Shown: one piece after another, positions 1-64,000 of the stretch
How positions within the stretch are numbered: position 1 is the stretch's first letter
Layout: every line of letters starts with the position of its first letter
Source of the DNA: an uncultured Candidatus Saccharibacteria bacterium
Lineage (GTDB): Bacteria; Patescibacteriota; Saccharimonadia; Saccharimonadales; 2-12-FULL-41-12
DNA: 64,000 bases
NCBI GenBank assembly: GCA_964404795.1
Contig: CAYOLI010000001.1
Span: 140,137 to 204,136, forward strand
Direction: 5' to 3'
Translations under genes and position numbers: made by a program
Notes under the pieces: model-generated
Seen by the model: the letters and a program-made list of their open reading frames with translations, nothing else
What the model was told of the DNA's origin: nothing
The model's database searches: none

Positions 1-49
1 AGATAATAAAACAACAGGCGATTAGTACTTAAATATTCACCTGCGGCAT

Positions 50-1027
50 TTAGAGGGAGTGTCTGATATGCGGAGTAACAGGAGGTTTTTTTTCACTGAT
101 TAAGGAGTCAATATATTCGATGCTTACTCTTCTGTGTCTTTGTATTGTAATTCTGTCAATTATGACTACAGGAAAATGCACCAGTACAACAAGAATCGCA
201 TGTAGGTAATTAATAAATCTAAAGTTTACTATACTCGAAACAAAACTTCTTGCAGATTGGTAAACCAATGAAGGGGTGTATTTTATTAACAATTTTGTAG
301 GGATATTTTTAAAAAGCAAAAAATAATAATTTTTATTTGAATGAAATTGGCTGAACGATCCCAACGTAGAGCTTGTGGCTGACACAGCATGATATGCTAT
401 AGCGGATGGAGTGTACCATATCTTCCATCCGTAAAGTTGTGCTCGAAATGATATATCTACATCTTCAAAATAGGCAAAAAATCGTTCATCAAATAATCCA
501 ACATCTTTAAACATCGCTACCCTGTACAAGCTTGCTCCACCGCTGGCGCTAAATACGGGTTCTGTTTTATCGTATTGACCAGTATCAACAGTATTTCTTC
601 CTCTCGGGAAGGGTATACCCCTCTTTGTATAAAAATCCCCCGTACTGTCAAAATGTCTACCATCTGTTCGCATTAATTTGCCAGTGGTTATACCAATTTG
701 TTCATCCTTAACAATGGTATTTACAAGATTTTTTAGCCAGTTTTGATCTGCTTCTGCATCGTTGTTGAAAAGGGCTACCATATCAAAATCATGATCAATT
801 GCATACCTAATTCCCATATTCACTCCACCAGCGAAACCAAGGTTGGTTGAGTTCTTTATCAAAATAACATTTTTAAATTGTTTTTCTATAATATCGATAG
901 AATTATCTGTAGAGGCATTATCTATGACGACTATGGTAGCTTTATAGGTTTGCCCCTCTAAGGATTTGATACACTTACTGATTAGTGTTGATCCATTCCA
1001 GTTTGGGATAATAATACAAATCTTCAT
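50..1027 (-). CDS. Family 2 glycosyltransferase
   Basis: ORF 50..1132. Start placed at ATG 1027 (MKICIIIPNWNG...), the usual GT2 N-terminus. IVVIDNASTDNS, FAGGVNMG and YFEDVD motifs fit the GT-A fold. Confidence 0.8.
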   Translation of the reverse strand: MKICIIIPNWNGSTLISKCIKSLEGQTYKATIVVIDNASTDNSIDIIEKQFKNVILIKNSTNLGFAGGVNMGIRYAIDHDFDMVALFNNDAEADQNWLKNLVNTIVKDEQIGITTGKLMRTDGRHFDSTGDFYTKRGIPFPRGRNTVDTGQYDKTEPVFSASGGASLYRVAMFKDVGLFDERFFAYFEDVDISFRAQLYGWKIWYTPSAIAYHAVSATSSTLGSFSQFHSNKNYYFLLFKNIPTKLLIKYTPSLVYQSARSFVSSIVNFRFINYLHAILVVLVHFPVVIIDRITIQRHRRVSIEYIDSLISEKKPPVTPHIRHSL

Positions 1028-1076
1028 TATGATATACGTATATTCTAAATTATAATTGTATACGACCATCAATACT

Positions 1077-1877
1077 ATGAAGCATTTAGTATCAAAACAA
1101 AATCGTATTCTTCTCACAGAGTTAGTTCGCACTGACTTTAAGCTACGATATCAGGGTTCAGTATTAGGGTATACTTGGTCTCTTCTTCGTCCACTACTCC
1201 TTTTTGCAATACTGTACATCGTATTCGTAAAGTTCTTAAGAATCGGTGGGGACATTCCTCATTTTCCTATATATCTATTGCTTGGTATTGTACTTTGGAA
1301 TTTCTTGTCAGAAGTGACTAGCCAGAGTCTCTCTTCAATAGTGGGGAGGGGCGATCTTATAAGAAAGATCCGCATTCCTAGGTGGATTATAGTGTTATCT
1401 GCTAGCGTGTCAGCATTGATTAATCTTGGCCTAAATCTATTGGTCGTTTTAGCATTTATGTTCTTCAATAAGATTGATTTTCTGGAGACCAGTATTTGGT
1501 TTCCGCTGATTCTACTTCAAATCTATATTCTGGGCCTTGGCTTATCCTTGATATTGGCTACCGCCTTTGTCAAGTATAGAGACGTTAGCTATATATGGGA
1601 GGTTGTTTTACAAGCTGGCTTTTATGTTACGCCAATTCTATATCCATTAACACTTATTACAAACATTACATATCAGAAACTGCTTTTGATTAATCCTATG
1701 GCACAAGCAATCCAAGATGCACGCTATGTTTTGGTTACTCATTCGACTCTAACTGTTGGAACAGTATTCAAAGATGTAGTCTATTGGACAGTACCTATTG
1801 GGATTTGCCTTGCTTTTCTGTTGGTTGGCATTCTTTACTTTAGAAAAGAAGCAAAAAATTTTGCAGAGGATTTATAA
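1077..1877 (+). CDS. ABC-2 type polysaccharide/teichoic-acid export permease (Wzm/TagG-like)
   Basis: LVRTDFKLRYQGSVLGYTWSLLRPLL signature of ABC-2 glycan exporters and about 6 TM segments. ATG 1077, with an alternative TTG at 1056. The stop lies 1 nt before the ATPase start. Confidence 0.8.
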   Translation: MKHLVSKQNRILLTELVRTDFKLRYQGSVLGYTWSLLRPLLLFAILYIVFVKFLRIGGDIPHFPIYLLLGIVLWNFLSEVTSQSLSSIVGRGDLIRKIRIPRWIIVLSASVSALINLGLNLLVVLAFMFFNKIDFLETSIWFPLILLQIYILGLGLSLILATAFVKYRDVSYIWEVVLQAGFYVTPILYPLTLITNITYQKLLLINPMAQAIQDARYVLVTHSTLTVGTVFKDVVYWTVPIGICLAFLLVGILYFRKEAKNFAEDL

Positions 1878-1878
1878 T

Positions 1879-3072
1879 ATGGACGACGAAGTAGCAATCA
1901 AAGTAGATTCTGTCAGTAAATCGTTTAAGCTACCCCATGAGAGGCAGAGATCCATAAAAAGTATTTTTATCGGTATGTTTAGTGGCAAAAAGACTTATGA
2001 AGAACATTCGGTACTGAAGGAAATATCTTTTGAAATAAAAAAAGGTGATTTTTTTGGGATTGTGGGGCGAAACGGAAGCGGAAAAAGTACATTGTTGAAA
2101 TTACTTGCAGGTATTTACAGTCCTGATCAAGGGGAAATTCAAATCAACGGAAGCTTAACTCCTTTTATTGAGCTTGGTGTTGGATTTAACCCCGAACTTA
2201 CTGGACGAGAAAATGTGTTTCTTAACGGTGCATTACTTGGGTTTAGTAGAAGTGAGATAGAAAAGATATATACAACTATCGTAAAGTTTGCAGAACTCGA
2301 AAAATTTATGGACCAAAAGCTTAAGAACTATTCTTCGGGTATGCAAGTACGTTTGGCCTTTTCGATAGCGATTAGAGCAAAGACAGATATATTATTGATT
2401 GACGAAGTATTAGCCGTTGGAGATGCTGCCTTCCAGAAGAAGTGTTTTGATTTTTTTAGTTCTTTTAAAGGTAAAACAACTGTGGTGTTTGTCACTCACG
2501 ACATGGACGCTGTAAAGCGTTTTTGTAATAAAGTGCTTGTTGTTGATCGCTCAAGATCCATTGGTGTATACAGCCCCAAAGAGGGGGCTTACGAGTATGA
2601 GAAAATAATGGATAAGGTAATCAATGATGACAAGCATCAAGACAATCAAGATATTGGAAGTAAGCAAGCAATAATTAAGAAGGTTAACCTATCAGGAGGG
2701 CATAATAGAATATATGAACTCGGTGAAGATATTGATCTTACATTTGAAATTGAGTGTCTAGACGAAACAATTATTGGAAATCAACTTGTAGTCGGAGTAG
2801 GGTTTTGCGATGATAGAGGTGTTAATATAATCGGACCCAATTCAAAAGGACGGTGTAGAATAATAGCAAAAGAGCATGTAGAGGTTGGTTTTTCCCTCAA
2901 GAGAAGTCCTTTTTCAAAGGGTAATATTTCAATAAATGTTGGATTATTTAGCGAAGATTTGCAGGACACCTATCATTTTTTGTTTAACGCAATAGAGATT
3001 AAGGCAGTCAGTGGTTTTGATAGTGGCGGTATAATTACGTATGAAGATGTAAAGTGGACAGCAAAAAAATGA
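1879..3072 (+). CDS. Polysaccharide export ABC ATPase (Wzt/TagH-like) with a C-terminal extension
   Basis: Start at MDDEVAIKVDSVSKSF (ATG 1879). Walker A is GRNGSGKST, signature YSSGMQVRL, Walker B LLIDEV. About 130 aa follow the NBD (nt ~2690-3072), in the position of the Wzt carbohydrate-binding domain. Confidence 0.85.
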   Translation: MDDEVAIKVDSVSKSFKLPHERQRSIKSIFIGMFSGKKTYEEHSVLKEISFEIKKGDFFGIVGRNGSGKSTLLKLLAGIYSPDQGEIQINGSLTPFIELGVGFNPELTGRENVFLNGALLGFSRSEIEKIYTTIVKFAELEKFMDQKLKNYSSGMQVRLAFSIAIRAKTDILLIDEVLAVGDAAFQKKCFDFFSSFKGKTTVVFVTHDMDAVKRFCNKVLVVDRSRSIGVYSPKEGAYEYEKIMDKVINDDKHQDNQDIGSKQAIIKKVNLSGGHNRIYELGEDIDLTFEIECLDETIIGNQLVVGVGFCDDRGVNIIGPNSKGRCRIIAKEHVEVGFSLKRSPFSKGNISINVGLFSEDLQDTYHFLFNAIEIKAVSGFDSGGIITYEDVKWTAKK

Positions 3073-3944
3073 TTCCAGAATTTGATTTTAGAGTATATCG
3101 TAGCGAAGAGAAGCCAAAACCGTTTAGGGATTATCTATATTTTGATAATCTAATCATTAAGCGTGGTAAGCTTGGCGGGTTTTGCCCTATTTGTGGCGCA
3201 ACAACCCTGTTCGAGCTACAAGCTCCAATCGTAAGAGAGGATTTGAGTTGTCGGAACTGTCGATCGTTTAATAGAATTCGACAACTAATGATTGGGCTTG
3301 CATGGGCAAGAGGTGTAAAAATCAAGTTCAATACTAATTTGAGGGATATTTTTGCTACATTCAAGAGCCCTACCAGGATCTTATTATTGGAGGCGGTAAC
3401 ACCAATTGCCGCTATGTTTGAATATTATGCAGCACAATCAAAAAAGGTTGAGCTGTATAAAACTGAATATATTTCAGGATCTCTAAAATCAGGAGAACAA
3501 AAAGAAGATATTATGCATTTTGATATCTTAAAGAGTGGTTTTGATGATGAGTTTTTTGATATTATTGTGCACGCTGATGTGTTTGAGCATGTTAGCGATG
3601 CTCCAAGAGCAGAGAGGGAACAATATCGGTTGCTCAAAAAAAATGGCTTTGCAATATATACCGCCCCAACTAAGGATGAGCTCAACAATGATGATATAAG
3701 GACTAGATTACATAAGGATGGTTCTCTTAATAAAATAAAAAGTGCGATTTACCATGGAGACCCTGCTCCAAGTGACCTTGGCGAAGCGGGTAGCATTGTT
3801 TTTAGGTTTTTTTCCTACAACGACATCAGAAAGAGATACTTAGCCCTAGGTGCGGATTATAGTTGTTTGAAAATTTATGCCCCAGGTTTTGGTATTATAG
3901 GGCAGAACAACCACGTACATTATGTTAAAAAACCTAAGAAATAA
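3069..3944 (+). CDS. Zn-ribbon plus methyltransferase-like protein (paralog 1)
   Basis: ATGA overlap with the Wzt stop. CPICG...CRNCRS four-Cys ribbon. DIIVHADVFEHVSDAP resembles class I MTase motif IV/V, but motif I is glycine-less (ILLLEAVTP). Roughly 40% identity by eye to ORF 6159..7034. Confidence 0.55.
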   Translation: MIPEFDFRVYRSEEKPKPFRDYLYFDNLIIKRGKLGGFCPICGATTLFELQAPIVREDLSCRNCRSFNRIRQLMIGLAWARGVKIKFNTNLRDIFATFKSPTRILLLEAVTPIAAMFEYYAAQSKKVELYKTEYISGSLKSGEQKEDIMHFDILKSGFDDEFFDIIVHADVFEHVSDAPRAEREQYRLLKKNGFAIYTAPTKDELNNDDIRTRLHKDGSLNKIKSAIYHGDPAPSDLGEAGSIVFRFFSYNDIRKRYLALGADYSCLKIYAPGFGIIGQNNHVHYVKKPKK

Positions 3945-5145
3945 ATTGATCAAATATATCCTTAACTTGATTACTAAAAGCAGTACTGTTAAATCGTTCA
4001 GCTCTTTTAGTGACAGTTTTGCTTAATTGGTCTGAACTGCTGCTGTCCATTTCTGCGACTTTATTTGTATATTTTATTAGTTCATCTTGGTTATTCCAAA
4101 GATAACCAGTTTTGCCTTGAATAACAGACTCTTTCTGGCCGGCGGAATTTATAACTACTGGTATGGCGCCCGCCGACATGGCTTCTACAGTTGTAATACC
4201 AAAATGTTCTTGCTTTTCTGGGTATTTGTCTATATCAGAACCGTAACCTGTTGCATGCCAGTAGATAGATGCCTGATTATATAGATACTTCAACTCATTG
4301 AAGCCACAATCGAAATGGAATACCACAGGATAGTTCTTTGCCATATTCATCAACGATACGATGTAAATAGCTCCACTCTTGCTTTTTTCAACTGTGCCCG
4401 CAAAGTGCAACTCCCACCCCTGCTTGTGCATTTTTTTCATTTTAATGAATTCTTCAAGCAAAAAATCTTGTCGTTTGTGGTGGTTATTCTCAAGATTTTC
4501 GAAAAAACGCCCAACACTGAGTATAATTTTTTCTTTCTTAATGTTTTGAGAAAGCATGGAGTCACAAATTGGGTATAAGATTTTACTATTAAGTCCCCAG
4601 AATTTTTTAACATACTTTTGGGTATAAAGGGAGTTCGCCGTAATAAGGTCGTAAGTATCGACTGAGTGCCGTTTGCTCTGGTAAAGAGTATATTTGTATA
4701 ATATATGCAAAATTGAACGATAACCTTTCTTCAAAAGATTTTTGGTGACTTCCTTTTCAAGTTTCTGGGGGAACATACACATATAAACGCCAGTCCTGCC
4801 GGGATTTGGTAGATTACTGTGAAAGCAGTTATTAATAAACAAATCATAGTTCTTTGATTTTAGCTTTCTGTAGAGCCAGAGTTCTTCGGTATAGTTCTTT
4901 AAACTTCTAGGAATAGGTAAGCGCCTTATTACCTTAAGAATAGGAGCATTCATCTTGATAATATTTAATTTTACTCTCGAAAGATCTATATCAAAATATG
5001 CTGCCGAATCTTCAAGGTCAATCTTTCTATGTATGACAATGCTCACTCGATGATCCTTCGAAAGTTCTGACGCCAGTGCGAGGCAAACTTTTTCGCCACC
5101 ACCTTTTGTGTCTAAATAAGGATTATAAATACAAATGTTTTTCAA
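3934..5145 (-). CDS. GT4-family (GT-B) glycosyltransferase
   Basis: The C-terminal EHFGITTVEAMSAGAIPVV motif matches the E-x7-E region of GT4. Start placed at TTG 5145, preceded by GAAGGAGGA, with a TTGA overlap onto the upstream GT2 stop. Confidence 0.8.
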   Translation of the reverse strand: MKNICIYNPYLDTKGGGEKVCLALASELSKDHRVSIVIHRKIDLEDSAAYFDIDLSRVKLNIIKMNAPILKVIRRLPIPRSLKNYTEELWLYRKLKSKNYDLFINNCFHSNLPNPGRTGVYMCMFPQKLEKEVTKNLLKKGYRSILHILYKYTLYQSKRHSVDTYDLITANSLYTQKYVKKFWGLNSKILYPICDSMLSQNIKKEKIILSVGRFFENLENNHHKRQDFLLEEFIKMKKMHKQGWELHFAGTVEKSKSGAIYIVSLMNMAKNYPVVFHFDCGFNELKYLYNQASIYWHATGYGSDIDKYPEKQEHFGITTVEAMSAGAIPVVINSAGQKESVIQGKTGYLWNNQDELIKYTNKVAEMDSSSSDQLSKTVTKRAERFNSTAFSNQVKDIFDQFIS

Positions 5146-6113
5146 AGTTTTTCCTCCTTCAATATCCCACATCTCTTAGCGAGAGCATAAGGTGTCAGGC
5201 ATACTGCGGCCCATATCATTTTCTGGCTAAGTAAGAATTCTTTTAAAGCTTGTTTTTTACCGTAATGTGCGCCTAGAGATAGGTAAATATTCTTAATGCG
5301 TAAGAGCAAATGATCTGCCAGAGTATGTTTCCAGGCCTTTGCCCACGGAATGAATTTGCCATTCTTTGTAAGAATGAGGATACGGTTTCTTCCTACGAAG
5401 TGGTTGAACAATGGAGACCCCTCCTTGCTTGAGCCAGTATGTTCATGATAAGCAATTGCCTGGGGTGCATAATAAAAGCTAAACCCTTTTTTCTGTCCTC
5501 GCCAGGATAAATCACCATCTTCGAAATACATAAAAAAACGAGCATCAAACATACCGACTGTGCTCAGAAATTCTCTGGTAAACAGCACGCTTGCACCACA
5601 AATCGCTGATATCTCGCAGACCTTATCATATTTTCCGTCGTCTTTCTCGTTAGCCCCTATTTCGTATATCGGCCAAGCACTGTTTATGTCCAGTCGCGAT
5701 CCTGCGTTATTGATGTAGCCAGGATTATTCTTGAATAGGATCTTGGGGTTAATTGCTGCGGCATCATTTTCTATAGCTGTAGAGACCATTTCTGTAATCA
5801 TTGATTTGTGCATCTCTAAATCGTTATTAACAACCAAGATAAATTGTCCAGTTGCCTGATGTACGCCACGGTTGTTTCCCCCGGCGTAGCCATAATTTTT
5901 GTCATTCTTAACTAGCTTAATGTTGGGGTATTTGTTGGCATATTCTCTCTCAGTGTACGCTAGTGAGTCATCAGATGAGTTGTTATCGATAAATAAAAGC
6001 TCGAGGGCATCCTTCGGGTAATCTTGTTGAAGATAACTTTTCATAAACTGGTCAATAAATCTCTTCCCATTCCAATTTAAAACCAGGACGGAAACTTTTG
6101 GTTTTTTCGACAT
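5142..6113 (-). CDS. Family 2 glycosyltransferase
   Basis: KVSVLVLNWNG, LLFIDNNSSDDS, YAGGNNRG and YFEDGDLSWR are classical GT2 (rhamnosyl/galactosyl-transferase-like) motifs. Confidence 0.85.
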   Translation of the reverse strand: MSKKPKVSVLVLNWNGKRFIDQFMKSYLQQDYPKDALELLFIDNNSSDDSLAYTEREYANKYPNIKLVKNDKNYGYAGGNNRGVHQATGQFILVVNNDLEMHKSMITEMVSTAIENDAAAINPKILFKNNPGYINNAGSRLDINSAWPIYEIGANEKDDGKYDKVCEISAICGASVLFTREFLSTVGMFDARFFMYFEDGDLSWRGQKKGFSFYYAPQAIAYHEHTGSSKEGSPLFNHFVGRNRILILTKNGKFIPWAKAWKHTLADHLLLRIKNIYLSLGAHYGKKQALKEFLLSQKMIWAAVCLTPYALAKRCGILKEEKL

Positions 6114-6158
6114 ACTGAGTATTATAAACTACAAAGGGTTAACAAAGGGAGATACAAT

Positions 6159-7034
6159 TTGATTAACAAGAACCATATGATGAATCGACATCAGATTTTT
6201 TGTACAGAATCTGATAGACCTACGACTAATAACGAATTTTTACAAGAAGATAATCAAGCGATATTAAGAGGTGGGAAGTTTGGTCACTGTTTAGTTTGTG
6301 GGCTGGATGTATACTTTCAGATAAATCATCCTAACCTAAGAGAATCGTTGGTCTGTCCCGTCTGTAAGTCATATAATCGCCAGCGCCAATTAGTTGCTAC
6401 TATATCCCTCTCAATGTTTGGCGGTGTTTATGACCTTAAAGAGATACTACACAAACTAAAGGGCTCAAAGATACTAATGCTTGAAAGTGTCACTAATCTA
6501 GCAGAAGCGTTTAAGTATTACGGGAAAGGATTGGTCGAATTGCATACCACAGAGTACATTGCGGACACTATGGAATCTGGCGAAACCTCAAATGATGGTA
6601 TTGTGCACCTTAATATTCAAGACCCACACTTTTCTGAGAGTTACTTTGATGTCATTATCCATGCAGATGTCTTTGAGCACGTCAGTGACGCTCCAAAGGC
6701 AGAGGAACAGCAACTAAAACTCCTAAAGAAAAAAGGCAAAGTGTTCTATACAGCGCCATTTGTAGCCGAGCTAGACAAAGATGATGTGAGAGCGATGATC
6801 AAGAGAGGTAAGCTTGTTCATATGGGCGACCCCATTTATCACGGCGACCCATCTCCTAGGCAGGATGTGGACAATAACAAGGGTTGCCTTGTTTTTAGGA
6901 TATTTTCTTACCCCGAGCTTCTGCAAAGATCAAAATCTTTGGGAGCTAGTTTTAAATGTTACCATTTATATGCAGGGGGGCTGGGTATTATTGGTAATAA
7001 TGCATATGTTTTTGAAATCATTAAGGCCATATGA
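6159..7034 (+). CDS. Zn-ribbon plus methyltransferase-like protein (paralog 2)
   Basis: CLVCG...CPVCKS ribbon, DVIIHADVFEHVSDAPKAE, and a glycine-less motif I (ILMLESVTN). TTG 6159 sits 7 nt after GGGAGA. Confidence 0.55.
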   Translation: MINKNHMMNRHQIFCTESDRPTTNNEFLQEDNQAILRGGKFGHCLVCGLDVYFQINHPNLRESLVCPVCKSYNRQRQLVATISLSMFGGVYDLKEILHKLKGSKILMLESVTNLAEAFKYYGKGLVELHTTEYIADTMESGETSNDGIVHLNIQDPHFSESYFDVIIHADVFEHVSDAPKAEEQQLKLLKKKGKVFYTAPFVAELDKDDVRAMIKRGKLVHMGDPIYHGDPSPRQDVDNNKGCLVFRIFSYPELLQRSKSLGASFKCYHLYAGGLGIIGNNAYVFEIIKAI

Positions 7035-7039
7035 GCCAT

Positions 7040-8509
7040 TTATATCCAGTAGGATTGTAATATCAGGAGTTGCATAAAAGAAAGATTAGCGGTAGTTATA
7101 CCAATAATTAATATACTAGCTCTGAGGTTATTAGTAGTTTGCAGGATAGGCCTGGCTAGACCGCTAAAAATAACGATAAAGGGCAGTAACGGTATGAAAT
7201 AACGACCCTGTACTCCATTTACAAAATGGGCACCTTTGGAAGTTGTATAAAAGAGCATGGACAGTGTTATGCCAGCAAACGATACCCCCATAAGCAATAT
7301 GAGTAAAAGATGTAATCTTCTAGCAAAGATAATTCTCTTTTTCTCTGACATGCAATATGCAAGCAGTAGCACAAAGTACACGGACAAGGAATACCACACG
7401 GGGGGTTTAATATAGTAGGATGTGAATAGACCAAAGAAGCCCTGTGTAATAAAATTCGGGATTGCGTGCTCGCTATTTAGGTCGCTGACATAGGTATGGT
7501 AGAGTAGTTTAGCCGTGTAAGACGGGTATACTAAATTTTTGATATTGTCACTGGTGTCATTAGGATAAATTCCTACACTATTCACGGCAAGTCTGTTAGC
7601 TTGATGTACTCCGCGAGCAGAAACAGCAATATTCCAAGATGTTACAAGTAAAAAGGGTACAAGCAGGGTCAATGCTAGCCATCTAGCTCTGGAAGTCCCG
7701 CGTGCAAAGGCCTCTTTTGGTAGTAGCAATAAAATCAAGAAAAGGGGATAGTATACAATTTTACTCAGTGATACAAAAGTGACGGCACAAAAAATCAACA
7801 GTAATAGATTGACTCTATGCTTTCCGAATGTAGCGATGTAACGACGGTTGCTATAAATATAAATGTAGCAAGCGATAAATAGAATACAGAAACCCACGAT
7901 CAGTGCATCAATTGATGTAGATGCAGCTTCTTGGACGCACATTGGTAATAGTCCAATAATTGCAAAAAACCATTTTTTAGTTGGGGCAATGCGGATGGCA
8001 AGTGCTACCATCAATATAAAGCCACACAAGACCGTCATGCGAATTAAGTATAAAGTTGTTAACACTGATAGGTTTAGGATACGCGCAAGACCAATGGTTG
8101 TGGCCTGCAGTACGTATGAAATTGGTGAATATAACGCAGTATTGCTATAGCCCAATACAGATCTAGAGTCACTGTTAATGTGGATATTATTAACATCAGA
8201 TATTTTGGAATGTATATATGCTTTGTTGATTTTTTTGTTGGTAGCATTAAAATTATACATAGCATTCATCTCAATAAAGCTATTGGGAATGGCGCCACCA
8301 ACTTGTCCGTTTCCTATACTTTTTGTAAGCAATACGCCGTTTGATATCTCGTAAGCTCTTGCAGTATGAGCGATCTCATCATTAACAACCATAGGAGGTT
8401 GAGTGAATACAGATGTAAGCCCAAAGACTGTTGCCAATATTACGAATGTTATTAAAGGACTATCAGATAGAAATCGAATAATCCGCTCGCTCTTGCTCTT
8501 AATTGACAT
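7040..8509 (-). CDS. Polytopic membrane protein, DUF2142-like (candidate GT-C glycosyltransferase)
   Basis: About 12 TM segments. The first loop motif VNDEIAHTARAYEIS is the D-E-x-x-H pattern I associate with DUF2142. Start placed at ATG 8509 (MSIKSK), overlapping the upstream gene by 11 nt. Confidence 0.55.
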   Translation of the reverse strand: MSIKSKSERIIRFLSDSPLITFVILATVFGLTSVFTQPPMVVNDEIAHTARAYEISNGVLLTKSIGNGQVGGAIPNSFIEMNAMYNFNATNKKINKAYIHSKISDVNNIHINSDSRSVLGYSNTALYSPISYVLQATTIGLARILNLSVLTTLYLIRMTVLCGFILMVALAIRIAPTKKWFFAIIGLLPMCVQEAASTSIDALIVGFCILFIACYIYIYSNRRYIATFGKHRVNLLLLIFCAVTFVSLSKIVYYPLFLILLLLPKEAFARGTSRARWLALTLLVPFLLVTSWNIAVSARGVHQANRLAVNSVGIYPNDTSDNIKNLVYPSYTAKLLYHTYVSDLNSEHAIPNFITQGFFGLFTSYYIKPPVWYSLSVYFVLLLAYCMSEKKRIIFARRLHLLLILLMGVSFAGITLSMLFYTTSKGAHFVNGVQGRYFIPLLPFIVIFSGLARPILQTTNNLRASILIIGITTANLSFMQLLILQSYWI

Positions 8510-9690
8510 AGGTGTATAATATAGGTCTTTCACCAGACATAGTTGCAACTGATTCAGAGACTAATGCAAACTGTGTAGCATACGCACCAGGTGTAGAGGG
8601 TGCTTTATACCAGAATTCGAAAGTAGCATTCTGGCCTGGATTTACCATATCTTCAATCTGTGCAGTTGGACGAAAACAACTTATCCAGCTTGTGTCGCAA
8701 AAAAGACTTGGGGTAGACGCCGCAACGGCTAACCTCACTGGGCCTACTCCAGACCTCATCCAAGCAACATTTCCGTTATTTCTAAATTTAATCTGAATGA
8801 AAACCTTGTTACCAGCTAACATCTGGTTGTGACTTGTTTCTTGTGTCATCGAAGCATCAGTAAAGGTTCTGACTTGACTTGCGTTGGTAGCGTAGATTCG
8901 AGGTGTTACACGAGTATAAATTATTGGTTCCTCACCGTCCATTCCAGAAACTGTCTCTGCAAGTATTGCAAATCTCGTAGCATAGTCACCAGGTGTAGAG
9001 GGTGCTTTATACCAGAATTCGAAAGTTGCATATCCTCCAAGGCCTACCTCAGCTTCTTTCATATTGGCTGGCCTAGCGCAGTTTATCCAACTTAGATCAC
9101 AAAAGTAGCTATTGTTTGCCGTTGCAAGTCTAACTGCACCGGAGCCATAGTTCTTCCACACAACGTTACCGTTATTACGGAATTTCATTTGAATGAATAC
9201 CTTATCATTAGGCGACAGAGTATTAGCATTGATCTGTTGACCCATCGAAGCATCAGTAAATACTCGGACCTGACTATTGTTATTGGCATATAACGGGGGG
9301 TTAACGTAAGTATAAAGCATGGGTGCATCACCAATAATATTTGTAATCATCTCTGAGACTAATGCAAACTGTGTAGCATACGCACCAGGTGTAGAGGGTG
9401 CTTTATACCAGAATTCGAAAGTTGCATATCCTCCGGGTCCAACAGAACTTTCCTTCATATCTACAACACGCGAGCAGCTTATCCACCCCGTGTCACAGAA
9501 GGGGTTGCCTGCTGATGTAGAAAGTCTTACAGCTCCCAAGCCATAGTTTGTCCAGATGGCATCTCCGTTATTTCTAAATTTAATCTGAATGAAAACCTTG
9601 TTACCAGCTAACATCTGGTTGTGACTTGTTTCTTGTGTCATCGAAGCATCAGTAAAGGTTCTGACTTGACTTGCGTTGGTAGCGTAGAAG
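8499..9690 (-). repeat. Three in-frame tandem coding repeats (396-bp period) with perfect DNA blocks
   Basis: 8772..8896 is identical to 9564..9688 (125 bp). 8557..8624 is identical to 9355..9422 (68 bp). 8987..9038 is identical to 9383..9434 (52 bp). Confidence 0.9.
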
Positions 9691-10556
9691 GCAGTAGTAG
9701 TTCCAAAATATTCAGAGAACATGCGCCAAAAATTTCTATTACCATATGCGCTACAGCCGTCTCCAGTACCGTATAGATTATTTAGAGCTGCAGCATTCGG
9801 CTGGTAGGGGGTGTAGTTATAGAGTCCGGCAGTTGCTTGATTCACTATATATATATTTGATCCACCACAATTGATATTCGGATTGTACTGTACATAGTTA
9901 TTACGATCTTTACGGTAATTGTAGTTGCTGGCATCACGTTCGTATTTTTTGTAAATGCGAGCCGCATTGTATACTTGATTAAAGAAGCCATAGTATTCGG
10001 AATCACAAGGTGCTGTATCGGGGCATCCAAAACCTGTAGCACTCCGGTATTGAATTGTCCATGGCCAGGCATCCGTTAGTAGCCCTTGTTCTTTCTGTAA
10101 TAATACAAGAAGAACTTTGGGGCTGACGCCGCAAGCTTGGGCAACATCGTATATTATTTGAGAACTATTTTTAAAGCCACCATAGTAGGTATTGCATAAA
10201 GCAGATTCAGAATTCCTGTTTGGAGTATTTTCCGTATAGTCCTTTAAGCATGTAAAAGGAGGATAATAACCTCTTGTTGCGCTGTACTGAGCTCTTGTAG
10301 TGGATCCACTATATATAGCAGATCCATTTGTGTCACAAGAAGGTACTTTTACATTCATAAATGTTTGGATCTCTTGTTGCGTCATTGAATATTTATTAAA
10401 GAACACTGTATCATCCGCTATTCTGGCCGCATTAAAATCGCCACCAGACAGAGCATTTGCTGTATGCGACATAGATAAGGAAGCAGCAATAAAAAGGAAG
10501 CCAGAAATCGTAAGAATGGTTATAAATGATTTTTGGGCCAAAACTTTGAGAATCAT
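8499..10556 (-). CDS. Secreted protein: N-terminal hydrolase-like domain plus three ~132-aa Ig-like (NBR1-like) repeats
   Basis: Signal peptide ends ...SHTANA. VSPKVLLVLLQKEQGLL resembles cell-wall glycosidase-associated domains. Three tandem modules each carry ...VFIQ(I/M)KFRNNG...ATFEFWYKAPSTPG. Confidence 0.6.
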   Translation of the reverse strand: MILKVLAQKSFITILTISGFLFIAASLSMSHTANALSGGDFNAARIADDTVFFNKYSMTQQEIQTFMNVKVPSCDTNGSAIYSGSTTRAQYSATRGYYPPFTCLKDYTENTPNRNSESALCNTYYGGFKNSSQIIYDVAQACGVSPKVLLVLLQKEQGLLTDAWPWTIQYRSATGFGCPDTAPCDSEYYGFFNQVYNAARIYKKYERDASNYNYRKDRNNYVQYNPNINCGGSNIYIVNQATAGLYNYTPYQPNAAALNNLYGTGDGCSAYGNRNFWRMFSEYFGTTTAFYATNASQVRTFTDASMTQETSHNQMLAGNKVFIQIKFRNNGDAIWTNYGLGAVRLSTSAGNPFCDTGWISCSRVVDMKESSVGPGGYATFEFWYKAPSTPGAYATQFALVSEMITNIIGDAPMLYTYVNPPLYANNNSQVRVFTDASMGQQINANTLSPNDKVFIQMKFRNNGNVVWKNYGSGAVRLATANNSYFCDLSWINCARPANMKEAEVGLGGYATFEFWYKAPSTPGDYATRFAILAETVSGMDGEEPIIYTRVTPRIYATNASQVRTFTDASMTQETSHNQMLAGNKVFIQIKFRNNGNVAWMRSGVGPVRLAVAASTPSLFCDTSWISCFRPTAQIEDMVNPGQNATFEFWYKAPSTPGAYATQFALVSESVATMSGERPILYTYVN

Positions 10557-11095
10557 TGAATTACCAGGTCCTTTTCTGAAAAGCCGCTTATGGAGTCGGA
10601 ATTATAATTAACTACTACTCTCCATTTACCAGGATTATTGAAGCTAGATCTAGGTATGGATATTGTCTGGCACTGGGTTGTTGTGGCGTCTTTTGTTGCA
10701 GGAACTTGTTTACTAAAATGATTACCTTCTTGGCTTAGGGTTATAGTACAAGTACCAGCAGCAAACACGTTAGTCACAAGCGCGCGTATTTCAATACTTT
10801 GGCCATACTGGCTTGCATCGGTGATAACTACATTCGCGGTGGATGGGGTTGATTGGTTGTTAGCTCGTGCCGCTGAATTGTTTTTAGCGTTATCACTTTC
10901 TTCTTGATCCTCTTTAGTTGCTGGGACATAATTTATTGTTTCATGTTCGGCCAAAGTGGTATTTTGAATATTAGAATCTTTCTTGTTAGTATGGTTGAAA
11001 TTAATATATAAAAAGACCAGTAAAATGCTTATAGCAATACATATTCCTACTGCCAAATACACTTTTTTATTTAACATTAATCTTATTGGTTTCAT
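10553..11095 (-). CDS. Hypothetical membrane-anchored extracytoplasmic protein
   Basis: Single N-terminal TM (VYLAVGICIAISILLVFLYI), then a polar linker and a beta-rich domain. ATGA overlap with the downstream secreted protein. Confidence 0.45.
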   Translation of the reverse strand: MKPIRLMLNKKVYLAVGICIAISILLVFLYINFNHTNKKDSNIQNTTLAEHETINYVPATKEDQEESDNAKNNSAARANNQSTPSTANVVITDASQYGQSIEIRALVTNVFAAGTCTITLSQEGNHFSKQVPATKDATTTQCQTISIPRSSFNNPGKWRVVVNYNSDSISGFSEKDLVIQ

Positions 11096-11191
11096 ATATT
11101 TATTTTAACTTAAGCTTACGATTTTAATTGTAAAACACAGTAGTAAGTAAAGCAAATAAAGTAGCTGGTGAAAATTTATTTAGCAAATAAA

Positions 11192-12676
11192 TCAAGGTCC
11201 AGCATAAAACCTGCTAAAAATAAGAACGAGCATCATAGCTCCTTCTATAAAAACAATACCACCTAGAAGTTTGGGCAGATAGCTTTTTCTAACATAGACT
11301 TTGACATATCTGCCCGTTGTAACGAAAACTAGCAAACCAAGAAGGGGTATAAAATACCTGCCTTGTAATCCTACTATTGCCGGATCAGTACGCGCTGTCC
11401 ATTTGAACCAGAGAAGCAAGGTTAACAGAGTGCAGGTTGATAGAATAATAAACCAAATTAATAGTCTCTCTCTTCTTTCCTTTAGAAAAGTATAATTTTC
11501 TGATAGCAAGGGAATAAGTAATCCCAACAAAACGATAGGTGTTATCCAGGCAGGGTACTTGATGTTAAGAGAGCCAAAACTACCATAAAATGTAATCGCA
11601 GTAAAGTCAGCATGCTCATTATGCATGAAGGTTTTCTGGTCTGTCGGTTTGTTATATTCTGGCGAAATGTTATATACAAAACTTCCAGTCAAGAACCTTA
11701 AGGTATATACAGGCCTATGTACTATATCATTTACAAATTCATTTGCGGTTTTTGTTTCACCAAAACCATCTCGCTGTCGCCACATGGCTAAACCGTTATT
11801 TGTTGTCGTTATGGTTGCCACATTGTAAAGTCCTAAGATACTTAAAATTACTAACATGCAAACTGCAATGTATCTTAGTTTTATAATACTGTGCCTGAAA
11901 ACAGAAGCGGGTATTAAAAATAAGATTAAAGATAGCAGAACATAGGCCTGTTTAGTCAAAGACGCTATGGTAAGCATGGTCAAGAGGCCTATAAGGTATT
12001 TACGATCCACGGGCCTCTTGTTGTATATAAGCATTGCAACCATTGCAATACTTAGCAGGGCCACAGAATTTACAATTCCGTCAGGTGTGATGACTGCAGT
12101 TTGATGAATAGCCATAGGAAAGAGCCCGACCATAACAAAGAACCACTTTTTCTTGGGAATAGTCTTGATCGCGAGGTATACGAGAGTGCCGCATACAGCC
12201 AAATTTGTTAAACGCATCAGCATAATGCTTGTATAAGCAGATAGGCCAAGAACCTTACTTACCGATGCTGTAATGACCATGTGTAAGTAGCCGGTCGATA
12301 GATAGGTTGAGGCATTCTCGAAATATTGAATGGAGGGGGGGGCGTTAATAGGTCCTGATTTGATGTTGTGGGCTAATACGTTGTGGGCTGGTTGGTTTGC
12401 ATTGCTTGAAAATTGATCCTGGTTTAGCTTTATAATTGTGTCGGGTATCTTATAACCATAACCGTTGCTAAACTTATCGAGCTTTAAGTCGAAACTTGAT
12501 AATTCGTAGACCCTATACACATGAGTGGCTTCGTCAGGTCCCATAAAAGGGGGTAGCGTAAAAGATACCAGTAATCCTATTGTAATAAACCATCTTAAGA
12601 AAAACAGCTCAGGGTTGGGGCTGAAAAAGAATTTTATTATAATCCACGGAAAACCCTGTAATATTCTGGTATTCAT
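11192..12676 (-). CDS. Polytopic membrane protein, DUF2142-like (candidate GT-C glycosyltransferase), paralog of 7040..8509
   Basis: GPDEATHVYRVYELS loop motif and about 12 TM segments. It shares ...KKKWFF..GL.PM....A... and GRYFIPLL blocks with 7040..8509. Confidence 0.55.
   Translation of the reverse strand: MNTRILQGFPWIIIKFFFSPNPELFFLRWFITIGLLVSFTLPPFMGPDEATHVYRVYELSSFDLKLDKFSNGYGYKIPDTIIKLNQDQFSSNANQPAHNVLAHNIKSGPINAPPSIQYFENASTYLSTGYLHMVITASVSKVLGLSAYTSIMLMRLTNLAVCGTLVYLAIKTIPKKKWFFVMVGLFPMAIHQTAVITPDGIVNSVALLSIAMVAMLIYNKRPVDRKYLIGLLTMLTIASLTKQAYVLLSLILFLIPASVFRHSIIKLRYIAVCMLVILSILGLYNVATITTTNNGLAMWRQRDGFGETKTANEFVNDIVHRPVYTLRFLTGSFVYNISPEYNKPTDQKTFMHNEHADFTAITFYGSFGSLNIKYPAWITPIVLLGLLIPLLSENYTFLKERRERLLIWFIILSTCTLLTLLLWFKWTARTDPAIVGLQGRYFIPLLGLLVFVTTGRYVKVYVRKSYLPKLLGGIVFIEGAMMLVLIFSRFYAGP
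12345..12352 (-). repeat. Homopolymeric C8 tract (G8 on the + strand) inside the DUF2142-like CDS
   Basis: Read directly: ...tggagggggggggcgtt..., encoding N-A-P-P-S (AAC GCC CCC CCC TCC). Confidence 0.9.
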
Positions 12677-12855
12677 TAAGCGTACACTTTTTGATGATCT
12701 AATGCCGTAATCATATCTTACTGATGTCTAATCTTCTAGTGTCTTGAGCTTGTGTTACCCATAGATCAACTTATAGCTTGATTCATATCTTGCTATTGTC
12801 ATTGCCGTTAATTTCAAGATACTATAGATGTCTAGATAGGATGTAGGAGAAAAAT

Positions 12856-13554
12856 TTGAGTAAAGAGGAGTATCTGTATACAGGACAGACAAACCTAGAG
12901 GTTATGCAGAGTGCTGTTAATTATAACAAGTACTTGCATGATCTTGTTAAACGAGAGATAAGAACTACTACCAAAAAAAACGTAAAGGTTTTAGATTTTG
13001 GCGCAGGGATTGGTACCTATGCAGACATCTTGAAAGATAGAGGAATAAAAGTTGACTGCGTGGAAGTTGACCCAAACGGAGTGTCTGTCTTGAAGAAAAA
13101 AGGATACAAGGTCTACTCGTCAGCCAAAGAAATAAAAAGAAAATATGATATAGTGTACTCTTTTAATGTACTTGAGCATGTCGAAGATGATACAGCTTTA
13201 TTAAGAGAAATGAAGGAAGTAATTAAAGACGATGGGTCGATCATTATCTATGTACCCGCTTTTAACTCTATATTGACTCAGCTCGACGTACTCGTTGAGC
13301 ATTTGAGAAGATATAGATCGAGCGATATGACTTACTTAGCGATAAGAAGTAAGCTTAAGATAAAACGACTGCAATATTGCGACCCGATAGGGTTTATATT
13401 GGCGTATATCTATAAGCTGATTGGCGGTAGTGGCAATCTTAACCCAAAGACAATTTGGATTTTTGATAGAATTTTGTTTCCATTTAGTCGAGCATTAGAA
13501 TTGGTTACAAGAAAGTTATTTGGAAAAAATATTTTAGTTGTATATAAAAAATAA
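12856..13554 (+). CDS. Class I SAM-dependent methyltransferase
   Basis: Canonical motif I VLDFGAGIGTY and FNVLEHVEDD. TTG 12856 follows AGGAGA. Confidence 0.75.
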   Translation: MSKEEYLYTGQTNLEVMQSAVNYNKYLHDLVKREIRTTTKKNVKVLDFGAGIGTYADILKDRGIKVDCVEVDPNGVSVLKKKGYKVYSSAKEIKRKYDIVYSFNVLEHVEDDTALLREMKEVIKDDGSIIIYVPAFNSILTQLDVLVEHLRRYRSSDMTYLAIRSKLKIKRLQYCDPIGFILAYIYKLIGGSGNLNPKTIWIFDRILFPFSRALELVTRKLFGKNILVVYKK

Positions 13555-13563
13555 TTGTTTATT

Positions 13564-14253
13564 ATGATAAAAAACAAAAAAATATCAGTAATTATCCCAT
13601 GTCGAAACGAAGGTGGACATATAGTAGAGGTTATTAACAAAATTCCGAAATATATCGATGAAATTATTGTTGTTAGCAACAAATCTACAGATAACACTAT
13701 TGAAGTTGCAAGTAAAATAGGGGGAAGAGTAAGGGTATATGAGGACAACAGAGTTCTAAAAAGCATTGGTTACGGCTATGCACATATGACGGGAATAAAA
13801 AAATCTAAGGGCGATATCATTATGGCAACTGACGGTGACGGTACGTATCCTATTGAGAGCACTAAAGAAATGGTTATCCATTTATTAGATAATAATTTGG
13901 ATTTTATTTCGTGCAATAGGTACCCCTTAAAAGATGGTACAAGAATACCACTGAAGCTAAAGATTGGTGTGGGTTTATTGAATTTTGAAACCAGGATGCT
14001 TTACGGTATTAAGATAAAAGATATACTATCCGGTATGTGGATATTTAAAAGGGAAATTAAGGATGAGCTTGCTCTGGATATGGGTGATTGGAACCTGAGC
14101 CCACAGATAAAAATAAATGCAGCTACAAACCCTAACATAAAATTTAGTGAGTATAATATTATTCAACACAATAGAGAAGGTGAAACAAAGCAGGACTATT
14201 TTGCAACTGGTTTTTCTCACGCTGTTTGGATTTTAAAGAATCGTTTTAAATGA
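13564..14253 (+). CDS. GT2 polyprenyl-phosphate glycosyltransferase-like (GtrB/DPM1-like)
   Basis: ISVIIPCRNEGG, short GT2 catalytic domain, ATDGDGTYP (DxD). ATG 13564, with an alternative TTG at 13555. Its end overlaps the GtrA gene by 4 nt. Confidence 0.7.
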   Translation: MIKNKKISVIIPCRNEGGHIVEVINKIPKYIDEIIVVSNKSTDNTIEVASKIGGRVRVYEDNRVLKSIGYGYAHMTGIKKSKGDIIMATDGDGTYPIESTKEMVIHLLDNNLDFISCNRYPLKDGTRIPLKLKIGVGLLNFETRMLYGIKIKDILSGMWIFKREIKDELALDMGDWNLSPQIKINAATNPNIKFSEYNIIQHNREGETKQDYFATGFSHAVWILKNRFK

Positions 14254-14684
14254 TAAGCGATAAGGCAAGTCGATTAGTGATAGCTAAGTTCATAGTAGTT
14301 GGTATGGTTGCGTTTTTTGTAAATTACGCAATCCTCGAGCTTGCTCTTCGTTTTGTAACTGGGTCTAAGCCAATTGCAGCTATTTTAGCGATGGTAGTGA
14401 CTATAAATCTAACATATATATTACATACGAAATGGACTTACTTTAGAAAAGATGTAAATTATTATATGTCGTCTTTAAAGAGGTACTTGAGTTATTTGTC
14501 TACTAACAGTACGGGTGCGGTCATTACAATAGTAGGATTTTCAATTTTATCGTTGAGTTTACCTAACTTGATATCACTGGGCATTGCTGCAACTATAGCT
14601 ATGATTTGGAATTTTTTGATGAATCTGATTGTGTGGAGACATAATAGAAGCTTCGGATCAGACATAAAGTCAATTTTGAAATAG
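14250..14684 (+). CDS. GtrA-family small membrane protein
   Basis: 144 aa with 4 TM segments, FIVVGMVAFFVNYAIL and W.F......WRH patterns typical of GtrA. Translationally coupled to the GT2. Confidence 0.7.
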   Translation: MISDKASRLVIAKFIVVGMVAFFVNYAILELALRFVTGSKPIAAILAMVVTINLTYILHTKWTYFRKDVNYYMSSLKRYLSYLSTNSTGAVITIVGFSILSLSLPNLISLGIAATIAMIWNFLMNLIVWRHNRSFGSDIKSILK

Positions 14685-14820
14685 CATCTGCCGCTTTAAG
14701 TGGTTATTGACTATGTCGTGTACGTTTAACTCTGGAATTCGGCTAAGCTCTTTTTTACCTTCTCAATCGAATAAATTGTGCTTGAGCTGAAGGGCTTGTT
14801 AAAATCTTCTGGAGCATATA

Positions 14821-15678
14821 TTACCCTAAACTTGTTAGATATTTTCCATAGCCGGATTTTTTTAGGGGTTTGGCGAGATTAGCTAATTGTTCTTCGTTGA
14901 TGAAACCTTGTTCGTAGGCAATCAGTTCTGGAGATCCGATAATTTGCCCCGTCCTTTTTTGTAATACACGGACATAGTCGGTAGCATCGGATAAGCTATC
15001 TATTGTTCCGGTGTCTAACCATACGTCTCCATCGTCTAGCGTTGTAACCTGGAGTTTGCCACGTTTTAAGTACTCTTCATTAACAGATGTAATTTCGAGC
15101 TCGCCTCGTTCGCTTGGCTGAATATTTTTAGCAATTTCCACTACATCGTTATCATAGAAATATAGGCCAACCACAGCATAGTTTGATTTGGGAGCTGTGG
15201 GCTTTTCTTCAATAGATTTTGCCTGCATATTTTTGTCGAACTCGACAACTCCATAGCGCTGGGGGTCGGAAACCTGATAGGCAAATACAACTCCCCCGTT
15301 TGGATCGGTGCAATTTTTGAGAGATTCATCAAGTTCGGCGCCATGAAATATGTTGTCGCCCAGCACAAGTGCTACTTTATCGCTTCCAATGAATTCTTCT
15401 CCTAACATAAATGCCTGAGCAAGGCCATCGGGCGACGGTTGCTGGACATAATTTAAGTTGATGCCCCATTGTGAACCGTCGCCCAAGAGGTGTTGAAAAG
15501 ATGCTTGATCATGTGGTGTAGTAATAATTAGTATATCTTTTATGCCTGCCTGCATGAGGGTACTTAGAGGGTAATAGACCATTGGCTTGTCGTAAATTGG
15601 TATAAGCTGTTTTGATATACCTTTTGTAATCGGATGCAATCTTGTGCCGCTACCTCCCGCTAGAATAATACCTTTCAT
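14821..15678 (-). CDS. rfbA: Glucose-1-phosphate thymidylyltransferase
   Basis: [23 protein letters not shown] and YDKPM.YYPLS are canonical RmlA motifs. Confidence 0.95.
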
Positions 15679-15769
15679 GTTGTTAGGCCCTCCAGGTGTA
15701 GTCGATCATGTCACTTAACATATTTTTCTGCATATTACTTCCAAGAGTATACTATTTTGCTATCTTAAA

Positions 15770-15803
15770 CTCCAACCGTTTATGTTGCCATAAACGGTTG
15801 GAG
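15770..15803. repeat. Perfect 14-bp inverted repeat (hairpin, 6-nt loop)
   Basis: ctccaaccgtttat-gttgcc-ataaacggttggag, read directly. Confidence 0.85.
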
Positions 15804-15882
15804 TAAAGAAACCCTGAAAAATATAAGACTTTAATCTGTGCGATTTAAGCGGTATCTCGATTTTTGAAGAATCGTATCATTT

Positions 15883-15923
15883 ACATGCTCTATTCGTATC
15901 AGCATGATACGAATAGAGCATGT
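15883..15923 (-). terminator. Perfect 19-bp hairpin 20 nt downstream of the DUF2283-like gene
   Basis: (a)catgctctattcgtatca-gca-tgatacgaatagagcatg(t). There is no clear U-tract, so terminator function is uncertain. Confidence 0.4.
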
Positions 15924-15942
15924 GGGCAAGAGGATGTATCTG

Positions 15943-16158
15943 TTATGGCGCAGGGTTTAGCTCGATAGGTATACTTGTGGGCTTTGTGGGAAGCTGGACA
16001 TTTTTTGAAGCAGACAACACCTCAACACCGATGATTTGGCCTGAGTCAGAATAGTCAACTAACAAGTCCTTGGTAATTTTTTTACTAGATTTGTAAGGCG
16101 CCTTGTCGTTTAAGGTTATGTACATGGCATCTACATTTTCGTCATAAGTTATCTTCAT
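15943..16158 (-). CDS. DUF2283-like small protein (putative antitoxin)
   Basis: MKITYDENVDAMYITL...LVDYSDSGQIIGVEVLSASK matches the DUF2283 pattern as I remember it. TAATG 1-nt overlap with the upstream gene. Confidence 0.6.
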   Translation of the reverse strand: MKITYDENVDAMYITLNDKAPYKSSKKITKDLLVDYSDSGQIIGVEVLSASKNVQLPTKPTSIPIELNPAP

Positions 16159-16382
16159 TATTTCTCCAAAAAATATTCTGTTATAACAATAACTATATTA
16201 TCCTCTTTTTTGCATACAACCTCAAGGACCTTATCATCATATATTTTCTGTAACACAATTCTATCTTTGAAAGACTCAGAATTGTGGTCGGGAGACTGTA
16301 CCGTATTAATGACCATATCTTTGGTAATGTTCTTTCGGCTTTTAAGTCGGGCTAAGGCGTGTTCGGAAAATTCAATTTTCAT
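16158..16382 (-). CDS. DUF4258-like small protein (putative toxin)
   Basis: The FSEHALARLKSR.I....V pattern and ~74 aa size fit DUF4258. The start overlaps the rfbD end by 11 nt. Confidence 0.55.
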   Translation of the reverse strand: MKIEFSEHALARLKSRKNITKDMVINTVQSPDHNSESFKDRIVLQKIYDDKVLEVVCKKEDNIVIVITEYFLEK

Positions 16383-17223
16383 TTGTTAAATATTCTTTGA
16401 GGTTTTCTTGCCAGTTGCTTGAAATAAATCCCACCGACTGGATTTTTGATAAATCCAGAGTGCTTTGTAGTGGACGAGGGGCAATGCCTGGCTTGTCTTG
16501 GTAGTATTCTTTGGTTGTTGTGTCGGTTACAGTAAGGTCGTCTCTACCTAGGATATTAAAAATTTCTCTGGTAATATCTGCCCAGCTAGCAGAAGGTCCT
16601 TCATTAGAAATATTATAAGTCCCATAGGCCACTTGGTTGGTCAGTAGATGATCTATTGCACGCACTAACTCGCTGGTAAATGTGAGTCGCCCTATTTGAT
16701 CGCTAACTACGGTTGGAGATATATTTTTGTTAGCTAGGTCAACCATTGTGCGAACAAAGTTATCTCCCCTTCCTACAACCCAGGAGGTTCTTAAGATGTA
16801 ATGTTTGGGAGCCATTTGTATTGCAATGTCTCCAGACGCTTTACTGCAACCATAAACATTTAGAGGGCTGAACGGTTCGTTTTCCAGATGTATTTTTTTC
16901 GTACCATCAAAAACATAGTCGGTAGATATATGCACGATTACAATATTATTTTTTTGTGCTATTGCTGACAAATAAGAGGGTGCAACAGCGTTAACCTGCC
17001 ACGCAGAGATGCGCCCGTTTGGTGTCTCTGCGCCGTCTACATTGGTGTAGGCAGCAGCATTTAGTATGTGTGTTACGTTAGACCAATCGTAGTTTGAGAC
17101 GGAATTCTTAGACGTTATGTCTAACTCGCCAATATCGACTTTTTGAGCAGAGGGGTATTTTAGCTGTAGCTCTTTGCCGAGTTGTCCATTTGCTCCAATA
17201 ATCAGTATTTTCGATTCGTCCAT
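16372..17223 (-). CDS. rfbD: dTDP-4-dehydrorhamnose reductase
   Basis: ILIIGANGQLG Rossmann motif, YGCSKASGD (YxxxK), and position in the rml context. Confidence 0.9.
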   Translation of the reverse strand: MDESKILIIGANGQLGKELQLKYPSAQKVDIGELDITSKNSVSNYDWSNVTHILNAAAYTNVDGAETPNGRISAWQVNAVAPSYLSAIAQKNNIVIVHISTDYVFDGTKKIHLENEPFSPLNVYGCSKASGDIAIQMAPKHYILRTSWVVGRGDNFVRTMVDLANKNISPTVVSDQIGRLTFTSELVRAIDHLLTNQVAYGTYNISNEGPSASWADITREIFNILGRDDLTVTDTTTKEYYQDKPGIAPRPLQSTLDLSKIQSVGFISSNWQENLKEYLTNEN

Positions 17224-18794
<1,571 letters not shown>

Positions 18795-18821
18795 TTATTA
18801 CCTGATATACTGGTTTGGTAT

Positions 18822-19328
18822 ATGAGTGAAGAATGGGGTGCAAGGGTTGTCTCTTTCGAGGAGTTTGCAAAGTTAAGACCTAAACTAGGAAAAGTAGTTG
18901 CCACAAGTGGGGGATTTGACCCAATTCACCCAGGGCACATTAGCTGTATTATTGAGAGCAAAAAATATGGCGACACACTAGTAGTAGTTGTAAATGGCGA
19001 TAGTTTTTTGCGAGAAAAAAAAGGACGACCTTTTCAGGACTTAGAAACCAGATCGCTAATAGTTAGCGGTATTGCTGGTGTAGATTATGTGATACCGTTT
19101 GAGATTGAAAACGACCAAACGGTAAATAAAGCGCTAGAGTTTTTGAAGCCAGATATTTTTACAAAAGGTGGCGATAGAGTGGACGAAGAAAGTATCCCAG
19201 AGTGGGAGACGTGTAAAAAATATGGCATAAAAGTTGTTTCTGGTGTTGGTGCTGATAAGAAATGGTCTAGCAGTTGGTTTTTAAATGACTGGAATAAGGC
19301 GCACACAAATGGAGAGATTAAGTCGTGA
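18822..19328 (+). CDS. Cytidylyl/adenylyl-transferase-like nucleotidyltransferase (HldC/TagD-like)
   Basis: SGGFDPIHPGHISCI (HxGH motif). Start at ATG 18822 (MSEEW); the upstream part of ORF 18687 overlaps rfbB antisense. Confidence 0.7.
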   Translation: MSEEWGARVVSFEEFAKLRPKLGKVVATSGGFDPIHPGHISCIIESKKYGDTLVVVVNGDSFLREKKGRPFQDLETRSLIVSGIAGVDYVIPFEIENDQTVNKALEFLKPDIFTKGGDRVDEESIPEWETCKKYGIKVVSGVGADKKWSSSWFLNDWNKAHTNGEIKS

Positions 19329-20101
19329 GCAAAAAATTGATAGCATTTGATCTTGACGGTACTCTTGCACCAAGTAAGTCGGCTCTACCGGATAAGATGT
19401 CGTCTCTTTTGCGCCAATTACTACAAAATTATGAGGTGTGTGTTATATCTGGAGGTAAGTTTGGGCAATTTGAAATGCAGCTATTAGGCAATCTCGAGGC
19501 CTCGGAAGAAGAATTAAGTAGATTACACATAATGCCAACCTGTGGCACTAGATATTATCGATATAGTCCTAAAACTAAGCACTGGCAACAGCAATATGCT
19601 GAAGATTTTACAGAAGAAGAGAAGAGGAAAATCATTGAGACAGTCAATGAGATAGTTAAGGAATTCGGTTATGATAAAGCTAAAGTTTATGGTCCGCAAA
19701 TTGAAGACCGTGGGAGCCAAATCTCTTGGTCTGCGCTAGGACAGGACATTGTGACTGAACTTGGGGAGGAAGGGGTTCGCAAAAAAGAAGAGTGGGATCC
19801 GACTGACGAAAAAAAGTTTGCATTGCGAGATGCGATTGCTCTTAAAATCCCCGAGTTTGAAGTTCGCTCCGGTGGTGTAACGACAATTGATATAACCAAA
19901 CTTGGTATAGACAAATCCTACGGGATGAGAAAGTTGATGGAAGCTCTTAAGATAGCTGAAGACGAGATACTATTCTTGGGTGATCGCTTGCAAGAGGGTG
20001 GCAATGATTATCCTGTGCTAGCTATGGGTATCGATTGTGTATCTGTTGATGGGTGGGAGCAGACAGCAGTTGCAATTGATGCGCTATTAAAAGTTACCTA
20101 A
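19325..20101 (+). CDS. HAD-IIB hydrolase, eukaryotic-type phosphomannomutase-like
   Basis: FDLDGTLAP (motif I) and FLGDRLQEGGNDYP (motif IV, PMM-like). 4-nt overlap with the nucleotidyltransferase. Confidence 0.65.
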   Translation: MSKKLIAFDLDGTLAPSKSALPDKMSSLLRQLLQNYEVCVISGGKFGQFEMQLLGNLEASEEELSRLHIMPTCGTRYYRYSPKTKHWQQQYAEDFTEEEKRKIIETVNEIVKEFGYDKAKVYGPQIEDRGSQISWSALGQDIVTELGEEGVRKKEEWDPTDEKKFALRDAIALKIPEFEVRSGGVTTIDITKLGIDKSYGMRKLMEALKIAEDEILFLGDRLQEGGNDYPVLAMGIDCVSVDGWEQTAVAIDALLKVT

Positions 20102-20138
20102 ATTTATTCGACCATCGCATTTAATAGAGCAAAGCAGG

Positions 20139-21245
20139 TTATTTTAGAGTATTTTTTATAACATCAACCACACCGCGTTGAAAGCTTGCCTCAGAAAACT
20201 TCTCGGCACTTTTTTTAACGGCAGTGGGTGAATATGACTTTTTAAAGAACTGGTTTATAGCTTGTTTTAAGCTAGCAACAGATTGGGTGCCAAAAAAGAC
20301 ACCATTTTTCTGGTCATCGATATAATCTAGTGCCCCACCACCCCTAAAGGCAATGACTGGCACCCCAGCAGACAATGCTTCTACTGGCGCAATGCCAAAA
20401 TCGTCAAGTCCGGGGAAAATAAACCCCTTTGCGGTAAATAATGCCTGATTTACATCGCTGTCTGTAGGATTTTCTATAAAAGCGATATTGTTCTCGGCCA
20501 TTGCCTTTAATCGTTTTAGCTCTGGGCCACCACCAAGGACAGCAAGAGGTACTTTTAAATCGTTACAGGCCAGCACTGCAAGATCGATTCTTTTATAAGG
20601 CGTAAGACGGCTAACGCAAACCAGTCCGCTACGTTTGTGGTTGGTGGTTAATGATTTAAAGCGATCTAAGTTAACTGGCGGGAAAACAACCTCTGAGTCG
20701 CGATGATAGTACTGTTTAATTGCGCCTTGAGTATGGGTTGAGTTGGCGATTATTTTATCGGCCCTTTGAGCAGCCCTGTAGTCCCACTTGCGCATCGGCC
20801 CAACTAGTATTTTTAGCGCCCAACGAGCTAGCCAATCGAACCTGCCAAAGCCAGGATTTTTTAGGTATTCATCGTAGCGGCTCCAGTAATAATGTGTTGG
20901 TGCATGAATGTATGCAATGTGGGTGCTGCTGAGGCGCCTTTTTACATATTTTGCCTCGGCACCACTGCTAGAAATTATCAGATCAAATTCGGATAGATCT
21001 AGGCGTGAAAAGTAAAGTGCTCTAAATACTGGCAAGAATTTTTTTAACCCACTTGGTAGTTTTTGTAACCAGCCAGTTCTGATGTCTAGGCCGTTAAACC
21101 AGATAGCCCTTTTTGGGTCATATTGAGAGGTATAAATGGGCGCATCGGGAAAAAGGTTGTGAAGCTCTAGCACTACTCGTTCGGCTCCACCTGGGCCGGT
21201 TAGCCAGTCGCAAACAATGGCGACTTTTAATTTTGATAGATCCAT
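20139..21245 (-). CDS. GT4-family (GT-B) glycosyltransferase
   Basis: GGAERVV near the N-terminus and DDFGIAPVEALSAGVPVIA near the C-terminus. Confidence 0.8.
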   Translation of the reverse strand: MDLSKLKVAIVCDWLTGPGGAERVVLELHNLFPDAPIYTSQYDPKRAIWFNGLDIRTGWLQKLPSGLKKFLPVFRALYFSRLDLSEFDLIISSSGAEAKYVKRRLSSTHIAYIHAPTHYYWSRYDEYLKNPGFGRFDWLARWALKILVGPMRKWDYRAAQRADKIIANSTHTQGAIKQYYHRDSEVVFPPVNLDRFKSLTTNHKRSGLVCVSRLTPYKRIDLAVLACNDLKVPLAVLGGGPELKRLKAMAENNIAFIENPTDSDVNQALFTAKGFIFPGLDDFGIAPVEALSAGVPVIAFRGGGALDYIDDQKNGVFFGTQSVASLKQAINQFFKKSYSPTAVKKSAEKFSEASFQRGVVDVIKNTLK

Positions 21246-21334
21246 AGCAATAAGTATAACTAACTATATCGAAATGGTTTGCATATAAAGGGTAAGAAAA
21301 CAGGAGTTTTTGCTGTTATAATCAGCTTGTAGGT

Positions 21335-22765
21335 ATGAGAAATAACGCAAATCTTTTTTATTCGATTTTGCTAGTAATTGGTGACTTTTTGGCAATTTTG
21401 GCAGCTTTTTCGCTAGCGTACATTTTAAGGGTTAAGTTTGACGATAGGCCTTTGATTGTTCAAATCTCGGCGTATTCGTACATAACGGCGTTTTTGTTTG
21501 CCCTGCCATTTTGGTTGGTTAGCCATGCGTCGCTAGGGCTATACACTAGAAACGTTTTCGAAAATCGCTTTCGAGAAATTGGCCGGTTGATACTGGGTTC
21601 GTTTATTGGGGTGTTGATTGTGGTTGGGTATGATTTTGTTACCGATGGCAATCTGTTCCCAGCTCGACTTGTACCGGTTTATGGTTTGTTTTTGAGCTTT
21701 GGTTTTCTAATAGTTTTTAGAGTAATAGCGAGGATTTGTAGGCGAACACTTTTTGCTTACGGCGTAGGCATTGACAATGTATTGATTATTGGCAATCCCA
21801 AAAGTTCGCATGGGGTAGTAGACGAACTAATTGATACTAAATTTAGTGGTTACAATATTGTTGGAACGGTTGGGTTTAAGATAGAAGATAGTCAAATTGA
21901 TGCCTTTGACGATTTTGAGATGGCTGTTAAGAAACTAAAAAATCGAAGCATAAATACTATTGTCCAGACGAAATTATATTCGTCTGAAAATCAGAATACA
22001 GATATTTTGAGCTACGCCCAAAAACACCACATTGCCTATAAATTCATTCCGGGAAGTGATGGTGTTTTTGCTGGCAATATCGAGGTTGAACTTTTCAGGG
22101 GAGTGCCAGTAGTGAGTGTTCATCAAACGGCCCTTGTTGGATGGGGAAGAATTTTGAAACGTTTATTTGACATAGCTTTGAGTTTTCTACTGATAATAAT
22201 ACTCTCTCCTTTAATGTTGCTGGCAGGCGTTATTATAAAAATTGCTAACCCCCGCGAGCCATTGATGTTTAAGCAAAAACGACTGACCATGCACGATAAA
22301 AAATTTGTTGTTTACAAGTTTCGCTCGCAACAAAAACGTTTTGATGGAACTACTCCCGAACAGGCCTTTAGAAAATTAGGACAAGAGGGTTTGTCGGCGA
22401 AATATCGTAGTAATGGCGATATGCTTTTGGATGACCCTAGGTTGATAAGAGCCGGCAAATTTATTAGATCAACTAGCTTGGATGAGCTGCCGCAGTTGAT
22501 AAACGTACTAAAGGGGGATATTAGTTTGGTTGGCCCTAGAGCGTTGATTCCACAGGAGCTAGAAAAGTATCAAGGTAAACACCAAATACTAAGTGTTAAA
22601 TCGGGCCTGACTGGTCTTGCACAGGTTTCTGGCAGAAGAAATATTAGCTTTGAGGAGCGACGCAAGCTGGATGTTTACTACGTTCAAAACTGGAGTTTTT
22701 GGTTGGATATTAGTATTTTACTTCGAACTTTCAGAGCTGTTATTAACGGCATTGGCGCAAAATAA
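21335..22765 (+). CDS. Polyprenyl-phosphate hexose-1-phosphate transferase (WbaP/large PGT type)
   Basis: N-terminal TM bundle, central Rossmann-like region, and a C-terminal bacterial sugar transferase domain (KRLFDI....PLMFKQKR...KFRS...DELPQL.NVLKGD.SLVGPR). Confidence 0.85.
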   Translation: MRNNANLFYSILLVIGDFLAILAAFSLAYILRVKFDDRPLIVQISAYSYITAFLFALPFWLVSHASLGLYTRNVFENRFREIGRLILGSFIGVLIVVGYDFVTDGNLFPARLVPVYGLFLSFGFLIVFRVIARICRRTLFAYGVGIDNVLIIGNPKSSHGVVDELIDTKFSGYNIVGTVGFKIEDSQIDAFDDFEMAVKKLKNRSINTIVQTKLYSSENQNTDILSYAQKHHIAYKFIPGSDGVFAGNIEVELFRGVPVVSVHQTALVGWGRILKRLFDIALSFLLIIILSPLMLLAGVIIKIANPREPLMFKQKRLTMHDKKFVVYKFRSQQKRFDGTTPEQAFRKLGQEGLSAKYRSNGDMLLDDPRLIRAGKFIRSTSLDELPQLINVLKGDISLVGPRALIPQELEKYQGKHQILSVKSGLTGLAQVSGRRNISFEERRKLDVYYVQNWSFWLDISILLRTFRAVINGIGAK

Positions 22766-22826
22766 GCGGTAAAGTTTAAAAAATGCTATAGTATGTTTGT
22801 TGATACGAACATAAACCAAACAAACA

Positions 22827-23336
22827 ATGCAAAAACTCAAAAAAGGGCAAATCAGAGAAATTAGACGCTTTAGCGAATACATGATTAGTGGTGGTGCATA
22901 CTTTTGGTCTGGATATGCAACCTTTTTCTTTATAGATAAAATCTTGGGGTTGAGCTTTTTTTGGGCAAAATCGGTTGCGACACTAACTGGTTGGACAGTT
23001 AACTTTTTGTTGCAACGTTATTGGGTTTTTAATCACCCTACTCTCAAAAAGCATCAGACGGAGGTAACTGGTCGCTACATAATCATCACACTGGTTGATT
23101 TTGTAATGGATTATTTTATAGTGTACGGGCTTAAAGTATTTGGCATAACACCTTACATTGGGCAGTTTGTTTCGGCTGGATTTTTTACTGGTTGGAATTA
23201 TTTTTGGTACAAATACTGGGTATTTCCAACCAAGTTCAAGGTGGCTACTCGGCGAGCTCGTTATTCTGTGCCAAGAGTTGTGGCACACAAAGCGCACGGA
23301 CACAGTGCTTTTAGGATAGTTAATGGCGACAAATAA
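22827..23336 (+). CDS. GtrA-family membrane protein (second copy)
   Basis: 4 TM segments and the FLLQRYWVF motif typical of GtrA. Confidence 0.65.
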   Translation: MQKLKKGQIREIRRFSEYMISGGAYFWSGYATFFFIDKILGLSFFWAKSVATLTGWTVNFLLQRYWVFNHPTLKKHQTEVTGRYIIITLVDFVMDYFIVYGLKVFGITPYIGQFVSAGFFTGWNYFWYKYWVFPTKFKVATRRARYSVPRVVAHKAHGHSAFRIVNGDK

Positions 23337-23781
23337 GGAACGACCCACCAAAAAGCAATTTGAGATTTTAGAATTTATAGAAAAATTTATATCTCAGCAT
23401 GGCTATGGGCCAAGTTACCGCGAAATATCTACTGGCCTAGAGTATAAGTCGGTTGCTACAGTTGCTGCACATATTGATAATTTGATTGTTAGAGGTCATC
23501 TGCGAAAACGTAATCGTTCGGCTCGTTCGCTTGAAATTATCAGTAACGAGGGTATGAGCCAAAAACCAATTAGAACAGATAGCGTTAAACCGGCTGAAGA
23601 GAAATGGCTGGTTGAAAAGATTGACTACTATTTTCACCGCGTAGAACAGTCGGGTACAGTGGACAAATTGGAGATTGACCAACTATATGTGCTGGTGGGC
23701 GCATTGAAAGTTTTGGGCATAGAGGGCGCAGCACAATCTTTTATCGGGCGCCTTAGTGCAATAAAAAACAAGTATAATTAA
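23323..23781 (+). CDS. LexA-type winged-helix DNA-binding protein lacking the S24 peptidase domain
   Basis: The N-terminus QFEILEFIEKFISQHGYGPSYREISTGLEYKSVATVAAHIDNLIVRGHL matches the LexA DNA-binding domain. The C-terminal 70 aa have no Ser/Lys dyad region. Confidence 0.6.
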   Translation: MATNKERPTKKQFEILEFIEKFISQHGYGPSYREISTGLEYKSVATVAAHIDNLIVRGHLRKRNRSARSLEIISNEGMSQKPIRTDSVKPAEEKWLVEKIDYYFHRVEQSGTVDKLEIDQLYVLVGALKVLGIEGAAQSFIGRLSAIKNKYN

Positions 23782-23784
23782 CTT

Positions 23785-24594
23785 ATGATAGAAATTTTAC
23801 AAGCAATTTTTCTAGGTGTTGTCGAGGGCTTTACAGAGTTTTTGCCTATCTCTAGCACTGGACATTTAATTGTTTCGGAAAGGGTGATTGGCTATAAAGA
23901 CACCGCCGAAATATTTACTATTGTGATACAGATGGGGGCAATCGGTGCAGTTATTTGGTTTTATCGGTCTGATTTAATAAAAAAAATTGTTGGACTAGTA
24001 AAAAGAGACAAAAAAACCTTAAAATTTTGGGCTAATTGGATAATTGCAACAATCCCAGCGGGGCTAGCTGGCTTTTTTCTAAAAGATCAATTATCTAAAT
24101 ATGCAGTAGTTTGGGTAATTGCTGTTGCTTTAATAGTTGGAGGTATTCTAATTTGGCTAATAGAAAATTATCATAAAGCACCGAAAAACGATAAAACCCT
24201 TCCCAAATTTGACGAATTAACTCCCGCTAGAGCGGTGCGTGTTGGTTTGTACCAGATTTTAGCGTTAGTGCCAGGTGTGTCTAGATCTGGCGCAACGATT
24301 ATGGGTGGCTTGCTGTCAGGACTCGATAGGGTTACTGCCACAACCTTTTCGTTTTATTTGAGCATTCCAATTATTGTCTTGGCCGGGTCTTATCAGTTAT
24401 TTAAAGGTAGGCACGAGCTAGCAACGGTCTCTGGTGGGGCGCTTGCACTAGTCGTAGGGACAGTTGTGTCCTTTGTAACTGCTCTAATTGCTATCAAATG
24501 GTTGCTACGTTATGTCTCGACTAACAATTTTAAGTTCTTTGCCTATTACCGAATAATCATTGGTTGTTTGTTGCTGGTGGCGTTTTACCTTTAA
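23785..24594 (+). CDS. uppP: Undecaprenyl-diphosphate phosphatase
   Basis: VEGFTEFLPISSTGHL and PGVSRSGATI are canonical BacA/UppP motifs. Confidence 0.9.
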   Translation: MIEILQAIFLGVVEGFTEFLPISSTGHLIVSERVIGYKDTAEIFTIVIQMGAIGAVIWFYRSDLIKKIVGLVKRDKKTLKFWANWIIATIPAGLAGFFLKDQLSKYAVVWVIAVALIVGGILIWLIENYHKAPKNDKTLPKFDELTPARAVRVGLYQILALVPGVSRSGATIMGGLLSGLDRVTATTFSFYLSIPIIVLAGSYQLFKGRHELATVSGGALALVVGTVVSFVTALIAIKWLLRYVSTNNFKFFAYYRIIIGCLLLVAFYL

Positions 24595-24599
24595 AGAGT

Positions 24600-24627
24600 C
24601 ACCACGCTATCTGTGGTGTAATTTTTA
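24600..24627 (+). terminator. Weak hairpin plus T-rich tail after uppP
   Basis: caccac-gctatct-gtggtg followed by taattttta. Confidence 0.35.
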
Positions 24628-24820
24628 CGGCTTGTACACCAATGCTAGAGTAGTTATATTTAGAGTAGTTTAAAAAATCATTTGCTTGGAATCGCGTGTA
24701 ATTCGTGAGCTGTGCCGCAACTGTAATGTGTTTTCACTAAGCCAGACACAAGCCAAAAAACCATAGTTCCCGAGCAGGATTTGGCGTCAAGTGCGACCTC
24801 TTCGAGAACAGAGAGAGGTC

Positions 24821-25957
24821 ATGAATAAGGTAATTTCGCCAGAAACTTTCATCTATAACCCTGAAAAGCGGCTATATGACGATGCTACAACTTGGTTGGC
24901 AGAAGCAATAGATGGCAGTATGAATTCGGAATTTGCCTATCATTTTGACGGCCAAGAGCTATATGCGGAAGACGGTTCGCCGCTAGGCAAAATTTTTTAT
25001 GATGCACTTGAGGAGGCAGATAGATTACCTCCTAATTTGTACTTTGAGGCCGAACGCCGTCAGTTAGAGTTTGAAGAATATCAACAAATGTTAGTAGTGG
25101 CGCAGGGTGATTTGCCCAATACAATGGTGGTTATTTCGGACTTTCCGAATGAGTTAGCTGATGCAGATCAAGACATAGGAGGTTATAACGTAACTCGACG
25201 TCAGGCGATGCTACGGGTCGTGTCAAAACGCAGTGATGGCAGTATGAAGATTCAATCGCAGAGCTTGGATGGAAGCGACAGACAGGCCCTTGAGGGCTTA
25301 TATCGCCATTTGGGGGCAGAACTGCCATCTGAGGGGGGTTTGTTAGGCCAAAGAGTGCATTTGCAAATGGAGGGAGACACTCAGCAGGAGCTGTTAATTG
25401 ATAGTTTGCGTAATTGTTATGACAGTGCAATGACAGCCAAAACAGGGAAAAATTATTATGCCGGAATTGAGGGCGGAAGTCCGCTAAATACTTTCGAATT
25501 TGTTAAACAGCAAACAGATATTATTGATTATTATCTTGGCAGTGTAGAAAGTATTTACGATAATCAGCAACTAAAATATGCTGTGGTATCGGCAATAAAT
25601 GAACGTTTTGAAAAGTCCATTTCAAAGGTGTCTAGTGGCATTCATCACGGACTATATGAGCCATTAGCGGTCCACCCAGATTTGCTAGTAGAGCAGGTTT
25701 GGCAGGCAGCGGCTAGGGCGTCGGCCAATAATAGGGTATTTAGTGGCTGCGGGGGTAGTATTAGTTTTGGTCTTGACCAATCGGGCGGTCAAGAGTTAGC
25801 GTTACTTGGCTATGGCAATAAGACAAACGAAAAGCAATCTTATAGTTTTAATAAACTACAACATTGTGTAGTTTGCCAAGCCCCACCAGAAGAAGGCGAG
25901 CAGAAAAAAATGTGTGGTCCTTGTGGGATTTGTAGAAGTTGCGATGCTAAGCTATAG
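24821..25957 (+). CDS. Orphan protein with a C-terminal multi-Cys zinc-ribbon-like tail
   Basis: Long ORF. ATG 24821 follows AGAGAGAGG, with an alternative GTG at 24791. The tail is HCVVCQ-x12-CGPCGICRSC. I recognise no family. Confidence 0.5.
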   Translation: MNKVISPETFIYNPEKRLYDDATTWLAEAIDGSMNSEFAYHFDGQELYAEDGSPLGKIFYDALEEADRLPPNLYFEAERRQLEFEEYQQMLVVAQGDLPNTMVVISDFPNELADADQDIGGYNVTRRQAMLRVVSKRSDGSMKIQSQSLDGSDRQALEGLYRHLGAELPSEGGLLGQRVHLQMEGDTQQELLIDSLRNCYDSAMTAKTGKNYYAGIEGGSPLNTFEFVKQQTDIIDYYLGSVESIYDNQQLKYAVVSAINERFEKSISKVSSGIHHGLYEPLAVHPDLLVEQVWQAAARASANNRVFSGCGGSISFGLDQSGGQELALLGYGNKTNEKQSYSFNKLQHCVVCQAPPEEGEQKKMCGPCGICRSCDAKL

Positions 25958-27650
25958 GTTCGTCGTTAACCAGTTGATTGCGGATATAAGATAAGTGCTT
26001 TTCGCGTTGTTTTTTGAATTCGTCTTTTTTGAGACCGCTATGTTTTATGAAGGCACTAACTTTTTCGTTGCCGATATAGTGAGGCATCATGACATAACTA
26101 GCTCCAAGGTCGTATAGTTCGGTTGCTTCCTGGGCGCTGTCTGCATGGCATATTACAACAGCTGTAGGATTAAGTTTTTCCATAGTTGTAACAATAAATT
26201 TGTTGACGTCATGATCGATGATGGTAGAAACGATTAGCTGGCTTTTATCGATTCGTGCTTCTTTAAGTAGCTCCATATCAGCAATATCACCGTATAGGTA
26301 GTTAATCTTTTGACGCTCTAAGATTTCAATAATATTTGGGTCATAATCGATGACCAAGTATTTTTTGCCGAGTTCTTTAAAGGTTTTAATAAATTCATGA
26401 CCACCGTGGTGATACCCAAGCAAGACAAGCTGGTAGGTTGTAGTACTACGTTTTTCGCGGTAGGCCACCTCTTTTTCGAATAATCTTATTTTGATGCGAT
26501 CGAATTTGGCGAATAATTCGTCGTCGTAGTGCATAAGATAGGTGGAAGTAGCAATAGTAATAATTGCGACCAGCGTAATAACAGCACTAAGTTCTGGACG
26601 AACCATATTAACACTGGTTGCTAGTAGCACCAATACGATTGAGAACTCACTAATTTGCGACAGATTTATACCAGTTTTAAATGCCACTCGCTTTGGGTAT
26701 CCCATTAGTCCAGTGGTAATGATAACTGTCAGTGGTTTTATGAATATAACAATAAGAGACAAGACAATGGCAGGACCAATACCGGCAGCAATATTGCTAA
26801 GATTCATGCTTTCTCCTAAAGCTATAAAGAATAATACGACGAAGAAATCTCGTAAGGGCTTCAGCCGAGATGCAATTTCTTGCACATAGGTAGATGGTGC
26901 TAGAGCGATTCCGGCAAATAGAGCGCCAATTTCGGTAGAGAAACCGGACTTTTCAAATAGAGTTGCAATTCCGAAACCCCAAGCAATTGCGAACAAAAAC
27001 AAAAGTTCTTGATTTGAGGCCATGTATTTGGAGACCCGAGGGATAACTTTGGTACTGCAAAGGACTAGGGCAATCAAAAGGAAAACTGCTTTGGCTATTA
27101 AAAATATCAGCTCGGATAGTTGAAACCCGCCTCCATCTTTGCCTGCGACAACAAACAGTAAAGCCATGGTGGCGACCAAGTCATCTGCAACGATGACACC
27201 AATTGCAATTTGACCGTGCAAACGGTTTTGTTCCTTTTTATCGGACAGGATTTTGACAATTATAATTGTGCTACTAAAGAAAAGGGCTAATCCGGCAATA
27301 AAGGCCTCGGTCTTTGAAAATCCAAGTAACGTAGCTGTTGCAAAGCCAAGTGAACTAACTGTTAAGAACGTGGTTAGAGCAGTTAAAGTAACAATATTGC
27401 CTAGACGCTTTAGCTCGCTAATGTTCATGCCAAGCCCAATAATGAACAACAAAAGAGCAATTCCAATACCAGAAAAAGTGCCGAACATTTCGGTGGAGTG
27501 AATAAGATTAAGCCCCGCTGGACCAACTAATAGCCCAGACAGGATATAGCCCAGAATTAGGGGTTGCCTGATGAGCTTCATGATGATGGCAATCACCACT
27601 GTGACCACTATCACCAAGCTAAGTTCGCTGAAAACGGAATCAATATGCAT
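25947..27650 (-). CDS. Kef-type cation:proton antiporter with a C-terminal RCK/TrkA-N domain
   Basis: About 12 TM segments in a CPA2-like core, followed by a LVLLGYHHGGHEF Rossmann-like region. Confidence 0.85.
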   Translation of the reverse strand: MHIDSVFSELSLVIVVTVVIAIIMKLIRQPLILGYILSGLLVGPAGLNLIHSTEMFGTFSGIGIALLLFIIGLGMNISELKRLGNIVTLTALTTFLTVSSLGFATATLLGFSKTEAFIAGLALFFSSTIIIVKILSDKKEQNRLHGQIAIGVIVADDLVATMALLFVVAGKDGGGFQLSELIFLIAKAVFLLIALVLCSTKVIPRVSKYMASNQELLFLFAIAWGFGIATLFEKSGFSTEIGALFAGIALAPSTYVQEIASRLKPLRDFFVVLFFIALGESMNLSNIAAGIGPAIVLSLIVIFIKPLTVIITTGLMGYPKRVAFKTGINLSQISEFSIVLVLLATSVNMVRPELSAVITLVAIITIATSTYLMHYDDELFAKFDRIKIRLFEKEVAYREKRSTTTYQLVLLGYHHGGHEFIKTFKELGKKYLVIDYDPNIIEILERQKINYLYGDIADMELLKEARIDKSQLIVSTIIDHDVNKFIVTTMEKLNPTAVVICHADSAQEATELYDLGASYVMMPHYIGNEKVSAFIKHSGLKKDEFKKQREKHLSYIRNQLVNDEPIA

Positions 27651-27738
27651 ATGTTTTTGTGCTAACCTGTATCTATGATGTACTTTTTAGTTTACATTAA
27701 GCACATATATTTTGCGATTAAGTTGGGAGATAAAATGT

Positions 27739-28245
27739 ATGAAGAACATATTTAGATTTATTTCAAACAAAGTATCTAACGCAGCGGGATCTGCTTATAC
27801 TTTTGTTGGCGCGGTAATAATTGTAATTGTATGGGCAACCACTGGGCCATTATTTAATTTTTCTAACACTTGGCAGTTAATGATTAATACCGGCACTACA
27901 ATAGTTACATTCTTGATGGTGTTCTTGATTCAAAATACTCAAAACCGAGACGGCAAAGCGATGCAATTAAAGCTGGATGAGCTAATTCGTGTTACAACAC
28001 ACGCGCGCGAGGTCTTTGTTGGCTTAGAGCAGCTAACAGACGAGGAATTACACGAGCTCGATAAACAGTTTAGCGACCTACATGAGCGGGCAGCAACCAG
28101 TCCGCTCATGATCAAACTGCAAAAGACAATTCAGCAGGAACACGAACGCCGAAGTATGATTACGAAATTAGCACCAACCTTGGGTAGCGTTAGTAACATA
28201 ATCAACAAAATTAACAAAAAACCCCCAGCCACCCCTACTAGTTAG
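27739..28245 (+). CDS. Low-affinity iron permease family membrane protein
   Basis: G.A.TF......I.VW...GP.F.FS.TWQL.INT.TTI.TFLMVFLIQNTQNRD pattern. ATG 27739 follows GGGAGA. Confidence 0.6.
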   Translation: MKNIFRFISNKVSNAAGSAYTFVGAVIIVIVWATTGPLFNFSNTWQLMINTGTTIVTFLMVFLIQNTQNRDGKAMQLKLDELIRVTTHAREVFVGLEQLTDEELHELDKQFSDLHERAATSPLMIKLQKTIQQEHERRSMITKLAPTLGSVSNIINKINKKPPATPTS

Positions 28246-28248
28246 TAG

Positions 28249-28899
28249 TTATTGCTTTTTTTGCTGAGCAATTGCCTCGTCGATTAACTTTGAGAACTCA
28301 TCGATAGAAGTTGGATTTTTTTCAATTTTTTTATCGTTAATAAAGAAGGTAGGGGTTGAATTTACTCCTAACTGCTGACCAGCTTTTAAATCGGCATTGA
28401 TAACACTAGCAACCGCTGAGCTGTTCATGTCGCTTTTAAACTTATCTATATTTAGCCCAAGTTGCTTTGCATAGTCCTCTAGTATTGGAGTTGGGTTAGA
28501 GCTGGTACTCCAGTTTTCTTGATTTTCGTAAAGCATGTCGTACATTTCGAAAAACTTACCTTGAAGTCCTGCTGCTTCGGCTGCTCTTGATCCAATAAAT
28601 GCGTTGGGGTGAATTTGAGTTAATGGGAAATGCCTGAACTGAAAGGTTATTTGCTGGGCGTATTTTTCTTTTATTTGCTTTACTAACGGATAATATTGCT
28701 TGCAAGCAGGGCATTGAAAATCACCAAACTCTACAAGTTTAACCTTGTCGGCACCGGCGCCAGTGACGTGATTACTAGTCTGAGTTTGTTGGCCAGGGGC
28801 TTGATTATTTGTACTATTGTCTTTCTTTTTAGATATAACCAAAACTCCAAAAAATCCCAAGATTATAACAGCGATAACAGCTAAAAATTGCTTACTCAT
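28249..28899 (-). CDS. Membrane-anchored DsbA-family thiol:disulfide oxidoreductase
   Basis: N-terminal TM, FGDFQCPAC active site, and a thioredoxin fold length. Start at ATG 28899 after AAAGAGGAAA. Confidence 0.8.
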   Translation of the reverse strand: MSKQFLAVIAVIILGFFGVLVISKKKDNSTNNQAPGQQTQTSNHVTGAGADKVKLVEFGDFQCPACKQYYPLVKQIKEKYAQQITFQFRHFPLTQIHPNAFIGSRAAEAAGLQGKFFEMYDMLYENQENWSTSSNPTPILEDYAKQLGLNIDKFKSDMNSSAVASVINADLKAGQQLGVNSTPTFFINDKKIEKNPTSIDEFSKLIDEAIAQQKKQ

Positions 28900-28990
28900 A
28901 TTTCCTCTTTTAAAACTTACTAGCTTAATCATAACATTAATTGGGCTATGATTTATTGCACACCAGAGTGCAAAGGACTAGTATTTAGAT

Positions 28991-29956
28991 ATGATTTTGT
29001 GGGTAATTTTTGTTGTAGTTACGATAGCATGTATATCTTTGGCTAGGATGAGGATTGTCTTTACTGTTGACCCTTCTAAATTGCCGACTGTAGATGAAAA
29101 TACTAATAGTAACGTCTTGATGGCTAATAAGTATAAAAGTAGTGCCTATCTTCTCGGTTGGATGGCTGTTGTTTTGTTGTTTTCTGGAAGTATTTTATTG
29201 TCAAGCAAGGTTCTGTCAGAAACGTGGATGTACATATTTACCGCAATTACTTCGCTGATTGTTTTTGTGTTTGCTGGGCAAATAAAATTGTCGGGATTTT
29301 CTATGAGATTAGCAGGGATTTGTGCCCCGAAATTAGTAAAAACGTTGAAATTATTTCACCCTGTGGCTAAAGAAGTCGATAAAATGTTTGCCGGCTGGAA
29401 GATGCCAGAAGTAACAAAAGTTATTAGTAAAAAAGAATTACTCGAGCTTTTAAAAGCGAGTCAAGAGGAGGGTGCAATTCGACTTAATGGTGCCAGTGTT
29501 GATGCAATAAAATCACTCCTGGATAAAGACACAAAGATTAGCCAAATAATGATAAATTTGGACTCGGCAAGGGTTGTTAGTTCTAGCGAAGCAATTGGTC
29601 CGATATTGATTGATGAGCTTCATAAAACCAATCAGCAGTGGTTTCCAGTTAAAGAGGGACGCACAAAACAGATAATTGGCGTTTTTAATCTTAAAAATCT
29701 ACTTGATTACAAGGAGGGTGGGGCAGTGTCTGATGTAGTAGATCCTAGAATGTTCTATGTTAAAGACAACCAGTCGCTTTGGACGGTTTTGGATGCTTTT
29801 ATTAAGACCCAGGCCCTGATATTTTTTGTATTGGACGAGAAAAGTCGTATTTTGGGATTTGTTTCACTTGAAGATGTTCTGTTGTCGCTATTATCAGATA
29901 AATTCATTTCCGATAATGACTCGTATGATGATGCTGATCAGATTGCGTTATACTAG
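28991..29956 (+). CDS. Membrane protein with a C-terminal CBS-pair-like region
   Basis: 3-4 TM segments, then a ~150 aa region with CBS-like spacing (ImI.......V......I). Confidence 0.45.
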   Translation: MILWVIFVVVTIACISLARMRIVFTVDPSKLPTVDENTNSNVLMANKYKSSAYLLGWMAVVLLFSGSILLSSKVLSETWMYIFTAITSLIVFVFAGQIKLSGFSMRLAGICAPKLVKTLKLFHPVAKEVDKMFAGWKMPEVTKVISKKELLELLKASQEEGAIRLNGASVDAIKSLLDKDTKISQIMINLDSARVVSSSEAIGPILIDELHKTNQQWFPVKEGRTKQIIGVFNLKNLLDYKEGGAVSDVVDPRMFYVKDNQSLWTVLDAFIKTQALIFFVLDEKSRILGFVSLEDVLLSLLSDKFISDNDSYDDADQIALY

Positions 29957-30009
29957 TTATGCTAAAGCTGTTATAATAAATTAGATATAATTAATAACCA
30001 TCACTTGTT

Positions 30010-32079
30010 ATGGCAAACAAAAATAAAAAAAATGATTCCGATCCATTGTTAGGACCAACGGTTGACCCAAAGACCGAGGAAAAGATTGATGCAATGTTGA
30101 GCTTGGAAGACCTACCGGAAACGACCAAGAAAAAAGAGCTCGAACAGATGCAAGCAACCAGCCCAGCTAGTGCCCCGTTAATCCCAAATGATAAACTGCC
30201 CAATTTTGAAGATAAAAGTCAGAATATTAGTGTAGATGAACCAATCGAGTCACCAGAAGAAATTTCACCAGACCCAGTAGTTGCTACTGAGTCGCAGTTA
30301 GATAAAGCAGATGTAGTTGAAGCGGTAGAGACTGTTGGTGATAAGATGGATCAGTTTGAAGCAGAAGCAAACTCGAAGTTAGATGATCCAGCAACCGATA
30401 AGGCAGTTGACGACATACTAATCAAAGAGTCGGATGAACTACTATCTGCTCATGACCACAAAGTAACTCAAGCGTCTGCGCTAAACGACAAAGTGTCTAT
30501 AAAACAAAAAATAGTTAACTTTTTTCGTGCTTGGTGGGGCAATACTTTAGCCCGTCGCGCAACAATTGCTATGCTACTGCTAGCGATTGTGGCTGCGGTT
30601 GCCACACCTAATTCTAGATATTTTATTCTTAATTCTTTTGGCGTTCGTAGTTCTAGCTCGGTTATAATTCTTGACCAAAAATCGACACAACCACTAAAAA
30701 ATGTCGAAGTGCGAATAGCCAATCAGCAAGCAAGGACCGATATAGAGGGGAAGGTTACGCTAACAGGGCTAAAATTGGGAAATCAGACATTAACAATCAA
30801 AAAACCAGCTTTTGCTGATGTTGAAAAGAAAATCACCCTTGGTTGGGGCAGTAACCCTCTGGGAGAAATAACACTAACACCTGTCGGTAGCCAGTATACG
30901 TTTAAATTGAGCGACTTTGTATCTGATAAGCCAATAAAAAGAGCCGAGGCGACCAGTAACGAAGCAAGTGCGGTCTCTAACGAAAATGGTGAAATTATTT
31001 TGACCATGCCAAATTCCAAAGATACGCAGTTTGAAGTAAGTATTTCGGCCGAAAATTATCGTACAGAGAAGATAACTCTGGAGGTAGCAAATAAGCAACT
31101 GAAAGAGATAAAAATGGTCCCAGCACACAAGCTGGCTTTTGTGTCGAAGCGTAGTGGCAAGTATGATTTGTACAAAATCGATGTAGATGGCAAAAACGAA
31201 CAAAAAATACTTGCTGGCACAGGTACAGAACGCGAAGACTCGATGGCCATTGTGCCACATTTAACCAAGAACATTGTTGCTTTTGTGTCTAGCCGAGGAA
31301 ATACTCGTAATCAGGATGGATACGTGTTAAATTCGTTAAATATCATCGATTTAGACACCAACGAGGTAAAGAAAATTGCTGATTCGGAGCGTATTCAGAT
31401 TATTGGATGGCAAGATAACCGATTAGTTTTTGTGAAAGTTGCTCAGGGAGCAAGTGCCGCAAGTAGCGACAGGCACAAACTGGTTTCGTATGATCTGGAG
31501 AAAGACGAATCCAAAGAACTGGCGAGTACCAACTATTTTAACGATGTGATGCTTGTTCGAGGAACGGTATATTACAGCCCGGCGCTTTATAAGGTTAATG
31601 GTCCAGTTGGTCTGTTTAAAGTTAATGCCGATGGCAGCAACAAGCAAACAATTTCTGATAAAGAAGTATGGAACCTATTTAGAACTAGTTATGACAATAT
31701 TGCTGCATCGGTTGGGCAGGATTGGTACGACTACAAAATATCTGATAATAAATTCACACATGCCAATAACCCCCCTGCGCAGCTAAAATCAAGAGTATAT
31801 ACAGATGGACCAAGCAATAAGCTGGCGCTTTGGACAGAAGATAGGGATGGCAAGGGGGTACTACTTTCTTACGACATAAGTGCCAATAAAGACGATGTAT
31901 TGTTTAGCCGAAGTGGGCTGAAAGGACCCTTGCAGTGGCTTGATAACGATCACGTTGTATTTAGAGTATCTAACGAACAAGAATCGGCCGATTACGTAAT
32001 GAGTTTGGCGGGCGGAGAGCCGAAAAAGGTTGCTAATGTAACAAATATTGCTGGGCTTGATCGTTGGTATTATTACTAA
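30010..32079 (+). CDS. Membrane-anchored protein: acidic N-terminus, Ig-like/CarboxypepD_reg-like modules, TolB-like PD40 propeller
   Basis: One TM (IAMLLLAIVAAVA). LKNVEVRIANQQARTDIEGKVTL resembles CarboxypepD_reg. The C-terminal part has repeated ...SG.YDLY..D.DG.N...L patterns. Confidence 0.5.
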   Translation: MANKNKKNDSDPLLGPTVDPKTEEKIDAMLSLEDLPETTKKKELEQMQATSPASAPLIPNDKLPNFEDKSQNISVDEPIESPEEISPDPVVATESQLDKADVVEAVETVGDKMDQFEAEANSKLDDPATDKAVDDILIKESDELLSAHDHKVTQASALNDKVSIKQKIVNFFRAWWGNTLARRATIAMLLLAIVAAVATPNSRYFILNSFGVRSSSSVIILDQKSTQPLKNVEVRIANQQARTDIEGKVTLTGLKLGNQTLTIKKPAFADVEKKITLGWGSNPLGEITLTPVGSQYTFKLSDFVSDKPIKRAEATSNEASAVSNENGEIILTMPNSKDTQFEVSISAENYRTEKITLEVANKQLKEIKMVPAHKLAFVSKRSGKYDLYKIDVDGKNEQKILAGTGTEREDSMAIVPHLTKNIVAFVSSRGNTRNQDGYVLNSLNIIDLDTNEVKKIADSERIQIIGWQDNRLVFVKVAQGASAASSDRHKLVSYDLEKDESKELASTNYFNDVMLVRGTVYYSPALYKVNGPVGLFKVNADGSNKQTISDKEVWNLFRTSYDNIAASVGQDWYDYKISDNKFTHANNPPAQLKSRVYTDGPSNKLALWTEDRDGKGVLLSYDISANKDDVLFSRSGLKGPLQWLDNDHVVFRVSNEQESADYVMSLAGGEPKKVANVTNIAGLDRWYYY

Positions 32080-32084
32080 CAGTA

Positions 32085-32483
32085 TTACACCTGATTAAGC
32101 TGCGAATACACAGCTAGTCCAATTAGCCCAATACAAATTATTATAGCTATTATGATTGCAACAATTGAGGTGTGTGATTTTGGCTTGTTGTGTACTGAGC
32201 GGTCAACATCTGACTTATCTGGTGTCTGATCCTTTTTTTGTTGGTCTAGATTTTTTTCTGGCTGGGGTTGTTTTTTTGGTGCTTCGGGGGAATCATTAGT
32301 GTTTGGCGTTGATTTGTCGTGTTGGTTTTTGTCGTCTGGAGCTACTGTTGGTTTTGGAGTCGTGACATCCATTGCTTTACCTTCGGATGCTAATACCGAT
32401 TGAAGATTATCTTTCGGTGCATCGGCCACGGAAAGCGGAGGAACTTCTTTGTTTATTTCTTGTGGAGTATTTGGTTGGTTCAT
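32085..32483 (-). CDS. Low-complexity Pro/Lys/Asp-rich protein with a C-terminal TM anchor
   Basis: Composition plus the terminal hydrophobic stretch IVAIIIAIIICIGLIGLAVY. Confidence 0.4.
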   Translation of the reverse strand: MNQPNTPQEINKEVPPLSVADAPKDNLQSVLASEGKAMDVTTPKPTVAPDDKNQHDKSTPNTNDSPEAPKKQPQPEKNLDQQKKDQTPDKSDVDRSVHNKPKSHTSIVAIIIAIIICIGLIGLAVYSQLNQV

Positions 32484-32486
32484 TTA

Positions 32487-33371
32487 TTATTTTTTCCTTC
32501 CATTTGAGCTGAGCGTATTAGTGGTAGGCAACTTGAGTTTATTAGAGCGAAATGCAATTAGTAATCTTTTGTAAAATTCGTCTTGGACTTCCCACTGATC
32601 GTTTGCTGTTGCTTGTCCTAGCACTTTAATCTCGACACCCTTTTCAGAAAAACGTACTACGCGCTTAAAATATGGTGGTATCTTAATCTTGTTTTTTATG
32701 CTTGGATCTATGGACATCTCTTCTCCTACATGATTGATAATGTGTTCTACTCGTCTGATATCTATCGACTCATCAAGAATTAAGTTTTCATTGATGCCGC
32801 CATAACCCATTGTCATATTAGCTGTGATTATGATGCTCCCATTTGGTATATGGTATAAGTTGCCTCCAAGGTCACGCAAAACGGTAGTGCGGATAGTTAG
32901 TGCCTCGACGCGACCCTCTATGTCGTTAAGTCGAACTATATCACCAACCCTATATTGGTTGTCAGCAATGATAAATATACCACTAGTAAAATCTTTGATT
33001 AAGCTCTGCGCCCCAAAGCCCAAGGCAATACCTAGTATTCCGGCACTTGCCAGCAGTGGCCCGGTATTGACTCCTAGCTCACTGACAATCATTAACCCAA
33101 TAATTAGAAAGACCCCAAGTTTTACGCCACCGTTAATGAGGTTGTCTAGCGTTTTTATTCGTTTATCTCGGTCGGATTTGGTTGGGTATAGGTCGTTTCT
33201 AATCGTGCGACGAACAATTCGACTCAGTGTTTTTGCGCCGTAGCGGTAAATAAACCACCCAATGAAGAGTAATATCAGTACTCTAACACCGCTTGTTACT
33301 AACCAAGTGCCTACTTTTGTGAGGGTACGTTGATATTCGTCATTAAGCGTAAATAAGAATAGCTGTTCCAT
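32487..33371 (-). CDS. MscS-family mechanosensitive channel
   Basis: GAQSLIKDFTSGIFII..N.YRVGD.V......G.VE..T.R.T..R. Start placed at ATG 33371 (MEQLF). Confidence 0.85.
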   Translation of the reverse strand: MEQLFLFTLNDEYQRTLTKVGTWLVTSGVRVLILLFIGWFIYRYGAKTLSRIVRRTIRNDLYPTKSDRDKRIKTLDNLINGGVKLGVFLIIGLMIVSELGVNTGPLLASAGILGIALGFGAQSLIKDFTSGIFIIADNQYRVGDIVRLNDIEGRVEALTIRTTVLRDLGGNLYHIPNGSIIITANMTMGYGGINENLILDESIDIRRVEHIINHVGEEMSIDPSIKNKIKIPPYFKRVVRFSEKGVEIKVLGQATANDQWEVQDEFYKRLLIAFRSNKLKLPTTNTLSSNGRKK

Positions 33372-33417
33372 CTTTGTTAATAGTATAATATGAGCTTGGC
33401 AAACAGGATAGGTGCTT

Positions 33418-33999
33418 ATGCTTAAATTCGATAAAAATTGTACTTTGGCTCTCCAAAAAGGAGAGGTAGTCATTATACCAACCGATACAGTTTACGGGAT
33501 TTGTGCGAGGGCGTTAGATAAAGAAGCAGTCAAAAAACTATATGCCATAAAAAATAGAACAAATAAGCCCGGTACCGTGATAGCAAACTCGCTGGACCAG
33601 CTAGTCGAAGCAGGGTTTAAAAGACGGTATCTGAAAAATATTGAATACCTGTGGCCTAACTCGATTAGTGTTGTGATTCCTACTGAAGTTGACCAAAAAT
33701 ACTTAGATTTGGGCAAAGGGTCTATTGCAGTTCGGGTGGTTGGGGATTTGGGGCTGGTAAACTTACTGAGTAAAACCGGCCCACTGCTAACAACAAGTGC
33801 GAATTTGCCAACAGAAAAGACAGTTACCACTATTAGACAAGCCAGGCAAATATTTGGCGAAGGCATATCCTATTATTGTGAAGGAGGGCTGCTAGATGGT
33901 AAGCCCTCGACAATAGTTAGAGTGATTGACGACAACATAGTTGTAGTTAGGGCGGGCGCAGTCAAAATTGATGAGAGAGGGGCGATTCTAAGCACTTGA
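33418..33999 (+). CDS. tsaC: L-threonylcarbamoyladenylate synthase (TsaC/YrdC)
   Basis: IIPTDTVYGICA, KNRTNKPGTV and LLTTSAN motifs. An alternative GTG start lies at 33412. Confidence 0.8.
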   Translation: MLKFDKNCTLALQKGEVVIIPTDTVYGICARALDKEAVKKLYAIKNRTNKPGTVIANSLDQLVEAGFKRRYLKNIEYLWPNSISVVIPTEVDQKYLDLGKGSIAVRVVGDLGLVNLLSKTGPLLTTSANLPTEKTVTTIRQARQIFGEGISYYCEGGLLDGKPSTIVRVIDDNIVVVRAGAVKIDERGAILST

Positions 34000-34019
34000 T
34001 ATGTACAAATAAAATCAAG

Positions 34020-35291
34020 CTAGGATAGTTTTTTTCTGATCCATTCGTCTAAGCTGCCACCACCTCCTCCAGAAATACAAACAACGATGTCTCCTTTCTC
34101 TTGATGTTTTTTGATAGCGCCGAATAGCTGGTCGTCTAACTCACTGGCCGTAGCTATCTGTTTGTTGCCCATATATTGCATTAGTTCGTCCGGGGTGAGT
34201 ACGTGTTGATTGGGGTCTTCGCGTGTTAAATAACTAGGTACCCAATAGAGTTTATCTACGCCAGTAAATAGGTCTTTATAAACCTCCTTGATAAAGTACT
34301 GTCGTTTGTTGGTGAGGGGCTCATAAACTACAACTAATTTTTTTGACAGTTCGTGCGCCATTTCTAAACATCCCAAAATCTTTTCTGGAGTATGAGCATA
34401 ATCTGTGTAAATATTGTCTGCTAATTTTTCGAAACGACGAGAAACGCCTGGAAAGGTATTTATTATATCAACCAGTGAATTGTTGGGTCGTTTATAGATT
34501 TGGCTTACTCCATTAATCGCTAACGTCGCATTTTGTCTATTGACTAACCCAGCTAACTTAATACTCGGCATTACCCCCTGGACTTGATGTAAAAAGTCGC
34601 TATCTGTTAGTTGTAGTTTTTCTTTGTCTTCTGCCCATAAAACGACCGAGCTGCTCTGATTTATAAAATCCAAAAAAGCCGAGAGATAATCTTGCTCGGT
34701 AGGGAAAATATCGTGGTGATCGTACGCGATGCCTGTGATGATACTCACGTATGGGTTGAAGGCCAAAAAATTTCTGTCGTATTCGTCGCATTCATAAATA
34801 AAATATTCACTGGCAGGGTGAAAGTAGCCCATCTCGCCGAATGAGATTTTTGCCCCAACCGAGTAGCTAACAGGAATTTTCAATTGTAAAAAGAGCCAAA
34901 TAACCATTGCCGTTGTAGTAGTTTTTCCGTGTGTCCCCGCAATCGCAATTAGTTTTAGATTATTGTCGGTGATGATTTTATTAAGTAACTCGTCTCTTTT
35001 GCTTGTATGAATACCGTTTTTTTTAGCAAATACTAATTCTGGATGATTTGGGTTTTCTATGCTAACCGCCGAAGAGTGAACTAACCAATCGATTGGATGA
35101 TTTTTGTGGACTGCCGAAATGCTTGTTTCGTTTTGGTCAAGTGAAATATTTTCTATTCCACGACTCTTTAGATAATCAATGTAGCTTGAGCCGTGTTTGT
35201 CTGACCCAGAAACGGTGTAGCCGGCTTGGTGGGCAATTAAAGCCAGGGGTCCAATTGCTGTTCCGCCAATTCCAGAAAAATAGATATGCAT
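34020..35291 (-). CDS. Mur ligase family protein (MurC/Mpl-like)
   Basis: IYFSGIGGTAIGPLA N-terminal domain and AIAGTHGKTTTT P-loop. It is shorter than typical MurC. Confidence 0.7.
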   Translation of the reverse strand: MHIYFSGIGGTAIGPLALIAHQAGYTVSGSDKHGSSYIDYLKSRGIENISLDQNETSISAVHKNHPIDWLVHSSAVSIENPNHPELVFAKKNGIHTSKRDELLNKIITDNNLKLIAIAGTHGKTTTTAMVIWLFLQLKIPVSYSVGAKISFGEMGYFHPASEYFIYECDEYDRNFLAFNPYVSIITGIAYDHHDIFPTEQDYLSAFLDFINQSSSVVLWAEDKEKLQLTDSDFLHQVQGVMPSIKLAGLVNRQNATLAINGVSQIYKRPNNSLVDIINTFPGVSRRFEKLADNIYTDYAHTPEKILGCLEMAHELSKKLVVVYEPLTNKRQYFIKEVYKDLFTGVDKLYWVPSYLTREDPNQHVLTPDELMQYMGNKQIATASELDDQLFGAIKKHQEKGDIVVCISGGGGGSLDEWIRKKLS

Positions 35292-35321
35292 CTTATTTAG
35301 TTTAATCTAAAACGGTATTGT

Positions 35322-35942
35322 ATGTACAATATGCTTATGAATAAAAGTTCGTATAGAAAAATGCGTAATAGATTTTCGATTATTCCTGCAAAATATTTTT
35401 TGTTAGCAGGGGTGCTTTGTTTAGTGCTTGGCATTTATGGCCTAAGAAATAACAATTTGCGAATGGTCGAACTGCGCAACCAGGTAATTACAGCTGACGA
35501 GAACAATGGCGATGTGGAAACACCGCTAAATAACCTTAGAGAATATGTGTATACGCATATGAATACTAATTTATCGGGTGGGTCTAATTCAATTAAGCCC
35601 CCAATCCAATTAAAGGGTCGATATGACAGGTTGATGGCCGATGAAATAGTTCGTGAAAAGGCACAAAATGACCAAATTCAAGCCCAAGCAGAAAGAATTT
35701 GTACCGCACAGTTTCCGGCAGCTGGATTTAATAGCCCAAGAGTAGCTTGTGTGCAAGATTATGTAGCTAAAAATGCGGTTAAATCAAGCGAAGTTTCTGC
35801 AGATCTGTACAAATTCGACTTTGTCAGTCCTCGTTGGTCGCCAGATCTAGCTGGATTTAGTTTGTTATTTAGTATCTTATTCTTTATTCTGTTTGCTCTT
35901 AGGTTTTTGGTTGAGCGTTGGCTGGCACCAAATAGAAGCTAA
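35322..35942 (+). CDS. Hypothetical bitopic membrane protein
   Basis: TM segments near both ends. No recognised motif. Confidence 0.4.
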   Translation: MYNMLMNKSSYRKMRNRFSIIPAKYFLLAGVLCLVLGIYGLRNNNLRMVELRNQVITADENNGDVETPLNNLREYVYTHMNTNLSGGSNSIKPPIQLKGRYDRLMADEIVREKAQNDQIQAQAERICTAQFPAAGFNSPRVACVQDYVAKNAVKSSEVSADLYKFDFVSPRWSPDLAGFSLLFSILFFILFALRFLVERWLAPNRS

Positions 35943-36006
35943 ACTTGTCGCATGCATCTTGATTTAGATAACGCAACAAGTTTAGCTTGAAATCTAGATA
36001 AGTTAT

Positions 36007-36711
36007 TTATCGAGTAGGTGCTGGGGTAGTTGGTGTAGGGGCGTTTGTGGCTGGCTTGTTCTCGCTATTAGTAGGAGCGGCACTTGGAGTAGTGTTGGCG
36101 CTAGTAGTACCGTTAGGAGTTTTATCATTTGGCGCAGGATTATTGGAACTGCTAGGTGGTGTATTTTGTTGCTCACAATTTTGACCATTTGGATTGGCCT
36201 TAATGTATTCTGCTACGGCTTTAGCCACTTGGCCATTGTCTTTTAGGTTTTCCCAAAAAGTAATTTGATCTCGGTTTATCATCATTACATCTTTTGGTCC
36301 GTGAAGTTCACAACCGAGTTTGGCCAGAGAAACATCATTTTGATTAACTTGTTGTCCTGGTTGTACCTGTTGGTTAACTCGTAAGTAATATATGTCGTTT
36401 AATTTGACATAAGAACTGTTCATGTAGGCGATACGTCCAAAATACACCTGACCGTTGTTTAGGAATATTGCTTGCATCGATTTTTTGTCGACGTTTTGAC
36501 CTTCTTCGCCACTTTTAGCAAAAGTTACTAAAAATGCTACGATGAGAGCCGCAACAAGGAAAAGAATAAAGTAAAGAAGTCCGGTTTTACGGCTGGGTTT
36601 CTTAAATTTGATTTTCTTATTTTTCTTTGGCTCATTATTGTTAACAGCAGTTGGTACGCCTGATGGTTGGTCTGGCGTAAATGGGCGTGCATTACGATTG
36701 GTAAAATCCAT
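36007..36711 (-). CDS. Hypothetical membrane-anchored protein with a Pro/Thr/Asn-rich tail
   Basis: Basic N-terminus, one TM, a globular region and a low-complexity C-terminus. Confidence 0.4.
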   Translation of the reverse strand: MDFTNRNARPFTPDQPSGVPTAVNNNEPKKNKKIKFKKPSRKTGLLYFILFLVAALIVAFLVTFAKSGEEGQNVDKKSMQAIFLNNGQVYFGRIAYMNSSYVKLNDIYYLRVNQQVQPGQQVNQNDVSLAKLGCELHGPKDVMMINRDQITFWENLKDNGQVAKAVAEYIKANPNGQNCEQQNTPPSSSNNPAPNDKTPNGTTSANTTPSAAPTNSENKPATNAPTPTTPAPTR

Positions 36712-36889
36712 ATATAAAATAACCTCTTGATTTATGTTAAGTGTTCAAGAAGTAGTGTAATACATAAGCGTGTTAATTTGCAATATGACCGATAGATATA
36801 AATGTTGTTATTATTAAAAGGTGTTGACAAGGGAAAACTCTTGGGAGTATGGTATTGATACCACTAGTTAATCTAACAAGGGAGATGTG

Positions 36890-37087
36890 ATGGCATACAA
36901 GCACACAAATAGTAAGGGTGTAACATATTATCTAAACTCAAAGGACGTAGTCTTGCGAGGTGGTAAGAAGCAGACAATTTACTACTTTAGTAAAGACGAG
37001 CGAAAAGATACTGCTACCGAGCTTCCAAGCGGTTTTAGCGTGAACGAAAATCCACGAAACGGTTTTCTTACCGTTAAGCGTGGCTAA
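36890..37087 (+). CDS. Small basic hypothetical protein (65 aa)
   Basis: AAGGGAG lies 5 nt upstream of ATG 36890. A strong terminator follows the gene. Confidence 0.45.
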   Translation: MAYKHTNSKGVTYYLNSKDVVLRGGKKQTIYYFSKDERKDTATELPSGFSVNENPRNGFLTVKRG

Positions 37088-37112
37088 ATATTTAAGTAGC
37101 TAACAATTATTA

Positions 37113-37153
37113 ATACTCCCGGAAAGAGGCGACTCGAATGGGAGTATTTTTTT
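37113..37153 (+). terminator. Rho-independent terminator
   Basis: atactccc...gggagtat forms an 8-bp stem and is followed by a T6-7 run. Confidence 0.6.
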
Positions 37154-37170
37154 GCTACAATAAACAAGCC

Positions 37171-37929
37171 ATGAAAGAGTCACTAGTAATCGTAAATAAA
37201 TTGGTCAAAAAATATGGACCAAAAACGGCAGTTAATAAAATTAGTTTCAAGGTCGGCCGTGGTGAGATTTTTGGCATACTAGGGCCAAATGGGGCGGGCA
37301 AAACTACAACTCTGGAGATGATGGAAACGCTTAGGGGTATTGATGGAGGATCGGTTAGTATTGATGGCATCGATGTTGCAACAAATCCGCAATATATCAA
37401 ATCCATTATCGGAGTTCAGCCACAATCATCTTCTTTCGAGGAAAAAACCAAGTTATTTGAACTTATTCAATTTTTCGCTTCAACTTATGGGGAGAAAGTT
37501 AATGCTGTAGAGCTACTAGACAAAGTGCAACTTTCTGAATACGCCAAAAGTTATCCAGAACAATTATCTGGCGGACAAAGGCAACGCTTTTCAATTGCTG
37601 TGGCGCTGGTTCATAATCCAAAAGTATTTTTTTTGGATGAGCCGACAACAGGTCTTGATCCGCAGGCCAGACGTAATTTGTGGGACTTGATAAACCAGAT
37701 TAGAAAAAGTGGAGTAACTGTGATTATGACAACCCATTATATGGATGAGGCAGAACTGCTGTGCGATAGAGTGGCGGTGATGGATGAGGGTAAAATTGTT
37801 GCTCTGGATAGCCCAAAAAATCTGATAAAAGGATTACTAAAAAAAGGGTTCAAAAAAGAACAGCATGTCGAGCAGGCAAATTTGGAAGATGTGTTTATTG
37901 ATCTAACAGGCAAGGCGCTTCGAGAATAG
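37171..37929 (+). CDS. ABC transporter ATP-binding protein (ABC-2 subfamily)
   Basis: GPNGAGKTTT, LSGGQRQR and FFLDEPT motifs. Start at ATG 37171, because the upstream part of the ORF lies in the terminator. Confidence 0.9.
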   Translation: MKESLVIVNKLVKKYGPKTAVNKISFKVGRGEIFGILGPNGAGKTTTLEMMETLRGIDGGSVSIDGIDVATNPQYIKSIIGVQPQSSSFEEKTKLFELIQFFASTYGEKVNAVELLDKVQLSEYAKSYPEQLSGGQRQRFSIAVALVHNPKVFFLDEPTTGLDPQARRNLWDLINQIRKSGVTVIMTTHYMDEAELLCDRVAVMDEGKIVALDSPKNLIKGLLKKGFKKEQHVEQANLEDVFIDLTGKALRE

Positions 37930-37932
37930 CTT

Positions 37933-39048
37933 ATGAAGAATAATTTGCGACAGAATTTATTGCCGATAGTAACGTTTGCAAAAGTTGATATTAAACGACT
38001 ATTTAGAGACAAGGTAGCGATTTTTTTTGTTTTCTTTTTCCCTCTGATTTTTTTGGTAGTTTTTGGCAGTATTTTCAAAAATGATTCTGATATGACCTTT
38101 AGGGTAGCGATTATCAATGAGTCATCTCAACCAGTAGCCAAAGATTTTGCGAATCAGCTGGCGAATATTAAATCATTTAAAGTTGATAATTCGGGGCTTA
38201 GTGTAGACCAGGCAAAAACTAAGATGAACAGAGGACAAATCGATGCCACAATACTGCTGCCACCCGAATTTGGAGTAACCGAGAATAATCTACCAAAGGG
38301 CCAGGCGATCGTTTTATATGACCAAAACAACGAGCAGGCCGGTCAAACTCTCGGCACAATACTGCAAGGAATTTTTAAAGATGCTAATGAAAAAGTTGTA
38401 TCATCGCCACAACCTTTTACGGTAATAGCTCGTTCGACTGCCACTAAAGGACTAACACAATTTGACTATATATTTTCTGGCATTTTGGGTTTTACCTTGT
38501 TGTCTCTAGGAATTTTTGGCCCAACCAATGCTTTTCCTAGATTGAAACAAAGAGGTGTTTTACGCCGATATAATACAACCACTCTAAAGGTCTGGCAGTA
38601 TTTTGTGGGCAATGTTCTGTCTAACGCAATTTTAGGTATTATGGCTACTGCTCTTATGTTCACTTTTGCGATTACTGTCTTTGGGCTCTCAATGAGGGGA
38701 AACTATTTGAATTTACTTCTAGTTGTGGTGCTCGGTGCGATATTGCTATTTGGGATCGGCTTAGCAATTGGTGGATGGGCAAAAAACGAAAACCAGGCCG
38801 CTCCTATTGCGCAGATTATTGTTTTGCCGATGATGTTTTTGTCGGGTGTATTTTTTCCGACCTTTTTAATGCCTCAATTTTTGCAAAATATCACCAAGTT
38901 TATACCCTTGACTCCAGTTGTTGATTCTATAAGGTTAATTATTACGGAAAACGCTGGGCTTGCATCGCTAGGACCTCAGCTAGCGATAATGCTGGGTTGG
39001 TTGGTGGTAGTTTACGCGTTAGCTTTTAAAATATTTCGTTGGGAATAG
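37933..39048 (+). CDS. ABC-2 transporter permease
   Basis: TM1, then a ~130 aa outside loop, then 5 TM segments. Coupled to the ATPase by a 3-nt gap. Confidence 0.8.
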   Translation: MKNNLRQNLLPIVTFAKVDIKRLFRDKVAIFFVFFFPLIFLVVFGSIFKNDSDMTFRVAIINESSQPVAKDFANQLANIKSFKVDNSGLSVDQAKTKMNRGQIDATILLPPEFGVTENNLPKGQAIVLYDQNNEQAGQTLGTILQGIFKDANEKVVSSPQPFTVIARSTATKGLTQFDYIFSGILGFTLLSLGIFGPTNAFPRLKQRGVLRRYNTTTLKVWQYFVGNVLSNAILGIMATALMFTFAITVFGLSMRGNYLNLLLVVVLGAILLFGIGLAIGGWAKNENQAAPIAQIIVLPMMFLSGVFFPTFLMPQFLQNITKFIPLTPVVDSIRLIITENAGLASLGPQLAIMLGWLVVVYALAFKIFRWE

Positions 39049-39085
39049 CCCCACTATTTGTGGTCTCTTGATATAATCAAGATAT

Positions 39086-39481
39086 ATGCAACAAGATTCA
39101 ATTTTTACAAAAATCATTAAAGGCGAGCTGCCAGCCAATAAAATATACGAGGACGACAGAACGCTGGCTTTTTTAGATATTTATCCGGTACAGCCGGGAC
39201 ACACACTGGTTGTACCGAAAGTACAGGTAGAGTTTTTGTGGGATCTTGATGACGCAAATTATAACGCCGTTATGGCGACCACAAAGCTAGTGGCTCAGCG
39301 AATTAAAGAAGTTCTTAATCCTGCATTTGTTGGGTCAGAGGTTGTTGGAGTGGATGTTCCTCATGCTCATGTGCATATCATTCCATTTTCGGTGGTTTCT
39401 GAATTTCGAAGTATTCCAGACAGGAGCGTTGACCCAGATTACCAAGCGTTAAAAGAGATGGCAGAAAAACTTAAAATTTGA
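39086..39481 (+). CDS. HIT-family nucleotide hydrolase/transferase
   Basis: Histidine triad HAHVHIIP. Confidence 0.9.
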   Translation: MQQDSIFTKIIKGELPANKIYEDDRTLAFLDIYPVQPGHTLVVPKVQVEFLWDLDDANYNAVMATTKLVAQRIKEVLNPAFVGSEVVGVDVPHAHVHIIPFSVVSEFRSIPDRSVDPDYQALKEMAEKLKI

Positions 39482-40440
39482 TGAACAGTTTATTCGCAGG
39501 GCTGCCAAGACCTTTTTTGGTTTTGGCGCCAATGGATGACGTTACGGATACCGTTTTTCGTCAAGTTATTACAAATACTGCCCCCGCCGATTTATTTTTT
39601 ACAGAGTTTGTAAATGTCGATGCACTTCAAAGCAAGGGCAGAGAGTCGGCCATAAAAAAGCTAAAGTTTTCACCCCAAGAGAAGCCCTTAATTGCTCAAA
39701 TATGGGGAAAAGTTCCCAAAAACTTTTATCAGTCGGCTCAAGAAATAGTTGAAATGGGTTTTGATGGAGTAGATATCAACATGGGTTGTCCTGATAAAAC
39801 GATTGTGAAAAATGGTTGTTGTGGAGCACTTATAAAAAACCAAGAGTTAGCAAGTGAGATAATAGATGCTGTAAAAAATGGAGTAAACAACCGTTTACCA
39901 GTTAGTGTAAAAACAAGAATTGGCTTTGCGAATTATGATGAGGACTGGTTAAAATTTTTATTTGCAAAAAAACTTAACATGTTAAGTATTCATTTTAGAA
40001 CCGTAAAGGAAATGTCAAAAGTGCCAGCTCGTTGGGATCTAGCAGAAAAAATTGTATCGCTAAAAAATGATATCTCCCCCGATACTACTCTAGTAGGTAA
40101 CGGTGATGTGTTAAGTCGTGCAGGGGCAGAAGAAATAGCAGAAAAATATAATTTGGACGGTATTATGATAGGTCGTGGAGTATTTTCTGACCCTTTTGTA
40201 TTTGCAAAACAATCCGAGTGGAATAGTTTTGCTCCCGAGAAGCGAATAGCGTTATTCAAAGAGCACGTCGAGCTGTTCGACTCAACTTGGCAGGGAAATG
40301 AAAGAAAAATACAAACACTTAATAAATTTTGTAAAGTTTATATTAGCGATTTTGATGGCTCAAAAGAATTAAGAGCCCGACTAATGCAAACCAAAACAAC
40401 CGACGAGATACTACAGATTTTAGGAGAGCAAGTTAATTAG
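39478..40440 (+). CDS. tRNA-dihydrouridine synthase
   Basis: LAPMDDVTD, INMGCP and VSVKTRIG motifs. Confidence 0.85.
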   Translation: MMNSLFAGLPRPFLVLAPMDDVTDTVFRQVITNTAPADLFFTEFVNVDALQSKGRESAIKKLKFSPQEKPLIAQIWGKVPKNFYQSAQEIVEMGFDGVDINMGCPDKTIVKNGCCGALIKNQELASEIIDAVKNGVNNRLPVSVKTRIGFANYDEDWLKFLFAKKLNMLSIHFRTVKEMSKVPARWDLAEKIVSLKNDISPDTTLVGNGDVLSRAGAEEIAEKYNLDGIMIGRGVFSDPFVFAKQSEWNSFAPEKRIALFKEHVELFDSTWQGNERKIQTLNKFCKVYISDFDGSKELRARLMQTKTTDEILQILGEQVN

Positions 40441-40750
40441 GGTATTTTGCTCCCCATTTTGCCATTTGGCTCAATATTTTTTGGAGGTCTTCCCCTTTTT
40501 CTGTTAGGACAAATTCGTAACGTGGTGGTTTTTGGCAATAACATTTTCGTCTTATTACCTTTTCAGCTTCCAGCATATCGATACGCTGGCTGAGAGTTCT
40601 GGGGCTAATACCTTTCAGGGAGGTTTCTAGGCCCGAGAAAGTTGCAGGCGAAATAGATAAATCTCGCAGAATTAATGGAGTCCATTTATCGCCAATGACA
40701 TCTAGCGAACGTTTGATACATCCTGGTTTTGGCTCTAAAGTTTTAGTCAT
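40433..40750 (-). CDS. HxlR-family transcriptional regulator
   Basis: D.IGDKWT.LILRDL and the ~105 aa size. Confidence 0.85.
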   Translation of the reverse strand: MTKTLEPKPGCIKRSLDVIGDKWTPLILRDLSISPATFSGLETSLKGISPRTLSQRIDMLEAEKVIRRKCYCQKPPRYEFVLTEKGEDLQKILSQMAKWGAKYPN

Positions 40751-40832
40751 GTTACTATTATAATCGAAAAAACAACTTTACAAAATATAGTTTGTCACTA
40801 TACTAAGTAAAGTTAACTAAAAAAGGAGAAGT

Positions 40833-41402
40833 ATGAAACCAAAAATTGGGGTTATTATTGCCAGTAATCGCGATGCTAGGATTGGGCATGCCGTTGCTAC
40901 GTGGTTTATGGGAATTGCTAAAAAGTATACAGAATTAGAATTTCAGTTGATTGACCTGCAAGAAGAGAATTTGCCATTTTTAAACGAACCCAAATTGCCT
41001 GCAGAGGGTAACTATCAGCAAAAATCTACGATTGCGTGGTCGAATAAGATTAGCCGGTTAGATGGTTTTGTTTTTGTGACACCAGAGTATAACCATGGTT
41101 ACCCTGCTTCTTTAAAAAACGCGGTAGATACCTTATATAGGGAGTGGCAAAAGAAGCCAGTTGCTTTTGTAGGGTATGGTGTACTTGGCGCAGCTCGGTC
41201 AATTGAGCAAATGATTGCAGTTGTGTCGCAGATTGGCATGGTGCCACTTGGTAGTCGAGCTATAAACATAATTAACTCTAGTGAATTTATCGATGATAAA
41301 GGAAAAATAAACCAAGACATCATAAAAGGTTCGAAGCCAGAATACCTATTTAGTGAGCTTGCCTGGTGGGCGAAGTTGTTAAAATCGGTCAGAAGTAAAT
41401 AA
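40833..41402 (+). CDS. NAD(P)H-dependent FMN reductase family oxidoreductase
   Basis: IGVIIASNRD....., FVTPEYNHGYP. Divergent from the HxlR gene, which is a common pairing. Confidence 0.8.
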   Translation: MKPKIGVIIASNRDARIGHAVATWFMGIAKKYTELEFQLIDLQEENLPFLNEPKLPAEGNYQQKSTIAWSNKISRLDGFVFVTPEYNHGYPASLKNAVDTLYREWQKKPVAFVGYGVLGAARSIEQMIAVVSQIGMVPLGSRAINIINSSEFIDDKGKINQDIIKGSKPEYLFSELAWWAKLLKSVRSK

Positions 41403-41445
41403 TAACTTAGTAGCTAGTGAGATGTTGTTGTATTACTATTAGTTT

Positions 41446-43044
41446 ATGCGTAGACGCATTTTTGCAGTTTCAATTTTCATAGTATTAGCAATTTTTACGA
41501 ACAATGCACTAGCAGAGTCGCCAGTAAGTTCTGAAAACATCGATAGTTTTGATAGCCAGATTTTCATTAGCCCAGAAAATGTGGCTAACATTACAGAAAC
41601 CATTGTTTATAATTTTGGTTCTAGCGTTCGGCACGGTATTTATCGAGATATACCATACGATTACTCTGGAAGTAACGGGGAAAAGTATTCGTTAGCAGTA
41701 GAGTTTTTAGGAGCGACTAACCAAGACGGAAAGAGTGTCAAGTCCGAAACGAGTCGCACAAGCGGCAACTTTAGAATTAAGCTGGGAGATCCAGACAAAA
41801 CTGTAACCGGCAAACAGGTATATACCATTAAGTACAAATTGTGGCCAGTCGTAACTCAAAAGGATGGCAGTGGTTTTGTAAACCTTGACATTGTTGGTAC
41901 CGGCTGGCAGGTGCCAATTAATCGCGTTAGCGCAACTCTAAGTTTTTCTGGGAGTGCCACGCTCGGCAATTTGGCTTGCTTTAGTGGTAAGCAGGGTTCT
42001 ACCAGCCAGAATTGTTTTTTGCGAGGAGGCAAAGTAGAGGCCGTTAACTTACAGCCGTACGAAGGGCTAACAATTAACGGGACATTACAACCCGACTATA
42101 TTACCGGAAAGTATTTAGAGCCAGGCAAATCGCGCCCTCTAACGAAAGACGATTATATAGGCATAGCAATTCCAGTTTTGATTGGTGTGGTTTTTGGAGC
42201 GTTTGGTCTGGTAAAACTTTTGCGGACCCTGCGCGAGAGAGGTCGTAAAAAACATCAGACAATAATTGCTGAATACGAACCTCCAGAGGGACTAACTCCT
42301 GCCCAAATAGGGCATTTAATAGACGATAAATCGGGAACTACCGAAATAACTTCGATGTTAGTTCACATGGCGGTGAAGGGATATATAAAAATTGAGCAAA
42401 CGCGGCCAAAACGACTCTTTTCAAAGGCAAAATATTCTTTGCATAGGGTTAAAGAGAGTGATGAAGGGCTTGATTTGAATGAGAAATCGCTTTATTCGGC
42501 GATATTTGAAGATGCGATTGATAACGTTATGGAAGTTGATCGACTAGATAAGTCAAAAATGTCGGTTACAACCAAGGCAATTTATTCTAGCATCGAAAAA
42601 TCACTGCGCGATAAGGGGTATTATGGAAGTTTTTTGAGTGAGCCGGGTATTGTTGCTAAACTTCTTGATTCTGGGAACATGACTGACGAGGGTGCTAAGG
42701 AGTGGGCAAAAGTTGAAGGGTTTAAACTGTACCTGAGCGTGGTAGAGAAAGATCGGCTAAAGTTTAGCGATGCGCCAGAAAAAACACCAGAGTTATTTAA
42801 TCGTTTATTGCCATATGCTATTGCACTAGGAGTTGAGAAACAGTGGGCAAAACAGTTTAAGGGAATAGATGTTTCTCCTGCAACAGATTGGTATGTGGGG
42901 TCTTATGCTGGTTTTAGCGCAGGAAGCTTGGCTAGCGATATTGGTAGTAGTTTTGCAACAGTCGTCAGTAGCAACTCTAGCGTTTCTAGCTCTGGTGGAT
43001 CTTCGGGTGGTGGTTTTGGCGGTGGAGGTGGCGGGAGCTGGTAG
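41446..43044 (+). CDS. DUF2207-family membrane protein
   Basis: Signal peptide, extracytoplasmic beta domain (I.SFDS.I.I......YRDIP), TM segments, and a Gly-rich tail SSGGSSGGGFGGGGGGSW. Confidence 0.7.
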   Translation: MRRRIFAVSIFIVLAIFTNNALAESPVSSENIDSFDSQIFISPENVANITETIVYNFGSSVRHGIYRDIPYDYSGSNGEKYSLAVEFLGATNQDGKSVKSETSRTSGNFRIKLGDPDKTVTGKQVYTIKYKLWPVVTQKDGSGFVNLDIVGTGWQVPINRVSATLSFSGSATLGNLACFSGKQGSTSQNCFLRGGKVEAVNLQPYEGLTINGTLQPDYITGKYLEPGKSRPLTKDDYIGIAIPVLIGVVFGAFGLVKLLRTLRERGRKKHQTIIAEYEPPEGLTPAQIGHLIDDKSGTTEITSMLVHMAVKGYIKIEQTRPKRLFSKAKYSLHRVKESDEGLDLNEKSLYSAIFEDAIDNVMEVDRLDKSKMSVTTKAIYSSIEKSLRDKGYYGSFLSEPGIVAKLLDSGNMTDEGAKEWAKVEGFKLYLSVVEKDRLKFSDAPEKTPELFNRLLPYAIALGVEKQWAKQFKGIDVSPATDWYVGSYAGFSAGSLASDIGSSFATVVSSNSSVSSSGGSSGGGFGGGGGGSW

Positions 43045-43161
43045 TTGCCTACGGATTTTTTGTGGATAAAATATTTTAGTATATACCCTATCTTATAATA
43101 TAATAAAAATCGTAAGCGTATTCACACGCCTTTGTGGGCGTTGGTAAGAGTATTAGGGTAA

Positions 43162-46100
43162 ATGAATAAACAAATAAAGAAGGATAGTCAAGGACAAGCC
43201 AATAACCTTGTTGGCATTATCTATAAAAGATGTATGTTCTTGATAAAAAAGACGTTTACTTTTTTGGACTTTTTTGCAGGGATTGTTTGGGTACAAGCTG
43301 AAAAAGCATTAGGTTTCTTCTGGAAATACGTAAAAATACTAACGGCAAGGGCTAGGGTTTTTGCACTTATCTTGGCAAGGTTGACATTGCTGTATACAAA
43401 GAGAATATACAAAGCATTGCACCATCATTTGGCATATAGACCACACGTGCACTTGTCTAATAAATATCAGAAATATAACGCTTGGCATGAGTGGGATAAA
43501 CACAAGATAGTACATCTCGCAGTGTTTGTCTGCTATGCGATAATTGTTGGTGCCTTCGTAATTAGTTCTTATCAAAGAGTGTTAGCGCTTTCCGATTTGT
43601 TTAATAACTGGAATTTTAGCTCTCCTGGGGATTACACACTAGATTCAGGGGTAGAGACGAGTGGCAGTAGTGTTCGACTAAAGGCCCAAAACTATATCAC
43701 CGATGGTGATACGAAGGCGCTATATCATCTAGACGAGACGTCGGGTACAAATGCCAGCGATAGTTCGGGCAGCGGCAACGATGCAACCGTTAATGGTGGA
43801 TCGTTTGCGGCCGGCAATCTCAACAATGGTCTAGCGCTCAATGGGTCTAGTGGATTGGCTGTTGCTCCCGACACACCATCCCTCTCGTTGTCTCAGACAA
43901 ATACTTTAGAAGCATGGACTAAGTTTTCGTCTAATTTTAATGCTGGAAGCCACGAACATAAACAAGGAGTAATAGATAAAGGATCTTATAAGCTATATTA
44001 CGATCAAGAAACAGGTAAAGTGACTTACGAATTAGCAAATAACTCAGCTAATACATGGACTCAGCAGGCAGGTAACGACATAAAAGGTAGCTGGGATTTA
44101 AACGGCAAGCCGATAATTAATGACCAAGTAATAATTGCTGGCAATTTGTATGTTGGTCTTGGCAATGCAGTGGGTGACGCTGAGGTCTGGAAGTGGGATG
44201 GCAGTACCTGGACAATGGTAGGAGGAGATGGAAAAAATAGTAGTTGGCCTGACCAGACGTATGAAAATGTAAAAAGCTTGGCTGCTAATGGCAATACTTT
44301 ATATGCTGGGCTGGGTTCGACCGTTGGTGATGGGGAAGTTTGGAGCTGTAATACTGCAACCGGATGTACGACCTGGACCAAGATTGGTGGCGATGGTATT
44401 AACAGTAGTTGGCCCGTGAATGTGTACGAAGAGGTTAGCTCGATGGTTACTGTAGGAGGCAATTTATATGCCGGACTTGGCCTGAGCGCCGGTGATGGGG
44501 AAGTTTGGAGCTGTAATACTGCAACCGGATGCACGACCTGGACCAAGATTGGTGGCGATGGCATTAACAGCGGTTGGGGCTCAGAAATTGAAGCGGTATA
44601 TTCTCTGACAACAGATGGTTCAAAGATATATGCTGGACTGGGTAATACGACTGGTGATGCAGATCTGTATAGCTGGAACGGAAGCGCCTGGACCAAGATT
44701 GGTGGCGATGGCATTAACAGCGGTTGGGCTGCTAGCACATACGAATATGTGTTTAGTTTGCGCTATTTTGGTGGTAACTTATACGCTGGTTTAGGCGCAA
44801 CAGCTGGCGATGCCGAGGTCTGGCGCTGGAATGGCAGTACCTGGACTCAGATTGGCGGGGATACGCTAAATTCGTCTTGGGATGCAACCTCCTATGAAAT
44901 GGTTTATAGCTTGACCGATGATGGCACTAATTTATACGCAGGACTAGGTAATACGGCTGGCGATAACGAGGTATGGCGATGGAACGGCAGTGCCTGGACC
45001 AAGATCGGCGGTGATGGAGTGAATGGTAGTTTTACAAACACTCACACTATTGTGCAAACGTTAGTGTATGGAAATGGAAAGCTGTATGCGGGGATTAGTG
45101 CAGCGTCTAATAATGCCGAAGTTTGGAGTTGGGACGGCAGTACTTGGACTCGTTTTGGTGGAGGATACATTAACAAAAGTTGGGGTTACTTTAACCTTCA
45201 GGATGTTGAGACAATGACGGTCTCTGGTGATTATTTATATGCAGGTACTGGGTACACTGTGGCCGGAAATGCACAGGTTTGGAGGTTTGATGGTAACTCA
45301 TGGGAAATAGTTGGTGGACAGGGATTAAATGGTAGCTGGTCACCGAGTACTTATGAGAACGTACTGAGTATGATAAGTGTTGGGGGCAATTTGTATGTTG
45401 GTTTGGGCACAACGGTAAATGATGGGGAGGTCTGGCGCTGGGATGGAAGTTCTTGGACTCAAATTGGCGGGGATGGCTTAAATAGTGGTTGGGGCGCTAG
45501 CTATGAAGAGGTTAGCTCTTTGGCTACCTACGGGGGGTATCTTTATGCGGGGCTTGGTAACTCGGCCAATGATGCTGAGGTCTGGCGCTGGAATGGCAGT
45601 GCCTGGACCAAGATTGGTGGTGATAGCATTAATGGTGGCTGGACTACTAACTACGAGAGGGTTAGTTCCATGGCAATTTATAACGGACAACTTTATGCTG
45701 GTTTAGGTGTAACAGCTGGTGACGCCGAGGTTTGGAGTTGGAATGGTAGTACTTGGACCAAAGTAGGTGGCGATGGGGTAAATAGTAGTTGGAATCTGGT
45801 TTATGAACAAGTTGAGTCAATGATTGCGTACAATGGTAAGTTATACGCTGGACTTGGTAACAGTACCGGCGATGCCGAAGTTTGGCAATACGACGGCTCT
45901 AGCTGGTCGCAAATTGGTGGCGATGGGGTAAATAGCAGTTGGTTCGACGGACAGTTTGAGCAAGTAAAAACCATGACAGTTTATAACGGCAAGCTATACG
46001 CTGGTCTGGGCAACAGTGCTGGTGACGGCGAGGTGTGGGAGTACAGTGACGGTGCCTGGACAAAGGTTGGCGGTGGCGGGACAAACAGTAGTTGGGCGGC

Positions 46101-49100
46101 TAACGTTATAGAAACCGTACAAAGCTTTAGTGTATATAAGGGGAAGCTCTACGCAGGGCTTGGTAATACCGCGAATGCAGATGCGTCTGTTTGGTCGTAC
46201 GGCAATAATGGCTTTTTACAATCAACAACAACCTCTCAAGATACCAACTGGCATCACATTGCTGCAACTTATGATGGCATCACGATGAAGTTATATATTG
46301 ATGGTAGCTTGAATGCGCAAACGTCTGCTTCTTTATCTATGCCTGATTCGGCCGAGCCATTACTGCTGGGTTCAACTTTTGGGGCCTCAGAGGCAGGGTG
46401 GTCTCAAGGGTATTTTGAGGGCTCAATAGATGAGGTAAGGATTAGTAGTGTTGCCAGGAACGCTTTCACATCGAAACCGTACAAATCGACGGCGCAGACT
46501 GTTACGCTGAACACCCCAGTTCGCACCAGTGGAGTGTGGCATTGGGACGATCTAACTTCTTCCGAAACACTAAATGGTGGATCGATAACTTACCGTATTT
46601 CGGATAACGGGGGTACTACCTGGAAGTATTGGGATGGTAGTAGCTGGGCTACCTCGGGAAATAATACCGAAGCGAACTCAATCTCGGTAATTAGTGCACA
46701 TATTGGGTCTTTTCCCGTTACCTTTGATGGTATCAAATGGCAAGCAATTTTGAAGGGCGACGGTACGCAGCAAGTACAGTTAAATACGGTTGGACTTACC
46801 GCAACCTCGGACCTAACAGAGCCCACTACTAATGCGGCCAATATTGTTGGCTTTAAGGCATATTCTGGCTCTGCTTTAGCAAACAATGCTTGGACTAATG
46901 GTAGCTCTCCTTACTTCTCATGGGACGCAGGGGTAGATACTGACTCTGGAATTAAAGGATATTGTTTGTATCTAGGCACAGACAATACGGCCGATCCAGT
47001 TACTACCAAAGGTGTACTTGGGGTTAGTCCTGTTTCTACTGGCGGTCATTGCCAGTTTATTGTCGCACCAAGCAATATAGATACGGCAGTATCTGGATAT
47101 ATTGCTTCGCCCCTAGCTTCCTCGAACAATCCTTATTACTTAAATATTAAAGCCATCGACAATGCCGGGAACGTAGCTAGTAGTACTACGCAGTTTCAAT
47201 TTAGGTTTGACAATACACCTCCCTCGAATCCTACATACATAACAGCCCCTTCTGGGTTTATTAATACCAAAGACGTAACACTAACATGGCCAACTACTGG
47301 AGGAGACGCCCCAGCAGACGCTAATTCTGGCGTTGCAGGACTACAATATCGAATCAATGGGACTAGTTGGTATGGTGATTTACACACCGGGTTGGGTGAT
47401 ATAAATGATTTATTAACTAATGACGGCGCATACACTACAGCAGTTTCTCCTGATTATACTAATTTGAATGATGGTATTAATACGGTTTACTTTAGAACAT
47501 GGGATCAAGCGGGTAATGTAACAAGCTCTTATGTGACTGCCGCAGTTAAGCTCAATACTTCCGGAGCTCCTAGTGAGCCCCAGAATTTGATTGTTTCGCC
47601 TGTTACCAACAACACTAATGCATTTTCTTTCAGTTGGCAGGCGCCAAATACTTTCGTGGGGGACGCAAATAATATTACGTATTGCTATACGATTAATAGC
47701 TTGCCGTCAGTCAGTAACTGTACATTTACAGGTGCTGGAGTTACTTCTCTTGGATCGGGCCCTTATGCTACTCAGCCAGGCCAGAACACTTTGTATTTGG
47801 TCGCTAAAGATGAGTCGGGCAACATTAACTACGCAAGTTATGCATCAATCAATTTTACAGCTAACACCCCTTCTCCTGGCATGCCAACTAACACCGATCT
47901 TGTGGATGTTTCCATAAAGACAACTAGCAATTGGCGGTTAGCACTTACATGGGACCAGCCCTCTTACGTAGGTGCAGGTATAGCGAGCTATAAGGTGTAT
48001 AGATCGACAGATAATATTAGTTTCTCGTTTGTTGGTAGTAGTTCGAGCACAACCTACATAGATGCCGGTCTTAGCCAGCAAAGGTACTACTATCGGGTAG
48101 CTGCTTGTGATAGCACCAATAACTGTGGTGCTTATGGAACGGTGGTCAGCGGGATACCGACAGGTAAATTTACCAGCCCGGCCATTCTTGTTTCGGACCC
48201 AGTGGTATCGAATATTACCACCAAAAAAGCTACTATTAGATGGAGTACCGACAGATCAAGCGATTCAAAGATTGCTTTTGGAACATCCAGTGGGAACTAT
48301 AGCCCGTCAGAGGTATCAATATCGAATCAGACGAGTTCACATCAAATAGAGCTAACCAACTTAAGCGCTGGGACCACTTACTATTTTGTGGCTAAATGGA
48401 CTGACGAAGATGGTAACACTGGCGTTAGCCAAGAATATACCTTTAGGACTGCTCCAGCGCCTACTCTTAAGGAGATATCTGCAACACAGATTGGGCTATC
48501 AAATGCAACAATTGGCTTTACCTCGAAGGACGCTACAAAAATAGACATATTTTATGGTAAGAGCGAAGGATTTGGGGGTGTAAAAAGTATTAATACTTCG
48601 CCATATGAGTCAACCTACGCAGTTGATATTGTTGGGCTTGAAGATGGGTCGAAGTACTTTTATAAATTAGTTGCGCACGATAGCGAGAATAATACTTACG
48701 ATGGAAGCGTAGCGTCCTTTACCACTCCTGCAAGGCCACGTATTAGCGACTTGAGATTTCAGCCGATAACTGGCGAGCCAACCAGCACCCAAGAGGTTAC
48801 GTGGAACACTAATGTTCCTTCGACGTCTATGGTCACCTATGGTAAAGTTGGCTCCGTTGGTGTTGATGTCCTTGATTCAGGATCTGTTACTCAACACAAG
48901 ATAATATTAAGAAACCTAGAAGATGACAGCCAGTATTTCTTGGTGGCCCAAAGTCGAGATAGTGGCGGTAATTTGGCAATTTCAGATAGACAGGAATTCA
49001 AAACTGCCCTAGACACAAGACCACCTAAAATTAGTGACATAATAATCGAGACATCTATTAGAGGAACTGGAGCCGAGGCCAGAGGGCAAGTTGTTGTATC

Positions 49101-49383
49101 ATGGAAAACTGATGAACCGGCAACCAGCCAGGTTGGGTATGGCGAAGGGTCAGATGTAAAGACATTTAATAACAAAACATCAGAAGATGAAGCTCTTGGA
49201 ACCGAACATATTGTAATAGTTTCTGATTTGCCAACATCAAAAGTTTATAGCATTCAGCCACTTTCAAAAGATAAATCGGGCAACCAAGGGGTTGGTGATA
49301 GTCAATCAGCTATTATTGGTCGTGCCTCCGACAGCGTACTGACGATAATTCTTAATGCTCTGCAAAAGGTATTCGGGTATTAG
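43162..49383 (+). CDS. Giant (2073 aa) membrane-anchored surface protein: LamG-like, 14 propeller-type repeats, Fn3-like arrays
   Basis: Uninterrupted 6.2-kb ORF. One TM at about aa 115-136. LamG_3-like motifs (LYHLDETSG...DSSGSGNDAT and WHHIAATYDG...GSIDEVRISS). At least 4 C-terminal Fn3/PAP-N-like modules (ATIRWSTDRSSDSKIAFG..., EVTWNTNVPSTSMVTYG..., VVVSWKTDEPATSQVGYG...). Confidence 0.8.
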   Translation: MNKQIKKDSQGQANNLVGIIYKRCMFLIKKTFTFLDFFAGIVWVQAEKALGFFWKYVKILTARARVFALILARLTLLYTKRIYKALHHHLAYRPHVHLSNKYQKYNAWHEWDKHKIVHLAVFVCYAIIVGAFVISSYQRVLALSDLFNNWNFSSPGDYTLDSGVETSGSSVRLKAQNYITDGDTKALYHLDETSGTNASDSSGSGNDATVNGGSFAAGNLNNGLALNGSSGLAVAPDTPSLSLSQTNTLEAWTKFSSNFNAGSHEHKQGVIDKGSYKLYYDQETGKVTYELANNSANTWTQQAGNDIKGSWDLNGKPIINDQVIIAGNLYVGLGNAVGDAEVWKWDGSTWTMVGGDGKNSSWPDQTYENVKSLAANGNTLYAGLGSTVGDGEVWSCNTATGCTTWTKIGGDGINSSWPVNVYEEVSSMVTVGGNLYAGLGLSAGDGEVWSCNTATGCTTWTKIGGDGINSGWGSEIEAVYSLTTDGSKIYAGLGNTTGDADLYSWNGSAWTKIGGDGINSGWAASTYEYVFSLRYFGGNLYAGLGATAGDAEVWRWNGSTWTQIGGDTLNSSWDATSYEMVYSLTDDGTNLYAGLGNTAGDNEVWRWNGSAWTKIGGDGVNGSFTNTHTIVQTLVYGNGKLYAGISAASNNAEVWSWDGSTWTRFGGGYINKSWGYFNLQDVETMTVSGDYLYAGTGYTVAGNAQVWRFDGNSWEIVGGQGLNGSWSPSTYENVLSMISVGGNLYVGLGTTVNDGEVWRWDGSSWTQIGGDGLNSGWGASYEEVSSLATYGGYLYAGLGNSANDAEVWRWNGSAWTKIGGDSINGGWTTNYERVSSMAIYNGQLYAGLGVTAGDAEVWSWNGSTWTKVGGDGVNSSWNLVYEQVESMIAYNGKLYAGLGNSTGDAEVWQYDGSSWSQIGGDGVNSSWFDGQFEQVKTMTVYNGKLYAGLGNSAGDGEVWEYSDGAWTKVGGGGTNSSWAANVIETVQSFSVYKGKLYAGLGNTANADASVWSYGNNGFLQSTTTSQDTNWHHIAATYDGITMKLYIDGSLNAQTSASLSMPDSAEPLLLGSTFGASEAGWSQGYFEGSIDEVRISSVARNAFTSKPYKSTAQTVTLNTPVRTSGVWHWDDLTSSETLNGGSITYRISDNGGTTWKYWDGSSWATSGNNTEANSISVISAHIGSFPVTFDGIKWQAILKGDGTQQVQLNTVGLTATSDLTEPTTNAANIVGFKAYSGSALANNAWTNGSSPYFSWDAGVDTDSGIKGYCLYLGTDNTADPVTTKGVLGVSPVSTGGHCQFIVAPSNIDTAVSGYIASPLASSNNPYYLNIKAIDNAGNVASSTTQFQFRFDNTPPSNPTYITAPSGFINTKDVTLTWPTTGGDAPADANSGVAGLQYRINGTSWYGDLHTGLGDINDLLTNDGAYTTAVSPDYTNLNDGINTVYFRTWDQAGNVTSSYVTAAVKLNTSGAPSEPQNLIVSPVTNNTNAFSFSWQAPNTFVGDANNITYCYTINSLPSVSNCTFTGAGVTSLGSGPYATQPGQNTLYLVAKDESGNINYASYASINFTANTPSPGMPTNTDLVDVSIKTTSNWRLALTWDQPSYVGAGIASYKVYRSTDNISFSFVGSSSSTTYIDAGLSQQRYYYRVAACDSTNNCGAYGTVVSGIPTGKFTSPAILVSDPVVSNITTKKATIRWSTDRSSDSKIAFGTSSGNYSPSEVSISNQTSSHQIELTNLSAGTTYYFVAKWTDEDGNTGVSQEYTFRTAPAPTLKEISATQIGLSNATIGFTSKDATKIDIFYGKSEGFGGVKSINTSPYESTYAVDIVGLEDGSKYFYKLVAHDSENNTYDGSVASFTTPARPRISDLRFQPITGEPTSTQEVTWNTNVPSTSMVTYGKVGSVGVDVLDSGSVTQHKIILRNLEDDSQYFLVAQSRDSGGNLAISDRQEFKTALDTRPPKISDIIIETSIRGTGAEARGQVVVSWKTDEPATSQVGYGEGSDVKTFNNKTSEDEALGTEHIVIVSDLPTSKVYSIQPLSKDKSGNQGVGDSQSAIIGRASDSVLTIILNALQKVFGY
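44100..46210 (+). repeat. 14 tandem in-frame ~50-57-aa coding repeats
   Basis: Consensus is (K/N)LYAGLGN(S/T)xGDAEVW(R/S)W(N/D)GSxWTKIGGDG(I/V)NSSW...YExVxS. 44326..44400 and 44491..44565 differ at only 2 of 75 positions by my reading. cctggaccaagattggtggcgatggcattaacagcggttggg recurs at 44537 and 44687. Confidence 0.9.
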
Positions 49384-49387
49384 TGAT

Positions 49388-50164
49388 ATGTCTGACGAAG
49401 TATTAATAAAAGTAGAAAAAGTTTTTCAAAATTTCGCGATAGAGGAAGGCACTATTGAGATTATTAAAGACGTAAGTTTCGAAGTGCGCAGTAATAGTTT
49501 TAATATTATTTATGGCGCAAGTGGATCTGGTAAATCGACTTTGCTTAATATTTTGAGTGGATTACAGACGCCATCTAAAGGCCGAGTGCTATTTAAGGGC
49601 CAAGATGTTTATGCTTTCTCCCCAGACGAGCTTGCTCATTTCCGCGCTAACCAGATAGGAATTGTTTATCAATCGAATTATTGGGTACAGAGTTTGAACG
49701 TGCTAGAAAACGTAGCAATTCCTCTATATTTTTTAGGATATACCCGCTCCTCTGCTATGCAGAAAGCACTATCTGCTCTAGAAAAAATCGATATGCAAAG
49801 TTATGCAAAAAAGTACCCAATTCTACTGTCTGGCGGTGAGCAACAAAGAGTTGCAGTTGCTAGAGCCATTGTAAACGACCCGATGTTTATCATTGCGGAC
49901 GAGCCAACAGGAAGCTTAGACAGCAAAAACGGCGATAAAGTTATGGACTTGTTAAGGAGTGCGCATAGCGACACTAAACGTACCATTATTTTGGTAACTC
50001 ACAACATGGAATATCTTCCATTGGCGGATAATCTGCTCCACATACAAGATGGAGTGGTCCAAAATCCCGATAGTCAATCTGTTCAGACAATTCCAAGTGA
50101 GATGATAACCTCTCTTAAGCAGCGTCTTGATAAGTTTGCAGCAGCCAAAGAAGAGGAGCAATAA
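49388..50164 (+). CDS. ABC ATPase of the MacB/LolD/FtsE type
   Basis: GASGSGKSTLLN, LSGGEQQRVAVARA and IADEPTGSLD motifs. ATG 49388 lies 4 nt after the giant-gene stop. Confidence 0.9.
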   Translation: MSDEVLIKVEKVFQNFAIEEGTIEIIKDVSFEVRSNSFNIIYGASGSGKSTLLNILSGLQTPSKGRVLFKGQDVYAFSPDELAHFRANQIGIVYQSNYWVQSLNVLENVAIPLYFLGYTRSSAMQKALSALEKIDMQSYAKKYPILLSGGEQQRVAVARAIVNDPMFIIADEPTGSLDSKNGDKVMDLLRSAHSDTKRTIILVTHNMEYLPLADNLLHIQDGVVQNPDSQSVQTIPSEMITSLKQRLDKFAAAKEEEQ

Positions 50165-50167
50165 AAA

Positions 50168-51442
50168 ATGATGTTAAAGAAAATCAAACTTTTTTTGTCG
50201 AATGTGGCTACATGGAGCATGAACTTACTAGGTGCTAATCGTCAGGGCAAGGTTATTTCGCTGGCGATATTAATCCATATAGCATGGCGTAATTTGATTA
50301 GTAAAAAACTTAGATCACTACTTACATTATTTGGAATAATTATCGGAATTGGGGCCATATTTTTTCTATTTTCTTTTGGACTAGGACTACGTAATTTAGT
50401 AACTAATCAGGTAATTGGTGATAAATCGATAAAGGCAATCGATATAAGTACTCCAAATTCTAAGGTTTTGCATCTTGATGCTACGCTTGTGAACAAAGTT
50501 ACGGCCTTGCCTCATGTTGAAAAGGTAGGCAAGGTAATTACATCGCCGGGCAGTGTTAGTTACAAAAAAAGCGAAACTGATGCAGTTGTTTATGGAACCG
50601 ACAAGAACTTCGAGGACTTAAGCTCTCTAAAAATTATAGCTGGGCGGTTAGTTAATAATGATGATGGATTTTCGGTCGTTGTTAACTCGTCACTCCTTAA
50701 GTCGGTTGGCATAAACGACAGCAAGGATGCCGTTGGAAAAAAAATTGACTTAAAAATACCACTTAGCACGAAAGATTCTAATCTAAAAAATATCGACAGA
50801 GAATTTACAATTGTTGGGGTAATTGATTCTGGCTCGGGTGGCGAGCTGTTTACTCCAGTGGGTATTTTTGAAGGCGCAGGTATAGGGTCGTATTCACAAT
50901 TAAAAATAGTAGCCGACGATTCAAATAGCGTACCGTCTCTTCGAAAGCAAATAAGTAGCTTGGGCTATCAAACAGCTTCGCCTATAGATACACTAGATCA
51001 GATTAATCAAATTTTTAAACTCTTTACAATTATTATTGTCGGATTCGGGGCAATTGGTATGGTGGTATCTGTGCTAGGAATGTTTAACACCCTGTCAATA
51101 TCTTTGATTGAAAGGACTAAAGAAATTGGGCTGATGATGGCACTGGGTGCACGAAACCGTGACATGAGTCGATTATTTATTGTTGAGGCAATTCTGTTAT
51201 CGATTGTTGGAGCGATAGTAGGTATAATTTTGGCCTCAATTCTTGGAGAGGTTGTTAACGTCCTTATGAATATGTCGGCAAGGACTCGGGGCGTAACTCA
51301 AAGTTTCGATTTGTTCGCTACTCCTTTATGGTTAATTGGAGCTACTATCGTATTCATGGTGGTCGTTGGCGTTATTGTAGCGTTTTTCCCCTCAAGACGA
51401 GCTGCTAAGATCAACCCAATAGACGCACTACGTCGTGGCTAA
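50168..51442 (+). CDS. MacB/FtsX-type ABC permease
   Basis: TM1, a ~200-aa extracytoplasmic domain, and a C-terminal 3-TM FtsX domain ending ...PSRRAAKINPIDALR. Confidence 0.85.
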   Translation: MMLKKIKLFLSNVATWSMNLLGANRQGKVISLAILIHIAWRNLISKKLRSLLTLFGIIIGIGAIFFLFSFGLGLRNLVTNQVIGDKSIKAIDISTPNSKVLHLDATLVNKVTALPHVEKVGKVITSPGSVSYKKSETDAVVYGTDKNFEDLSSLKIIAGRLVNNDDGFSVVVNSSLLKSVGINDSKDAVGKKIDLKIPLSTKDSNLKNIDREFTIVGVIDSGSGGELFTPVGIFEGAGIGSYSQLKIVADDSNSVPSLRKQISSLGYQTASPIDTLDQINQIFKLFTIIIVGFGAIGMVVSVLGMFNTLSISLIERTKEIGLMMALGARNRDMSRLFIVEAILLSIVGAIVGIILASILGEVVNVLMNMSARTRGVTQSFDLFATPLWLIGATIVFMVVVGVIVAFFPSRRAAKINPIDALRRG

Positions 51443-51512
51443 AGCCATAATCTAGAAAAAACTTTCACTAAAGAGAGTGCAATTTTTGTAAAAATACCTG
51501 AAAGTCAAATTT

Positions 51513-51588
51513 TGGTGGGGCAGGCAGGATTTGAACCTGCGACCAATCGGTTATGAGCCGACTGCTCTAACCCCTGAGCTACTGCCCC
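51513..51588 (-). tRNA. tRNA, anticodon CAU, Ile2(lysidine)-like
   Basis: Hand-folded cloverleaf: GGGGCAG/CTGCCCC, GCTC/GAGC, GTCGG-CTCATAA-CCGAT, GCAGG-TTCAAAT-CCTGC, with an encoded CCA. The anticodon arm and variable region resemble the B. subtilis/E. coli tRNA-Ile2 as I recall them. Confidence 0.85.
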
Positions 51589-51679
51589 AAAAATTATTTG
51601 GACTCTAGAGGTGGTAACAGATATGAGTATAGCAGAGCAAGCGTAAAAATGTTAAGTAAAGCTGTATAATATAAGTCAT

Positions 51680-52144
51680 ATGCTATCAAAAATAAAAAAT
51701 ATTTCTCGCAGTATTCGGATAACACCGTACCTAGAGGTAAGAGTAGTCGGGTTAGTTATTTTTACGATAATTATACTGTTGGTCAGCTGGAGTGGAGTCA
51801 AGGTAATACAGACAAATTATGAACTTGAAAAAAAGATTTCACAGCTTCAAAAAAGAAATACTTTAAAAAAACTTGAAAATGAAAATCTGCGCTTAAAAAA
51901 TACATATTATGAATCCGATCAATATCTGGAGTTAACTGCCAGGCGTCAGTTTAACAAAGCAGCCCCTGGCGAAAAGTTGTTTGTTGTGCCTACGTCTGTC
52001 GCTCTTAGTAAGACCGTTGATCTGCTCAGTGTTGACGACGCTAATCTAGCGTCTAATTCTGCAGAAGTCCAAGCAAAGAAGAGTAAGTTTCAGCAAAATC
52101 TTGAAGATTGGCTGGTGTTTATCTTGCACAAAAACCGTTCGTAA
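51680..52144 (+). CDS. Septum formation initiator family protein (FtsB/DivIC-like)
   Basis: One TM, a coiled coil (LEKKISQLQKRNTLKKLENENLRLKN) and a YLE..AR..... motif. Confidence 0.6.
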   Translation: MLSKIKNISRSIRITPYLEVRVVGLVIFTIIILLVSWSGVKVIQTNYELEKKISQLQKRNTLKKLENENLRLKNTYYESDQYLELTARRQFNKAAPGEKLFVVPTSVALSKTVDLLSVDDANLASNSAEVQAKKSKFQQNLEDWLVFILHKNRS

Positions 52145-52166
52145 GAACTGTTGATATAATAGAAGT

Positions 52167-52499
52167 ATGCAGAAGCTAAAACGCGGGTGGCGCATGGTAC
52201 CATGGCATATTCGAAAACCGGTCGTATTGATTATCGGGCTATTGTTTGTAATTGCGGCTGGATTAACGGGTTGGTTACCTGGGCCGGGAGGTATACCCTT
52301 ATTTCTGATTGGTATTGCCATTTTGGCTACAGAGTTTGTTTGGGCAGAAAAAGCTAGGGACTGGATATTGGATAAGGGCAGAAGCACGGTTGATTATATA
52401 AAAAAACGCAAACATTTACTTGTAATTACTGGTGGATTAATGACCTTGGTACTGGCATCGGCTTTTTTCTTTGCATACAATTTATACATAAGAAGCTAA
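52167..52499 (+). CDS. PGPGW-motif small membrane protein
   Basis: LPGPGGIPLFLIGIAILATEFVWA. Confidence 0.5.
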   Translation: MQKLKRGWRMVPWHIRKPVVLIIGLLFVIAAGLTGWLPGPGGIPLFLIGIAILATEFVWAEKARDWILDKGRSTVDYIKKRKHLLVITGGLMTLVLASAFFFAYNLYIRS

Positions 52500-52557
52500 T
52501 TTTTTGTTAGAATATAATTATTAGGATAAAAACAAATAGCATAACAATTAAATATAG

Positions 52558-53388
52558 ATGTTAAAACTTTTTTCAGTAATTTTTATTAGTGTATTATTTT
52601 TTGCGGGCTATCGGGTGGTTGTTCACTCAGAAGTCGCTCGGAAAACGAATAGTAAAAGTCAAGTCAATCAGTTAGAGAAATATAACTCTCCAAATTTGAT
52701 GAATTTAAAGGGACAAATTCAAAACTCAATTGACTCAAGGCCATCCTTGCAGATTGGAGTAGCGATAATTAATCTAAAAAACGATGAACACGTGTCGCTT
52801 GGTGTTGAGGCCCCGTTTGACGCCGCTAGTACCAACAAGCTATTAACAGCGATATATTTGCTCAAACGTATTGATGATGGAAAAGAATCTCTGAGTACTA
52901 AGGTCGGCAACCATACTATTCAGGCCTATTTACAACAGATGATTGTAGATAGCAACAATGAGGCATGGAAAGATTTAAATGATTATGTTGGTCGAGATAA
53001 TTTAGAAATATTTGCAAAAACTCTTGGCATTACCACTTATTCGTCAGCTACCAATACTATTGCTGCTAATGATGAAGCGAAGATTTTAGCTAGTATTTAT
53101 AGCGGAGAGTTGTCAAAAGATAGTAAGGACAAGTTGCTTGGATACATGGCGCAAGCCGATATAAAAGATTATATTGTTGCAGCCGTTCCAGCGGAATATA
53201 AAGTTTACCATAAAGCTGGCTGGCTTAAAGATCGAGTTCATGATGCTGCAATTATTGATACTGGTCGTGAGGCATTTGTGTTGGTGATATTTTCTAAAGC
53301 ATCGGGTGATTATGACTACAGTGATGGTCAAAAGCTATTTCAGCAAATAACCAAACAAACAATCAACGCCTTTGCTGGAAAAAATTAA
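52558..53388 (+). CDS. Class A beta-lactamase-like serine hydrolase
   Basis: S-x-x-K (ASTNK), an SDN-like motif (DSNN) and a KTG-like motif (HKAGW), with an N-terminal anchor. Confidence 0.65.
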   Translation: MLKLFSVIFISVLFFAGYRVVVHSEVARKTNSKSQVNQLEKYNSPNLMNLKGQIQNSIDSRPSLQIGVAIINLKNDEHVSLGVEAPFDAASTNKLLTAIYLLKRIDDGKESLSTKVGNHTIQAYLQQMIVDSNNEAWKDLNDYVGRDNLEIFAKTLGITTYSSATNTIAANDEAKILASIYSGELSKDSKDKLLGYMAQADIKDYIVAAVPAEYKVYHKAGWLKDRVHDAAIIDTGREAFVLVIFSKASGDYDYSDGQKLFQQITKQTINAFAGKN

Positions 53389-53675
53389 GATTGTGTTTTG
53401 TATTTTGCCGATATTCTTCTCAGGTAGATTTGCGCTAGCCCTACAGCAGACAGTATTGCAAATGAGCTAAAACAAGCTTTTGCTATACTTGCGTGAGTCA
53501 AAATAGAAAGATATAGTCCGGAGGCGATAGTTAGGGCGCTAACTTGCCACATTGTTCGTGCTCTTTTCGTTCCAAGTAATAATTTGTCACTTCGGCTGGC
53601 ACTAGCCACCAAGGCAGCCAAAGTTAATGAACTAACTGCAAGAATAATATGAGAAAATAGAATAACTTTAACCAT
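53385..53675 (-). CDS. Hypothetical small membrane protein
   Basis: 3 TM segments. Only ORF-level support. Confidence 0.3.
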   Translation of the reverse strand: MVKVILFSHIILAVSSLTLAALVASASRSDKLLLGTKRARTMWQVSALTIASGLYLSILTHASIAKACFSSFAILSAVGLAQIYLRRISAKYKTQS

Positions 53676-53751
53676 AACTTAAATTATAACACGACAAAGG
53701 CGTCTTAGATAGTTGCAAGCGAAGCAAGATAAGGACTATTATTAGTATTGA

Positions 53752-54399
53752 ATGATAAAAAAGATTTCTAGCAGGGAGCTCTTTTACGCAGAGATAGCAT
53801 TGGCTGTTGCGATTATTCTGCAGGTTTTTGTGTGGAAGACAAGCCATCACTTTTTTGGTTCTCAATATGTAATTATCTTGGCAGAGATAGTACTAATTGT
53901 AATTTTAGCATTGATTGGTCGAATTAAGACAATGCATGGTAGGGCCGTGTATAAGTCAGCCGCAATTGCCTTTTTAGCGTTGATATCTGTGGGCAACATC
54001 AGCTCTTTGGTAATTGTTCTGAACGTTCTGATTGTAGGTAGTAGCGCCATAACTGGCCCAGAGTTATTGACTGCCGCAATAGCCATCTTTTTAACTAATA
54101 TTATAGTATTTTCTCTTTGGTACTGGGAGATAGATAGCCCAGGGCTAACAAGGCAAAGATGGTCACAATCGGATCAAGATTTCTTATTTGTGCAACAAGA
54201 GAGAAGATCCGAATTTATAGGTTGGACACCTCAATATCTGGACTATTTATATCTGTCTGTTACAAATGCAATTAATTTTGCATCGGCGGATACCAAACCA
54301 ATTACTCGCAATGCCAAATTTTTAATGGGAGCTCAAGCCCTGATATCTGTTTTCACCTTGGCTTTGGTTGTAGCTCGCTCGGTTAGTATTTTGGGGTGA
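53752..54399 (+). CDS. Hypothetical polytopic membrane protein (DUF1345-like?)
   Basis: 4-5 TM segments and an FSLWYWEID motif. The family call is tentative. Confidence 0.4.
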   Translation: MIKKISSRELFYAEIALAVAIILQVFVWKTSHHFFGSQYVIILAEIVLIVILALIGRIKTMHGRAVYKSAAIAFLALISVGNISSLVIVLNVLIVGSSAITGPELLTAAIAIFLTNIIVFSLWYWEIDSPGLTRQRWSQSDQDFLFVQQERRSEFIGWTPQYLDYLYLSVTNAINFASADTKPITRNAKFLMGAQALISVFTLALVVARSVSILG

Positions 54400-54472
54400 G
54401 AGTTAGCTAAAATTGCCTGTTTTGAGGTGCCGTATAGTTTTTTGAACTAGATCGTTATAGGGTTCGTTTATG

Positions 54473-55594
54473 CTAATGAGAGTTTGGTGCGGGAGCTCCA
54501 CCAGTGGTGTTTTTGCTGGTTTTAGGTGCGGGCGTCCCGCCGGTTGATGGTTTTGTTGTCTTTTTCGCAGTAGATTTCAGTATTTTATCGAAGACGGGAT
54601 TGATAGTAGAGTCCTTTCCGTTGGCTTGAGACATTACAACCTTTGCTTGATCAGTGATCTTTTCGTTTGTTGATTTGAACATGCCATTAGCACCGTAGTT
54701 AAGGCCAATAATCATATCGTTAAGGTTTTTCAAATCTTCTTGCATTCTTGCTACTTTCAAATATTCTTGTCTAACTTCTGGGCCCAACTTGTTGTCCGAG
54801 TCGAAGTTAGAGTCAGTAGCTTTTTTGGCTTCATAGACGTCGAGCGCGACTAGCATCTTTGCAGTGTTCTTCCAGTTAGCTAAATGCTGAGTGTCTATAC
54901 GAGATTTAAAGTACTGCATGCGCATATTAGGCAGAATTGTTTGGTAAACCTGTCCATCATGAACGGCACTACATATAGCGTTAATCACATCTGCCTTTTT
55001 CGCGTTGTTTTGGTCTAATAGTTTGCTTGCTTGATCGATAAGTTTTTGGGCGTTGTCTATTTGTTGGTGTAGTGTGCTTGTATCGACTTGAGATTCTGGA
55101 GTTGGTTGTAGCGCATAGGATGGGTTTGGGTCTTGCCCCATTAACCCTCCTGTTCGGGCCTTTTCTAGTGCCGACCTTATACCACCTTGTTTTTCAATTG
55201 CCTCTTTGCTAGATAAAAACTTTTGCTTATTTTTATCTGTTGTAGGTAGGTACTTCTCTTTAAGATATTTAACATCGCCCTTTCTTTTACTAATAGTAGA
55301 TTTTTTCTTTTCTTTAATGTCTTTTAGGTCTTCTTTTGATAGGTTGGCTATACACTGGTCTTTGTTGCCGCCAACGCTATATCTTGGAAGCCCATTAGAA
55401 GGGTTTTCTTTTGGCGGGTCATTTTTGGCGGGCTTAGGTGGATCTTTTTTAGGGCTACTCTTTGGTTTGGAAGTACTCTTCTTTTGCGTGGTTGCAGCAA
55501 GTGAGTTCGCGGGCATAGCGATAATTACTGTACCAATAACAAAAAACGCCAAAGTATTAATAAGTAAAATTCTTTGAATGGTATTTTTAATCAT
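54473..55594 (-). CDS. Hypothetical secreted Lys-rich protein
   Basis: Signal or anchor sequence, Pro/Lys-rich linker, helical body, and a C-terminal repeated GG(T/A)PAPK/N. Confidence 0.45.
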   Translation of the reverse strand: MIKNTIQRILLINTLAFFVIGTVIIAMPANSLAATTQKKSTSKPKSSPKKDPPKPAKNDPPKENPSNGLPRYSVGGNKDQCIANLSKEDLKDIKEKKKSTISKRKGDVKYLKEKYLPTTDKNKQKFLSSKEAIEKQGGIRSALEKARTGGLMGQDPNPSYALQPTPESQVDTSTLHQQIDNAQKLIDQASKLLDQNNAKKADVINAICSAVHDGQVYQTILPNMRMQYFKSRIDTQHLANWKNTAKMLVALDVYEAKKATDSNFDSDNKLGPEVRQEYLKVARMQEDLKNLNDMIIGLNYGANGMFKSTNEKITDQAKVVMSQANGKDSTINPVFDKILKSTAKKTTKPSTGGTPAPKTSKNTTGGAPAPNSH

Positions 55595-55823
55595 TTGCTT
55601 GCTCCGATGTAATCACATTATCTAATTGGCCACTGTCTAGCTCTTCGCTATCGTTGTTGTCAGGTTGCTGCGGTTGACTGCTTTGTGCGCCGTTAGAGGC
55701 AGTTTGCTTTGGCTGGTTTTGAGAGACACGGTATGCAGCAAAGCCAACTGCCGTGACTATCAGTAAGCATATAACCAGCAATCCAAGGTGTGCTACACCT
55801 GACTGATTTTTTGCAATTTTCAT
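55587..55823 (-). CDS. Small membrane-anchored protein
   Basis: N-terminal TM and an acidic/Gln-rich tail. 8-nt overlap with the downstream gene. Confidence 0.4.
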   Translation of the reverse strand: MKIAKNQSGVAHLGLLVICLLIVTAVGFAAYRVSQNQPKQTASNGAQSSQPQQPDNNDSEELDSGQLDNVITSEQAND

Positions 55824-55911
55824 ATTTTTCCTTTTTGTTCTTTTTAGAGTTATTTATTGCGATGGTAACAAACATAAGCATCTCTGTCAACTAGTGCTAC
55901 TATAGATACAA

Positions 55912-57984
55912 ATGTCACCCGAGATAGATAAAATTTTAGAAAGGGCAGTTGCCGATGGCGTACCACCACTAGAGGTGGGCAGACAGCTCATAGCCCAAGG
56001 AGTGCCCGAATCGTTAGTGTCTAGCATGGTTGATGCATGGATGGTCTCGCACGGTAGAAAACGTCAGTCGACCGACTTTACCACATTTGTTAAATCAGTT
56101 AAGGCCAAATCGTCGATGGCAATATTGTTGGTTACTAGCTTTGGCGTATTGGGCGCAATAGTAACTTTATTAAAACCATGGCCCACCAAAATCATGGTTG
56201 ATTCTGTATTTGGTAAAGTTATTGCTCCTGGGCCATTGGCTGGTCTTTCGCAAACGCCAAAATTAATTTTGGTCACATCGATTTTGACGCTTTTAATTTT
56301 TGTTTCGAGCTCGCTACTCTCGGTTGTTAGGGATTATTTGTTACTTAAATTTAGTTACGGAATAAATACTAGTTTTAAGCGCGATTCTCTGCGCCATCTA
56401 CTTTATATCCCTGTTGGTAGAGGGCTACTTAGTAAAGGGGACTATATTTACCGTCAAAACGTACTCACAAATAGCTTGGCTGACTATATTTTGGGCTCGG
56501 CATCAGTAATTATTCAATCTGTTAGCATGATTGTGGCTATCACTATTTTAATGTTTATTATGAACTTTAAGCTTGCGTTAATTTGTCTATTATTGATACC
56601 AACACTTTACTTCTTAACAAAATTATTTGCCCCCAAGGTCGGGTTTTACGCCAAACAGTTGGCAAAAAACAATAGCAAATTATCGGCGATTGTTACCGAA
56701 TCAGTAGATAATGCTGAAACCATTCAGGCCTACGAAATGGCAGAAGACCAGGTAGGTAGAGCAGAGAGGTTATGGCATGAAAATTTTCGTTTAACGTCAG
56801 GTGGTCTGGTCTCTAGTCGTATTTACAAAATGAGTAATAGCTTTTTTGTAATCGTAACAACGGCCGTCATTATGTATTACGGGGGTGTTTTAGCTCTTAA
56901 TGGTGAAATAACACTTGGTGAGCTGTTGATATTTATGACTTACCTGGGGTATATGATGCCGCCAGTCCAAAATCTTGCCAACCAGCTAAGTATAAAAACT
57001 CAAAAAAAACTGGATGTAGTGCGAGCCCACGAAGTTTTATCTGAGCAAGAGGGGGTAGAGTTTACTTGGGACGATAGGCACTTTCCAATCAGTCAGGGAC
57101 GGATCACTCTGCAGGGCGTTGGTTATTCGTACAAAAATTTTCCCGTTTTTAATAACATCAATTTAGTAATTGAACCGAAGCAAAAAATAGGTATTGTCGG
57201 CCCGAGCGGGTCAGGAAAGAGTACGCTACTTAAGTTACTGCCGCTTTTTTTTGAACCATCAACGGGGACAATCAGCATAGACAATATAGATATTCAAACC
57301 ACCTCTTTAAAAGAACTACGTCGGCAAATTTCATATGTTAGCCAAACGCCTCAATTATTTAATATTTCAATACTCGAGAACATAGTAGGGGGTAATTTGG
57401 GCAGGCAAATCTCCAGAGAACAGCTTCACAAAATAACTGTAGATACCGGGGTTTACGACCTTACTCGCAAAATGCCGGATGGCCTAAATACAATTGCTGG
57501 TGAGGGGGGCAGTCGGTTGAGTGGTGGACAGAAACAAAAAATAGCTTTGGCTCGTGGTTTGGCTAAGCAATCCCCAATTATTTGTCTTGATGAGCCAACA
57601 TCTGCGCTAGACGGCGATAGCGAAAACTATATCAAAGAGCATATCGCTAGTCACTTTGCAGAAAAAACTGTAATACTCGTGTCGCATAAAAAGCCACTAC
57701 TAACTCTGATGGACAAGGTATATGTTCTTCAGGACGGTACATTGCAAGATGCTAAAAATTTTGGGGGGCTAGAGCAATACCTAAATAGCATCAATGACAA
57801 AGACATGCAGATAACGGCCGAGAAGGCAAAGATAGAAGAAGCTCAGATTGCAGAGAAAATCCGCCAGGAAGAAGAACAAGCCAAACGTGACGAAAAAAAC
57901 ACTCAAGCTATAATGGCCGAAAAACGTATCAATACTAACCTAGAAGAGTTGAGTGACGAAGTTACTGTAACTATCAGCCACTAG
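55912..57984 (+). CDS. Type I ABC exporter (fused TMD-NBD, MsbA-like) with N- and C-terminal extensions
   Basis: 6-TM exporter domain, GPSGSGKSTLL, LSGGQKQKIALAR and ICLDEPTSALD. There is a ~65-aa N-terminal soluble extension and a ~80-aa Glu/Lys-rich tail. Confidence 0.85.
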   Translation: MSPEIDKILERAVADGVPPLEVGRQLIAQGVPESLVSSMVDAWMVSHGRKRQSTDFTTFVKSVKAKSSMAILLVTSFGVLGAIVTLLKPWPTKIMVDSVFGKVIAPGPLAGLSQTPKLILVTSILTLLIFVSSSLLSVVRDYLLLKFSYGINTSFKRDSLRHLLYIPVGRGLLSKGDYIYRQNVLTNSLADYILGSASVIIQSVSMIVAITILMFIMNFKLALICLLLIPTLYFLTKLFAPKVGFYAKQLAKNNSKLSAIVTESVDNAETIQAYEMAEDQVGRAERLWHENFRLTSGGLVSSRIYKMSNSFFVIVTTAVIMYYGGVLALNGEITLGELLIFMTYLGYMMPPVQNLANQLSIKTQKKLDVVRAHEVLSEQEGVEFTWDDRHFPISQGRITLQGVGYSYKNFPVFNNINLVIEPKQKIGIVGPSGSGKSTLLKLLPLFFEPSTGTISIDNIDIQTTSLKELRRQISYVSQTPQLFNISILENIVGGNLGRQISREQLHKITVDTGVYDLTRKMPDGLNTIAGEGGSRLSGGQKQKIALARGLAKQSPIICLDEPTSALDGDSENYIKEHIASHFAEKTVILVSHKKPLLTLMDKVYVLQDGTLQDAKNFGGLEQYLNSINDKDMQITAEKAKIEEAQIAEKIRQEEEQAKRDEKNTQAIMAEKRINTNLEELSDEVTVTISH

Positions 57985-58530
57985 CTAATCAGCGTCTACT
58001 CCAAAATTATCATCGGTAATAACTGGCTCTTCGTCTACTCCACCAATATCGATTAGATTCGAAACGTCAACCGAACCGGTTTCGGTATCGACGGTTACAG
58101 ATTCTTCTCCTACACTGTCTGCCGGAGATTCGTTGCCACCGGGCTCACCTGCATTGGTAGGATCGCTAACACTCGGTTGGTTTGTGTCAGATACTTCTAC
58201 TGGGGAAGCGTCGTTAGAGGATGGATTGTCACCGGTCTGGTTATCACTAACATCGATTTCTGCATCTGTTGTACCGTCAGTAGGCGACCCTAGGCCGCTA
58301 GAATCTGATTGATCCATGCCAGATGTTTGTTCGTTTTGTGTTGCTATTTCGACTCCTTCTGAATCTACCTGGGCAAGTGTTTGTTGTTCTTGGCCAGCAA
58401 TATTCGGGTCGAGTTTTTCAGCTAGCTCTGATGGCTCCATGTTAGCGTTTGCTCCGTCGGCTTGGGTATAATCTGCCGAAAAGCTATCTTCTCGCATTTG
58501 TGATTGTGGGTCATTTGTGTTGTCGTCCAT
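57985..58530 (-). CDS. Highly acidic low-complexity protein
   Basis: Asp/Glu/Ser/Thr-rich with no TM segment. ORF-level support only. Confidence 0.35.
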   Translation of the reverse strand: MDDNTNDPQSQMREDSFSADYTQADGANANMEPSELAEKLDPNIAGQEQQTLAQVDSEGVEIATQNEQTSGMDQSDSSGLGSPTDGTTDAEIDVSDNQTGDNPSSNDASPVEVSDTNQPSVSDPTNAGEPGGNESPADSVGEESVTVDTETGSVDVSNLIDIGGVDEEPVITDDNFGVDAD

Positions 58531-58609
58531 AATTTTTCCTAAATTATTTATATGATAGTTACAATTATGGACAAATCGGGGTCTTTGTCAAAAGCTAGCA
58601 ACAAATTTA

Positions 58610-59056
58610 CTAAATTATTTGTTGAATATGGCTGGCGTTTGGATCGCTGATAACTTGTCGGTAGTCGGCATATTGGAGTTTTGTTGGTGTCAGCATAAGT
58701 ACTCGGTAATCTCCTTCATGCACTTTCACTACTGGGGGAACCCATTGGCTTGCTTTAGGACCCGTCTCCATTAATTTTTTAAAAACTATTTCAGTGTAAT
58801 CGCTGGTTTCTACTCTTGAGATGGTACCCCTTGTTTGCACGGTAATTTGTTTTTCTTCGTCTGTAATCGTCAGCGCTGCCTGCGGATTTTCTTCAATGTT
58901 TTTAAATTTCAAAGTATTTGCTCTGGTTAAAAAATAAAAATTTAAATCGTCATCGTGTGCAAAGCCAATTGTGGCGCCCCAGGGTTCGCCATTAGTTGAC
59001 GAGGTGGAAAGAACTCCCACGTGATGATCTTTTAGAAAACTTTTTACACTATCCAT
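58610..59056 (-). CDS. Pyridoxamine 5'-phosphate oxidase family (FMN-binding split barrel) protein
   Basis: HVGVLSTSS.NGEPWGA.I.F and the ~148 aa size. Confidence 0.65.
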   Translation of the reverse strand: MDSVKSFLKDHHVGVLSTSSTNGEPWGATIGFAHDDDLNFYFLTRANTLKFKNIEENPQAALTITDEEKQITVQTRGTISRVETSDYTEIVFKKLMETGPKASQWVPPVVKVHEGDYRVLMLTPTKLQYADYRQVISDPNASHIQQII

Positions 59057-59135
59057 TTATCTTAATACAATAGCATGTCCAGCTAAGCAATTGTAATAAC
59101 ATGGAGGATTTGAGTAGATATATAATGTATATTCT

Positions 59136-59163
59136 TTGACAAAATAACAACAACATGTATAAT
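59136..59163 (+). promoter_or_regulatory. Sigma70-like promoter (TTGACA-N16-TGTATAAT)
   Basis: Read directly. It lies about 40 nt upstream of ATG 59202. Confidence 0.55.
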
Positions 59164-59201
59164 ATGTGCGAAATTGTGAAACTAATAATTAAAGGACTAC
59201 G

Positions 59202-59648
59202 ATGGAGTTAAAGCAACTAAAAAATATGAATGAAGCGCTTGATATTCTCGAGCAAGAATATAGTCATTACAGTGATAACATTAAGCATCGTCTTGAGTTT
59301 CTGCCTGCTAGGGAAATTGAAAAACTGACAGACGATGCGCTTATTTCGACCAAAAAATTAGCGAAAGAAGTGTTAGCACAAAATCCAAGTGGAGAGTTGG
59401 ACTTGGGTGAGCTTGGCAAGTATTTACTCGGTATAGATGAAACACGCGACAGGGTATCGTTATATCGAGATAGGGACTTTGATTACGAAGGCATGCACGA
59501 AGCATTTGCAACAGTGTTTCATGTCAATTTAAGTAAAGACAATTTTCACAGAACATCCGATGTTCTTGAGGTGCTTGACGCGCAAGAGACTATGAGTGCC
59601 ATTCATTCTGTTATTTTTCCCCAGACGGTATTACCCATAACTCAATAA
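59202..59648 (+). CDS. Hypothetical protein
   Basis: ORF preceded by a consensus promoter. No recognised motif. Confidence 0.45.
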   Translation: MELKQLKNMNEALDILEQEYSHYSDNIKHRLEFLPAREIEKLTDDALISTKKLAKEVLAQNPSGELDLGELGKYLLGIDETRDRVSLYRDRDFDYEGMHEAFATVFHVNLSKDNFHRTSDVLEVLDAQETMSAIHSVIFPQTVLPITQ

Positions 59649-59683
59649 AAAACGCCTTCTAAAGAGGCCTTTTAGTAATAACT

Positions 59684-59830
59684 TGGTAGCGGGGGCAGGA
59701 CTCGGCCACGTTCCGCGGCCCCGAAACTTCACGATTGGCAAGCCAGTTGCCATCGGAAGATTTCCTTGCGGACTGCCACCGGCAGTCCTCACCTGCGACC
59801 TTTAGTGTCGCAGAGCTGAAGTCCTTGCCC
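59684..59830 (-). ncRNA. GC-rich structured RNA partly derived from the adjacent tRNA(CAU); family unknown
   Basis: The 3' 21 nt (59684..59704) are identical to the tRNA 3' end (59872..59892) including CCA. 59791..59802 is identical to 59894..59905. An 86-nt insert of about 62% GC by hand count sits where the T-loop would be. Five hairpins and a closing helix can be drawn. G-U pairs exist only on the minus-strand reading. Confidence 0.5.
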
Positions 59831-59837
59831 TGTCATG

Positions 59838-59863
59838 AAAAAAGCCTGACAAAAATGTCAGAC
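59838..59863 (-). terminator. Rho-independent terminator after the initiator-like tRNA
   Basis: On the minus strand: GTCTGAC-ATTTTT-GTCAGGC followed by TTTTTT. Confidence 0.6.
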
Positions 59864-59871
59864 TCTTTTCA

Positions 59872-59946
59872 TGGTAGCGGGGGCAGGACTCGAACCTGCG
59901 ACCTTGTGGTTATGAGCCACACGAGCTGCCACTGCTCCACCCCGCA
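59872..59946 (-). tRNA. tRNA, anticodon CAU, initiator (fMet)-like
   Basis: (U)GCGGGGTGGAGCAG...GCTCG TGTGG-CTCATAA-CCACA AGGTC GCAGG-TTCGAGT-CCTGC CCCCGC(U)ACCA. It closely resembles E. coli tRNA-fMet, with a 1:72 U-U mismatch and A11. Only two of the three G-C pairs above the anticodon loop are present. Confidence 0.85.
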
Positions 59947-59990
59947 TCAAACCGCATAAATTATACCAAAACAGGGGTCAGATTGTCAAT

Positions 59991-60542
59991 TTAATCGTTT
60001 TTTGATTTTTTCGTATAGGGATTATCAACTTGACTAAACCCCTGTTTTTTTCTAAATTTTACTAAATCTTGCTTGAATTTATTCCTTTGTTTAGCGTTTT
60101 CGGGTCCCCTAAACGTTTCCACGAATTTTTTAAACGCCATATTGCCTTCTGCATTTTTATCGTAGCTATCTGAGGCCCTGTCTTGCAGTATATAGCCCGT
60201 TCCAGCCATAAATATGTTTCGTAATTTTCGTTCTTTAGCTAATTTTGCGCCGTCAATCTTTTTGTTGACATCTTCGATACCATAAGTACCGTACTTGTAA
60301 TAAAGTTTTTCATTTTCGGTTTGACTAAATTGGGCCTTGTTAAAGCCAGAATTTGAGCTCATTCTGCCAAGTACATATAGGGCCTCTATTAGGCGACGAC
60401 TTCGTTCCTCGACAGAAATGCTTGGTCCGGGCTCAATCCTAAAAGATTGTTGGTCAGTCAGTGCCGGTTCTAAATTAGGAGTGTTTAAATTAAATAGAGT
60501 TCCTTGGTCTGGGTTGGGCTCGAATTCTTTTTTGGATGCCAT
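59991..60542 (-). CDS. Hypothetical protein
   Basis: 183-aa ORF, Lys-rich at the C-terminus. No recognised motif. Confidence 0.45.
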   Translation of the reverse strand: MASKKEFEPNPDQGTLFNLNTPNLEPALTDQQSFRIEPGPSISVEERSRRLIEALYVLGRMSSNSGFNKAQFSQTENEKLYYKYGTYGIEDVNKKIDGAKLAKERKLRNIFMAGTGYILQDRASDSYDKNAEGNMAFKKFVETFRGPENAKQRNKFKQDLVKFRKKQGFSQVDNPYTKKSKND

Positions 60543-60575
60543 TGCTCTATTATACTACAATATGAACAATAAGTA

Positions 60576-60614
60576 AAGACCTACTGATAGTTTAACATCT
60601 ATCAAGTAGGTCTT
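60576..60614 (-). terminator. 15-bp hairpin (one bulge) downstream of the RRM gene
   Basis: aagacctactgatag-tttaacat-ctatcaagtaggtctt. The trailing sequence on the minus strand is T-rich. Confidence 0.5.
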
Positions 60615-60637
60615 ATACTATGTTGAAACGTTACTAT

Positions 60638-60901
60638 TTAGTAGTTGTTTCTTGGTGCTTGTGGTCGTGCCTGGCTAACTCGAATGCTTCGACCACCAAG
60701 GTCTGCGCCATCTGAGCTTTTTTCTGCCTCTTTGCCTTCGTTGTCATCTTCGAATTCAACAAAGCCAAACCCCTTACTGCGTCCAGTGTCGCGATCAACA
60801 ATAACTTTAGCGCTAGCAACTTTGCCATATTGAGCAAAGAATTCAGACAACTGTTCGTCGTTTGTTGAGTAAGGTAAGCCACCTACGTATAACTTGTACA
60901 T
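60638..60901 (-). CDS. RRM-domain RNA-binding protein
   Basis: RNP2 is LYVGGL and RNP1 is KGFGFVEF. Confidence 0.85.
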   Translation of the reverse strand: MYKLYVGGLPYSTNDEQLSEFFAQYGKVASAKVIVDRDTGRSKGFGFVEFEDDNEGKEAEKSSDGADLGGRSIRVSQARPQAPRNNY

Positions 60902-61030
60902 AGTTTTCCTGTTCTTAGTTTATTATTATTCCTTTTCGACCAAACCTCTGCGTCTTGTTTAGTAGTATAGGATTTTACTTCCTTCAAGAACAGTTAGATT
61001 CATCGGGTATTAAAGCATAAAAAATACATC

Positions 61031-61059
61031 TAGACAACTGATAAATTTTCGTGTATAAT
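61031..61059 (+). promoter_or_regulatory. Sigma70-like promoter (TAGACA-N17-TATAAT)
   Basis: Read directly. It lies 50 nt upstream of the small ORF at 61109. Confidence 0.45.
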
Positions 61060-61108
61060 TGGGGACACCAAATCAAAAACAAAAATATAACAAAAAAGGA
61101 AAAAAATT

Positions 61109-61183
61109 ATGCCTAGTTATGAGCTATTACCAACAACAGACAAAAATTTGTTGGAGATCGATGAATTATTGGCCCAGCTATAG
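61109..61183 (+). CDS. Candidate 24-aa peptide MPSYELLPTTDKNLLEIDELLAQL
   Basis: ATG follows AAGGA plus an A-rich spacer, with a promoter upstream. It is too short for the ORF track. There is no homology evidence. Confidence 0.2.
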   Translation: MPSYELLPTTDKNLLEIDELLAQL

Positions 61184-61191
61184 CCAGTATC

Positions 61192-61977
61192 TTACCTTAG
61201 TTGTATATCTCGACGTGAAAAGCCAACCATAGCAACTACTACGGGCACAAGGCAATATACAAGTAATATTATTGTATTTACCAAATAGAAGTCGCCGCTG
61301 GTAGTGTAGTAATGAAATGGCAAGAGTTTATCAATTTCTTTGAAAGCGCTAACAGAAGTAGACATTGAATTGACTAGGAAGCATCCAAAAGCAAAAGCGC
61401 TAGCCGCACCTAGTGAAAACGATCTTTTGCCAGTTATTGCGCCGAGCATAAACCCAAATAGTCCAAAAACCAATGCAATTAATAGGCATTGCAGGTTAAT
61501 GGTTAAAAGAGTAGTAAAAGAAAAACTTTCTTTGATTGTTAATAGCCCTATCAGTACTCCTGCGCTGGCTCCAAATATTGTTATTGTCGATATGGCAAGT
61601 CCCGCCAAAACCCGTCCGATTAACAATCTTTTTCTATCCATCGGTAGAGTGAGCTCTGTCTCGGTGATACCCTGCTGCTCTAGGCCAACACTAAGCCCAT
61701 GGAATAAGCCAATAGTTAGCACAATTGCGAGCATGGGTATCCTGAGTTCAAAAATTTGTTGACTGATATACCCAGACACGGTCTTGAAACTCTCTGCATT
61801 GCCAACAGTTTTTTGCACTGCCTCTGGTAGGTTTTTGAACGAACTATCAAAAACTCCGCTACTGAAGGAGTGGAAAAAAAGCATAGTGAAGCATGTCATA
61901 GCGGCAATACCTAAAAACCACCACAAGGTAAAGCCACGTTTTTTAAAGAGAACTTTCTTAAAAATCGGTTTATACAT
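61192..61977 (-). CDS. ABC-2 transporter permease
   Basis: 6 TM segments downstream of the ATPase. The start is ambiguous (ATG 61977, 61989 or 62013). Confidence 0.7.
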   Translation of the reverse strand: MYKPIFKKVLFKKRGFTLWWFLGIAAMTCFTMLFFHSFSSGVFDSSFKNLPEAVQKTVGNAESFKTVSGYISQQIFELRIPMLAIVLTIGLFHGLSVGLEQQGITETELTLPMDRKRLLIGRVLAGLAISTITIFGASAGVLIGLLTIKESFSFTTLLTINLQCLLIALVFGLFGFMLGAITGKRSFSLGAASAFAFGCFLVNSMSTSVSAFKEIDKLLPFHYYTTSGDFYLVNTIILLVYCLVPVVVAMVGFSRRDIQLR

Positions 61978-62866
61978 GCGAGTCTTCATAATAATTAGAA
62001 AATATTTGATCAAGATCTTGGTCCCTGATAGTTATATCTTGCAGTTTATAGGATGCAAAAAATTGTAATATTGGTTTTGCATCTCCATAAAAGTGAAATT
62101 CGGCAGTGGTGCTGGTTTTTGTAATAAGCTTAAGATGCTTAATTTTTACATGTTCTTTCTGGATGCGCTCAATCTCGGCTTGTCTGGCCTGTACCCGAAG
62201 ATATTTAGCAGATAGTTTTTCGAATTCTAAAACGGTCTTTATGTCTATGACTTTCCCCTCTTTTATAAAAGCTACCCTATCGCACAGTTTTTGGACTTCA
62301 CTTAGTATGTGTGACGACATAAAAACTGTACCACCCTTATCTCTGAATGCTTGGATTAGTTCGACGAATTTATTTTGTATCAAGGGGTCGAACCCGCTGG
62401 TGGGTTCGTCTAAAATTAGTAATTTTGGGTCATGCATTAGAGCAGCAACGAGTCCAATTTTTTGACGATTGCCTCTTGATAAGTGTCGGATTTTTATTGA
62501 TAAATCAATCTCTAATAACTCTGATAGATTATTAATTTGTGTTAAGCAATTCTTTTTATAGACATCTGCAACAAACTGTAGGTATTCTGACCCACTCAAC
62601 TCATCTTCGAACGCCATATCGCCACTTAGGAAACCAACGGATTGTCTTGATAAAAAAATTGTATTTTCTCTGCCGAAGATGCTAATTTGACCCTCACTTG
62701 GGTAAATTGTATTTAAAATCATTCTGATAGTGGTTGTTTTACCAGATCCATTTGGTCCGCAAAATCCAAAAATTTCCCCACTATTAACTTGTATATTAAT
62801 TTTATCGACTACGTATTCTTGTCCATATTGTTTGCTAACGTTTTTTAACAATAGGGCTGCACTCAT
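61970..62866 (-). CDS. ABC transporter ATP-binding protein (ABC-2 subfamily)
   Basis: GPNGSGKTTT, LSRGNRQK and LILDEPTSG motifs. Start at ATG 62866 (MSAALLLKNV), because the longer ORF would run into the tRNA gene. Confidence 0.9.
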   Translation of the reverse strand: MSAALLLKNVSKQYGQEYVVDKINIQVNSGEIFGFCGPNGSGKTTTIRMILNTIYPSEGQISIFGRENTIFLSRQSVGFLSGDMAFEDELSGSEYLQFVADVYKKNCLTQINNLSELLEIDLSIKIRHLSRGNRQKIGLVAALMHDPKLLILDEPTSGFDPLIQNKFVELIQAFRDKGGTVFMSSHILSEVQKLCDRVAFIKEGKVIDIKTVLEFEKLSAKYLRVQARQAEIERIQKEHVKIKHLKLITKTSTTAEFHFYGDAKPILQFFASYKLQDITIRDQDLDQIFSNYYEDSHV

Positions 62867-62926
62867 CAGTTGTATTATACGCTTGTTAAATAAAAGTGTG
62901 GTTATCAATTGTAGGGCAGTACTTGT

Positions 62927-63003
62927 TGGTAGCGGCGAGTGGGGTTGAACCACTGACCTCAGGCTTATGAGTCCTGCGCTCTAACCAACTGAGCTACGCC
63001 GCC
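62927..63003 (-). tRNA. tRNA, anticodon CAU, elongator Met-like
   Basis: GGCGGCG TA GCTC AGTTGGTTA GAGC G CAGGA-CTCATAA-GCCTG AGGTC AGTGG-TTCAACC-CCACT CGCCGCT A CCA. The acceptor and D arm resemble elongator tRNA-Met of Firmicutes/E. coli. Confidence 0.85.
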
Positions 63004-63153
63004 GCAACAGAGGTAAATATAACATAATAACGTATAGTTTTGCTAGAGTATTGAGATACTATGGTTAATCTATGAAGATGAGCGATTTGTTGGTTAATTT
63101 ATTTTGGCAAGATGTTAGGGCCAGTTGCAACTTATAGCTGATACTATAAAAGG

Positions 63154-64000
63154 ATGGAGATTGAGCTGGCTCAGGAAAAATACGTGGTTGCTGTATCTGG
63201 AGGAGTGGATTCGATAGTTTTACTTAACTTGTTAAGTAAAATTGAGTCCGTGGAGCTATGCGTGGCGCATGTTGATCATGGCATTAGAACAAATTCAGCC
63301 GAAGATGAGAAGTTTGTTAGAAAGGTTGCCGAGAATTATGGCCTTCCTTTTTTATCTACGAAATTAAATTTGGGGCAAAATGCTAGCGAAGCACTTGCTC
63401 GTAAAGAGCGATATGCATTTTTGAGGAAAATTCAAAATAGTTGCAATGCCAAAGCAATTGTTACTGCTCATCACCAAGACGATTTAATAGAAACTATTTT
63501 GATTAATTTGGTAAGAGGGACCAACAGGAGAGGTCTGAGCCCTCTTTATAATCATTATGATATTGAACGACCATTACTAAATTATAGAAAGGCAGAAATT
63601 TATAAATTTGCTAAAAAGAATGGTCTGTTGTGGCGGGAAGACCATACCAATTTTGAAACGAAATATTTACGAAATTATTTGCGGCTTAAGGTGATCCCGA
63701 AACTGGAAAATAATGAACGAGAAAAATTACTGAATATTTCCAGGAAAAGCTATGAAGATAATCGCGAAATAGAAGACATCATTAACAATTTGTTACCAAA
63801 TGTGGATGTAGTTGATCGAATTTTTTTCAAAAGTTTGCCACACAATGTATCGGTTGAAGCAGTTGCGTATTTACTGAGGAATTTAAGTGTTCCAATCGAA
63901 AAAAACACGTTAGAAAAAATATGTCTCAAGATGAAAACAGCCAAGGCGAATACCCGTATTGATATTTCTAGAGGGAAACAACTAATAATAGATGAAAAGA
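63154..64000 (+). CDS. tilS: tRNA(Ile)-lysidine synthase, 3'-truncated by the window end
   Basis: I translated it by hand: MEIELAQEKYVVAVSGGVDSIVLL...VAHVDHGIR...TAHHQDDLIETILINL.RG. It has the PP-loop SGGxDS. The frame stays open to position 64000. Confidence 0.85.
   Translation, partial: MEIELAQEKYVVAVSGGVDSIVLLNLLSKIESVELCVAHVDHGIRTNSAEDEKFVRKVAENYGLPFLSTKLNLGQNASEALARKERYAFLRKIQNSCNAKAIVTAHHQDDLIETILINLVRGTNRRGLSPLYNHYDIERPLLNYRKAEIYKFAKKNGLLWREDHTNFETKYLRNYLRLKVIPKLENNEREKLLNISRKSYEDNREIEDIINNLLPNVDVVDRIFFKSLPHNVSVEAVAYLLRNLSVPIEKNTLEKICLKMKTAKANTRIDISRGKQLIIDEK

What the first reader, a model, noticed from the sequence alone, without database searches (positions are those of the whole stretch)
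3069..7034. Paired Zn-ribbon methyltransferase-like paralogs with a glycine-less SAM motif next to a Wzt that carries a C-terminal extension
Seen: ORFs 3069..3944 and 6159..7034 are paralogs. Both carry an N-terminal CxxC...CxxC ribbon and share the D(I/V)I(V/I)HADVFEHVSDAP block. They bracket an oppositely oriented GT4-GT2 pair. The position of class I MTase motif I (hh[D/E]hGxGxG) reads ILLLEAVTP and ILMLESVTN, with no glycines. The first paralog overlaps the Wzt stop (ATGA), and Wzt has about 130 aa beyond its NBD. Established: in ABC-dependent O-antigen systems such as E. coli O9a, a terminator enzyme (WbdD methyl/kinase) caps the chain, and the Wzt C-terminal domain recognises the cap. 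Inference: these paralogs could be chain-capping or length-controlling enzymes with a non-canonical cofactor pocket, or catalytically dead scaffolds.
Basis: partly seen in the sequence, partly recalled or inferred. Interest (0 to 1): 0.55.

Follow-up and report, generated by a model that had tools for sequence, protein, structure and literature searches.

The report
Glycine-less zinc-ribbon sugar methyltransferase pair
Two duplicated genes beside a sugar-polymer export pump most likely encode working methyltransferases from a large, unstudied family that has replaced the usual glycine-rich cofactor loop with its own conserved motif, and they probably methylate (perhaps cap) a rhamnose-containing surface polymer.

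Summary
ORFs 3069-3944 and 6159-7034 are 291-aa paralogs (44% identity, E 2e-68), each with a CxxC...CxxC ribbon. Where class I methyltransferases carry GxGxG they read LLLEAVTP and LMLESVTN. They flank a GT4-GT2 pair. Paralog A overlaps the stop codon of a Wzt whose C-terminus matches Pfam Wzt_C.

The glycine-less loop is not degeneration. It is the conserved hallmark, E-Q-(V/T)-T-P, of a large uncharacterised zinc-ribbon methyltransferase family (679 representatives at E<1e-30). The residues that normally hold the ribose and adenine of SAM are retained, so "dead scaffold" is unlikely.

An AlphaFold model (pLDDT 94) has a class I methyltransferase fold and matches only SAM methyltransferases in the PDB, distantly. 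Glycine-less members lie near Wzm/Wzt in 12 of 23 loci with at least 8 kb of context, against 0 of 26 for a sister subfamily. Eleven of 13 of those Wzt carry Wzt_C. The module is repeatedly fused as GT2-GT4-ZnMT.

The island also encodes dTDP-rhamnose synthesis and a priming transferase, and the host looks like a Patescibacterium. Glycan methylation is well supported. A chain-terminating cap read by Wzt is plausible but unproven. I rate this a new variant of a known kind, of moderate interest.

The parts
1056..1877 (+). wzm, the ABC-2 permease of the glycan exporter
   Evidence: Pfam ABC2_membrane, E 2.6e-15. Its stop TAA at 1875-1877 lies one base before the wzt ATG.
1879..3072 (+). wzt, the ABC ATPase with a C-terminal carbohydrate-binding-type domain (Wzt_C, about nt 2647-3012)
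   Evidence: ABC_tran at 85.3 bits and Wzt_C PF14524 at 38.9 bits (gathering score 30.4). Best NCBIfam matches are TagH and Wzt/RfbE-type exporters. The stop overlaps the ATG of paralog A.
3069..3944 (+). ZnMT_A, a zinc-ribbon class I methyltransferase-like protein (291 aa). The ribbon cysteines lie within nt 3183-3260 and the glycine-less motif I loop E108-P112 is at nt 3390-3404.
   Evidence: Methyltransf_11, E 3.4e-9. AlphaFold pLDDT 94.2, pTM 0.92. Foldseek returns only SAM methyltransferases. Orthologs of 54-69% identity lie in syntenic loci L001-L003.
3934..5172 (-). GT4-family glycosyltransferase
   Evidence: Glycos_transf_1 E 8e-17 and Glyco_trans_1_4 E 1e-11. Syntenic in L001-L003.
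5142..6113 (-). GT2-family glycosyltransferase
   Evidence: Glycos_transf_2, E 2e-21. Syntenic in L001 and L003.
6159..7034 (+). ZnMT_B, the paralog of ZnMT_A (291 aa from the TTG, or 285 aa from the ATG at 6177). The glycine-less loop E109-N113 is at nt 6483-6497.
   Evidence: 44% identical to A. Methyltransf_11 at 25.1 bits, gathering score 21.2. An ortholog of 52% identity sits in the same position in L003. B forms a separate orthogroup from A.
12856..13554 (+). Third methyltransferase of the island, canonical, with VLDFGAGIG. It is an alternative candidate for the cap.
   Evidence: Methyltransf_23 E 2e-16 and Methyltransf_11 E 1e-11 over the full profile.
14821..18773 (-). rmlA, rmlD, rmlC and rmlB (dTDP-L-rhamnose synthesis). 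They point to a rhamnose-containing polymer.
   Evidence: NTP_transferase E 2e-74, RmlD_sub_bind E 4.5e-63, dTDP_sugar_isom E 6e-42, GDP_Man_Dehyd/Epimerase E 2e-75.
21335..22765 (+). Polyprenyl-phosphate glycosylphosphotransferase, the likely initiating enzyme of the same island
   Evidence: NCBIfam TIGR03025 EPS_sugtrans at 340.5 bits, cut-off 295.6.

Best explanation
ZnMT_A and ZnMT_B are most likely active SAM-dependent sugar O-methyltransferases. They belong to a large, uncharacterised family built from an N-terminal four-cysteine zinc ribbon, a class I Rossmann-type methyltransferase core and a C-terminal lid.

In their subfamily the glycine-rich motif I is replaced by a shorter conserved loop, h-Y-h-x-E-Q-(V/T)-T-P. 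The residues that normally grip the ribose (E133 at the end of beta2) and the adenine (D/N152 after beta3) are kept. I infer that the methionine end of SAM is held by this loop and the N-terminus of helix alphaA, perhaps with help from the invariant E57, R69 and R71 that follow the ribbon.

The two enzymes work in an ABC-transporter-dependent pathway. A priming transferase starts a lipid-linked, rhamnose-containing surface glycan. The adjacent GT2 and GT4 extend it. The two old paralogs, which form separate orthogroups, each add a methyl group at a different position or sugar. Wzm/Wzt then exports the polymer.

Because Wzt carries a Wzt_C module and A is translationally coupled to wzt, at least one of the methyl groups probably marks the non-reducing end. 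That would stop elongation and license export.

Shown here: the fold, the family, the motif conservation, the synteny and the fusions. Inferred: SAM use, the acceptor, and above all the capping role.
For: Fold and family:
- Both paralogs exceed the Pfam Methyltransf_11 gathering score.
- The AlphaFold model has pLDDT 94.2 and a beta1-loop-alphaA-beta2...beta7 topology.
- Foldseek against the PDB gives only class I SAM methyltransferases, including the sugar O-methyltransferases RebM and AtmM.
- A profile search of PDB sequences gives the same set.

Conservation of the loop:
- The family has 679 representatives at E<1e-30.
- Eighty-six of 157 full modules among the best 150 representatives have the glycine-less loop. 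Counting the 9 such modules from the first homolog search as well (95 in all), the loop has E in 94, T in 91, Q in 59 and P in 57.
- Within that subfamily E57, C61, C64, R69, R71, E108, E133, H150, E173, H174, H229 and P232 are invariant. T111, D152, D170, Y228 and G230 are at least 90% conserved.

Age of the duplication: A-A identity is 54-69%, B-B 50-52% and A-B 39-46%. L003 keeps the order A-GT4-GT2-B.

Genomic context:
- wzm-wzt(Wzt_C)-A-GT4-GT2 is syntenic in L001 and L002.
- Glycine-less members have a Wzt ATPase in 12 of 23 loci of at least 8 kb, against 0 of 26 for the ILESSARG subfamily (Fisher p 1.5e-5).
- Wzt_C is present in 8 of 10 such metagenome Wzt, plus the window, L001 and L002.
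- A ZnMT gene sits directly after or overlapping wzt in the window and in five other loci.

Fusions: [MTase]-GT2-GT4-ZnMT or GT4-ZnMT proteins occur in P0125, P0139, P0129, L114, L125, L140, L145 and L119.

Rest of the island: rmlABCD, a priming transferase, GtrA and BacA lie in the same island.

Literature: in every terminated O-polysaccharide system studied, Wzt carries a carbohydrate-binding module that reads the terminal residue (PMC11231755).
Against: - No member of this family has been characterised, and I found no paper on it.
- Sequence similarity to proven methyltransferases is confined to beta4-alphaD-beta5, about 45-60 residues. The mapping of motif I therefore rests on a predicted structure.
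- I had no model coordinates and no docking, so I could not inspect the pocket.
- The proteins lack the coiled-coil ruler found in every characterised terminator (PMC11231755).
- A canonical methyltransferase at 12856-13554 could supply the cap instead.
- L001 keeps A but has no B, so B is dispensable for export in at least one relative.
- About half of the glycine-less loci showed no Wzt within reach, and some nearby Wzt lack Wzt_C.
Confidence: 0.5

Rival explanations
1. A and B are active glycan methyltransferases, but they decorate internal repeat-unit sugars, as in O-methylated rhamnans. They do not make the terminal cap. Termination, if it occurs, comes from the canonical methyltransferase at 12856-13554 or from another enzyme, and the Wzt module reads that other feature.
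For: Two long-retained paralogs with distinct orthogroups fit two regiospecific decorations. L001 has lost B yet keeps Wzt_C. No coiled-coil ruler is present. A third methyltransferase is present. The giant fusion proteins often carry a canonical methyltransferase as well as the ZnMT module, so either one could be the terminator. In P. aeruginosa CPA, two partly redundant methyltransferases are needed for the polymer but do not behave like WbdD (PMC3560663).
Against: Paralog A is translationally coupled to wzt, and a ZnMT gene recurs directly after wzt in five other loci. Association with Wzt_C-bearing transporters is high, 11 of 13.
Confidence: 0.3
2. The glycine-less pocket does not bind SAM. 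These are methyltransferase-fold enzymes that use a different donor or chemistry. One precedent is the methyltransferase-like sheet topology of the GT137 Kdo-transferase terminator. SAM-dependent but non-methylating chemistry is another possibility.
For: The canonical E/DxGxGxG loop is absent. Only the beta4-beta5 region resembles methyltransferases at sequence level. Foldseek TM-scores are low, 0.25-0.41. A terminator with a methyltransferase-like sheet but glycosyltransferase activity has been reported (PMC11231755).
Against: The ribose-binding acidic residue after beta2 and the D/N after beta3 are conserved as in true SAM enzymes. The Pfam hit exceeds the curated cut-off. Sister subfamilies grade into more usual loops that keep one or two glycines. 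No Kdo or other unusual donor pathway is visible in the island.
Confidence: 0.07
3. One or both paralogs are catalytically dead scaffolds that organise the GT2-GT4 polymerase or dock it to Wzt.
For: The glycine-rich loop is lost. The module is fused to glycosyltransferase modules in other organisms, which could reflect a structural role.
Against: The replacement loop and about 20 other positions, typical of an active site, are invariant or nearly so across clusters that share only 25-30% identity. Dead enzymes normally show relaxed conservation at exactly these sites. Both paralogs keep all of them, apart from D152N in B, which is a common active variant.
Confidence: 0.05
4. The methyltransferases act on something other than the glycan, such as a protein, lipid or small molecule, and merely sit in the island.
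For: The ILESSARG sister subfamily is not near Wzm/Wzt at all, 0 of 26, so the family as a whole is not restricted to such loci.
Against: Synteny holds across organisms. Gene fusions with GT2 and GT4 occur. Plasmid homologs lie next to GH99-like, sulfotransferase and pyruvyltransferase glycan-modifying genes.
Confidence: 0.04

Closest known systems
WbdD of E. coli O8 (methyltransferase) and O9a (kinase plus methyltransferase), the chain terminators of ABC-transporter-dependent O-antigen synthesis
   Same: A class I methyltransferase acts in a Wzm/Wzt pathway whose Wzt carries a C-terminal carbohydrate-binding module. The proposed logic is the same: methylate the non-reducing end, stop elongation and license export (PMC3482155, PMC11231755).
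   Different: There is no kinase domain, no coiled-coil ruler and no C-terminal membrane helix. These proteins have a zinc ribbon and a glycine-less motif I. WbdD was not among the top 50 Foldseek hits. There are two paralogs rather than one enzyme.
PA5457 and PA5459 of the P. aeruginosa common polysaccharide antigen (D-rhamnan) locus
   Same: Two stand-alone methyltransferases sit next to two glycosyltransferases in a Wzm/Wzt rhamnan pathway. They lack interaction domains, are partly redundant, and the polymer is lost when both are deleted (PMC3560663).
   Different: That paper reports similarity to WbdD and does not mention a zinc ribbon or an unusual motif I.
RebM and AtmM (sugar 4'-O-methyltransferases) and other Methyltransf_11 enzymes such as phosphoethanolamine N-methyltransferases, MitM and YcgJ
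   Same: These are the best structural and profile matches. They share the beta4-alphaD-beta5 signature 'sFDxvxsxxvxxHvxd...LkpGG' and the overall Rossmann sheet.
   Different: They keep the GxGxG loop and have no zinc ribbon. TM-scores are only 0.21-0.41 and identity is 10-20%.
WsaE of Geobacillus stearothermophilus (S-layer rhamnan; methyltransferase fused to rhamnosyltransferases) and multimodule terminator-polymerases such as K. pneumoniae ORF6-O7 and WbbB
   Same: The fused relatives here, [MTase]-GT2-GT4-ZnMT, have the same 'polymerase plus modifying module in one protein' design described for ABC-dependent glycans (PMC11231755; the WsaE comparison is from my own knowledge).
   Different: In the window the modules are separate genes. 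Whether the ZnMT module or the canonical methyltransferase module is the terminator is unknown. I did not test the fusions for coiled-coil spacers.

Membership tests
Class I SAM-dependent methyltransferase (Pfam Methyltransf_11, PF08241) | Profile match above the curated gathering score | tested here: met
   A scores 37.7 bits and B 25.1 bits against a cut-off of 21.2. The match covers only profile positions about 29-94.
Class I SAM-dependent methyltransferase (Pfam Methyltransf_11, PF08241) | Rossmann-like seven-stranded sheet with the beta1-loop-alphaA nucleotide-binding turn | tested here: met
   AlphaFold model with pLDDT 94.2 and the expected order of strands and helices. Foldseek gives 204 PDB hits at E<=0.001, and the 50 best listed are class I methyltransferase-fold proteins. 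This rests on a predicted structure.
Class I SAM-dependent methyltransferase (Pfam Methyltransf_11, PF08241) | Glycine-rich motif I (E/D-x-G-x-G-x-G) | tested here: not met
   The loop reads E-A-V-T-P in A and E-S-V-T-N in B. The subfamily consensus is E-Q-(V/T)-T-P with no glycine.
Class I SAM-dependent methyltransferase (Pfam Methyltransf_11, PF08241) | Acidic residue at the end of beta2 (ribose) and D/N after beta3 (adenine) | tested here: met
   E133 is invariant. Position 152 is D in at least 90% of members and N in B. Both lie at the ends of the predicted beta2 and beta3.
Class I SAM-dependent methyltransferase (Pfam Methyltransf_11, PF08241) | Binds SAM and transfers a methyl group | not testable with these tools
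   This needs biochemistry or co-folding with the ligand.
WbdD-type chain terminator | Coiled-coil molecular ruler and membrane or polymerase docking region | tested here: not met
   Each protein is a compact 291-residue globule. The longest predicted helix is 13 residues.
WbdD-type chain terminator | Kinase domain (O9a type) | tested here: not met
   No kinase family appears in the Pfam or NCBIfam scans.
WbdD-type chain terminator | Modifies the non-reducing terminus and thereby stops elongation | not testable with these tools
   Only indirect support is available: coupling to wzt and co-occurrence with Wzt_C.
Wzt with a C-terminal carbohydrate-binding module (Pfam Wzt_C, PF14524) | Wzt_C profile match above the gathering score, C-terminal to the ABC ATPase domain | tested here: met
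   38.9 bits against a cut-off of 30.4, residues 258-379. The orthologs in L001 and L002 also match.
Wzt with a C-terminal carbohydrate-binding module (Pfam Wzt_C, PF14524) | Beta-sandwich fold like solved Wzt modules | tested here: inconclusive
   The single-sequence AlphaFold model failed, with pLDDT 32. There was no PDB sequence hit.
Zinc-ribbon methyltransferase family, glycine-less (EQVTP) subfamily, as defined here | Four ribbon cysteines, E57/R69/R71, the E-x-(V/T)-T-x loop, E133, H150, DVFEH and YHGxP | tested here: met
   All are present in A. All are present in B at the equivalent positions, with N for D152.

The most novel reading that the evidence does not exclude
The E-Q-(V/T)-T-P loop, together with the invariant Glu/Arg/Arg triad that follows the zinc ribbon, forms a previously undescribed way of holding the cofactor in a Rossmann methyltransferase. 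Alternatively it holds a donor other than SAM. On either version, this family would be a widespread, unrecognised class of stand-alone chain terminators for ABC-transporter-dependent glycans. They would work without a coiled-coil ruler, and they would include the first such system in Patescibacteria.
Probability: 0.12. Interest if true: 0.7.

Novelty: new variant of a known kind. Interest (0 to 1): 0.4.

Why it matters
Most surface-glycan loci that use a Wzt with a carbohydrate-binding module have no identified terminator. A large family that tracks those transporters and is repeatedly fused to polymerase modules is a concrete candidate to test.

For enzymologists, the family offers dozens of sequence clusters in which a class I methyltransferase fold has swapped the glycine-rich loop for a different, equally conserved motif and added a zinc ribbon. 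That makes it a natural experiment on how SAM can be bound.

For the biology of Patescibacteria, the 24-kb island points to a methylated, rhamnose-containing wall or surface polymer, which may matter for attachment to hosts.

None of this overturns current models. It extends them.

Tried and rejected
The single-sequence run was useless, with pLDDT 32. The fold of the Wzt C-terminal domain therefore stays untested.
- A phmmer search of the Wzt C-terminal 148 residues against PDB sequences found nothing.
- Profile-to-sequence and profile-to-profile comparisons with canonical methyltransferases align only beta4-beta5. They cannot place motif I.
- Model coordinates are not exposed to the sandbox. 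I could not inspect the pocket or superpose SAH.
- The genome-contig scan found no close relative (at most 33% identity) and mainly sampled other subfamilies.
- Cluster look-ups gave no organism names. Taxonomy rests on MurC relatives of about 60% identity.
- Two literature searches found no paper on this family.
- I rejected the 'dead scaffold' reading because of the conservation pattern.
- I rejected WbdD membership because the ruler and kinase are absent.
- I considered a Kdo-type cap like GT137 and judged it unlikely, since the island shows no Kdo pathway.
- I did not test the giant fusion proteins for coiled coils.

Full report
**1. Checking the observation**

The two ORFs are real. They are clear paralogs: 120 of 275 aligned residues are identical (44%), E 2e-68. 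Both have a CxxC...CxxC ribbon and the block D(I/V)I(V/I)HADVFEHVSDAP.

Between them, on the opposite strand, lie a GT4 (3934-5172) and a GT2 (5142-6113). Upstream are wzm (1056-1877) and wzt. The wzt ATG is at 1879, one base after the wzm stop. The wzt TGA (3070-3072) overlaps the ATG of paralog A (3069-3071).

Beyond its ATPase domain, Wzt has a stretch that matches Pfam Wzt_C above the curated cut-off, 38.9 against 30.4 bits. Every element of the description therefore holds. Start codons are slightly uncertain. A could start at a GTG at 3054. B could start at the TTG at 6159 or at an ATG six codons later.

**2. What the paralogs are**

Both pass the Pfam Methyltransf_11 threshold, but only over the second half of that profile. 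NCBIfam and PDB sequence searches likewise align only the beta4-alphaD-beta5 region.

I built a 64-sequence alignment and obtained a confident AlphaFold model of A (pLDDT 94.2, pTM 0.92). It has three parts:
- an N-terminal cap of about 100 residues that contains the ribbon;
- a Rossmann core with beta1 at 102-106, a loop at 107-111, alphaA from residue 112, beta2 at 127-133, beta3 at 148-150 and beta4 at 163-169;
- a C-terminal sheet extension.

Foldseek against the PDB returned only class I SAM methyltransferase-fold proteins (AprA MT2, MitM, CurJ and citrinin C-methyltransferases, YcgJ, RebM, AtmM, phosphoethanolamine methyltransferases). TM-scores were low, 0.21-0.41, and identity was 10-20%. 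The fold assignment is sound, but no close structure exists.

The position where motif I should sit is the beta1-alphaA loop. This mapping depends on the predicted structure.

**3. The glycine-less loop is a family hallmark, not decay**

The word-indexed search found only five close relatives (54-62% identity). All read R(I/V)LLLExVT(P/H).

A profile search found a large family of zinc-ribbon methyltransferases. The exhaustive search of 1.84 billion representatives gave 21,885 hits at E<=0.001 and 679 at E<=1e-30.

Aligning all retrieved modules to one HMM shows three main loop types:
- ILE(S/P)(S/C)(A/P)RG, with one glycine;
- (Y/W)NTE..G, usually with one glycine;
- a shorter loop, h-Y-h-x-E-Q-(V/T)-T-P, with none.

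The third type accounts for 86 of 157 full modules among the best 150 representatives. Counting the 9 such modules from the first search as well (95 in all), it has E in 94, T in 91, Q in 59 and P in 57.

Within a 50-sequence alignment of this subfamily, with pairwise identity often only 25-30%, the invariant positions are E57, C61, C64, R69, R71, E108, E133, H150, V171, E173, H174, L189, G193, P200, H229 and P232. C39, C42, T111, D152, D170, Y228 and G230 are at least 90% conserved.

E133 ends beta2 and residue 152 follows beta3. In class I methyltransferases these are the positions that hold the ribose hydroxyls and the adenine N6 (established knowledge). Retaining them, together with a replacement loop that is itself conserved, argues for a working cofactor site of unusual design and against dead scaffolds. 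That SAM is the ligand remains an inference.

**4. Two old orthogroups**

A-type proteins share 54-69% identity with each other. B-type proteins share 50-52%. A against B is 39-46%. Locus L003, from another organism, has the same order A-GT4-GT2-B, and its B is 52% identical to the window's B. L001 has A but not B. The duplication therefore predates these lineages, and both copies have usually been kept. That suggests two different jobs.

**5. Genomic context**

L001 and L002 repeat the order wzm-wzt(Wzt_C)-A-GT4-GT2, with A abutting wzt.

I collected 160 further loci from genome and metagenome scans. I classified each methyltransferase by loop type and searched the flanks with the window's own proteins. 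Among loci of at least 8 kb:

| Loop type | Loci with a Wzt-type ATPase | Other features |
|---|---|---|
| Glycine-less (EQVTP) | 12 of 23 | 7 of 23 have Rml genes |
| YNTE | 13 of 30 | |
| ILESSARG | 0 of 26 | |

The ILESSARG set serves as an internal control (Fisher p 1.5e-5 and 7e-5).

Sixteen of 23 neighbouring Wzt in the first set carry Wzt_C. Among glycine-less metagenome loci 8 of 10 do. With the window, L001 and L002 that makes 11 of 13.

Thirty-three of 38 methyltransferase-Wzt pairs are co-oriented. A ZnMT gene sits directly after or overlapping wzt in the window and in L001, L002, L007, L034 and L114.

Thirty-four of 95 glycine-less modules lie in proteins of at least 500 residues. 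The recurrent architectures are [canonical MTase]-GT2-GT4-ZnMT and GT4-ZnMT. These are the window's separate genes joined into one protein. Such fusions are classical evidence that the methyltransferase acts together with that glycosyltransferase pair.

Annotated plasmid homologs (Cereibacter, Aminobacter) are labelled only 'methyltransferase domain-containing protein'. They sit among GH99-like, ABC transporter, sulfotransferase and pyruvyltransferase genes.

**6. The island and the organism**

The same region encodes:
- two DUF2142 membrane proteins, a canonical methyltransferase (12856-13554) and a GtrB-like GT2;
- rmlA, rmlD, rmlC and rmlB;
- another GT4, a polyprenyl-phosphate glycosylphosphotransferase, GtrA and BacA.

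This is a roughly 24-kb surface-glycan island that makes dTDP-rhamnose. The window's MurC is about 60% identical to proteins named Candidatus Saccharimonadales or Patescibacteria group. Many housekeeping matches fall below the curated cut-offs. The host is probably a Patescibacterium. The polymer would then be a wall or surface glycan rather than a lipopolysaccharide O-antigen.

**7. Mechanism**

The best-supported reading is that A and B are sugar O-methyltransferases acting on the polymer built by the adjacent GT2 and GT4 in a Wzm/Wzt pathway. I put this at about 0.75.

Whether they cap the chain is less certain, about 0.4-0.45. In favour:
- In every studied terminated system, Wzt carries a carbohydrate-binding module that reads the terminal modification (PMC11231755).
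- This Wzt has such a module.
- A is translationally coupled to wzt.
- The family tracks Wzt_C-bearing transporters.

Against:
- All characterised terminators carry a coiled-coil ruler (PMC11231755), and these proteins do not.
- A third methyltransferase is available.
- B is missing from one relative.

The P. aeruginosa CPA rhamnan offers a functional parallel. Two stand-alone methyltransferases beside two glycosyltransferases are jointly required for the polymer yet do not behave like WbdD (PMC3560663). I could not test homology to those enzymes.

**8. Comparison with known families, and novelty**

These proteins work like glycan methyltransferases in ABC-dependent pathways. They are members of the class I methyltransferase superfamily by fold and by Pfam. 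They fail the glycine-rich-loop criterion and are not WbdD-like in architecture.

Annotation pipelines already call them methyltransferases. However, the zinc-ribbon family, its glycine-less motif and its link to Wzt_C transporters do not appear in the literature I could search.

I rate this a new variant of a known kind, interest about 0.4. It is a useful lead for terminator discovery and for understanding variant SAM pockets, but it is not a surprise that changes the field.

**9. Limits**

- I had no ligand docking, no model coordinates and no biochemistry.
- The fold of the Wzt C-terminal domain was not confirmed.
- The context statistics come from tblastn with the window's own proteins on a non-random sample of loci. 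The base rate of Wzt_C among all Wzt was not measured.

Noticed in passing
window 7040-8548 (-), 11192-12676 (-), 13555-14253 (+), 22827-23336 (+): Two DUF2142 polytopic membrane proteins (E about 1e-41), a short GtrB-like GT2 and a GtrA-family protein lie in the same island. Together they look like a three-component system that adds sugars to the glycan outside the cytoplasm.
   Followed up: partly
window 8499-10556 (-): A 685-aa secreted protein has three long internal repeats of about 115 residues, each ending in an Ig-like N_BRCA1_IG domain. The first and third repeats are almost identical in places (YATNASQVRTFTDASMTQETSHNQMLAGNKVFIQIKFRNNG). It sits between the two DUF2142 genes, and its function is unknown.
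   Followed up: no
window 12856-13554 (+): A third methyltransferase in the island has a fully canonical VLDFGAGIG motif and abuts the GtrB-like GT2. It is an alternative source of any methyl cap.
   Followed up: partly
window 14821-18773 (-) and 20139-24594: A complete rmlA/D/C/B set, an extra GT4, a WbaP/EPS-type priming phosphotransferase, GtrA and BacA/UppP extend the glycan island to about 24.6 kb.
   Followed up: partly
window 43162-49383 (+): A giant 2073-aa ORF has a Laminin_G_3 (concanavalin-like lectin) domain and an fn3/purple-acid-phosphatase-N domain. It may be a surface adhesin.
   Followed up: no
window 34020-35291 (-): MurC scores well below the NCBIfam equivalog cut-off (209 against 335 bits). 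Its nearest named relatives, at about 60% identity, are Saccharimonadales and Patescibacteria, which suggests a candidate-phyla-radiation host.
   Followed up: partly
L007 5946-6647 and 9923-10783; L114 5248-6072 and 5813-10843: Unrelated lineages (Aphanizomenon and a metagenome contig) also carry two different zinc-ribbon methyltransferase modules in one Wzm/Wzt locus, one of them overlapping the end of wzt. The 'pair of ZnMTs, one glued to wzt' layout has therefore arisen more than once.
   Followed up: partly
P0122 (1238 aa): One relative fuses two zinc-ribbon methyltransferase modules to a radical SAM plus SPASM domain. This unusual combination hints at further chemistry on the same substrate.
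   Followed up: no
L001 8071-8646: In the closest syntenic locus, the slot occupied by paralog B in the window instead holds a 191-aa protein with a type IV pilin-like N-terminus (FSVIEIFVATAIVAVIG).
   Followed up: no

Follow-up and report, generated by a model that had tools for sequence, protein, structure and literature searches.

Conserved linkage of a giant LamG/propeller/Fn3 protein gene with a MacB-type ABC pair in Saccharibacteria

Saccharibacteria are very small and live attached to other bacteria. In a 64,000-nt stretch of DNA from one of them (the window), a gene for a giant protein stands directly upstream of genes for an ABC ATPase and a permease. This locus raises two questions: whether the neighboring genes form a genuine unit, and whether the ABC pair could act on the giant protein.

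Gene block and conservation of gene order

Four genes lie on the forward strand. A DUF2207 gene (41446-43044; 532 aa; Pfam matches to the N- and C-terminal DUF2207 domains) ends at 43044, 117 nt before the ATG of the giant protein gene (43162-49383; 2073 aa; identified by its open reading frame, Pfam and homologues). The TAG of the giant gene (49381-49383) is separated by 4 nt from the ATG of the ATPase gene (49388-50164; 258 aa; Pfam ABC_tran, 3e-30), for which a second possible start at 49355 would give a protein of 269 aa. The ATPase gene stops at 50164, 3 nt before the ATG of the permease gene (50168-51442; 424 aa; Pfam MacB_PCD and FtsX). A first-pass annotation had described this four-gene block; its reading frames, strand, lengths and gaps of 117, 4 and 3 nt were all confirmed, and Pfam matched its calls of DUF2207, LamG/fn3, ABC_tran and MacB_PCD/FtsX domains.

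We determined whether the same genes are neighbors in relatives, a check that the first-pass annotation had proposed for an operon-like association of the giant gene with a MacB-type pair. Among 80 related loci examined, the ATPase and permease genes adjoined the giant gene in all 78 with enough downstream DNA, and they lay directly 3′ of it in 77 of these. The giant stop and ATPase start were separated by ≤22 nt or overlapped in 73 of 73 measured loci; the permease gene followed the ATPase gene in 66 loci, mostly with a 4-nt overlap. Within 10 kb on either side, only the clusters of these three genes were near-universal (81/81, 79/81 and 74/81 loci), and the next commonest neighbor was found in 23 of 81 loci. 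The ABC pair did not prove to be unlinked in relatives: the linkage was kept even in those collinear relatives that diverge most (41% identity), and starting from permease orthologues we found the giant gene upstream in 3 of 3 sampled loci. The operon arrangement is not strictly required: in one locus (L052), the ATPase gene lies 1 kb upstream of the giant gene on the opposite strand, and in another (L085), the giant and ATPase genes are separated by a receiver-domain gene. A 2844-aa protein (P0148) that has the propeller repeats of the giant protein in a different architecture lacks an ABC neighbor, a counterexample that fits a triad-specific linkage.

The DUF2207 gene, which had been counted as part of the block, was a neighbor in only 4 of 81 loci and was rejected as a member, as were the genes for FMN reductase, DivIC, PGPGW and beta-lactamase-like proteins, which are not conserved among the loci. 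Because no other neighbor is conserved, we conclude from gene order that the real unit is three genes, not four. The spacing of this triad suggests translational coupling, and the giant gene and MacB-type pair apparently form a tight, translationally coupled unit. Region 43045-43161, upstream of the giant gene, was assessed by sequence reading and a consensus scan. Its AT-rich composition and a promoter-like pair of hexamers, TTGCCT-16-TAAAAT (43045-43072; a pattern match only), make it the likely start of a three-gene transcription unit. A terminator separating the triad genes, a possibility raised earlier, was not seen: the consensus scan found no terminator-like sites in the 4-nt and 3-nt junctions. 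A separating promoter or terminator was rejected, since counts in the consensus scans were at background and neither junction contained one.

The giant protein family is well conserved, with orthologues of ~2000 to 2150 aa that are 41 to 76% identical. Public data hold more than 120 full-length homologues at 53 to 76% identity, and relatives occur in 348 species genomes, nearly all Saccharibacteria; hence, the giant reading frame is not a chance one. Nor is it generally fragmented in relatives, being intact in 70 of 81 loci, with most of the other 11 cut by contig ends. Conservation of the ectodomain is uniform (0.6 to 0.75 over ~1900 residues) and about as high as that of the ABC ATPase, as expected of a machine part. 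Adhesins, in contrast, are fast-evolving, and the host-attachment role suggested in the first-pass annotation is unsupported on this count. It is also unsupported by the annotation tables of a cultured epibiont, Southlakia epibionticum, which list no such giant protein and no PF13385 or PF16656 protein. The triad module goes unmentioned in the Southlakia Tn-seq paper, and we found no account of it in the literature on Saccharibacteria MacB, FtsX, LamG or giant proteins.

Architecture of the giant protein

Pfam detected Laminin_G_3, fn3 and Pur_ac_phosph_N domains in the giant protein. NCBIfam gave only a sub-threshold match to an OmpL47-type domain, and a sequence search against solved structures gave no matches.

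We delimited the N-terminal region (aa 1-142; 43162-43587) by hydropathy, AlphaFold2 (AF2) modeling and an alignment of 70 orthologues. Residues 1 to 115 are basic, His/Trp-rich and variable, with conservation of only 0.12 to 0.14 over aa 1-80. There is a single hydrophobic segment, centered near aa 126 by hydropathy (helix at about aa 116-139), and AF2 places a helix at aa 114-139. Every orthologue has, after this helix, the motif [I/V/A/T/L]-x-A followed by A/L/S; in the window it reads VLA and then LSD, the break coming after A142. Across the 70 orthologues, this site resembles that of signal peptidase I, with A at -1 in 63, I/V/A/T/L at -3 in 65 and P at +1 in none. The region preceding it, however, has a very long n-region (up to ~115 aa) and a hydrophobic run of transmembrane (TM) length (median uncharged run, 23 residues). 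Since the motif fits the signal peptidase I rule, the giant protein may be cleaved rather than N-terminally anchored. An earlier description of a cytoplasmic head with a TM anchor thus stands as to the single hydrophobic segment, but the anchor itself is uncertain in view of the conserved signal-peptidase-like site behind it. Close orthologues retain a His/Trp-rich juxtamembrane motif, which suggests a lasting function for the N-terminal region.

The head is predicted to be a LamG (concanavalin-A-like) domain split by a long insertion. Its N-terminal half (aa 147-298; 43600-44055) was modeled by AF2 at pLDDT >90 and runs on in sequence to the Pfam Laminin_G_3 match at aa 965-1101. The C-terminal half (aa 1021-1118; 46222-46515) is supported by AF2 and by Pfam, with a Laminin_G_2 match at aa 1019-1095. 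Between the halves (aa 299-1020; 44056-46221) are 14 LYAG-type repeats of ~51 aa each, which AF2 models as the blades of two tandem 7-bladed beta-propellers (pLDDT, 90.5; pTM, 0.84), a fold also recognized by Foldseek. Two 7-bladed propellers are therefore, in the model, nested inside the LamG domain. We found no DNA-level tandem repeats in the propeller region. The best Foldseek matches of the propeller pair were Elp2, Utp21, PorZ (5m11) and GH74 (6p2l), at 10 to 13% identity. We did not adopt a GH74-like enzyme reading, since the resemblance, at 13% identity, does not go beyond the fold, and what is invariant are the W, G and D residues that recur as structural positions of the repeats.

Residues 1119 to 2052 (46516-49317) make up a stalk of about nine Ig/Fn3-like beta-sandwich domains, identified by Pfam (fn3, Pur_ac_phosph_N and PhoD_N), AF2 and Foldseek (Ig/Fn3 arrays of titin, gp130, LAR and GhpA). 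The AF2 model of the stalk (pLDDT, 86.5; pTM, 0.36) resembles beads on a string. The protein ends in a short tail, AIIGRASDSVLTIILNALQKVFGY (aa 2053-2073; 49318-49380), defined by alignment and AF2, that is kept in 70 of 70 orthologues, those of the most divergent clade included (ITPKATDNALNLVISNLSQIFGF...). AF2 predicts an amphipathic helix here (aa 2057-2071; pLDDT, ~50), unpacked against the rest of the monomer model, and we consider it a candidate docking or anchoring element. The giant protein does not belong to the classes of surface proteins anchored by sortase or by SLH domains: LPXTG is absent from its C terminus and from those of all orthologues, and Pfam detects no SLH domain in it.

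The ABC pair and its possible relation to the giant protein

The ATPase is of the MacB/LolD/FtsE type. Its best NCBIfam matches were LolD (206.7 bits; cutoff, 307.75), FtsE (186.2 bits; cutoff, 264.85) and MacB, all below cutoff. It looks catalytically active, because the Walker A Lys, the Walker B Asp-Glu and the key residues of the signature, Q-loop and H-loop do not vary across 71 orthologues. The permease matches Pfam MacB_PCD at aa 50-264 and FtsX at aa 293-417 and has four hydrophobic segments by hydropathy, near aa 63, 295, 350 and 396. Its layout is accordingly TM1, an extracytoplasmic MacB_PCD domain of ~215 aa and then three TM segments, which bears out the MacB/FtsX topology first proposed for it. 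The solved chains closest to it are YtrF (9o9x), MacB (5lil) and Spr0695 (5xu1). Enlarged permeases of the divergent clade have an extra ~270 aa with no Pfam match. By motif and architecture, we place the ATPase and permease in the type VII ABC superfamily (MacB/FtsX fold). Neither scores above the cutoff of any curated family, and we therefore assign them no subfamily function.

In FtsEX, LolCDE, MacB and YbbAP, ATP hydrolysis in the cytoplasm moves an outside domain. All four E. coli type VII systems act with a dedicated periplasmic partner, according to PMC12646458, and FtsX-EnvC is one such pairing of a type VII permease with its partner (PMC7668044). Our preferred reading, to which we assign a probability of roughly 55%, is that 43162-51442 is a conserved operon of environmental Saccharibacteria in which an exported head-and-stalk protein is the client of a dedicated type VII ABC complex. 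The constant position of the giant gene directly before a MacB-type machine suggests an undescribed powered surface structure, and it is from this gene linkage that we infer a physical or mechanical coupling. By analogy with FtsEX, LolCDE, MacB and YbbAP, the ABC pair would pump no solute; instead, ATP hydrolysis in the cytoplasm would move the outside domain of the permease. The giant protein, as the extracytoplasmic client, could be gripped or driven at either or both of its conserved ends, namely the membrane helix with its juxtamembrane region at the N terminus and the free amphipathic helix at the C terminus. The head, with its LamG domain and two nested propellers, would most likely bind a conserved glycan or envelope ligand. 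A bolder form of the client reading, which we put forward only tentatively and think improbable, is that the triad is an ATP-powered surface appendage. The MacB-type complex would then be the socket and motor of a fiber tens of nanometers long, held by its C-terminal helix after signal-peptide cleavage, and cycles of ATP hydrolysis would extend, retract, reorient or release the head.

Conserved gene order can also mean co-regulation alone. MacB-type pairs of monoderm bacteria are often peptide-antibiotic resistance systems under two-component control. The ABC pair could serve in envelope stress, antimicrobial-peptide resistance or efflux, in the manner of YknYZ, Spr0694-0695 or Bce-type systems, and be co-transcribed with the giant gene but make no contact with its product. 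Consistent with this, the permease is closest to YtrF, MacB and Spr0695, and JGI annotates some of its orthologues as "ABC-type antimicrobial peptide transport system permease." Of the 81 loci, 23 have a response-regulator gene and 18 a histidine-kinase gene close to the triad, and L052 and L085 show that slight separation of the triad genes is possible. A resistance pump, however, would have no obvious reason to keep one 6-kb neighbor down to 41% identity while all else changes, and the gene spacing suggests translational coupling. Moreover, Pfam detects no membrane-fusion protein in the unit. BceAB-type permeases have ten TM segments, with the outside domain between TM7 and TM8, and are encoded beside a BceRS-type two-component system. 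A BceAB-type module was rejected, since the permease has four TM segments, the 64,000-nt window contains no two-component genes, and such genes are found close to the triad in only about a quarter of loci. Overall, we judge co-regulation without contact to be unlikely.

The linkage evidence applies equally to a role in biogenesis, in which the ABC pair, much as LolCDE extracts lipoproteins and YbbAP hydrophobic compounds, would pull the long signal anchor or cleaved signal peptide of the giant protein from the membrane and so release the mature protein, or pass it on, to the surface, a one-off assembly step rather than continuous actuation. We know of no type VII system that extracts a protein transmembrane helix or signal peptide, and this lack of precedent, together with the putative nature of the cleavage and the lasting N-terminal function suggested by the juxtamembrane motif, makes extraction rather doubtful. 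It would nevertheless account for a conserved signal-peptidase-like site after an unusually long hydrophobic segment and for a long, variable N-terminal region, and LolCDE and YbbAP-TesA are established type VII extractors (PMC8333309 and PMC12646458). Far less probable still is that the giant protein, occupying the gene position of a MacA or YknX adaptor, is an extracellular conduit or scaffold for the export of small substrates. Pfam detects no HlyD or barrel-sandwich adaptor domain in it, the AF2 models consist of LamG, propellers and Ig/Fn3 beads and contain neither an alpha-hairpin nor a channel-forming element, and there is no outer membrane to cross in a monoderm cell. These points outweigh the single N-terminal hydrophobic helix and the order of the genes, which is that of yknX-yknY-yknZ and macA-macB (single-pass membrane protein, ATPase, permease).

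Type VII ABC systems are known to power a limited range of envelope processes (those of cell division hydrolases, lipoprotein sorting, efflux and lipid extraction), and every one of them acts with a dedicated partner. If the ABC pair does act on the giant protein, type VII systems would gain a new class of partner, a 2000-residue LamG/propeller/Fn3 protein paired with them throughout its family; the powered appendage, if real, would in addition be a new kind of surface machine in ultrasmall bacteria. The triad would then provide a specific, testable candidate for the way in which the cell surface of genome-reduced Saccharibacteria is built or operated. It is strongly conserved in environmental lineages and seemingly absent, by annotation search, from one cultured oral epibiont; these groups may thus differ in lifestyle or envelope, with the triad as a marker. 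As a well-delimited set of three genes, it also lends itself to multimer prediction, to proteomics and to genetics in Saccharibacteria that are naturally competent.

Comparison with known systems

FtsEX, which works with EnvC in E. coli and with PcsB, CwlO or RipC in Gram-positive bacteria and mycobacteria, likewise consists of a separate ATPase and a four-TM permease of the FtsX fold with an outside domain. Mechanotransmission to a dedicated outside protein is presumed in both. The partner of FtsEX binds via helices (PMC7668044), and a helix, conserved and free, is also found at the C terminus of the giant protein. The triad permease, however, scores far below the FtsX cutoff (FtsX_Gpos, 35.8 versus 225 bits) and has, in place of the small outside domain of FtsX, a complete MacB_PCD domain of ~215 aa. 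Its 2073-aa partner has no peptidase, hydrolase or amidase-activator domain by Pfam, and the models contain no coiled coil. We rejected membership in FtsEX, since the FtsX and FtsE scores fall short and there is no coiled-coil hydrolase or activator partner.

MacAB-TolC and YknXYZ/Spr0693-0695 share the permease fold and outside domain (MacB 5lil; Spr0695 5xu1). They differ in having an HlyD-type adaptor, whereas the upstream gene of the triad encodes a giant, beta-rich surface protein, and the triad ATPase is not fused to the permease. Pfam detected no HlyD-type domain in the giant protein, the DUF2207 protein or the products of the downstream genes. The triad was not assigned to these tripartite efflux systems, since no HlyD-family adaptor is encoded with the pump.

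The ATPase finds its best NCBIfam match in LolD, and the permease can be aligned over its full length with LolC/E, which recalls LolCDE-LolA. According to PMC8333309 and PMC12646458, LolCDE and YbbAP-TesA are type VII systems whose target is a moiety embedded in the membrane, which they deliver to a dedicated partner outside. Unlike them, the triad scores far below the cutoffs (permease against lolCE, 62.2 versus 362.45 bits), has a single permease gene and belongs to a monoderm organism, and it would have a protein helix as its client instead of acyl chains. The low LolD and lolCE scores and the lone permease gene, against two permease subunits in LolCDE, led us to reject membership in LolCDE.

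The giant protein itself resembles large head-and-stalk surface proteins of CPR and other bacteria: these have an export signal, as the giant protein putatively does, and they share with it a binding-type head and repeats of the Ig/Fn3 kind. Proteins of >1,500 aa with Fn3 and ConA domains have been described in Absconditicoccaceae (PMC13059738). PorZ, of type IX secretion, matches the double propeller in fold, and the base of GhpA, a grappling-hook protein, matches the Ig array. The likeness is one of fold only, at 10 to 13% identity, and the giant protein lacks an SLH domain, a type IX C-terminal domain (both by Pfam) and LPXTG. The giant family differs from these proteins in being unusually conserved in length and sequence, and its fixed pairing with a MacB-type ABC system is unique to it.

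Organization and conservation of the three-gene unit

Four consecutive + strand ORFs, separated by 117, 4 and 3 nt, encode a 532-aa protein with both DUF2207 domains by Pfam (41446-43044), the 2073-aa giant protein (43162-49383; Laminin_G_3, Laminin_G_2, fn3, Pur_ac_phosph_N and PhoD_N), a 258-aa ABC ATPase (49388-50164; ABC_tran; 269 aa from an alternative upstream ATG at 49355) and a 424-aa permease (50168-51442; MacB_PCD and FtsX). ORFs, gaps, Pfam domains and hydropathy all agree with the first-pass annotation, which had described these genes as an operon-like block. A - strand tRNA-Met gene (51513-51588) bounds the unit on the downstream side. It is convergent with the 3′ end of the permease gene and is one of three tRNA-Met genes (CAT anticodon) within 12 kb, all on the - strand (the others at 59872-59946 and 62927-63003). 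Genes for a DivIC-type septum protein, a PGPGW membrane protein and a Beta-lactamase2-family protein lie 3′ of the triad (51680-53388). The region upstream, at 37138-39048, has what appears to be a separate ABC system, made up of a further ATPase (263 aa, 29% identity to the triad ATPase) and, after it, a 371-aa ORF. A 225-aa minus-strand ORF (44061-44738) lies entirely within the giant gene.

Screening one genome per species uncovered relatives of the giant protein in 348 genomes, and 80 loci were taken for neighborhood comparison. By tblastn with the window proteins as queries, the ATPase and permease adjoin the giant gene in 78 of the 80 loci; in 77 of those 78, the ATPase is on the strand of the giant gene and begins 3-190 nt after it, and in the remaining two of the 80 the contig ends <200 nt past the giant gene. 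The first-pass annotation had named conserved synteny as a test of its proposal, and for the ABC pair this linkage is indeed conserved. Explicit ORF calls placed the first possible ATPase start ≤22 nt from the giant stop codon, or overlapping it, in 73/73 loci, with a 4-nt overlap at the ATPase/permease junction in most. We also clustered every ORF within 10 kb on each side at 81 loci. Only three clusters were near-universal, those of the giant protein (81/81), the ATPase (79 loci) and the permease (74 loci), with absences at contig ends; the next commonest neighbor occurred in 23/81 loci. We conclude that the conserved unit is three genes and that DUF2207, a neighbor in 4/81 loci, is a chance neighbor in this genome. 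DivIC (5/81) and the beta-lactamase-like gene (4/81) were likewise too rare to count as conserved neighbors.

The two collinear clusters of greatest divergence among those looked up (each 41% identity) kept the linkage, which was also recovered in 3/3 loci approached from the permease side. A 2844-aa protein, P0148 (L084, 2965-11499), has only the propeller repeats in common with the giant protein, and no ABC pair follows its gene. On this one sample of its type, the ABC linkage is specific to the ~2050-aa orthologue family. The giant ORF is not generally fragmented or pseudogenized in relatives, being full length in 70/81 loci, with most of the other 11 cut at contig ends. It seems interrupted or shortened within the contig at two loci (L067, 8038-14261; L033, 10314-16028), which could reflect a pseudogene or an assembly error.

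More than 120 full-length homologues (1933-2101 aa, 53-76% identity, query coverage 93-100%) form part of a family whose source names are Candidatus Saccharibacteria, Saccharimonadales or Patescibacteria; clustering at 50% identity gave ~20 collinear full-length clusters. Copies identical to the window proteins were seen in different samples, on as many as 14 contigs, and the propeller repeat is also present in proteins of differing architecture, up to 5722 aa. A second, shorter paralogue (~1420-1445 aa) lies <10 kb from the main copy at L035 (3118-7455) and L037 (21954-26207). For Southlakia epibionticum, an oral epibiont in culture, the annotation tables include MacB-type pairs but no Laminin_G_3 or Pur_ac_phosph_N protein; by this indirect check, the module seems to belong to environmental lineages.

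The module varies among relatives. In a divergent clade, whose giant proteins are 42-50% identical, the permease has 650-750 aa versus ~410 aa (L072, 17046-19121; L052, 15903-18044; L085, 14206-16452), and the extra ~270 residues, in the extracytoplasmic region, match no Pfam family. At L085 the ATPase is likewise enlarged (377 aa), and a lone receiver-domain gene (12564-12941) separates it from the giant gene. L052 is rearranged: the giant gene and, directly after it, the permease gene together span 9980-18044, and the ATPase gene lies on the opposite (-) strand (8130-8948), 1 kb upstream of the giant gene, with a beta-lactamase-like gene between. A Beta-lactamase2 gene adjoins the module both here and in the window, in a neighborhood that is unconserved overall (4 loci).

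Architecture and predicted export of the giant protein

Hydropathy analysis revealed a single hydrophobic segment, near aa 126. Conservation is uniformly high over aa 160-2073 (most-common-residue frequency 0.52-0.79 in 40-residue windows) and poor over aa 1-80 (0.12-0.14). Just N-terminal to the hydrophobic helix, close orthologues share a His/Trp-rich motif, HHHxAxRPHxxLxxxxxWYxxWHxWxxHxxVH (aa 85-115, window 43414-43506), that is absent in the divergent clade, where the N-terminus is far shorter. A signal peptidase I-like site follows the helix in all 70 aligned orthologues: position -3 is I/V/A/T/L in 65/70, position -1 is Ala in 63/70, and position +1 is A/L/S and never Pro. In the window protein the site reads V-L-A142 followed by L-S-D. 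Cleavage of the giant protein here, as opposed to retention of the anchor, is possible from this pattern.

AlphaFold2 modeled aa 100-1215 confidently (pLDDT 90.5, pTM 0.84), with LamG halves (aa 147-298 and 1021-1118) on either side of 14 blades. No solved structure is related in sequence to the giant protein. At 10-13% identity, Foldseek matched the N-terminal half of the protein to tandem 7-bladed double propellers, among them those of Elp2, Utp21, PorZ and a GH74 enzyme, which is fold similarity, not family membership. The propeller array is old, since its coding region contains no DNA-level tandem repeats. GC content there (44000-46000) is 0.475 versus ~0.39, and GC skew is also raised (0.335), likely because the repeats are rich in Gly, Trp and Asp. 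The C-terminal half was modeled as a string of Ig/Fn3 sandwiches (pLDDT 86.5, pTM 0.36) resembling the arrays of titin, cytokine receptors and GhpA. A conserved amphipathic helix, unpacked in the model (pLDDT ~50), makes up the last 25 residues; its sequence is AIIGRASDSVLTIILNALQKVFGY in the window protein and, for the divergent clade, ITPKATDNALNLVISNLSQIFGF... The C-terminal alignment showed no LPXTG signal, and neither an SLH nor a type IX C-terminal domain turned up in the Pfam scan.

The ABC pair and its presumed partner

The permease has four hydrophobic segments, the first two being ~215 residues apart. Its nearest models are ADOP, MacB and LolC/E, and those of the ATPase are LolD, FtsE, the lactococcin-972 group and MacB, all below curated cut-offs; among permeases of solved structure, the nearest are YtrF (9o9x), MacB (5lil, 5gko), Spr0695 (5xu1) and LolC. 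Conservation in the permease peaks in TM1, TM2 and the cytoplasmic loop (0.74-0.77) and is lower in the outside domain (0.51). ATP hydrolysis is predicted to be retained because 71 ATPase orthologues show no variation at the Walker A Lys, Walker B Asp-Glu, signature Ser-Gly-Gly..Gln, Q-loop Gln or H-loop His.

As outlined in PMC12646458, PMC7668044, PMC8333309 and PMC5985334, movement driven by ATP is passed on to an outside domain in type VII ABC systems, which act together with dedicated partners, as in FtsEX-EnvC, LolCDE-LolA, MacAB-TolC and YbbAP-TesA. Since its linkage to the ABC pair is strict, deep and exclusive, the giant protein is, from gene order, the obvious candidate partner. The earlier interpretation is supported in part: the proposal that the pair may power this protein is strengthened by the comparative genomics, DUF2207 is now excluded, and the suggested membrane anchoring and host attachment are putative. 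We put the probability of functional coupling at about 0.55. Contact could be made through two conserved elements, the N-terminal helix with its juxtamembrane region and the unpacked helix at the C-terminus. Should cleavage occur at the signal-peptidase-like site, the protein would have the classic arrangement of a head and a stalk attached at the C-terminus, and its likely socket would be the permease; otherwise, both ends may be at the membrane. Use of the ABC pair in one-off extraction or biogenesis would be a variant of coupling, indistinguishable here from actuation.

Alternatively, the pair may be a peptide-resistance pump that is simply co-regulated with the giant gene. Peptide resistance is the usual job of such pumps in monoderm bacteria, and two-component genes, of variable position and strand, lie near the triad in about one-quarter of loci (for example, L004, 9339-9707; L044, 5423-7985; L003, 18094-18483), with an OmpR-type response regulator in 23/81 and a multi-TM histidine kinase in 18/81; the window has none. 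However, co-regulation leaves the exclusive linkage unexplained. It is unlikely that the giant protein is an analogue of a membrane-fusion adaptor, as neither Pfam nor the AlphaFold2 models revealed an adaptor-type domain or fold. Identities across loci are 42-75% for the giant protein, 41-73% for the ATPase and 28-76% for the permease. The giant ectodomain is thus about as conserved as the ATPase, a pattern that favors a role in structure or in binding a conserved ligand over that of an adhesin evolving fast to match particular hosts.

That CPR bacteria have large surface proteins with Fn3 and ConA domains is known in a general way (PMC13059738); we found no description of the conserved triad in the searchable literature. 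The ABC pair has the structural features of the type VII superfamily but falls outside FtsEX, LolCDE and BceAB, and the triad is not a MacAB-adaptor system. Type VII systems with partners are already known; what is new here is one whose presumed partner is of a new class.

Follow-up and report, generated by a model that had tools for sequence, protein, structure and literature searches.

A LamG-type jelly-roll split by a putative double beta-propeller in a giant surface protein of Saccharibacteria

We analyzed a window of 64,000 nt, meaning the whole stretch of DNA considered here, from an uncultured Candidatus Saccharibacteria bacterium (contig CAYOLI010000001.1, assembly GCA_964404795.1). 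Its ORF list contains a giant surface protein gene (positions 43162-49383, + strand; 2073 aa) in which, very probably, a single LamG domain is split by an insert of 14 propeller blades. The resulting head would be rigid and followed by a probable stalk, the gene belongs to a conserved operon, and the likeliest role is binding or adhesion. The parts of the protein follow each other in the order signal or anchor segment, LamG N-terminal half, 14 propeller repeats, LamG C-terminal half, Ig/FN3-like array, and C-terminal tail, and its Pfam matches are Laminin_G_3, fn3, and Pur_ac_phosph_N.

The LamG motifs on which the original prediction was based are real, and every one of them was found in this single ORF (+ strand), at aa 184-298 and aa 1012-1105. 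The first group consists of ALYHLDETSG (aa 186-195, nt 43717-43746), LNGSSGLAV (aa 226-234), LEAWTKF (aa 249-255), and DKGSYKLYYDQETGKVTYEL (aa 272-291, nt 43975-44034), with KVTYEL (aa 286-291) as the final strand of the half. The second includes TNWHHIAATYDGITMKLYIDG (aa 1028-1048, nt 46243-46305), LLLGS (aa 1067-1071), and FEGSIDEVRISSVARN (aa 1085-1100, nt 46414-46461), and its motifs run in the order GFLQS...NWHHIAATYDG...LYIDG...LLLGS...FEGSIDEVRISS. The N-terminal motifs had been placed correctly, and the jelly-roll probably begins somewhat before the proposed nt 43684, near aa 146-158. Using HMM matches, splicing, and predicted strands, we delimited the N-terminal half (Laminin_G_3/ConA-like) at aa ~146-296 (43597..44049, +), while the Pfam and contiguous-LamG profiles place the C-terminal half at aa 1014-1105 (46201..46476, +). 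The interruption, expected to be of ~700 aa, measures about 717 aa (aa 297-1013).

The HMM coordinates, which had been suggested as a check, place the two pieces as complementary halves of one profile. The Pfam model Laminin_G_3 (PF13385; gathering threshold, 27.6 bits) scored above its threshold with the native protein (53.7 bits), with the C-terminal piece alone (61 bits, profile positions 70-147 of 151), and with the sequence spliced by removing aa 297-1013, which aligned in one stretch to positions 3-147 of 151 (76.7 bits). The N-terminal piece alone was below the reporting limit of this model and contributed positions ~3-69 after splicing; the profile is fully covered by the protein, but only discontinuously. 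A second profile, made from natural contiguous LamG domains and independent of Pfam, recognized both pieces, with aa 184-298 aligned to positions 14-135 (52.2 bits, E = 3.7e-18) and aa 1012-1105 to positions 131-220 (72.1 bits, E = 3e-24). Given these scores and the presence of the identical 2073-aa protein on 15 independent metagenome contigs, the split is far beyond chance. Natural contiguous LamG proteins also align across the splice point (29% identity; E = 8e-22 and 1e-17).

Structure prediction, carried out on monomers with shallow alignments (27 and 21 sequences), was the other check that had been suggested. The construct without aa 297-1013 was predicted as one domain (pLDDT 84.0, pTM 0.80) with a two-sheet jelly-roll fold, and this model superposed on complete ConA-like/LamG jelly-rolls over 213-229 of 269 columns with a Foldseek probability of 1.00. 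Its matches included the HCN of clostridial neurotoxins (PMP1/BoNT), AbnA domain 4 (5hon_A; TMt 0.69), PAPP-A LG, and agrin LG. The native segment of 981 aa was modeled with a pLDDT of 88.7 and a pTM of 0.87, showing a LamG strand pattern identical to that of the spliced model and pLDDT values of ~90 on both halves. Taken with the Foldseek scores, the pTM and strand patterns suggest that the two halves may pack in cis in the full-length protein. The nested domain architecture anticipated in the original prediction is supported from both sides, the parent domain being complete without its insert and the repeats of the insert also existing in proteins that lack LamG, among them phage-tail-like and FtsX-fused ones.

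The insert (44050..46200, +), as defined by repeat alignment and the model, consists of 14 Kelch-like four-strand repeats of ~51 aa with a core [LI]Y[AV]G at aa 329...996, and the repeat list and alignment confirm that all 14 lie between the LamG pieces. Each repeat has four strands (DSSP on the predicted model) with pLDDT >90. The idea of a propeller inserted in a lectin-like fold is supported, with the correction that the repeats most likely form two tandem 7-bladed beta-propellers and not a single one. The putative first propeller comprises repeats 1 to 7 (aa 317-679; 44110..45198, +) and the second one repeats 8 to 14 (aa 680-1013; 45199..46200, +). Among the internal repeats, divergence is greatest in 7 and 8 (35-47% identity to the rest), while repeat 14 is shortened and passes directly into the LamG C-terminal half. 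In a Pfam scan of aa 301-1023, no family, including Kelch and other propeller profiles, matched at E ≤ 1. Weak matches to Kelch_3/4/6 and Kelch_KLHDC2 were restricted to the distant relatives P0047 and P0080, and other distant relatives matched DUF6242 or Rax2/DUF5122. When the repeats were searched against PDB sequences, the sole match was LGI1, which was not significant (E = 0.27). At the sequence level, the repeats appear to be a family without a Pfam model of its own.

The model also suggests how guest and host could be joined. The chain would exit the jelly-roll after KVTYEL, traverse the ~717 residues of the insert, and return at GFLQ (aa 1017-1020). The insert opens with the predicted strand WTQQA (aa 299-303; 44056..44070, +; strand E160-164), which resembles the fourth strand of a blade (WT.IGG), and repeat 14 stops after SVWS, without the WT.IGGDG element. 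For these reasons, and from the pTM, strand patterns, and Foldseek matches, WTQQA may be the "velcro" strand that closes blade 14. Entry and exit would then be neighboring strands of one blade, since the opening strand resembles the fourth strand that the last blade lacks, with linkers to the jelly-roll of only 7 and 3 residues. Such short linkers and the shared blade would produce a rigid three-lobed head. The fixed geometry of the modules that had been proposed is consistent with these linkers and with the high pTM.

The same design is widespread among relatives. Among 77 genome loci, mostly from Saccharibacteria, both LamG halves were found in 67, in 66 of them in the same frame and separated by 659-829 aa, and at least 67 species-level genomes retain the split-LamG protein. 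Twenty homologues, whose repeats number about 7, 8, or 14, share exactly the same insertion point; the relatives with a single propeller retain a first blade similar to repeat 8, and in one of them (P0098) the LamG C-terminal piece matches profile positions 69-147. An artefact due to repeat misassembly, a frameshift, or the fusion of neighboring genes could be suspected because the DNA of this region is highly repetitive, GC and GC skew are elevated, and a long ORF runs antisense, features that can accompany assembly problems. However, the same product was recovered from 15 independently assembled contigs and, in 66 of the 67 loci, the halves share a frame and the insert has a similar length, making the chance of an artefact negligible. 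Two separate partial or degenerate LamG domains, flanking the repeats without a common fold, were the alternative originally envisaged. In the scan of the whole protein, Laminin_G_3 does appear in two stretches, the better of which (aa 965-1101, profile positions 23-147) could, taken alone, pass for a nearly complete second domain. Its portion 23-69, however, falls on the last propeller repeat, the C-terminal piece alone covers only 70-147 and the N-terminal piece supplies 3-69 once spliced, the contiguous-LamG profile divides cleanly at positions 131-135, and splicing yields a model of one complete jelly-roll. This reading is already largely refuted, and we regard it as very improbable. Somewhat less remote, but still unlikely, is that the halves complement each other in trans, in a domain-swapped dimer or polymer, the exchange of strands or half-domains being in principle a possible mode of assembly for split beta-sandwiches. 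The high confidence of the monomer model on both halves speaks against it, as do the very short linkers and an insert that seems to start and finish in one blade, by virtue of which the half-domains would meet in cis.

Compared to known systems, the nested LamG and double-propeller design has apparently not been described before, and it is a new arrangement of known folds. With LamG/ConA-like lectins, the protein shares the profile, above the Pfam cut-off, and the motifs W..K, DKG.Y, W.H.A.TYDG, LY.DG, and G.IDEVRIS, but here the domain is discontinuous, with ~717 residues in one hairpin, an insertion that the matched structures lack. The best PDB matches of the native segment by Foldseek were tandem 7+7 propellers, Aip1 (1nr0), Elp2 (5m2n), Utp21 (4nsx), and GH74 (7kn8/2cn2), whose single chains likewise form fourteen blades of four strands; E-values reached 1e-17, and the highest TMt was 0.55 (Utp21). 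Their identity is only 9-14%, they are free-standing whereas the insert is grafted into a loop, and the repeats of the window protein are Kelch-like, as judged from distant relatives, rather than WD40 or BNR. In animals, TSPEAR has a LamG domain followed by a 7-bladed EAR/EPTP propeller, and LGI1 has an EPTP propeller. TSPEAR thus combines the same pair of folds in one extracellular protein, but in tandem, not nested, and with no detectable homology. In BIRC6 and in bacterial sialidases that have a lectin or inserted domain, it is the propeller that contains the insertion. Integrins show the same inverse nesting, with an alpha-I domain inserted in the propeller (PMC12422189). All three also nest a propeller with another binding domain; however, in them the propeller receives the insertion. 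In the window protein the roles are exchanged, and the jelly-roll accommodates a probable double propeller, an unusually large unit to be inserted. The protein offers a clear natural example of a small beta-sandwich with a very large guest in one hairpin, kept intact in many species, and the 7-, 8-, and 14-blade versions at one insertion point should be useful for studying the tolerance and evolution of large insertions.

Among the nearest known systems are also the minor pilins of Saccharibacteria with a jelly-roll or a 7-bladed propeller, which have been implicated in host binding (PMC11623550). In TM7x, these are the separate pilins PilX1 (jelly-roll) and PilX2 (7-bladed propeller), not nested as in the window protein, and Pseudomonas PilY1 belongs to the same group of comparisons. 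Several single-propeller relatives (P0097, P0098, P0101, P0108, and P0117) carry the type IV pilin N-methylation motif (PF07963). The Pfam scan of the window protein gave no match to PF07963 (N_methyl), so that it is not a pilin, even if the head module is common to relatives with the pilin motif.

The head adjoins, in the primary sequence, an N-terminal hydrophobic segment (aa 115-136; 43504..43569, +) read from the sequence and followed by VLA|LSD (aa 140-145). This may be either a signal peptide with a putative AxA-type cleavage site or a signal anchor. Most orthologues have a small-x-A motif immediately before a conserved DL..W[ND]FS, and the 2073-aa protein may be cleaved there; should the segment instead stay uncleaved as an anchor, the head would lie close to the membrane and not distal to it. 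Beyond the LamG C-terminal half, Ig-like/FN3-like domains form an array that also contains an OmpL47-type barrel-like segment (46477..49305, +). This array is probably a stalk, and in it Pfam detects fn3, Pur_ac_phosph_N (four stretches), and Big_13; the NCBIfam match to barrel_OmpL47 was below its cut-off. The extreme C-terminal tail SAIIGRASDSVLTIILNALQKVFGY (49306..49380, +) is strongly conserved at the C-termini of ~45 orthologous ORFs. The protein is among the largest encoded by a reduced genome.

Downstream, on the same strand, Pfam and NCBIfam identify an ABC ATPase (49355-50164, +), which shares 29 nt with the giant ORF, and a MacB_PCD/FtsX permease (50168-51442, +). A MacB-type ABC transporter follows in the same order and strand in 52 of the 54 related loci with enough downstream DNA, and this was also the case for L001. 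By gene order, the ATPase and permease are a conserved operon partner of the giant gene, both in Saccharibacteria and in other Patescibacteria. The relative P0047 carries these propeller repeats and an FtsX permease domain as a direct fusion, which would be a Rosetta-stone hint of a physical link between head and transporter.

A head situated at the mature N-terminus of a secreted or anchored protein of ~2050 aa, before the Ig/FN3-like stalk and conserved tail, would hold its lectin-like face and the faces of the propellers in fixed register for binding. Judging from architecture and context, such as the presence of the same repeats in phage-tail-like proteins and the pilin motif of single-propeller relatives, its likeliest role would be that of a rigid two-module ligand-binding or adhesion head, most likely directed at glycans or at structures on the surface of the bacterial host or of the cell's own envelope. 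Alternatively, a module with this architecture could be catalytic and cleave glycans, as a hydrolase or lyase, in the wall of the host or of the cell itself. Foldseek returned the tandem 7-bladed propellers of GH74 xyloglucanases, together with AbnA domain 4, a ConA-like domain in a GH43 arabinanase, and lectin domains of sialidases. Linkage of the gene to a MacB/FtsEX-type transporter points the same way, some members of that family being known to control wall hydrolases. However, identity to the enzyme structures is only 10-20%, glycoside-hydrolase profiles of Pfam and NCBIfam gave no match in the whole protein, no catalytic residues were identified, and the AbnA and sialidase matches are non-catalytic binding domains, leaving an enzyme a rather doubtful candidate. 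We would give a similarly tentative place to the possibility that head, stalk, tail, and co-transcribed MacB-type transporter are one ATP-driven machine that only Saccharibacteria and related Patescibacteria possess. The transporter would be of the type VII, mechanotransmitting kind, and cytoplasmic ATP hydrolysis would, as in FtsEX-EnvC/PcsB or LolCDE, drive the anchoring, release, or a conformational change of the surface protein, by which the episymbiont could grip or remodel the envelope of its host. Its size, its presence in at least 67 genomes, and its link to the MacB-type transporter make the giant protein a specific candidate for a part of the surface machinery of episymbiosis, which is still poorly understood. 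Standard Pfam scans of such proteins give only the C-terminal piece or a mis-stretched alignment, and they end up labeled as "LamG domain-containing," with their propellers left unannotated.

The split domain lies entirely within one giant ORF on the forward strand (43162-49383), which encodes the 2073-aa surface protein. All the motifs on which the original prediction was based were found in this ORF at the positions where it had placed them: on the N-terminal side ALYHLDETSG (aa 186-195), LNGSSGLAV (aa 226-234), LEAWTKF (aa 249-255), and DKGSYKLYYDQETGKVTYEL (aa 272-291), and on the C-terminal side TNWHHIAATYDGITMKLYIDG (aa 1028-1048), LLLGS (aa 1067-1071), and FEGSIDEVRISSVARN (aa 1085-1100). 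The 14 tandem repeats, of ca. 51 aa each, do fall between the two sets. The split arrangement is not an accident of assembly, since the identical 2073-aa product was recovered from 15 metagenome contigs, each assembled independently, and misassembly was rejected as its source for this reason.

To decide between a single interrupted LamG domain and two partial copies, the protein was compared with the Pfam profile Laminin_G_3, which it matched in two stretches (53.7 bits). The C-terminal piece alone (aa 1015-1120) aligned with profile positions 70-147 of 151 (61 bits), and the N-terminal piece alone (aa 140-300) gave no Pfam LamG match. Once aa 297-1019 were removed, a single stretch covered profile positions 3-147 with 76.7 bits. 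A search with the spliced sequence (the two halves joined, without the insert) retrieved natural contiguous LamG proteins (P0130 to P0139) covering 55 to 77% of the query (69 to 77% where one match only was obtained, which was so in eight of them). Two of these proteins aligned without interruption across the splice point (E values of 8e-22 and 1e-17). An HMM made from nine natural contiguous domains matched the full protein at aa 184-298 (model positions 14-135, 52.2 bits, E 3.7e-18) and at aa 1012-1105 (model positions 131-220, 72.1 bits, E 3e-24), with an overlap of only five model positions. Two partial LamG copies were rejected because the pieces are complementary on the profiles and not two versions of one region; they belong to one LamG jelly-roll, into which a propeller unit that is autonomous has been inserted. 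The whole-protein Pfam scan aligned aa 965-1101 (nt 46054-46464) with profile positions 23-147, which is the result of HMMER stretching the profile across the last propeller repeat. As the C-terminal piece truly matches positions 70-147 only, automatic annotation of this protein family will misplace the LamG boundary and miss the N-terminal half.

Structure prediction, together with the Pfam and contiguous-relative comparisons, upheld the claim of a split jelly-roll with the repeats nested inside. The construct with the insert deleted, whose modeling had been suggested along with that claim (aa 140-296 joined to aa 1014-1125; the alignment set the spliced query against natural homologues of full length), was predicted with a pLDDT of 84.0 and a pTM of 0.80. 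In Foldseek this model matched complete ConA-like/LamG jelly-rolls over 213 to 229 of 269 columns, among them the HCN domains of PMP1 and botulinum neurotoxin and AbnA domain 4 (TMt 0.69), as well as the PAPP-A LG, the lectin domain of the T. rangeli sialidase, and the agrin LG. The native segment (aa 140-1120, insert kept) reached a mean pLDDT of 88.7 and a pTM of 0.87, with LamG strands that agree with those of the spliced model and a pLDDT of ca. 90 for both halves. The propeller region makes up ca. 73% of the residues of this segment, and a pTM of 0.87 would hardly be expected if the model had not placed the LamG part and the two propellers confidently relative to one another. We infer that the LamG halves pack in cis and that the three lobes of the head are held rigidly. 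No PDB entry resembled the whole module (TMq of at most 0.39, Foldseek with the native model).

Within the insert, the repeats follow the pattern E.V.S...Y.G.LYAGLG...GDAEVW.WNGS.WT.IGGDG.NSSW, with four predicted strands each. The repeat region had no match in Pfam and only nonsignificant matches to LGI1 among PDB sequences (E 0.27-0.7); weak Kelch matches appeared in more distant relatives. When the whole model was compared with the PDB, the closest folds were double propellers made of two 7-bladed rings in tandem (Elp2, GH74 xyloglucanases, Aip1, Utp21 with a TMt of 0.55, and PorZ). Relatives with the same module have about 7 (inserts of 300-330 aa), 8 (355-403 aa), or 14 repeats (709-843 aa). 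Among the internal repeats, 7 and 8 diverge most, and the first blade of P0024, an 8-repeat relative, is like repeat 8 of the giant protein. This combination of fold matches, repeat numbers, divergent middle repeats, and P0024 favors two 7-bladed rings, the second being the counterpart of the single-ring relatives. The insert opens with ...NTWTQQAGNDIKGSW, shaped like the fourth blade strand (WT.IGGDG.NSSW), and repeat 14 ends after its third strand (SVWS), followed by GNN and the LamG strand GFLQ. This is most simply read as velcro closure, with the entry and exit strands in the same blade; such an arrangement would let a hairpin accommodate a guest of 717 aa on linkers of 7 and 3 residues. 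Repeats 2 and 3 (aa 368-476, ca. 44260-44590) are 74% identical, and only these two of the 14 have an additional loop of 4 residues, which contains two cysteines (VWSCNTATGCTTWTKIGGDGINS). These features point to a recent duplication within the array and to a loop that may be disulfide-bonded.

Both LamG halves were present in 20 of the 120 homologues listed, and in all 20 the insertion point was the same, after ...GK.TYEL..xSx and before G.N..L.S....W.H. Most of the homologues seemingly lacking one half begin or finish within the repeats and are on short contigs, so they are probably truncated sequences. A scan of species-representative genomes gave 77 loci, mostly in Saccharibacteria/Saccharimonadia MAGs, with some in WWE3, Paceibacterota, and mislabelled bins. 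The halves were on the same strand in 67 of these loci and in the same frame in all but one of those (66), separated by 659 to 829 aa (median near 716). This recurrence in frame makes the nested design a stable trait of the family rather than a one-off.

The module is also found in other protein contexts. Five relatives of ca. 670 to 700 aa (P0097, P0098, P0101, P0108, and P0117) have a type IV pilin N-methylation motif and, after it, the split LamG, with the insertion point of the giant protein and an insert of 300 to 334 aa in which 3 to 7 repeats were detected, consistent with a single propeller of ca. 7 blades; these proteins could represent forms of the head that are carried on pili. Ten others (P0057, P0062, P0064 to P0066, P0068, P0074, P0076, P0079, and P0092) carry 5 to 8 propeller repeats without LamG, usually towards the C-terminal end, together with Phage-tail_3 (PF13550) and Rcc01698_C (PF23666), domains that would indicate reuse of the propeller in phage- or GTA-like tail proteins. 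In P0047 (760 aa, on a 453-kb contig), ca. 12 repeats belonging to this family, which give weak Kelch matches, are fused to an FtsX permease C-terminal domain (aa 636-752); the propeller appears to stand where a MacB/FtsX-type permease normally has its extracytoplasmic domain.

Orthologues of the giant protein are ca. 1950 to 2130 aa long and share an N-terminal hydrophobic segment followed by a small-x-A motif, the two spanning aa 115-145 (nt 43504-43596) in the giant protein. This motif (VLA|LSD here; AYA|L, VFA|A, and similar in orthologues), immediately before the conserved jelly-roll start DL..W[ND]FS, looks like a signal-peptidase I site, and the leader ahead of this putative cleavage site is unusually long (ca. 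140 aa). Ig/FN3-like domains fill the stretch from the head to the C-terminal tail, and the extreme C terminus is nearly invariant (...AIIGRASDSVLTIILN.LQKVFGF). The tail SAIIGRASDSVLTIILNALQKVFGY (49306-49380, forward strand, aa 2049-2073) is almost invariant in ca. 45 orthologues that share 45 to 75% identity outside it; it might serve as a signal for sorting, anchoring, or docking. The next gene on the same strand encodes an ABC ATPase and shares its first 29 nt with the end of the giant ORF; a gene for a MacB_PCD/FtsX permease follows (together 49355-51442). Among the related loci L005 to L080, gene order and strand were kept in 52 of the 54 with at least 8 kb downstream, and also in locus L001. 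The giant gene and the type VII ABC transporter genes thus look like a conserved operon.

We propose that the head would bind surface glycans or proteins. Cultivated Saccharibacteria are episymbionts, and the proposal is consistent with this way of life, with the lectin-like relatives of both folds, and with the presence of the head on pilin-like and phage-tail-like proteins. It also agrees with the jelly-roll and propeller minor pilins of Saccharibacteria, which have been implicated in host binding (PMC11623550). An enzymatic role would fit the GH74-like double propeller and the genetic link to a type VII ABC, but no hydrolase signature was found in the whole protein with Pfam or NCBIfam, and we consider this role improbable. 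It also seems unlikely that the MacB-type transporter drives a surface machine. Complementation of the LamG halves in trans, between molecules, is less plausible still, as the linkers are short and the monomer was modeled with confidence, and packing in cis is preferred for the head.

Taken singly, LamG domains, Kelch-like propellers, tandem propellers, and nested domains are all familiar. Animal TSPEAR has the same two folds in tandem, whereas here they are nested, and some sialidases show the inverse nest, a domain inserted into a propeller. This inverse nest is also known from integrin alpha-I (PMC12422189), in which the propeller hosts the inserted domain, while in the giant protein LamG hosts the propellers. 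The literature searched gave context on saccharibacterial adhesins but no description of a propeller nested within a LamG domain or of the saccharibacterial giant-gene/ABC operon.

Two compositional features accompany the repeats. Over the repeat region (44001-46000), GC content and GC skew reach their highest values, 0.475 and +0.335, compared with a GC content of ca. 0.39 to 0.41 elsewhere in the window, which probably reflects the Gly/Trp/Asp-rich composition of the repeats. An antisense ORF of 225 aa (44061-44738, reverse strand) lies wholly inside the repeat region; because the protein it would encode is itself repetitive, this ORF most likely arises from the repeats rather than being a true gene.
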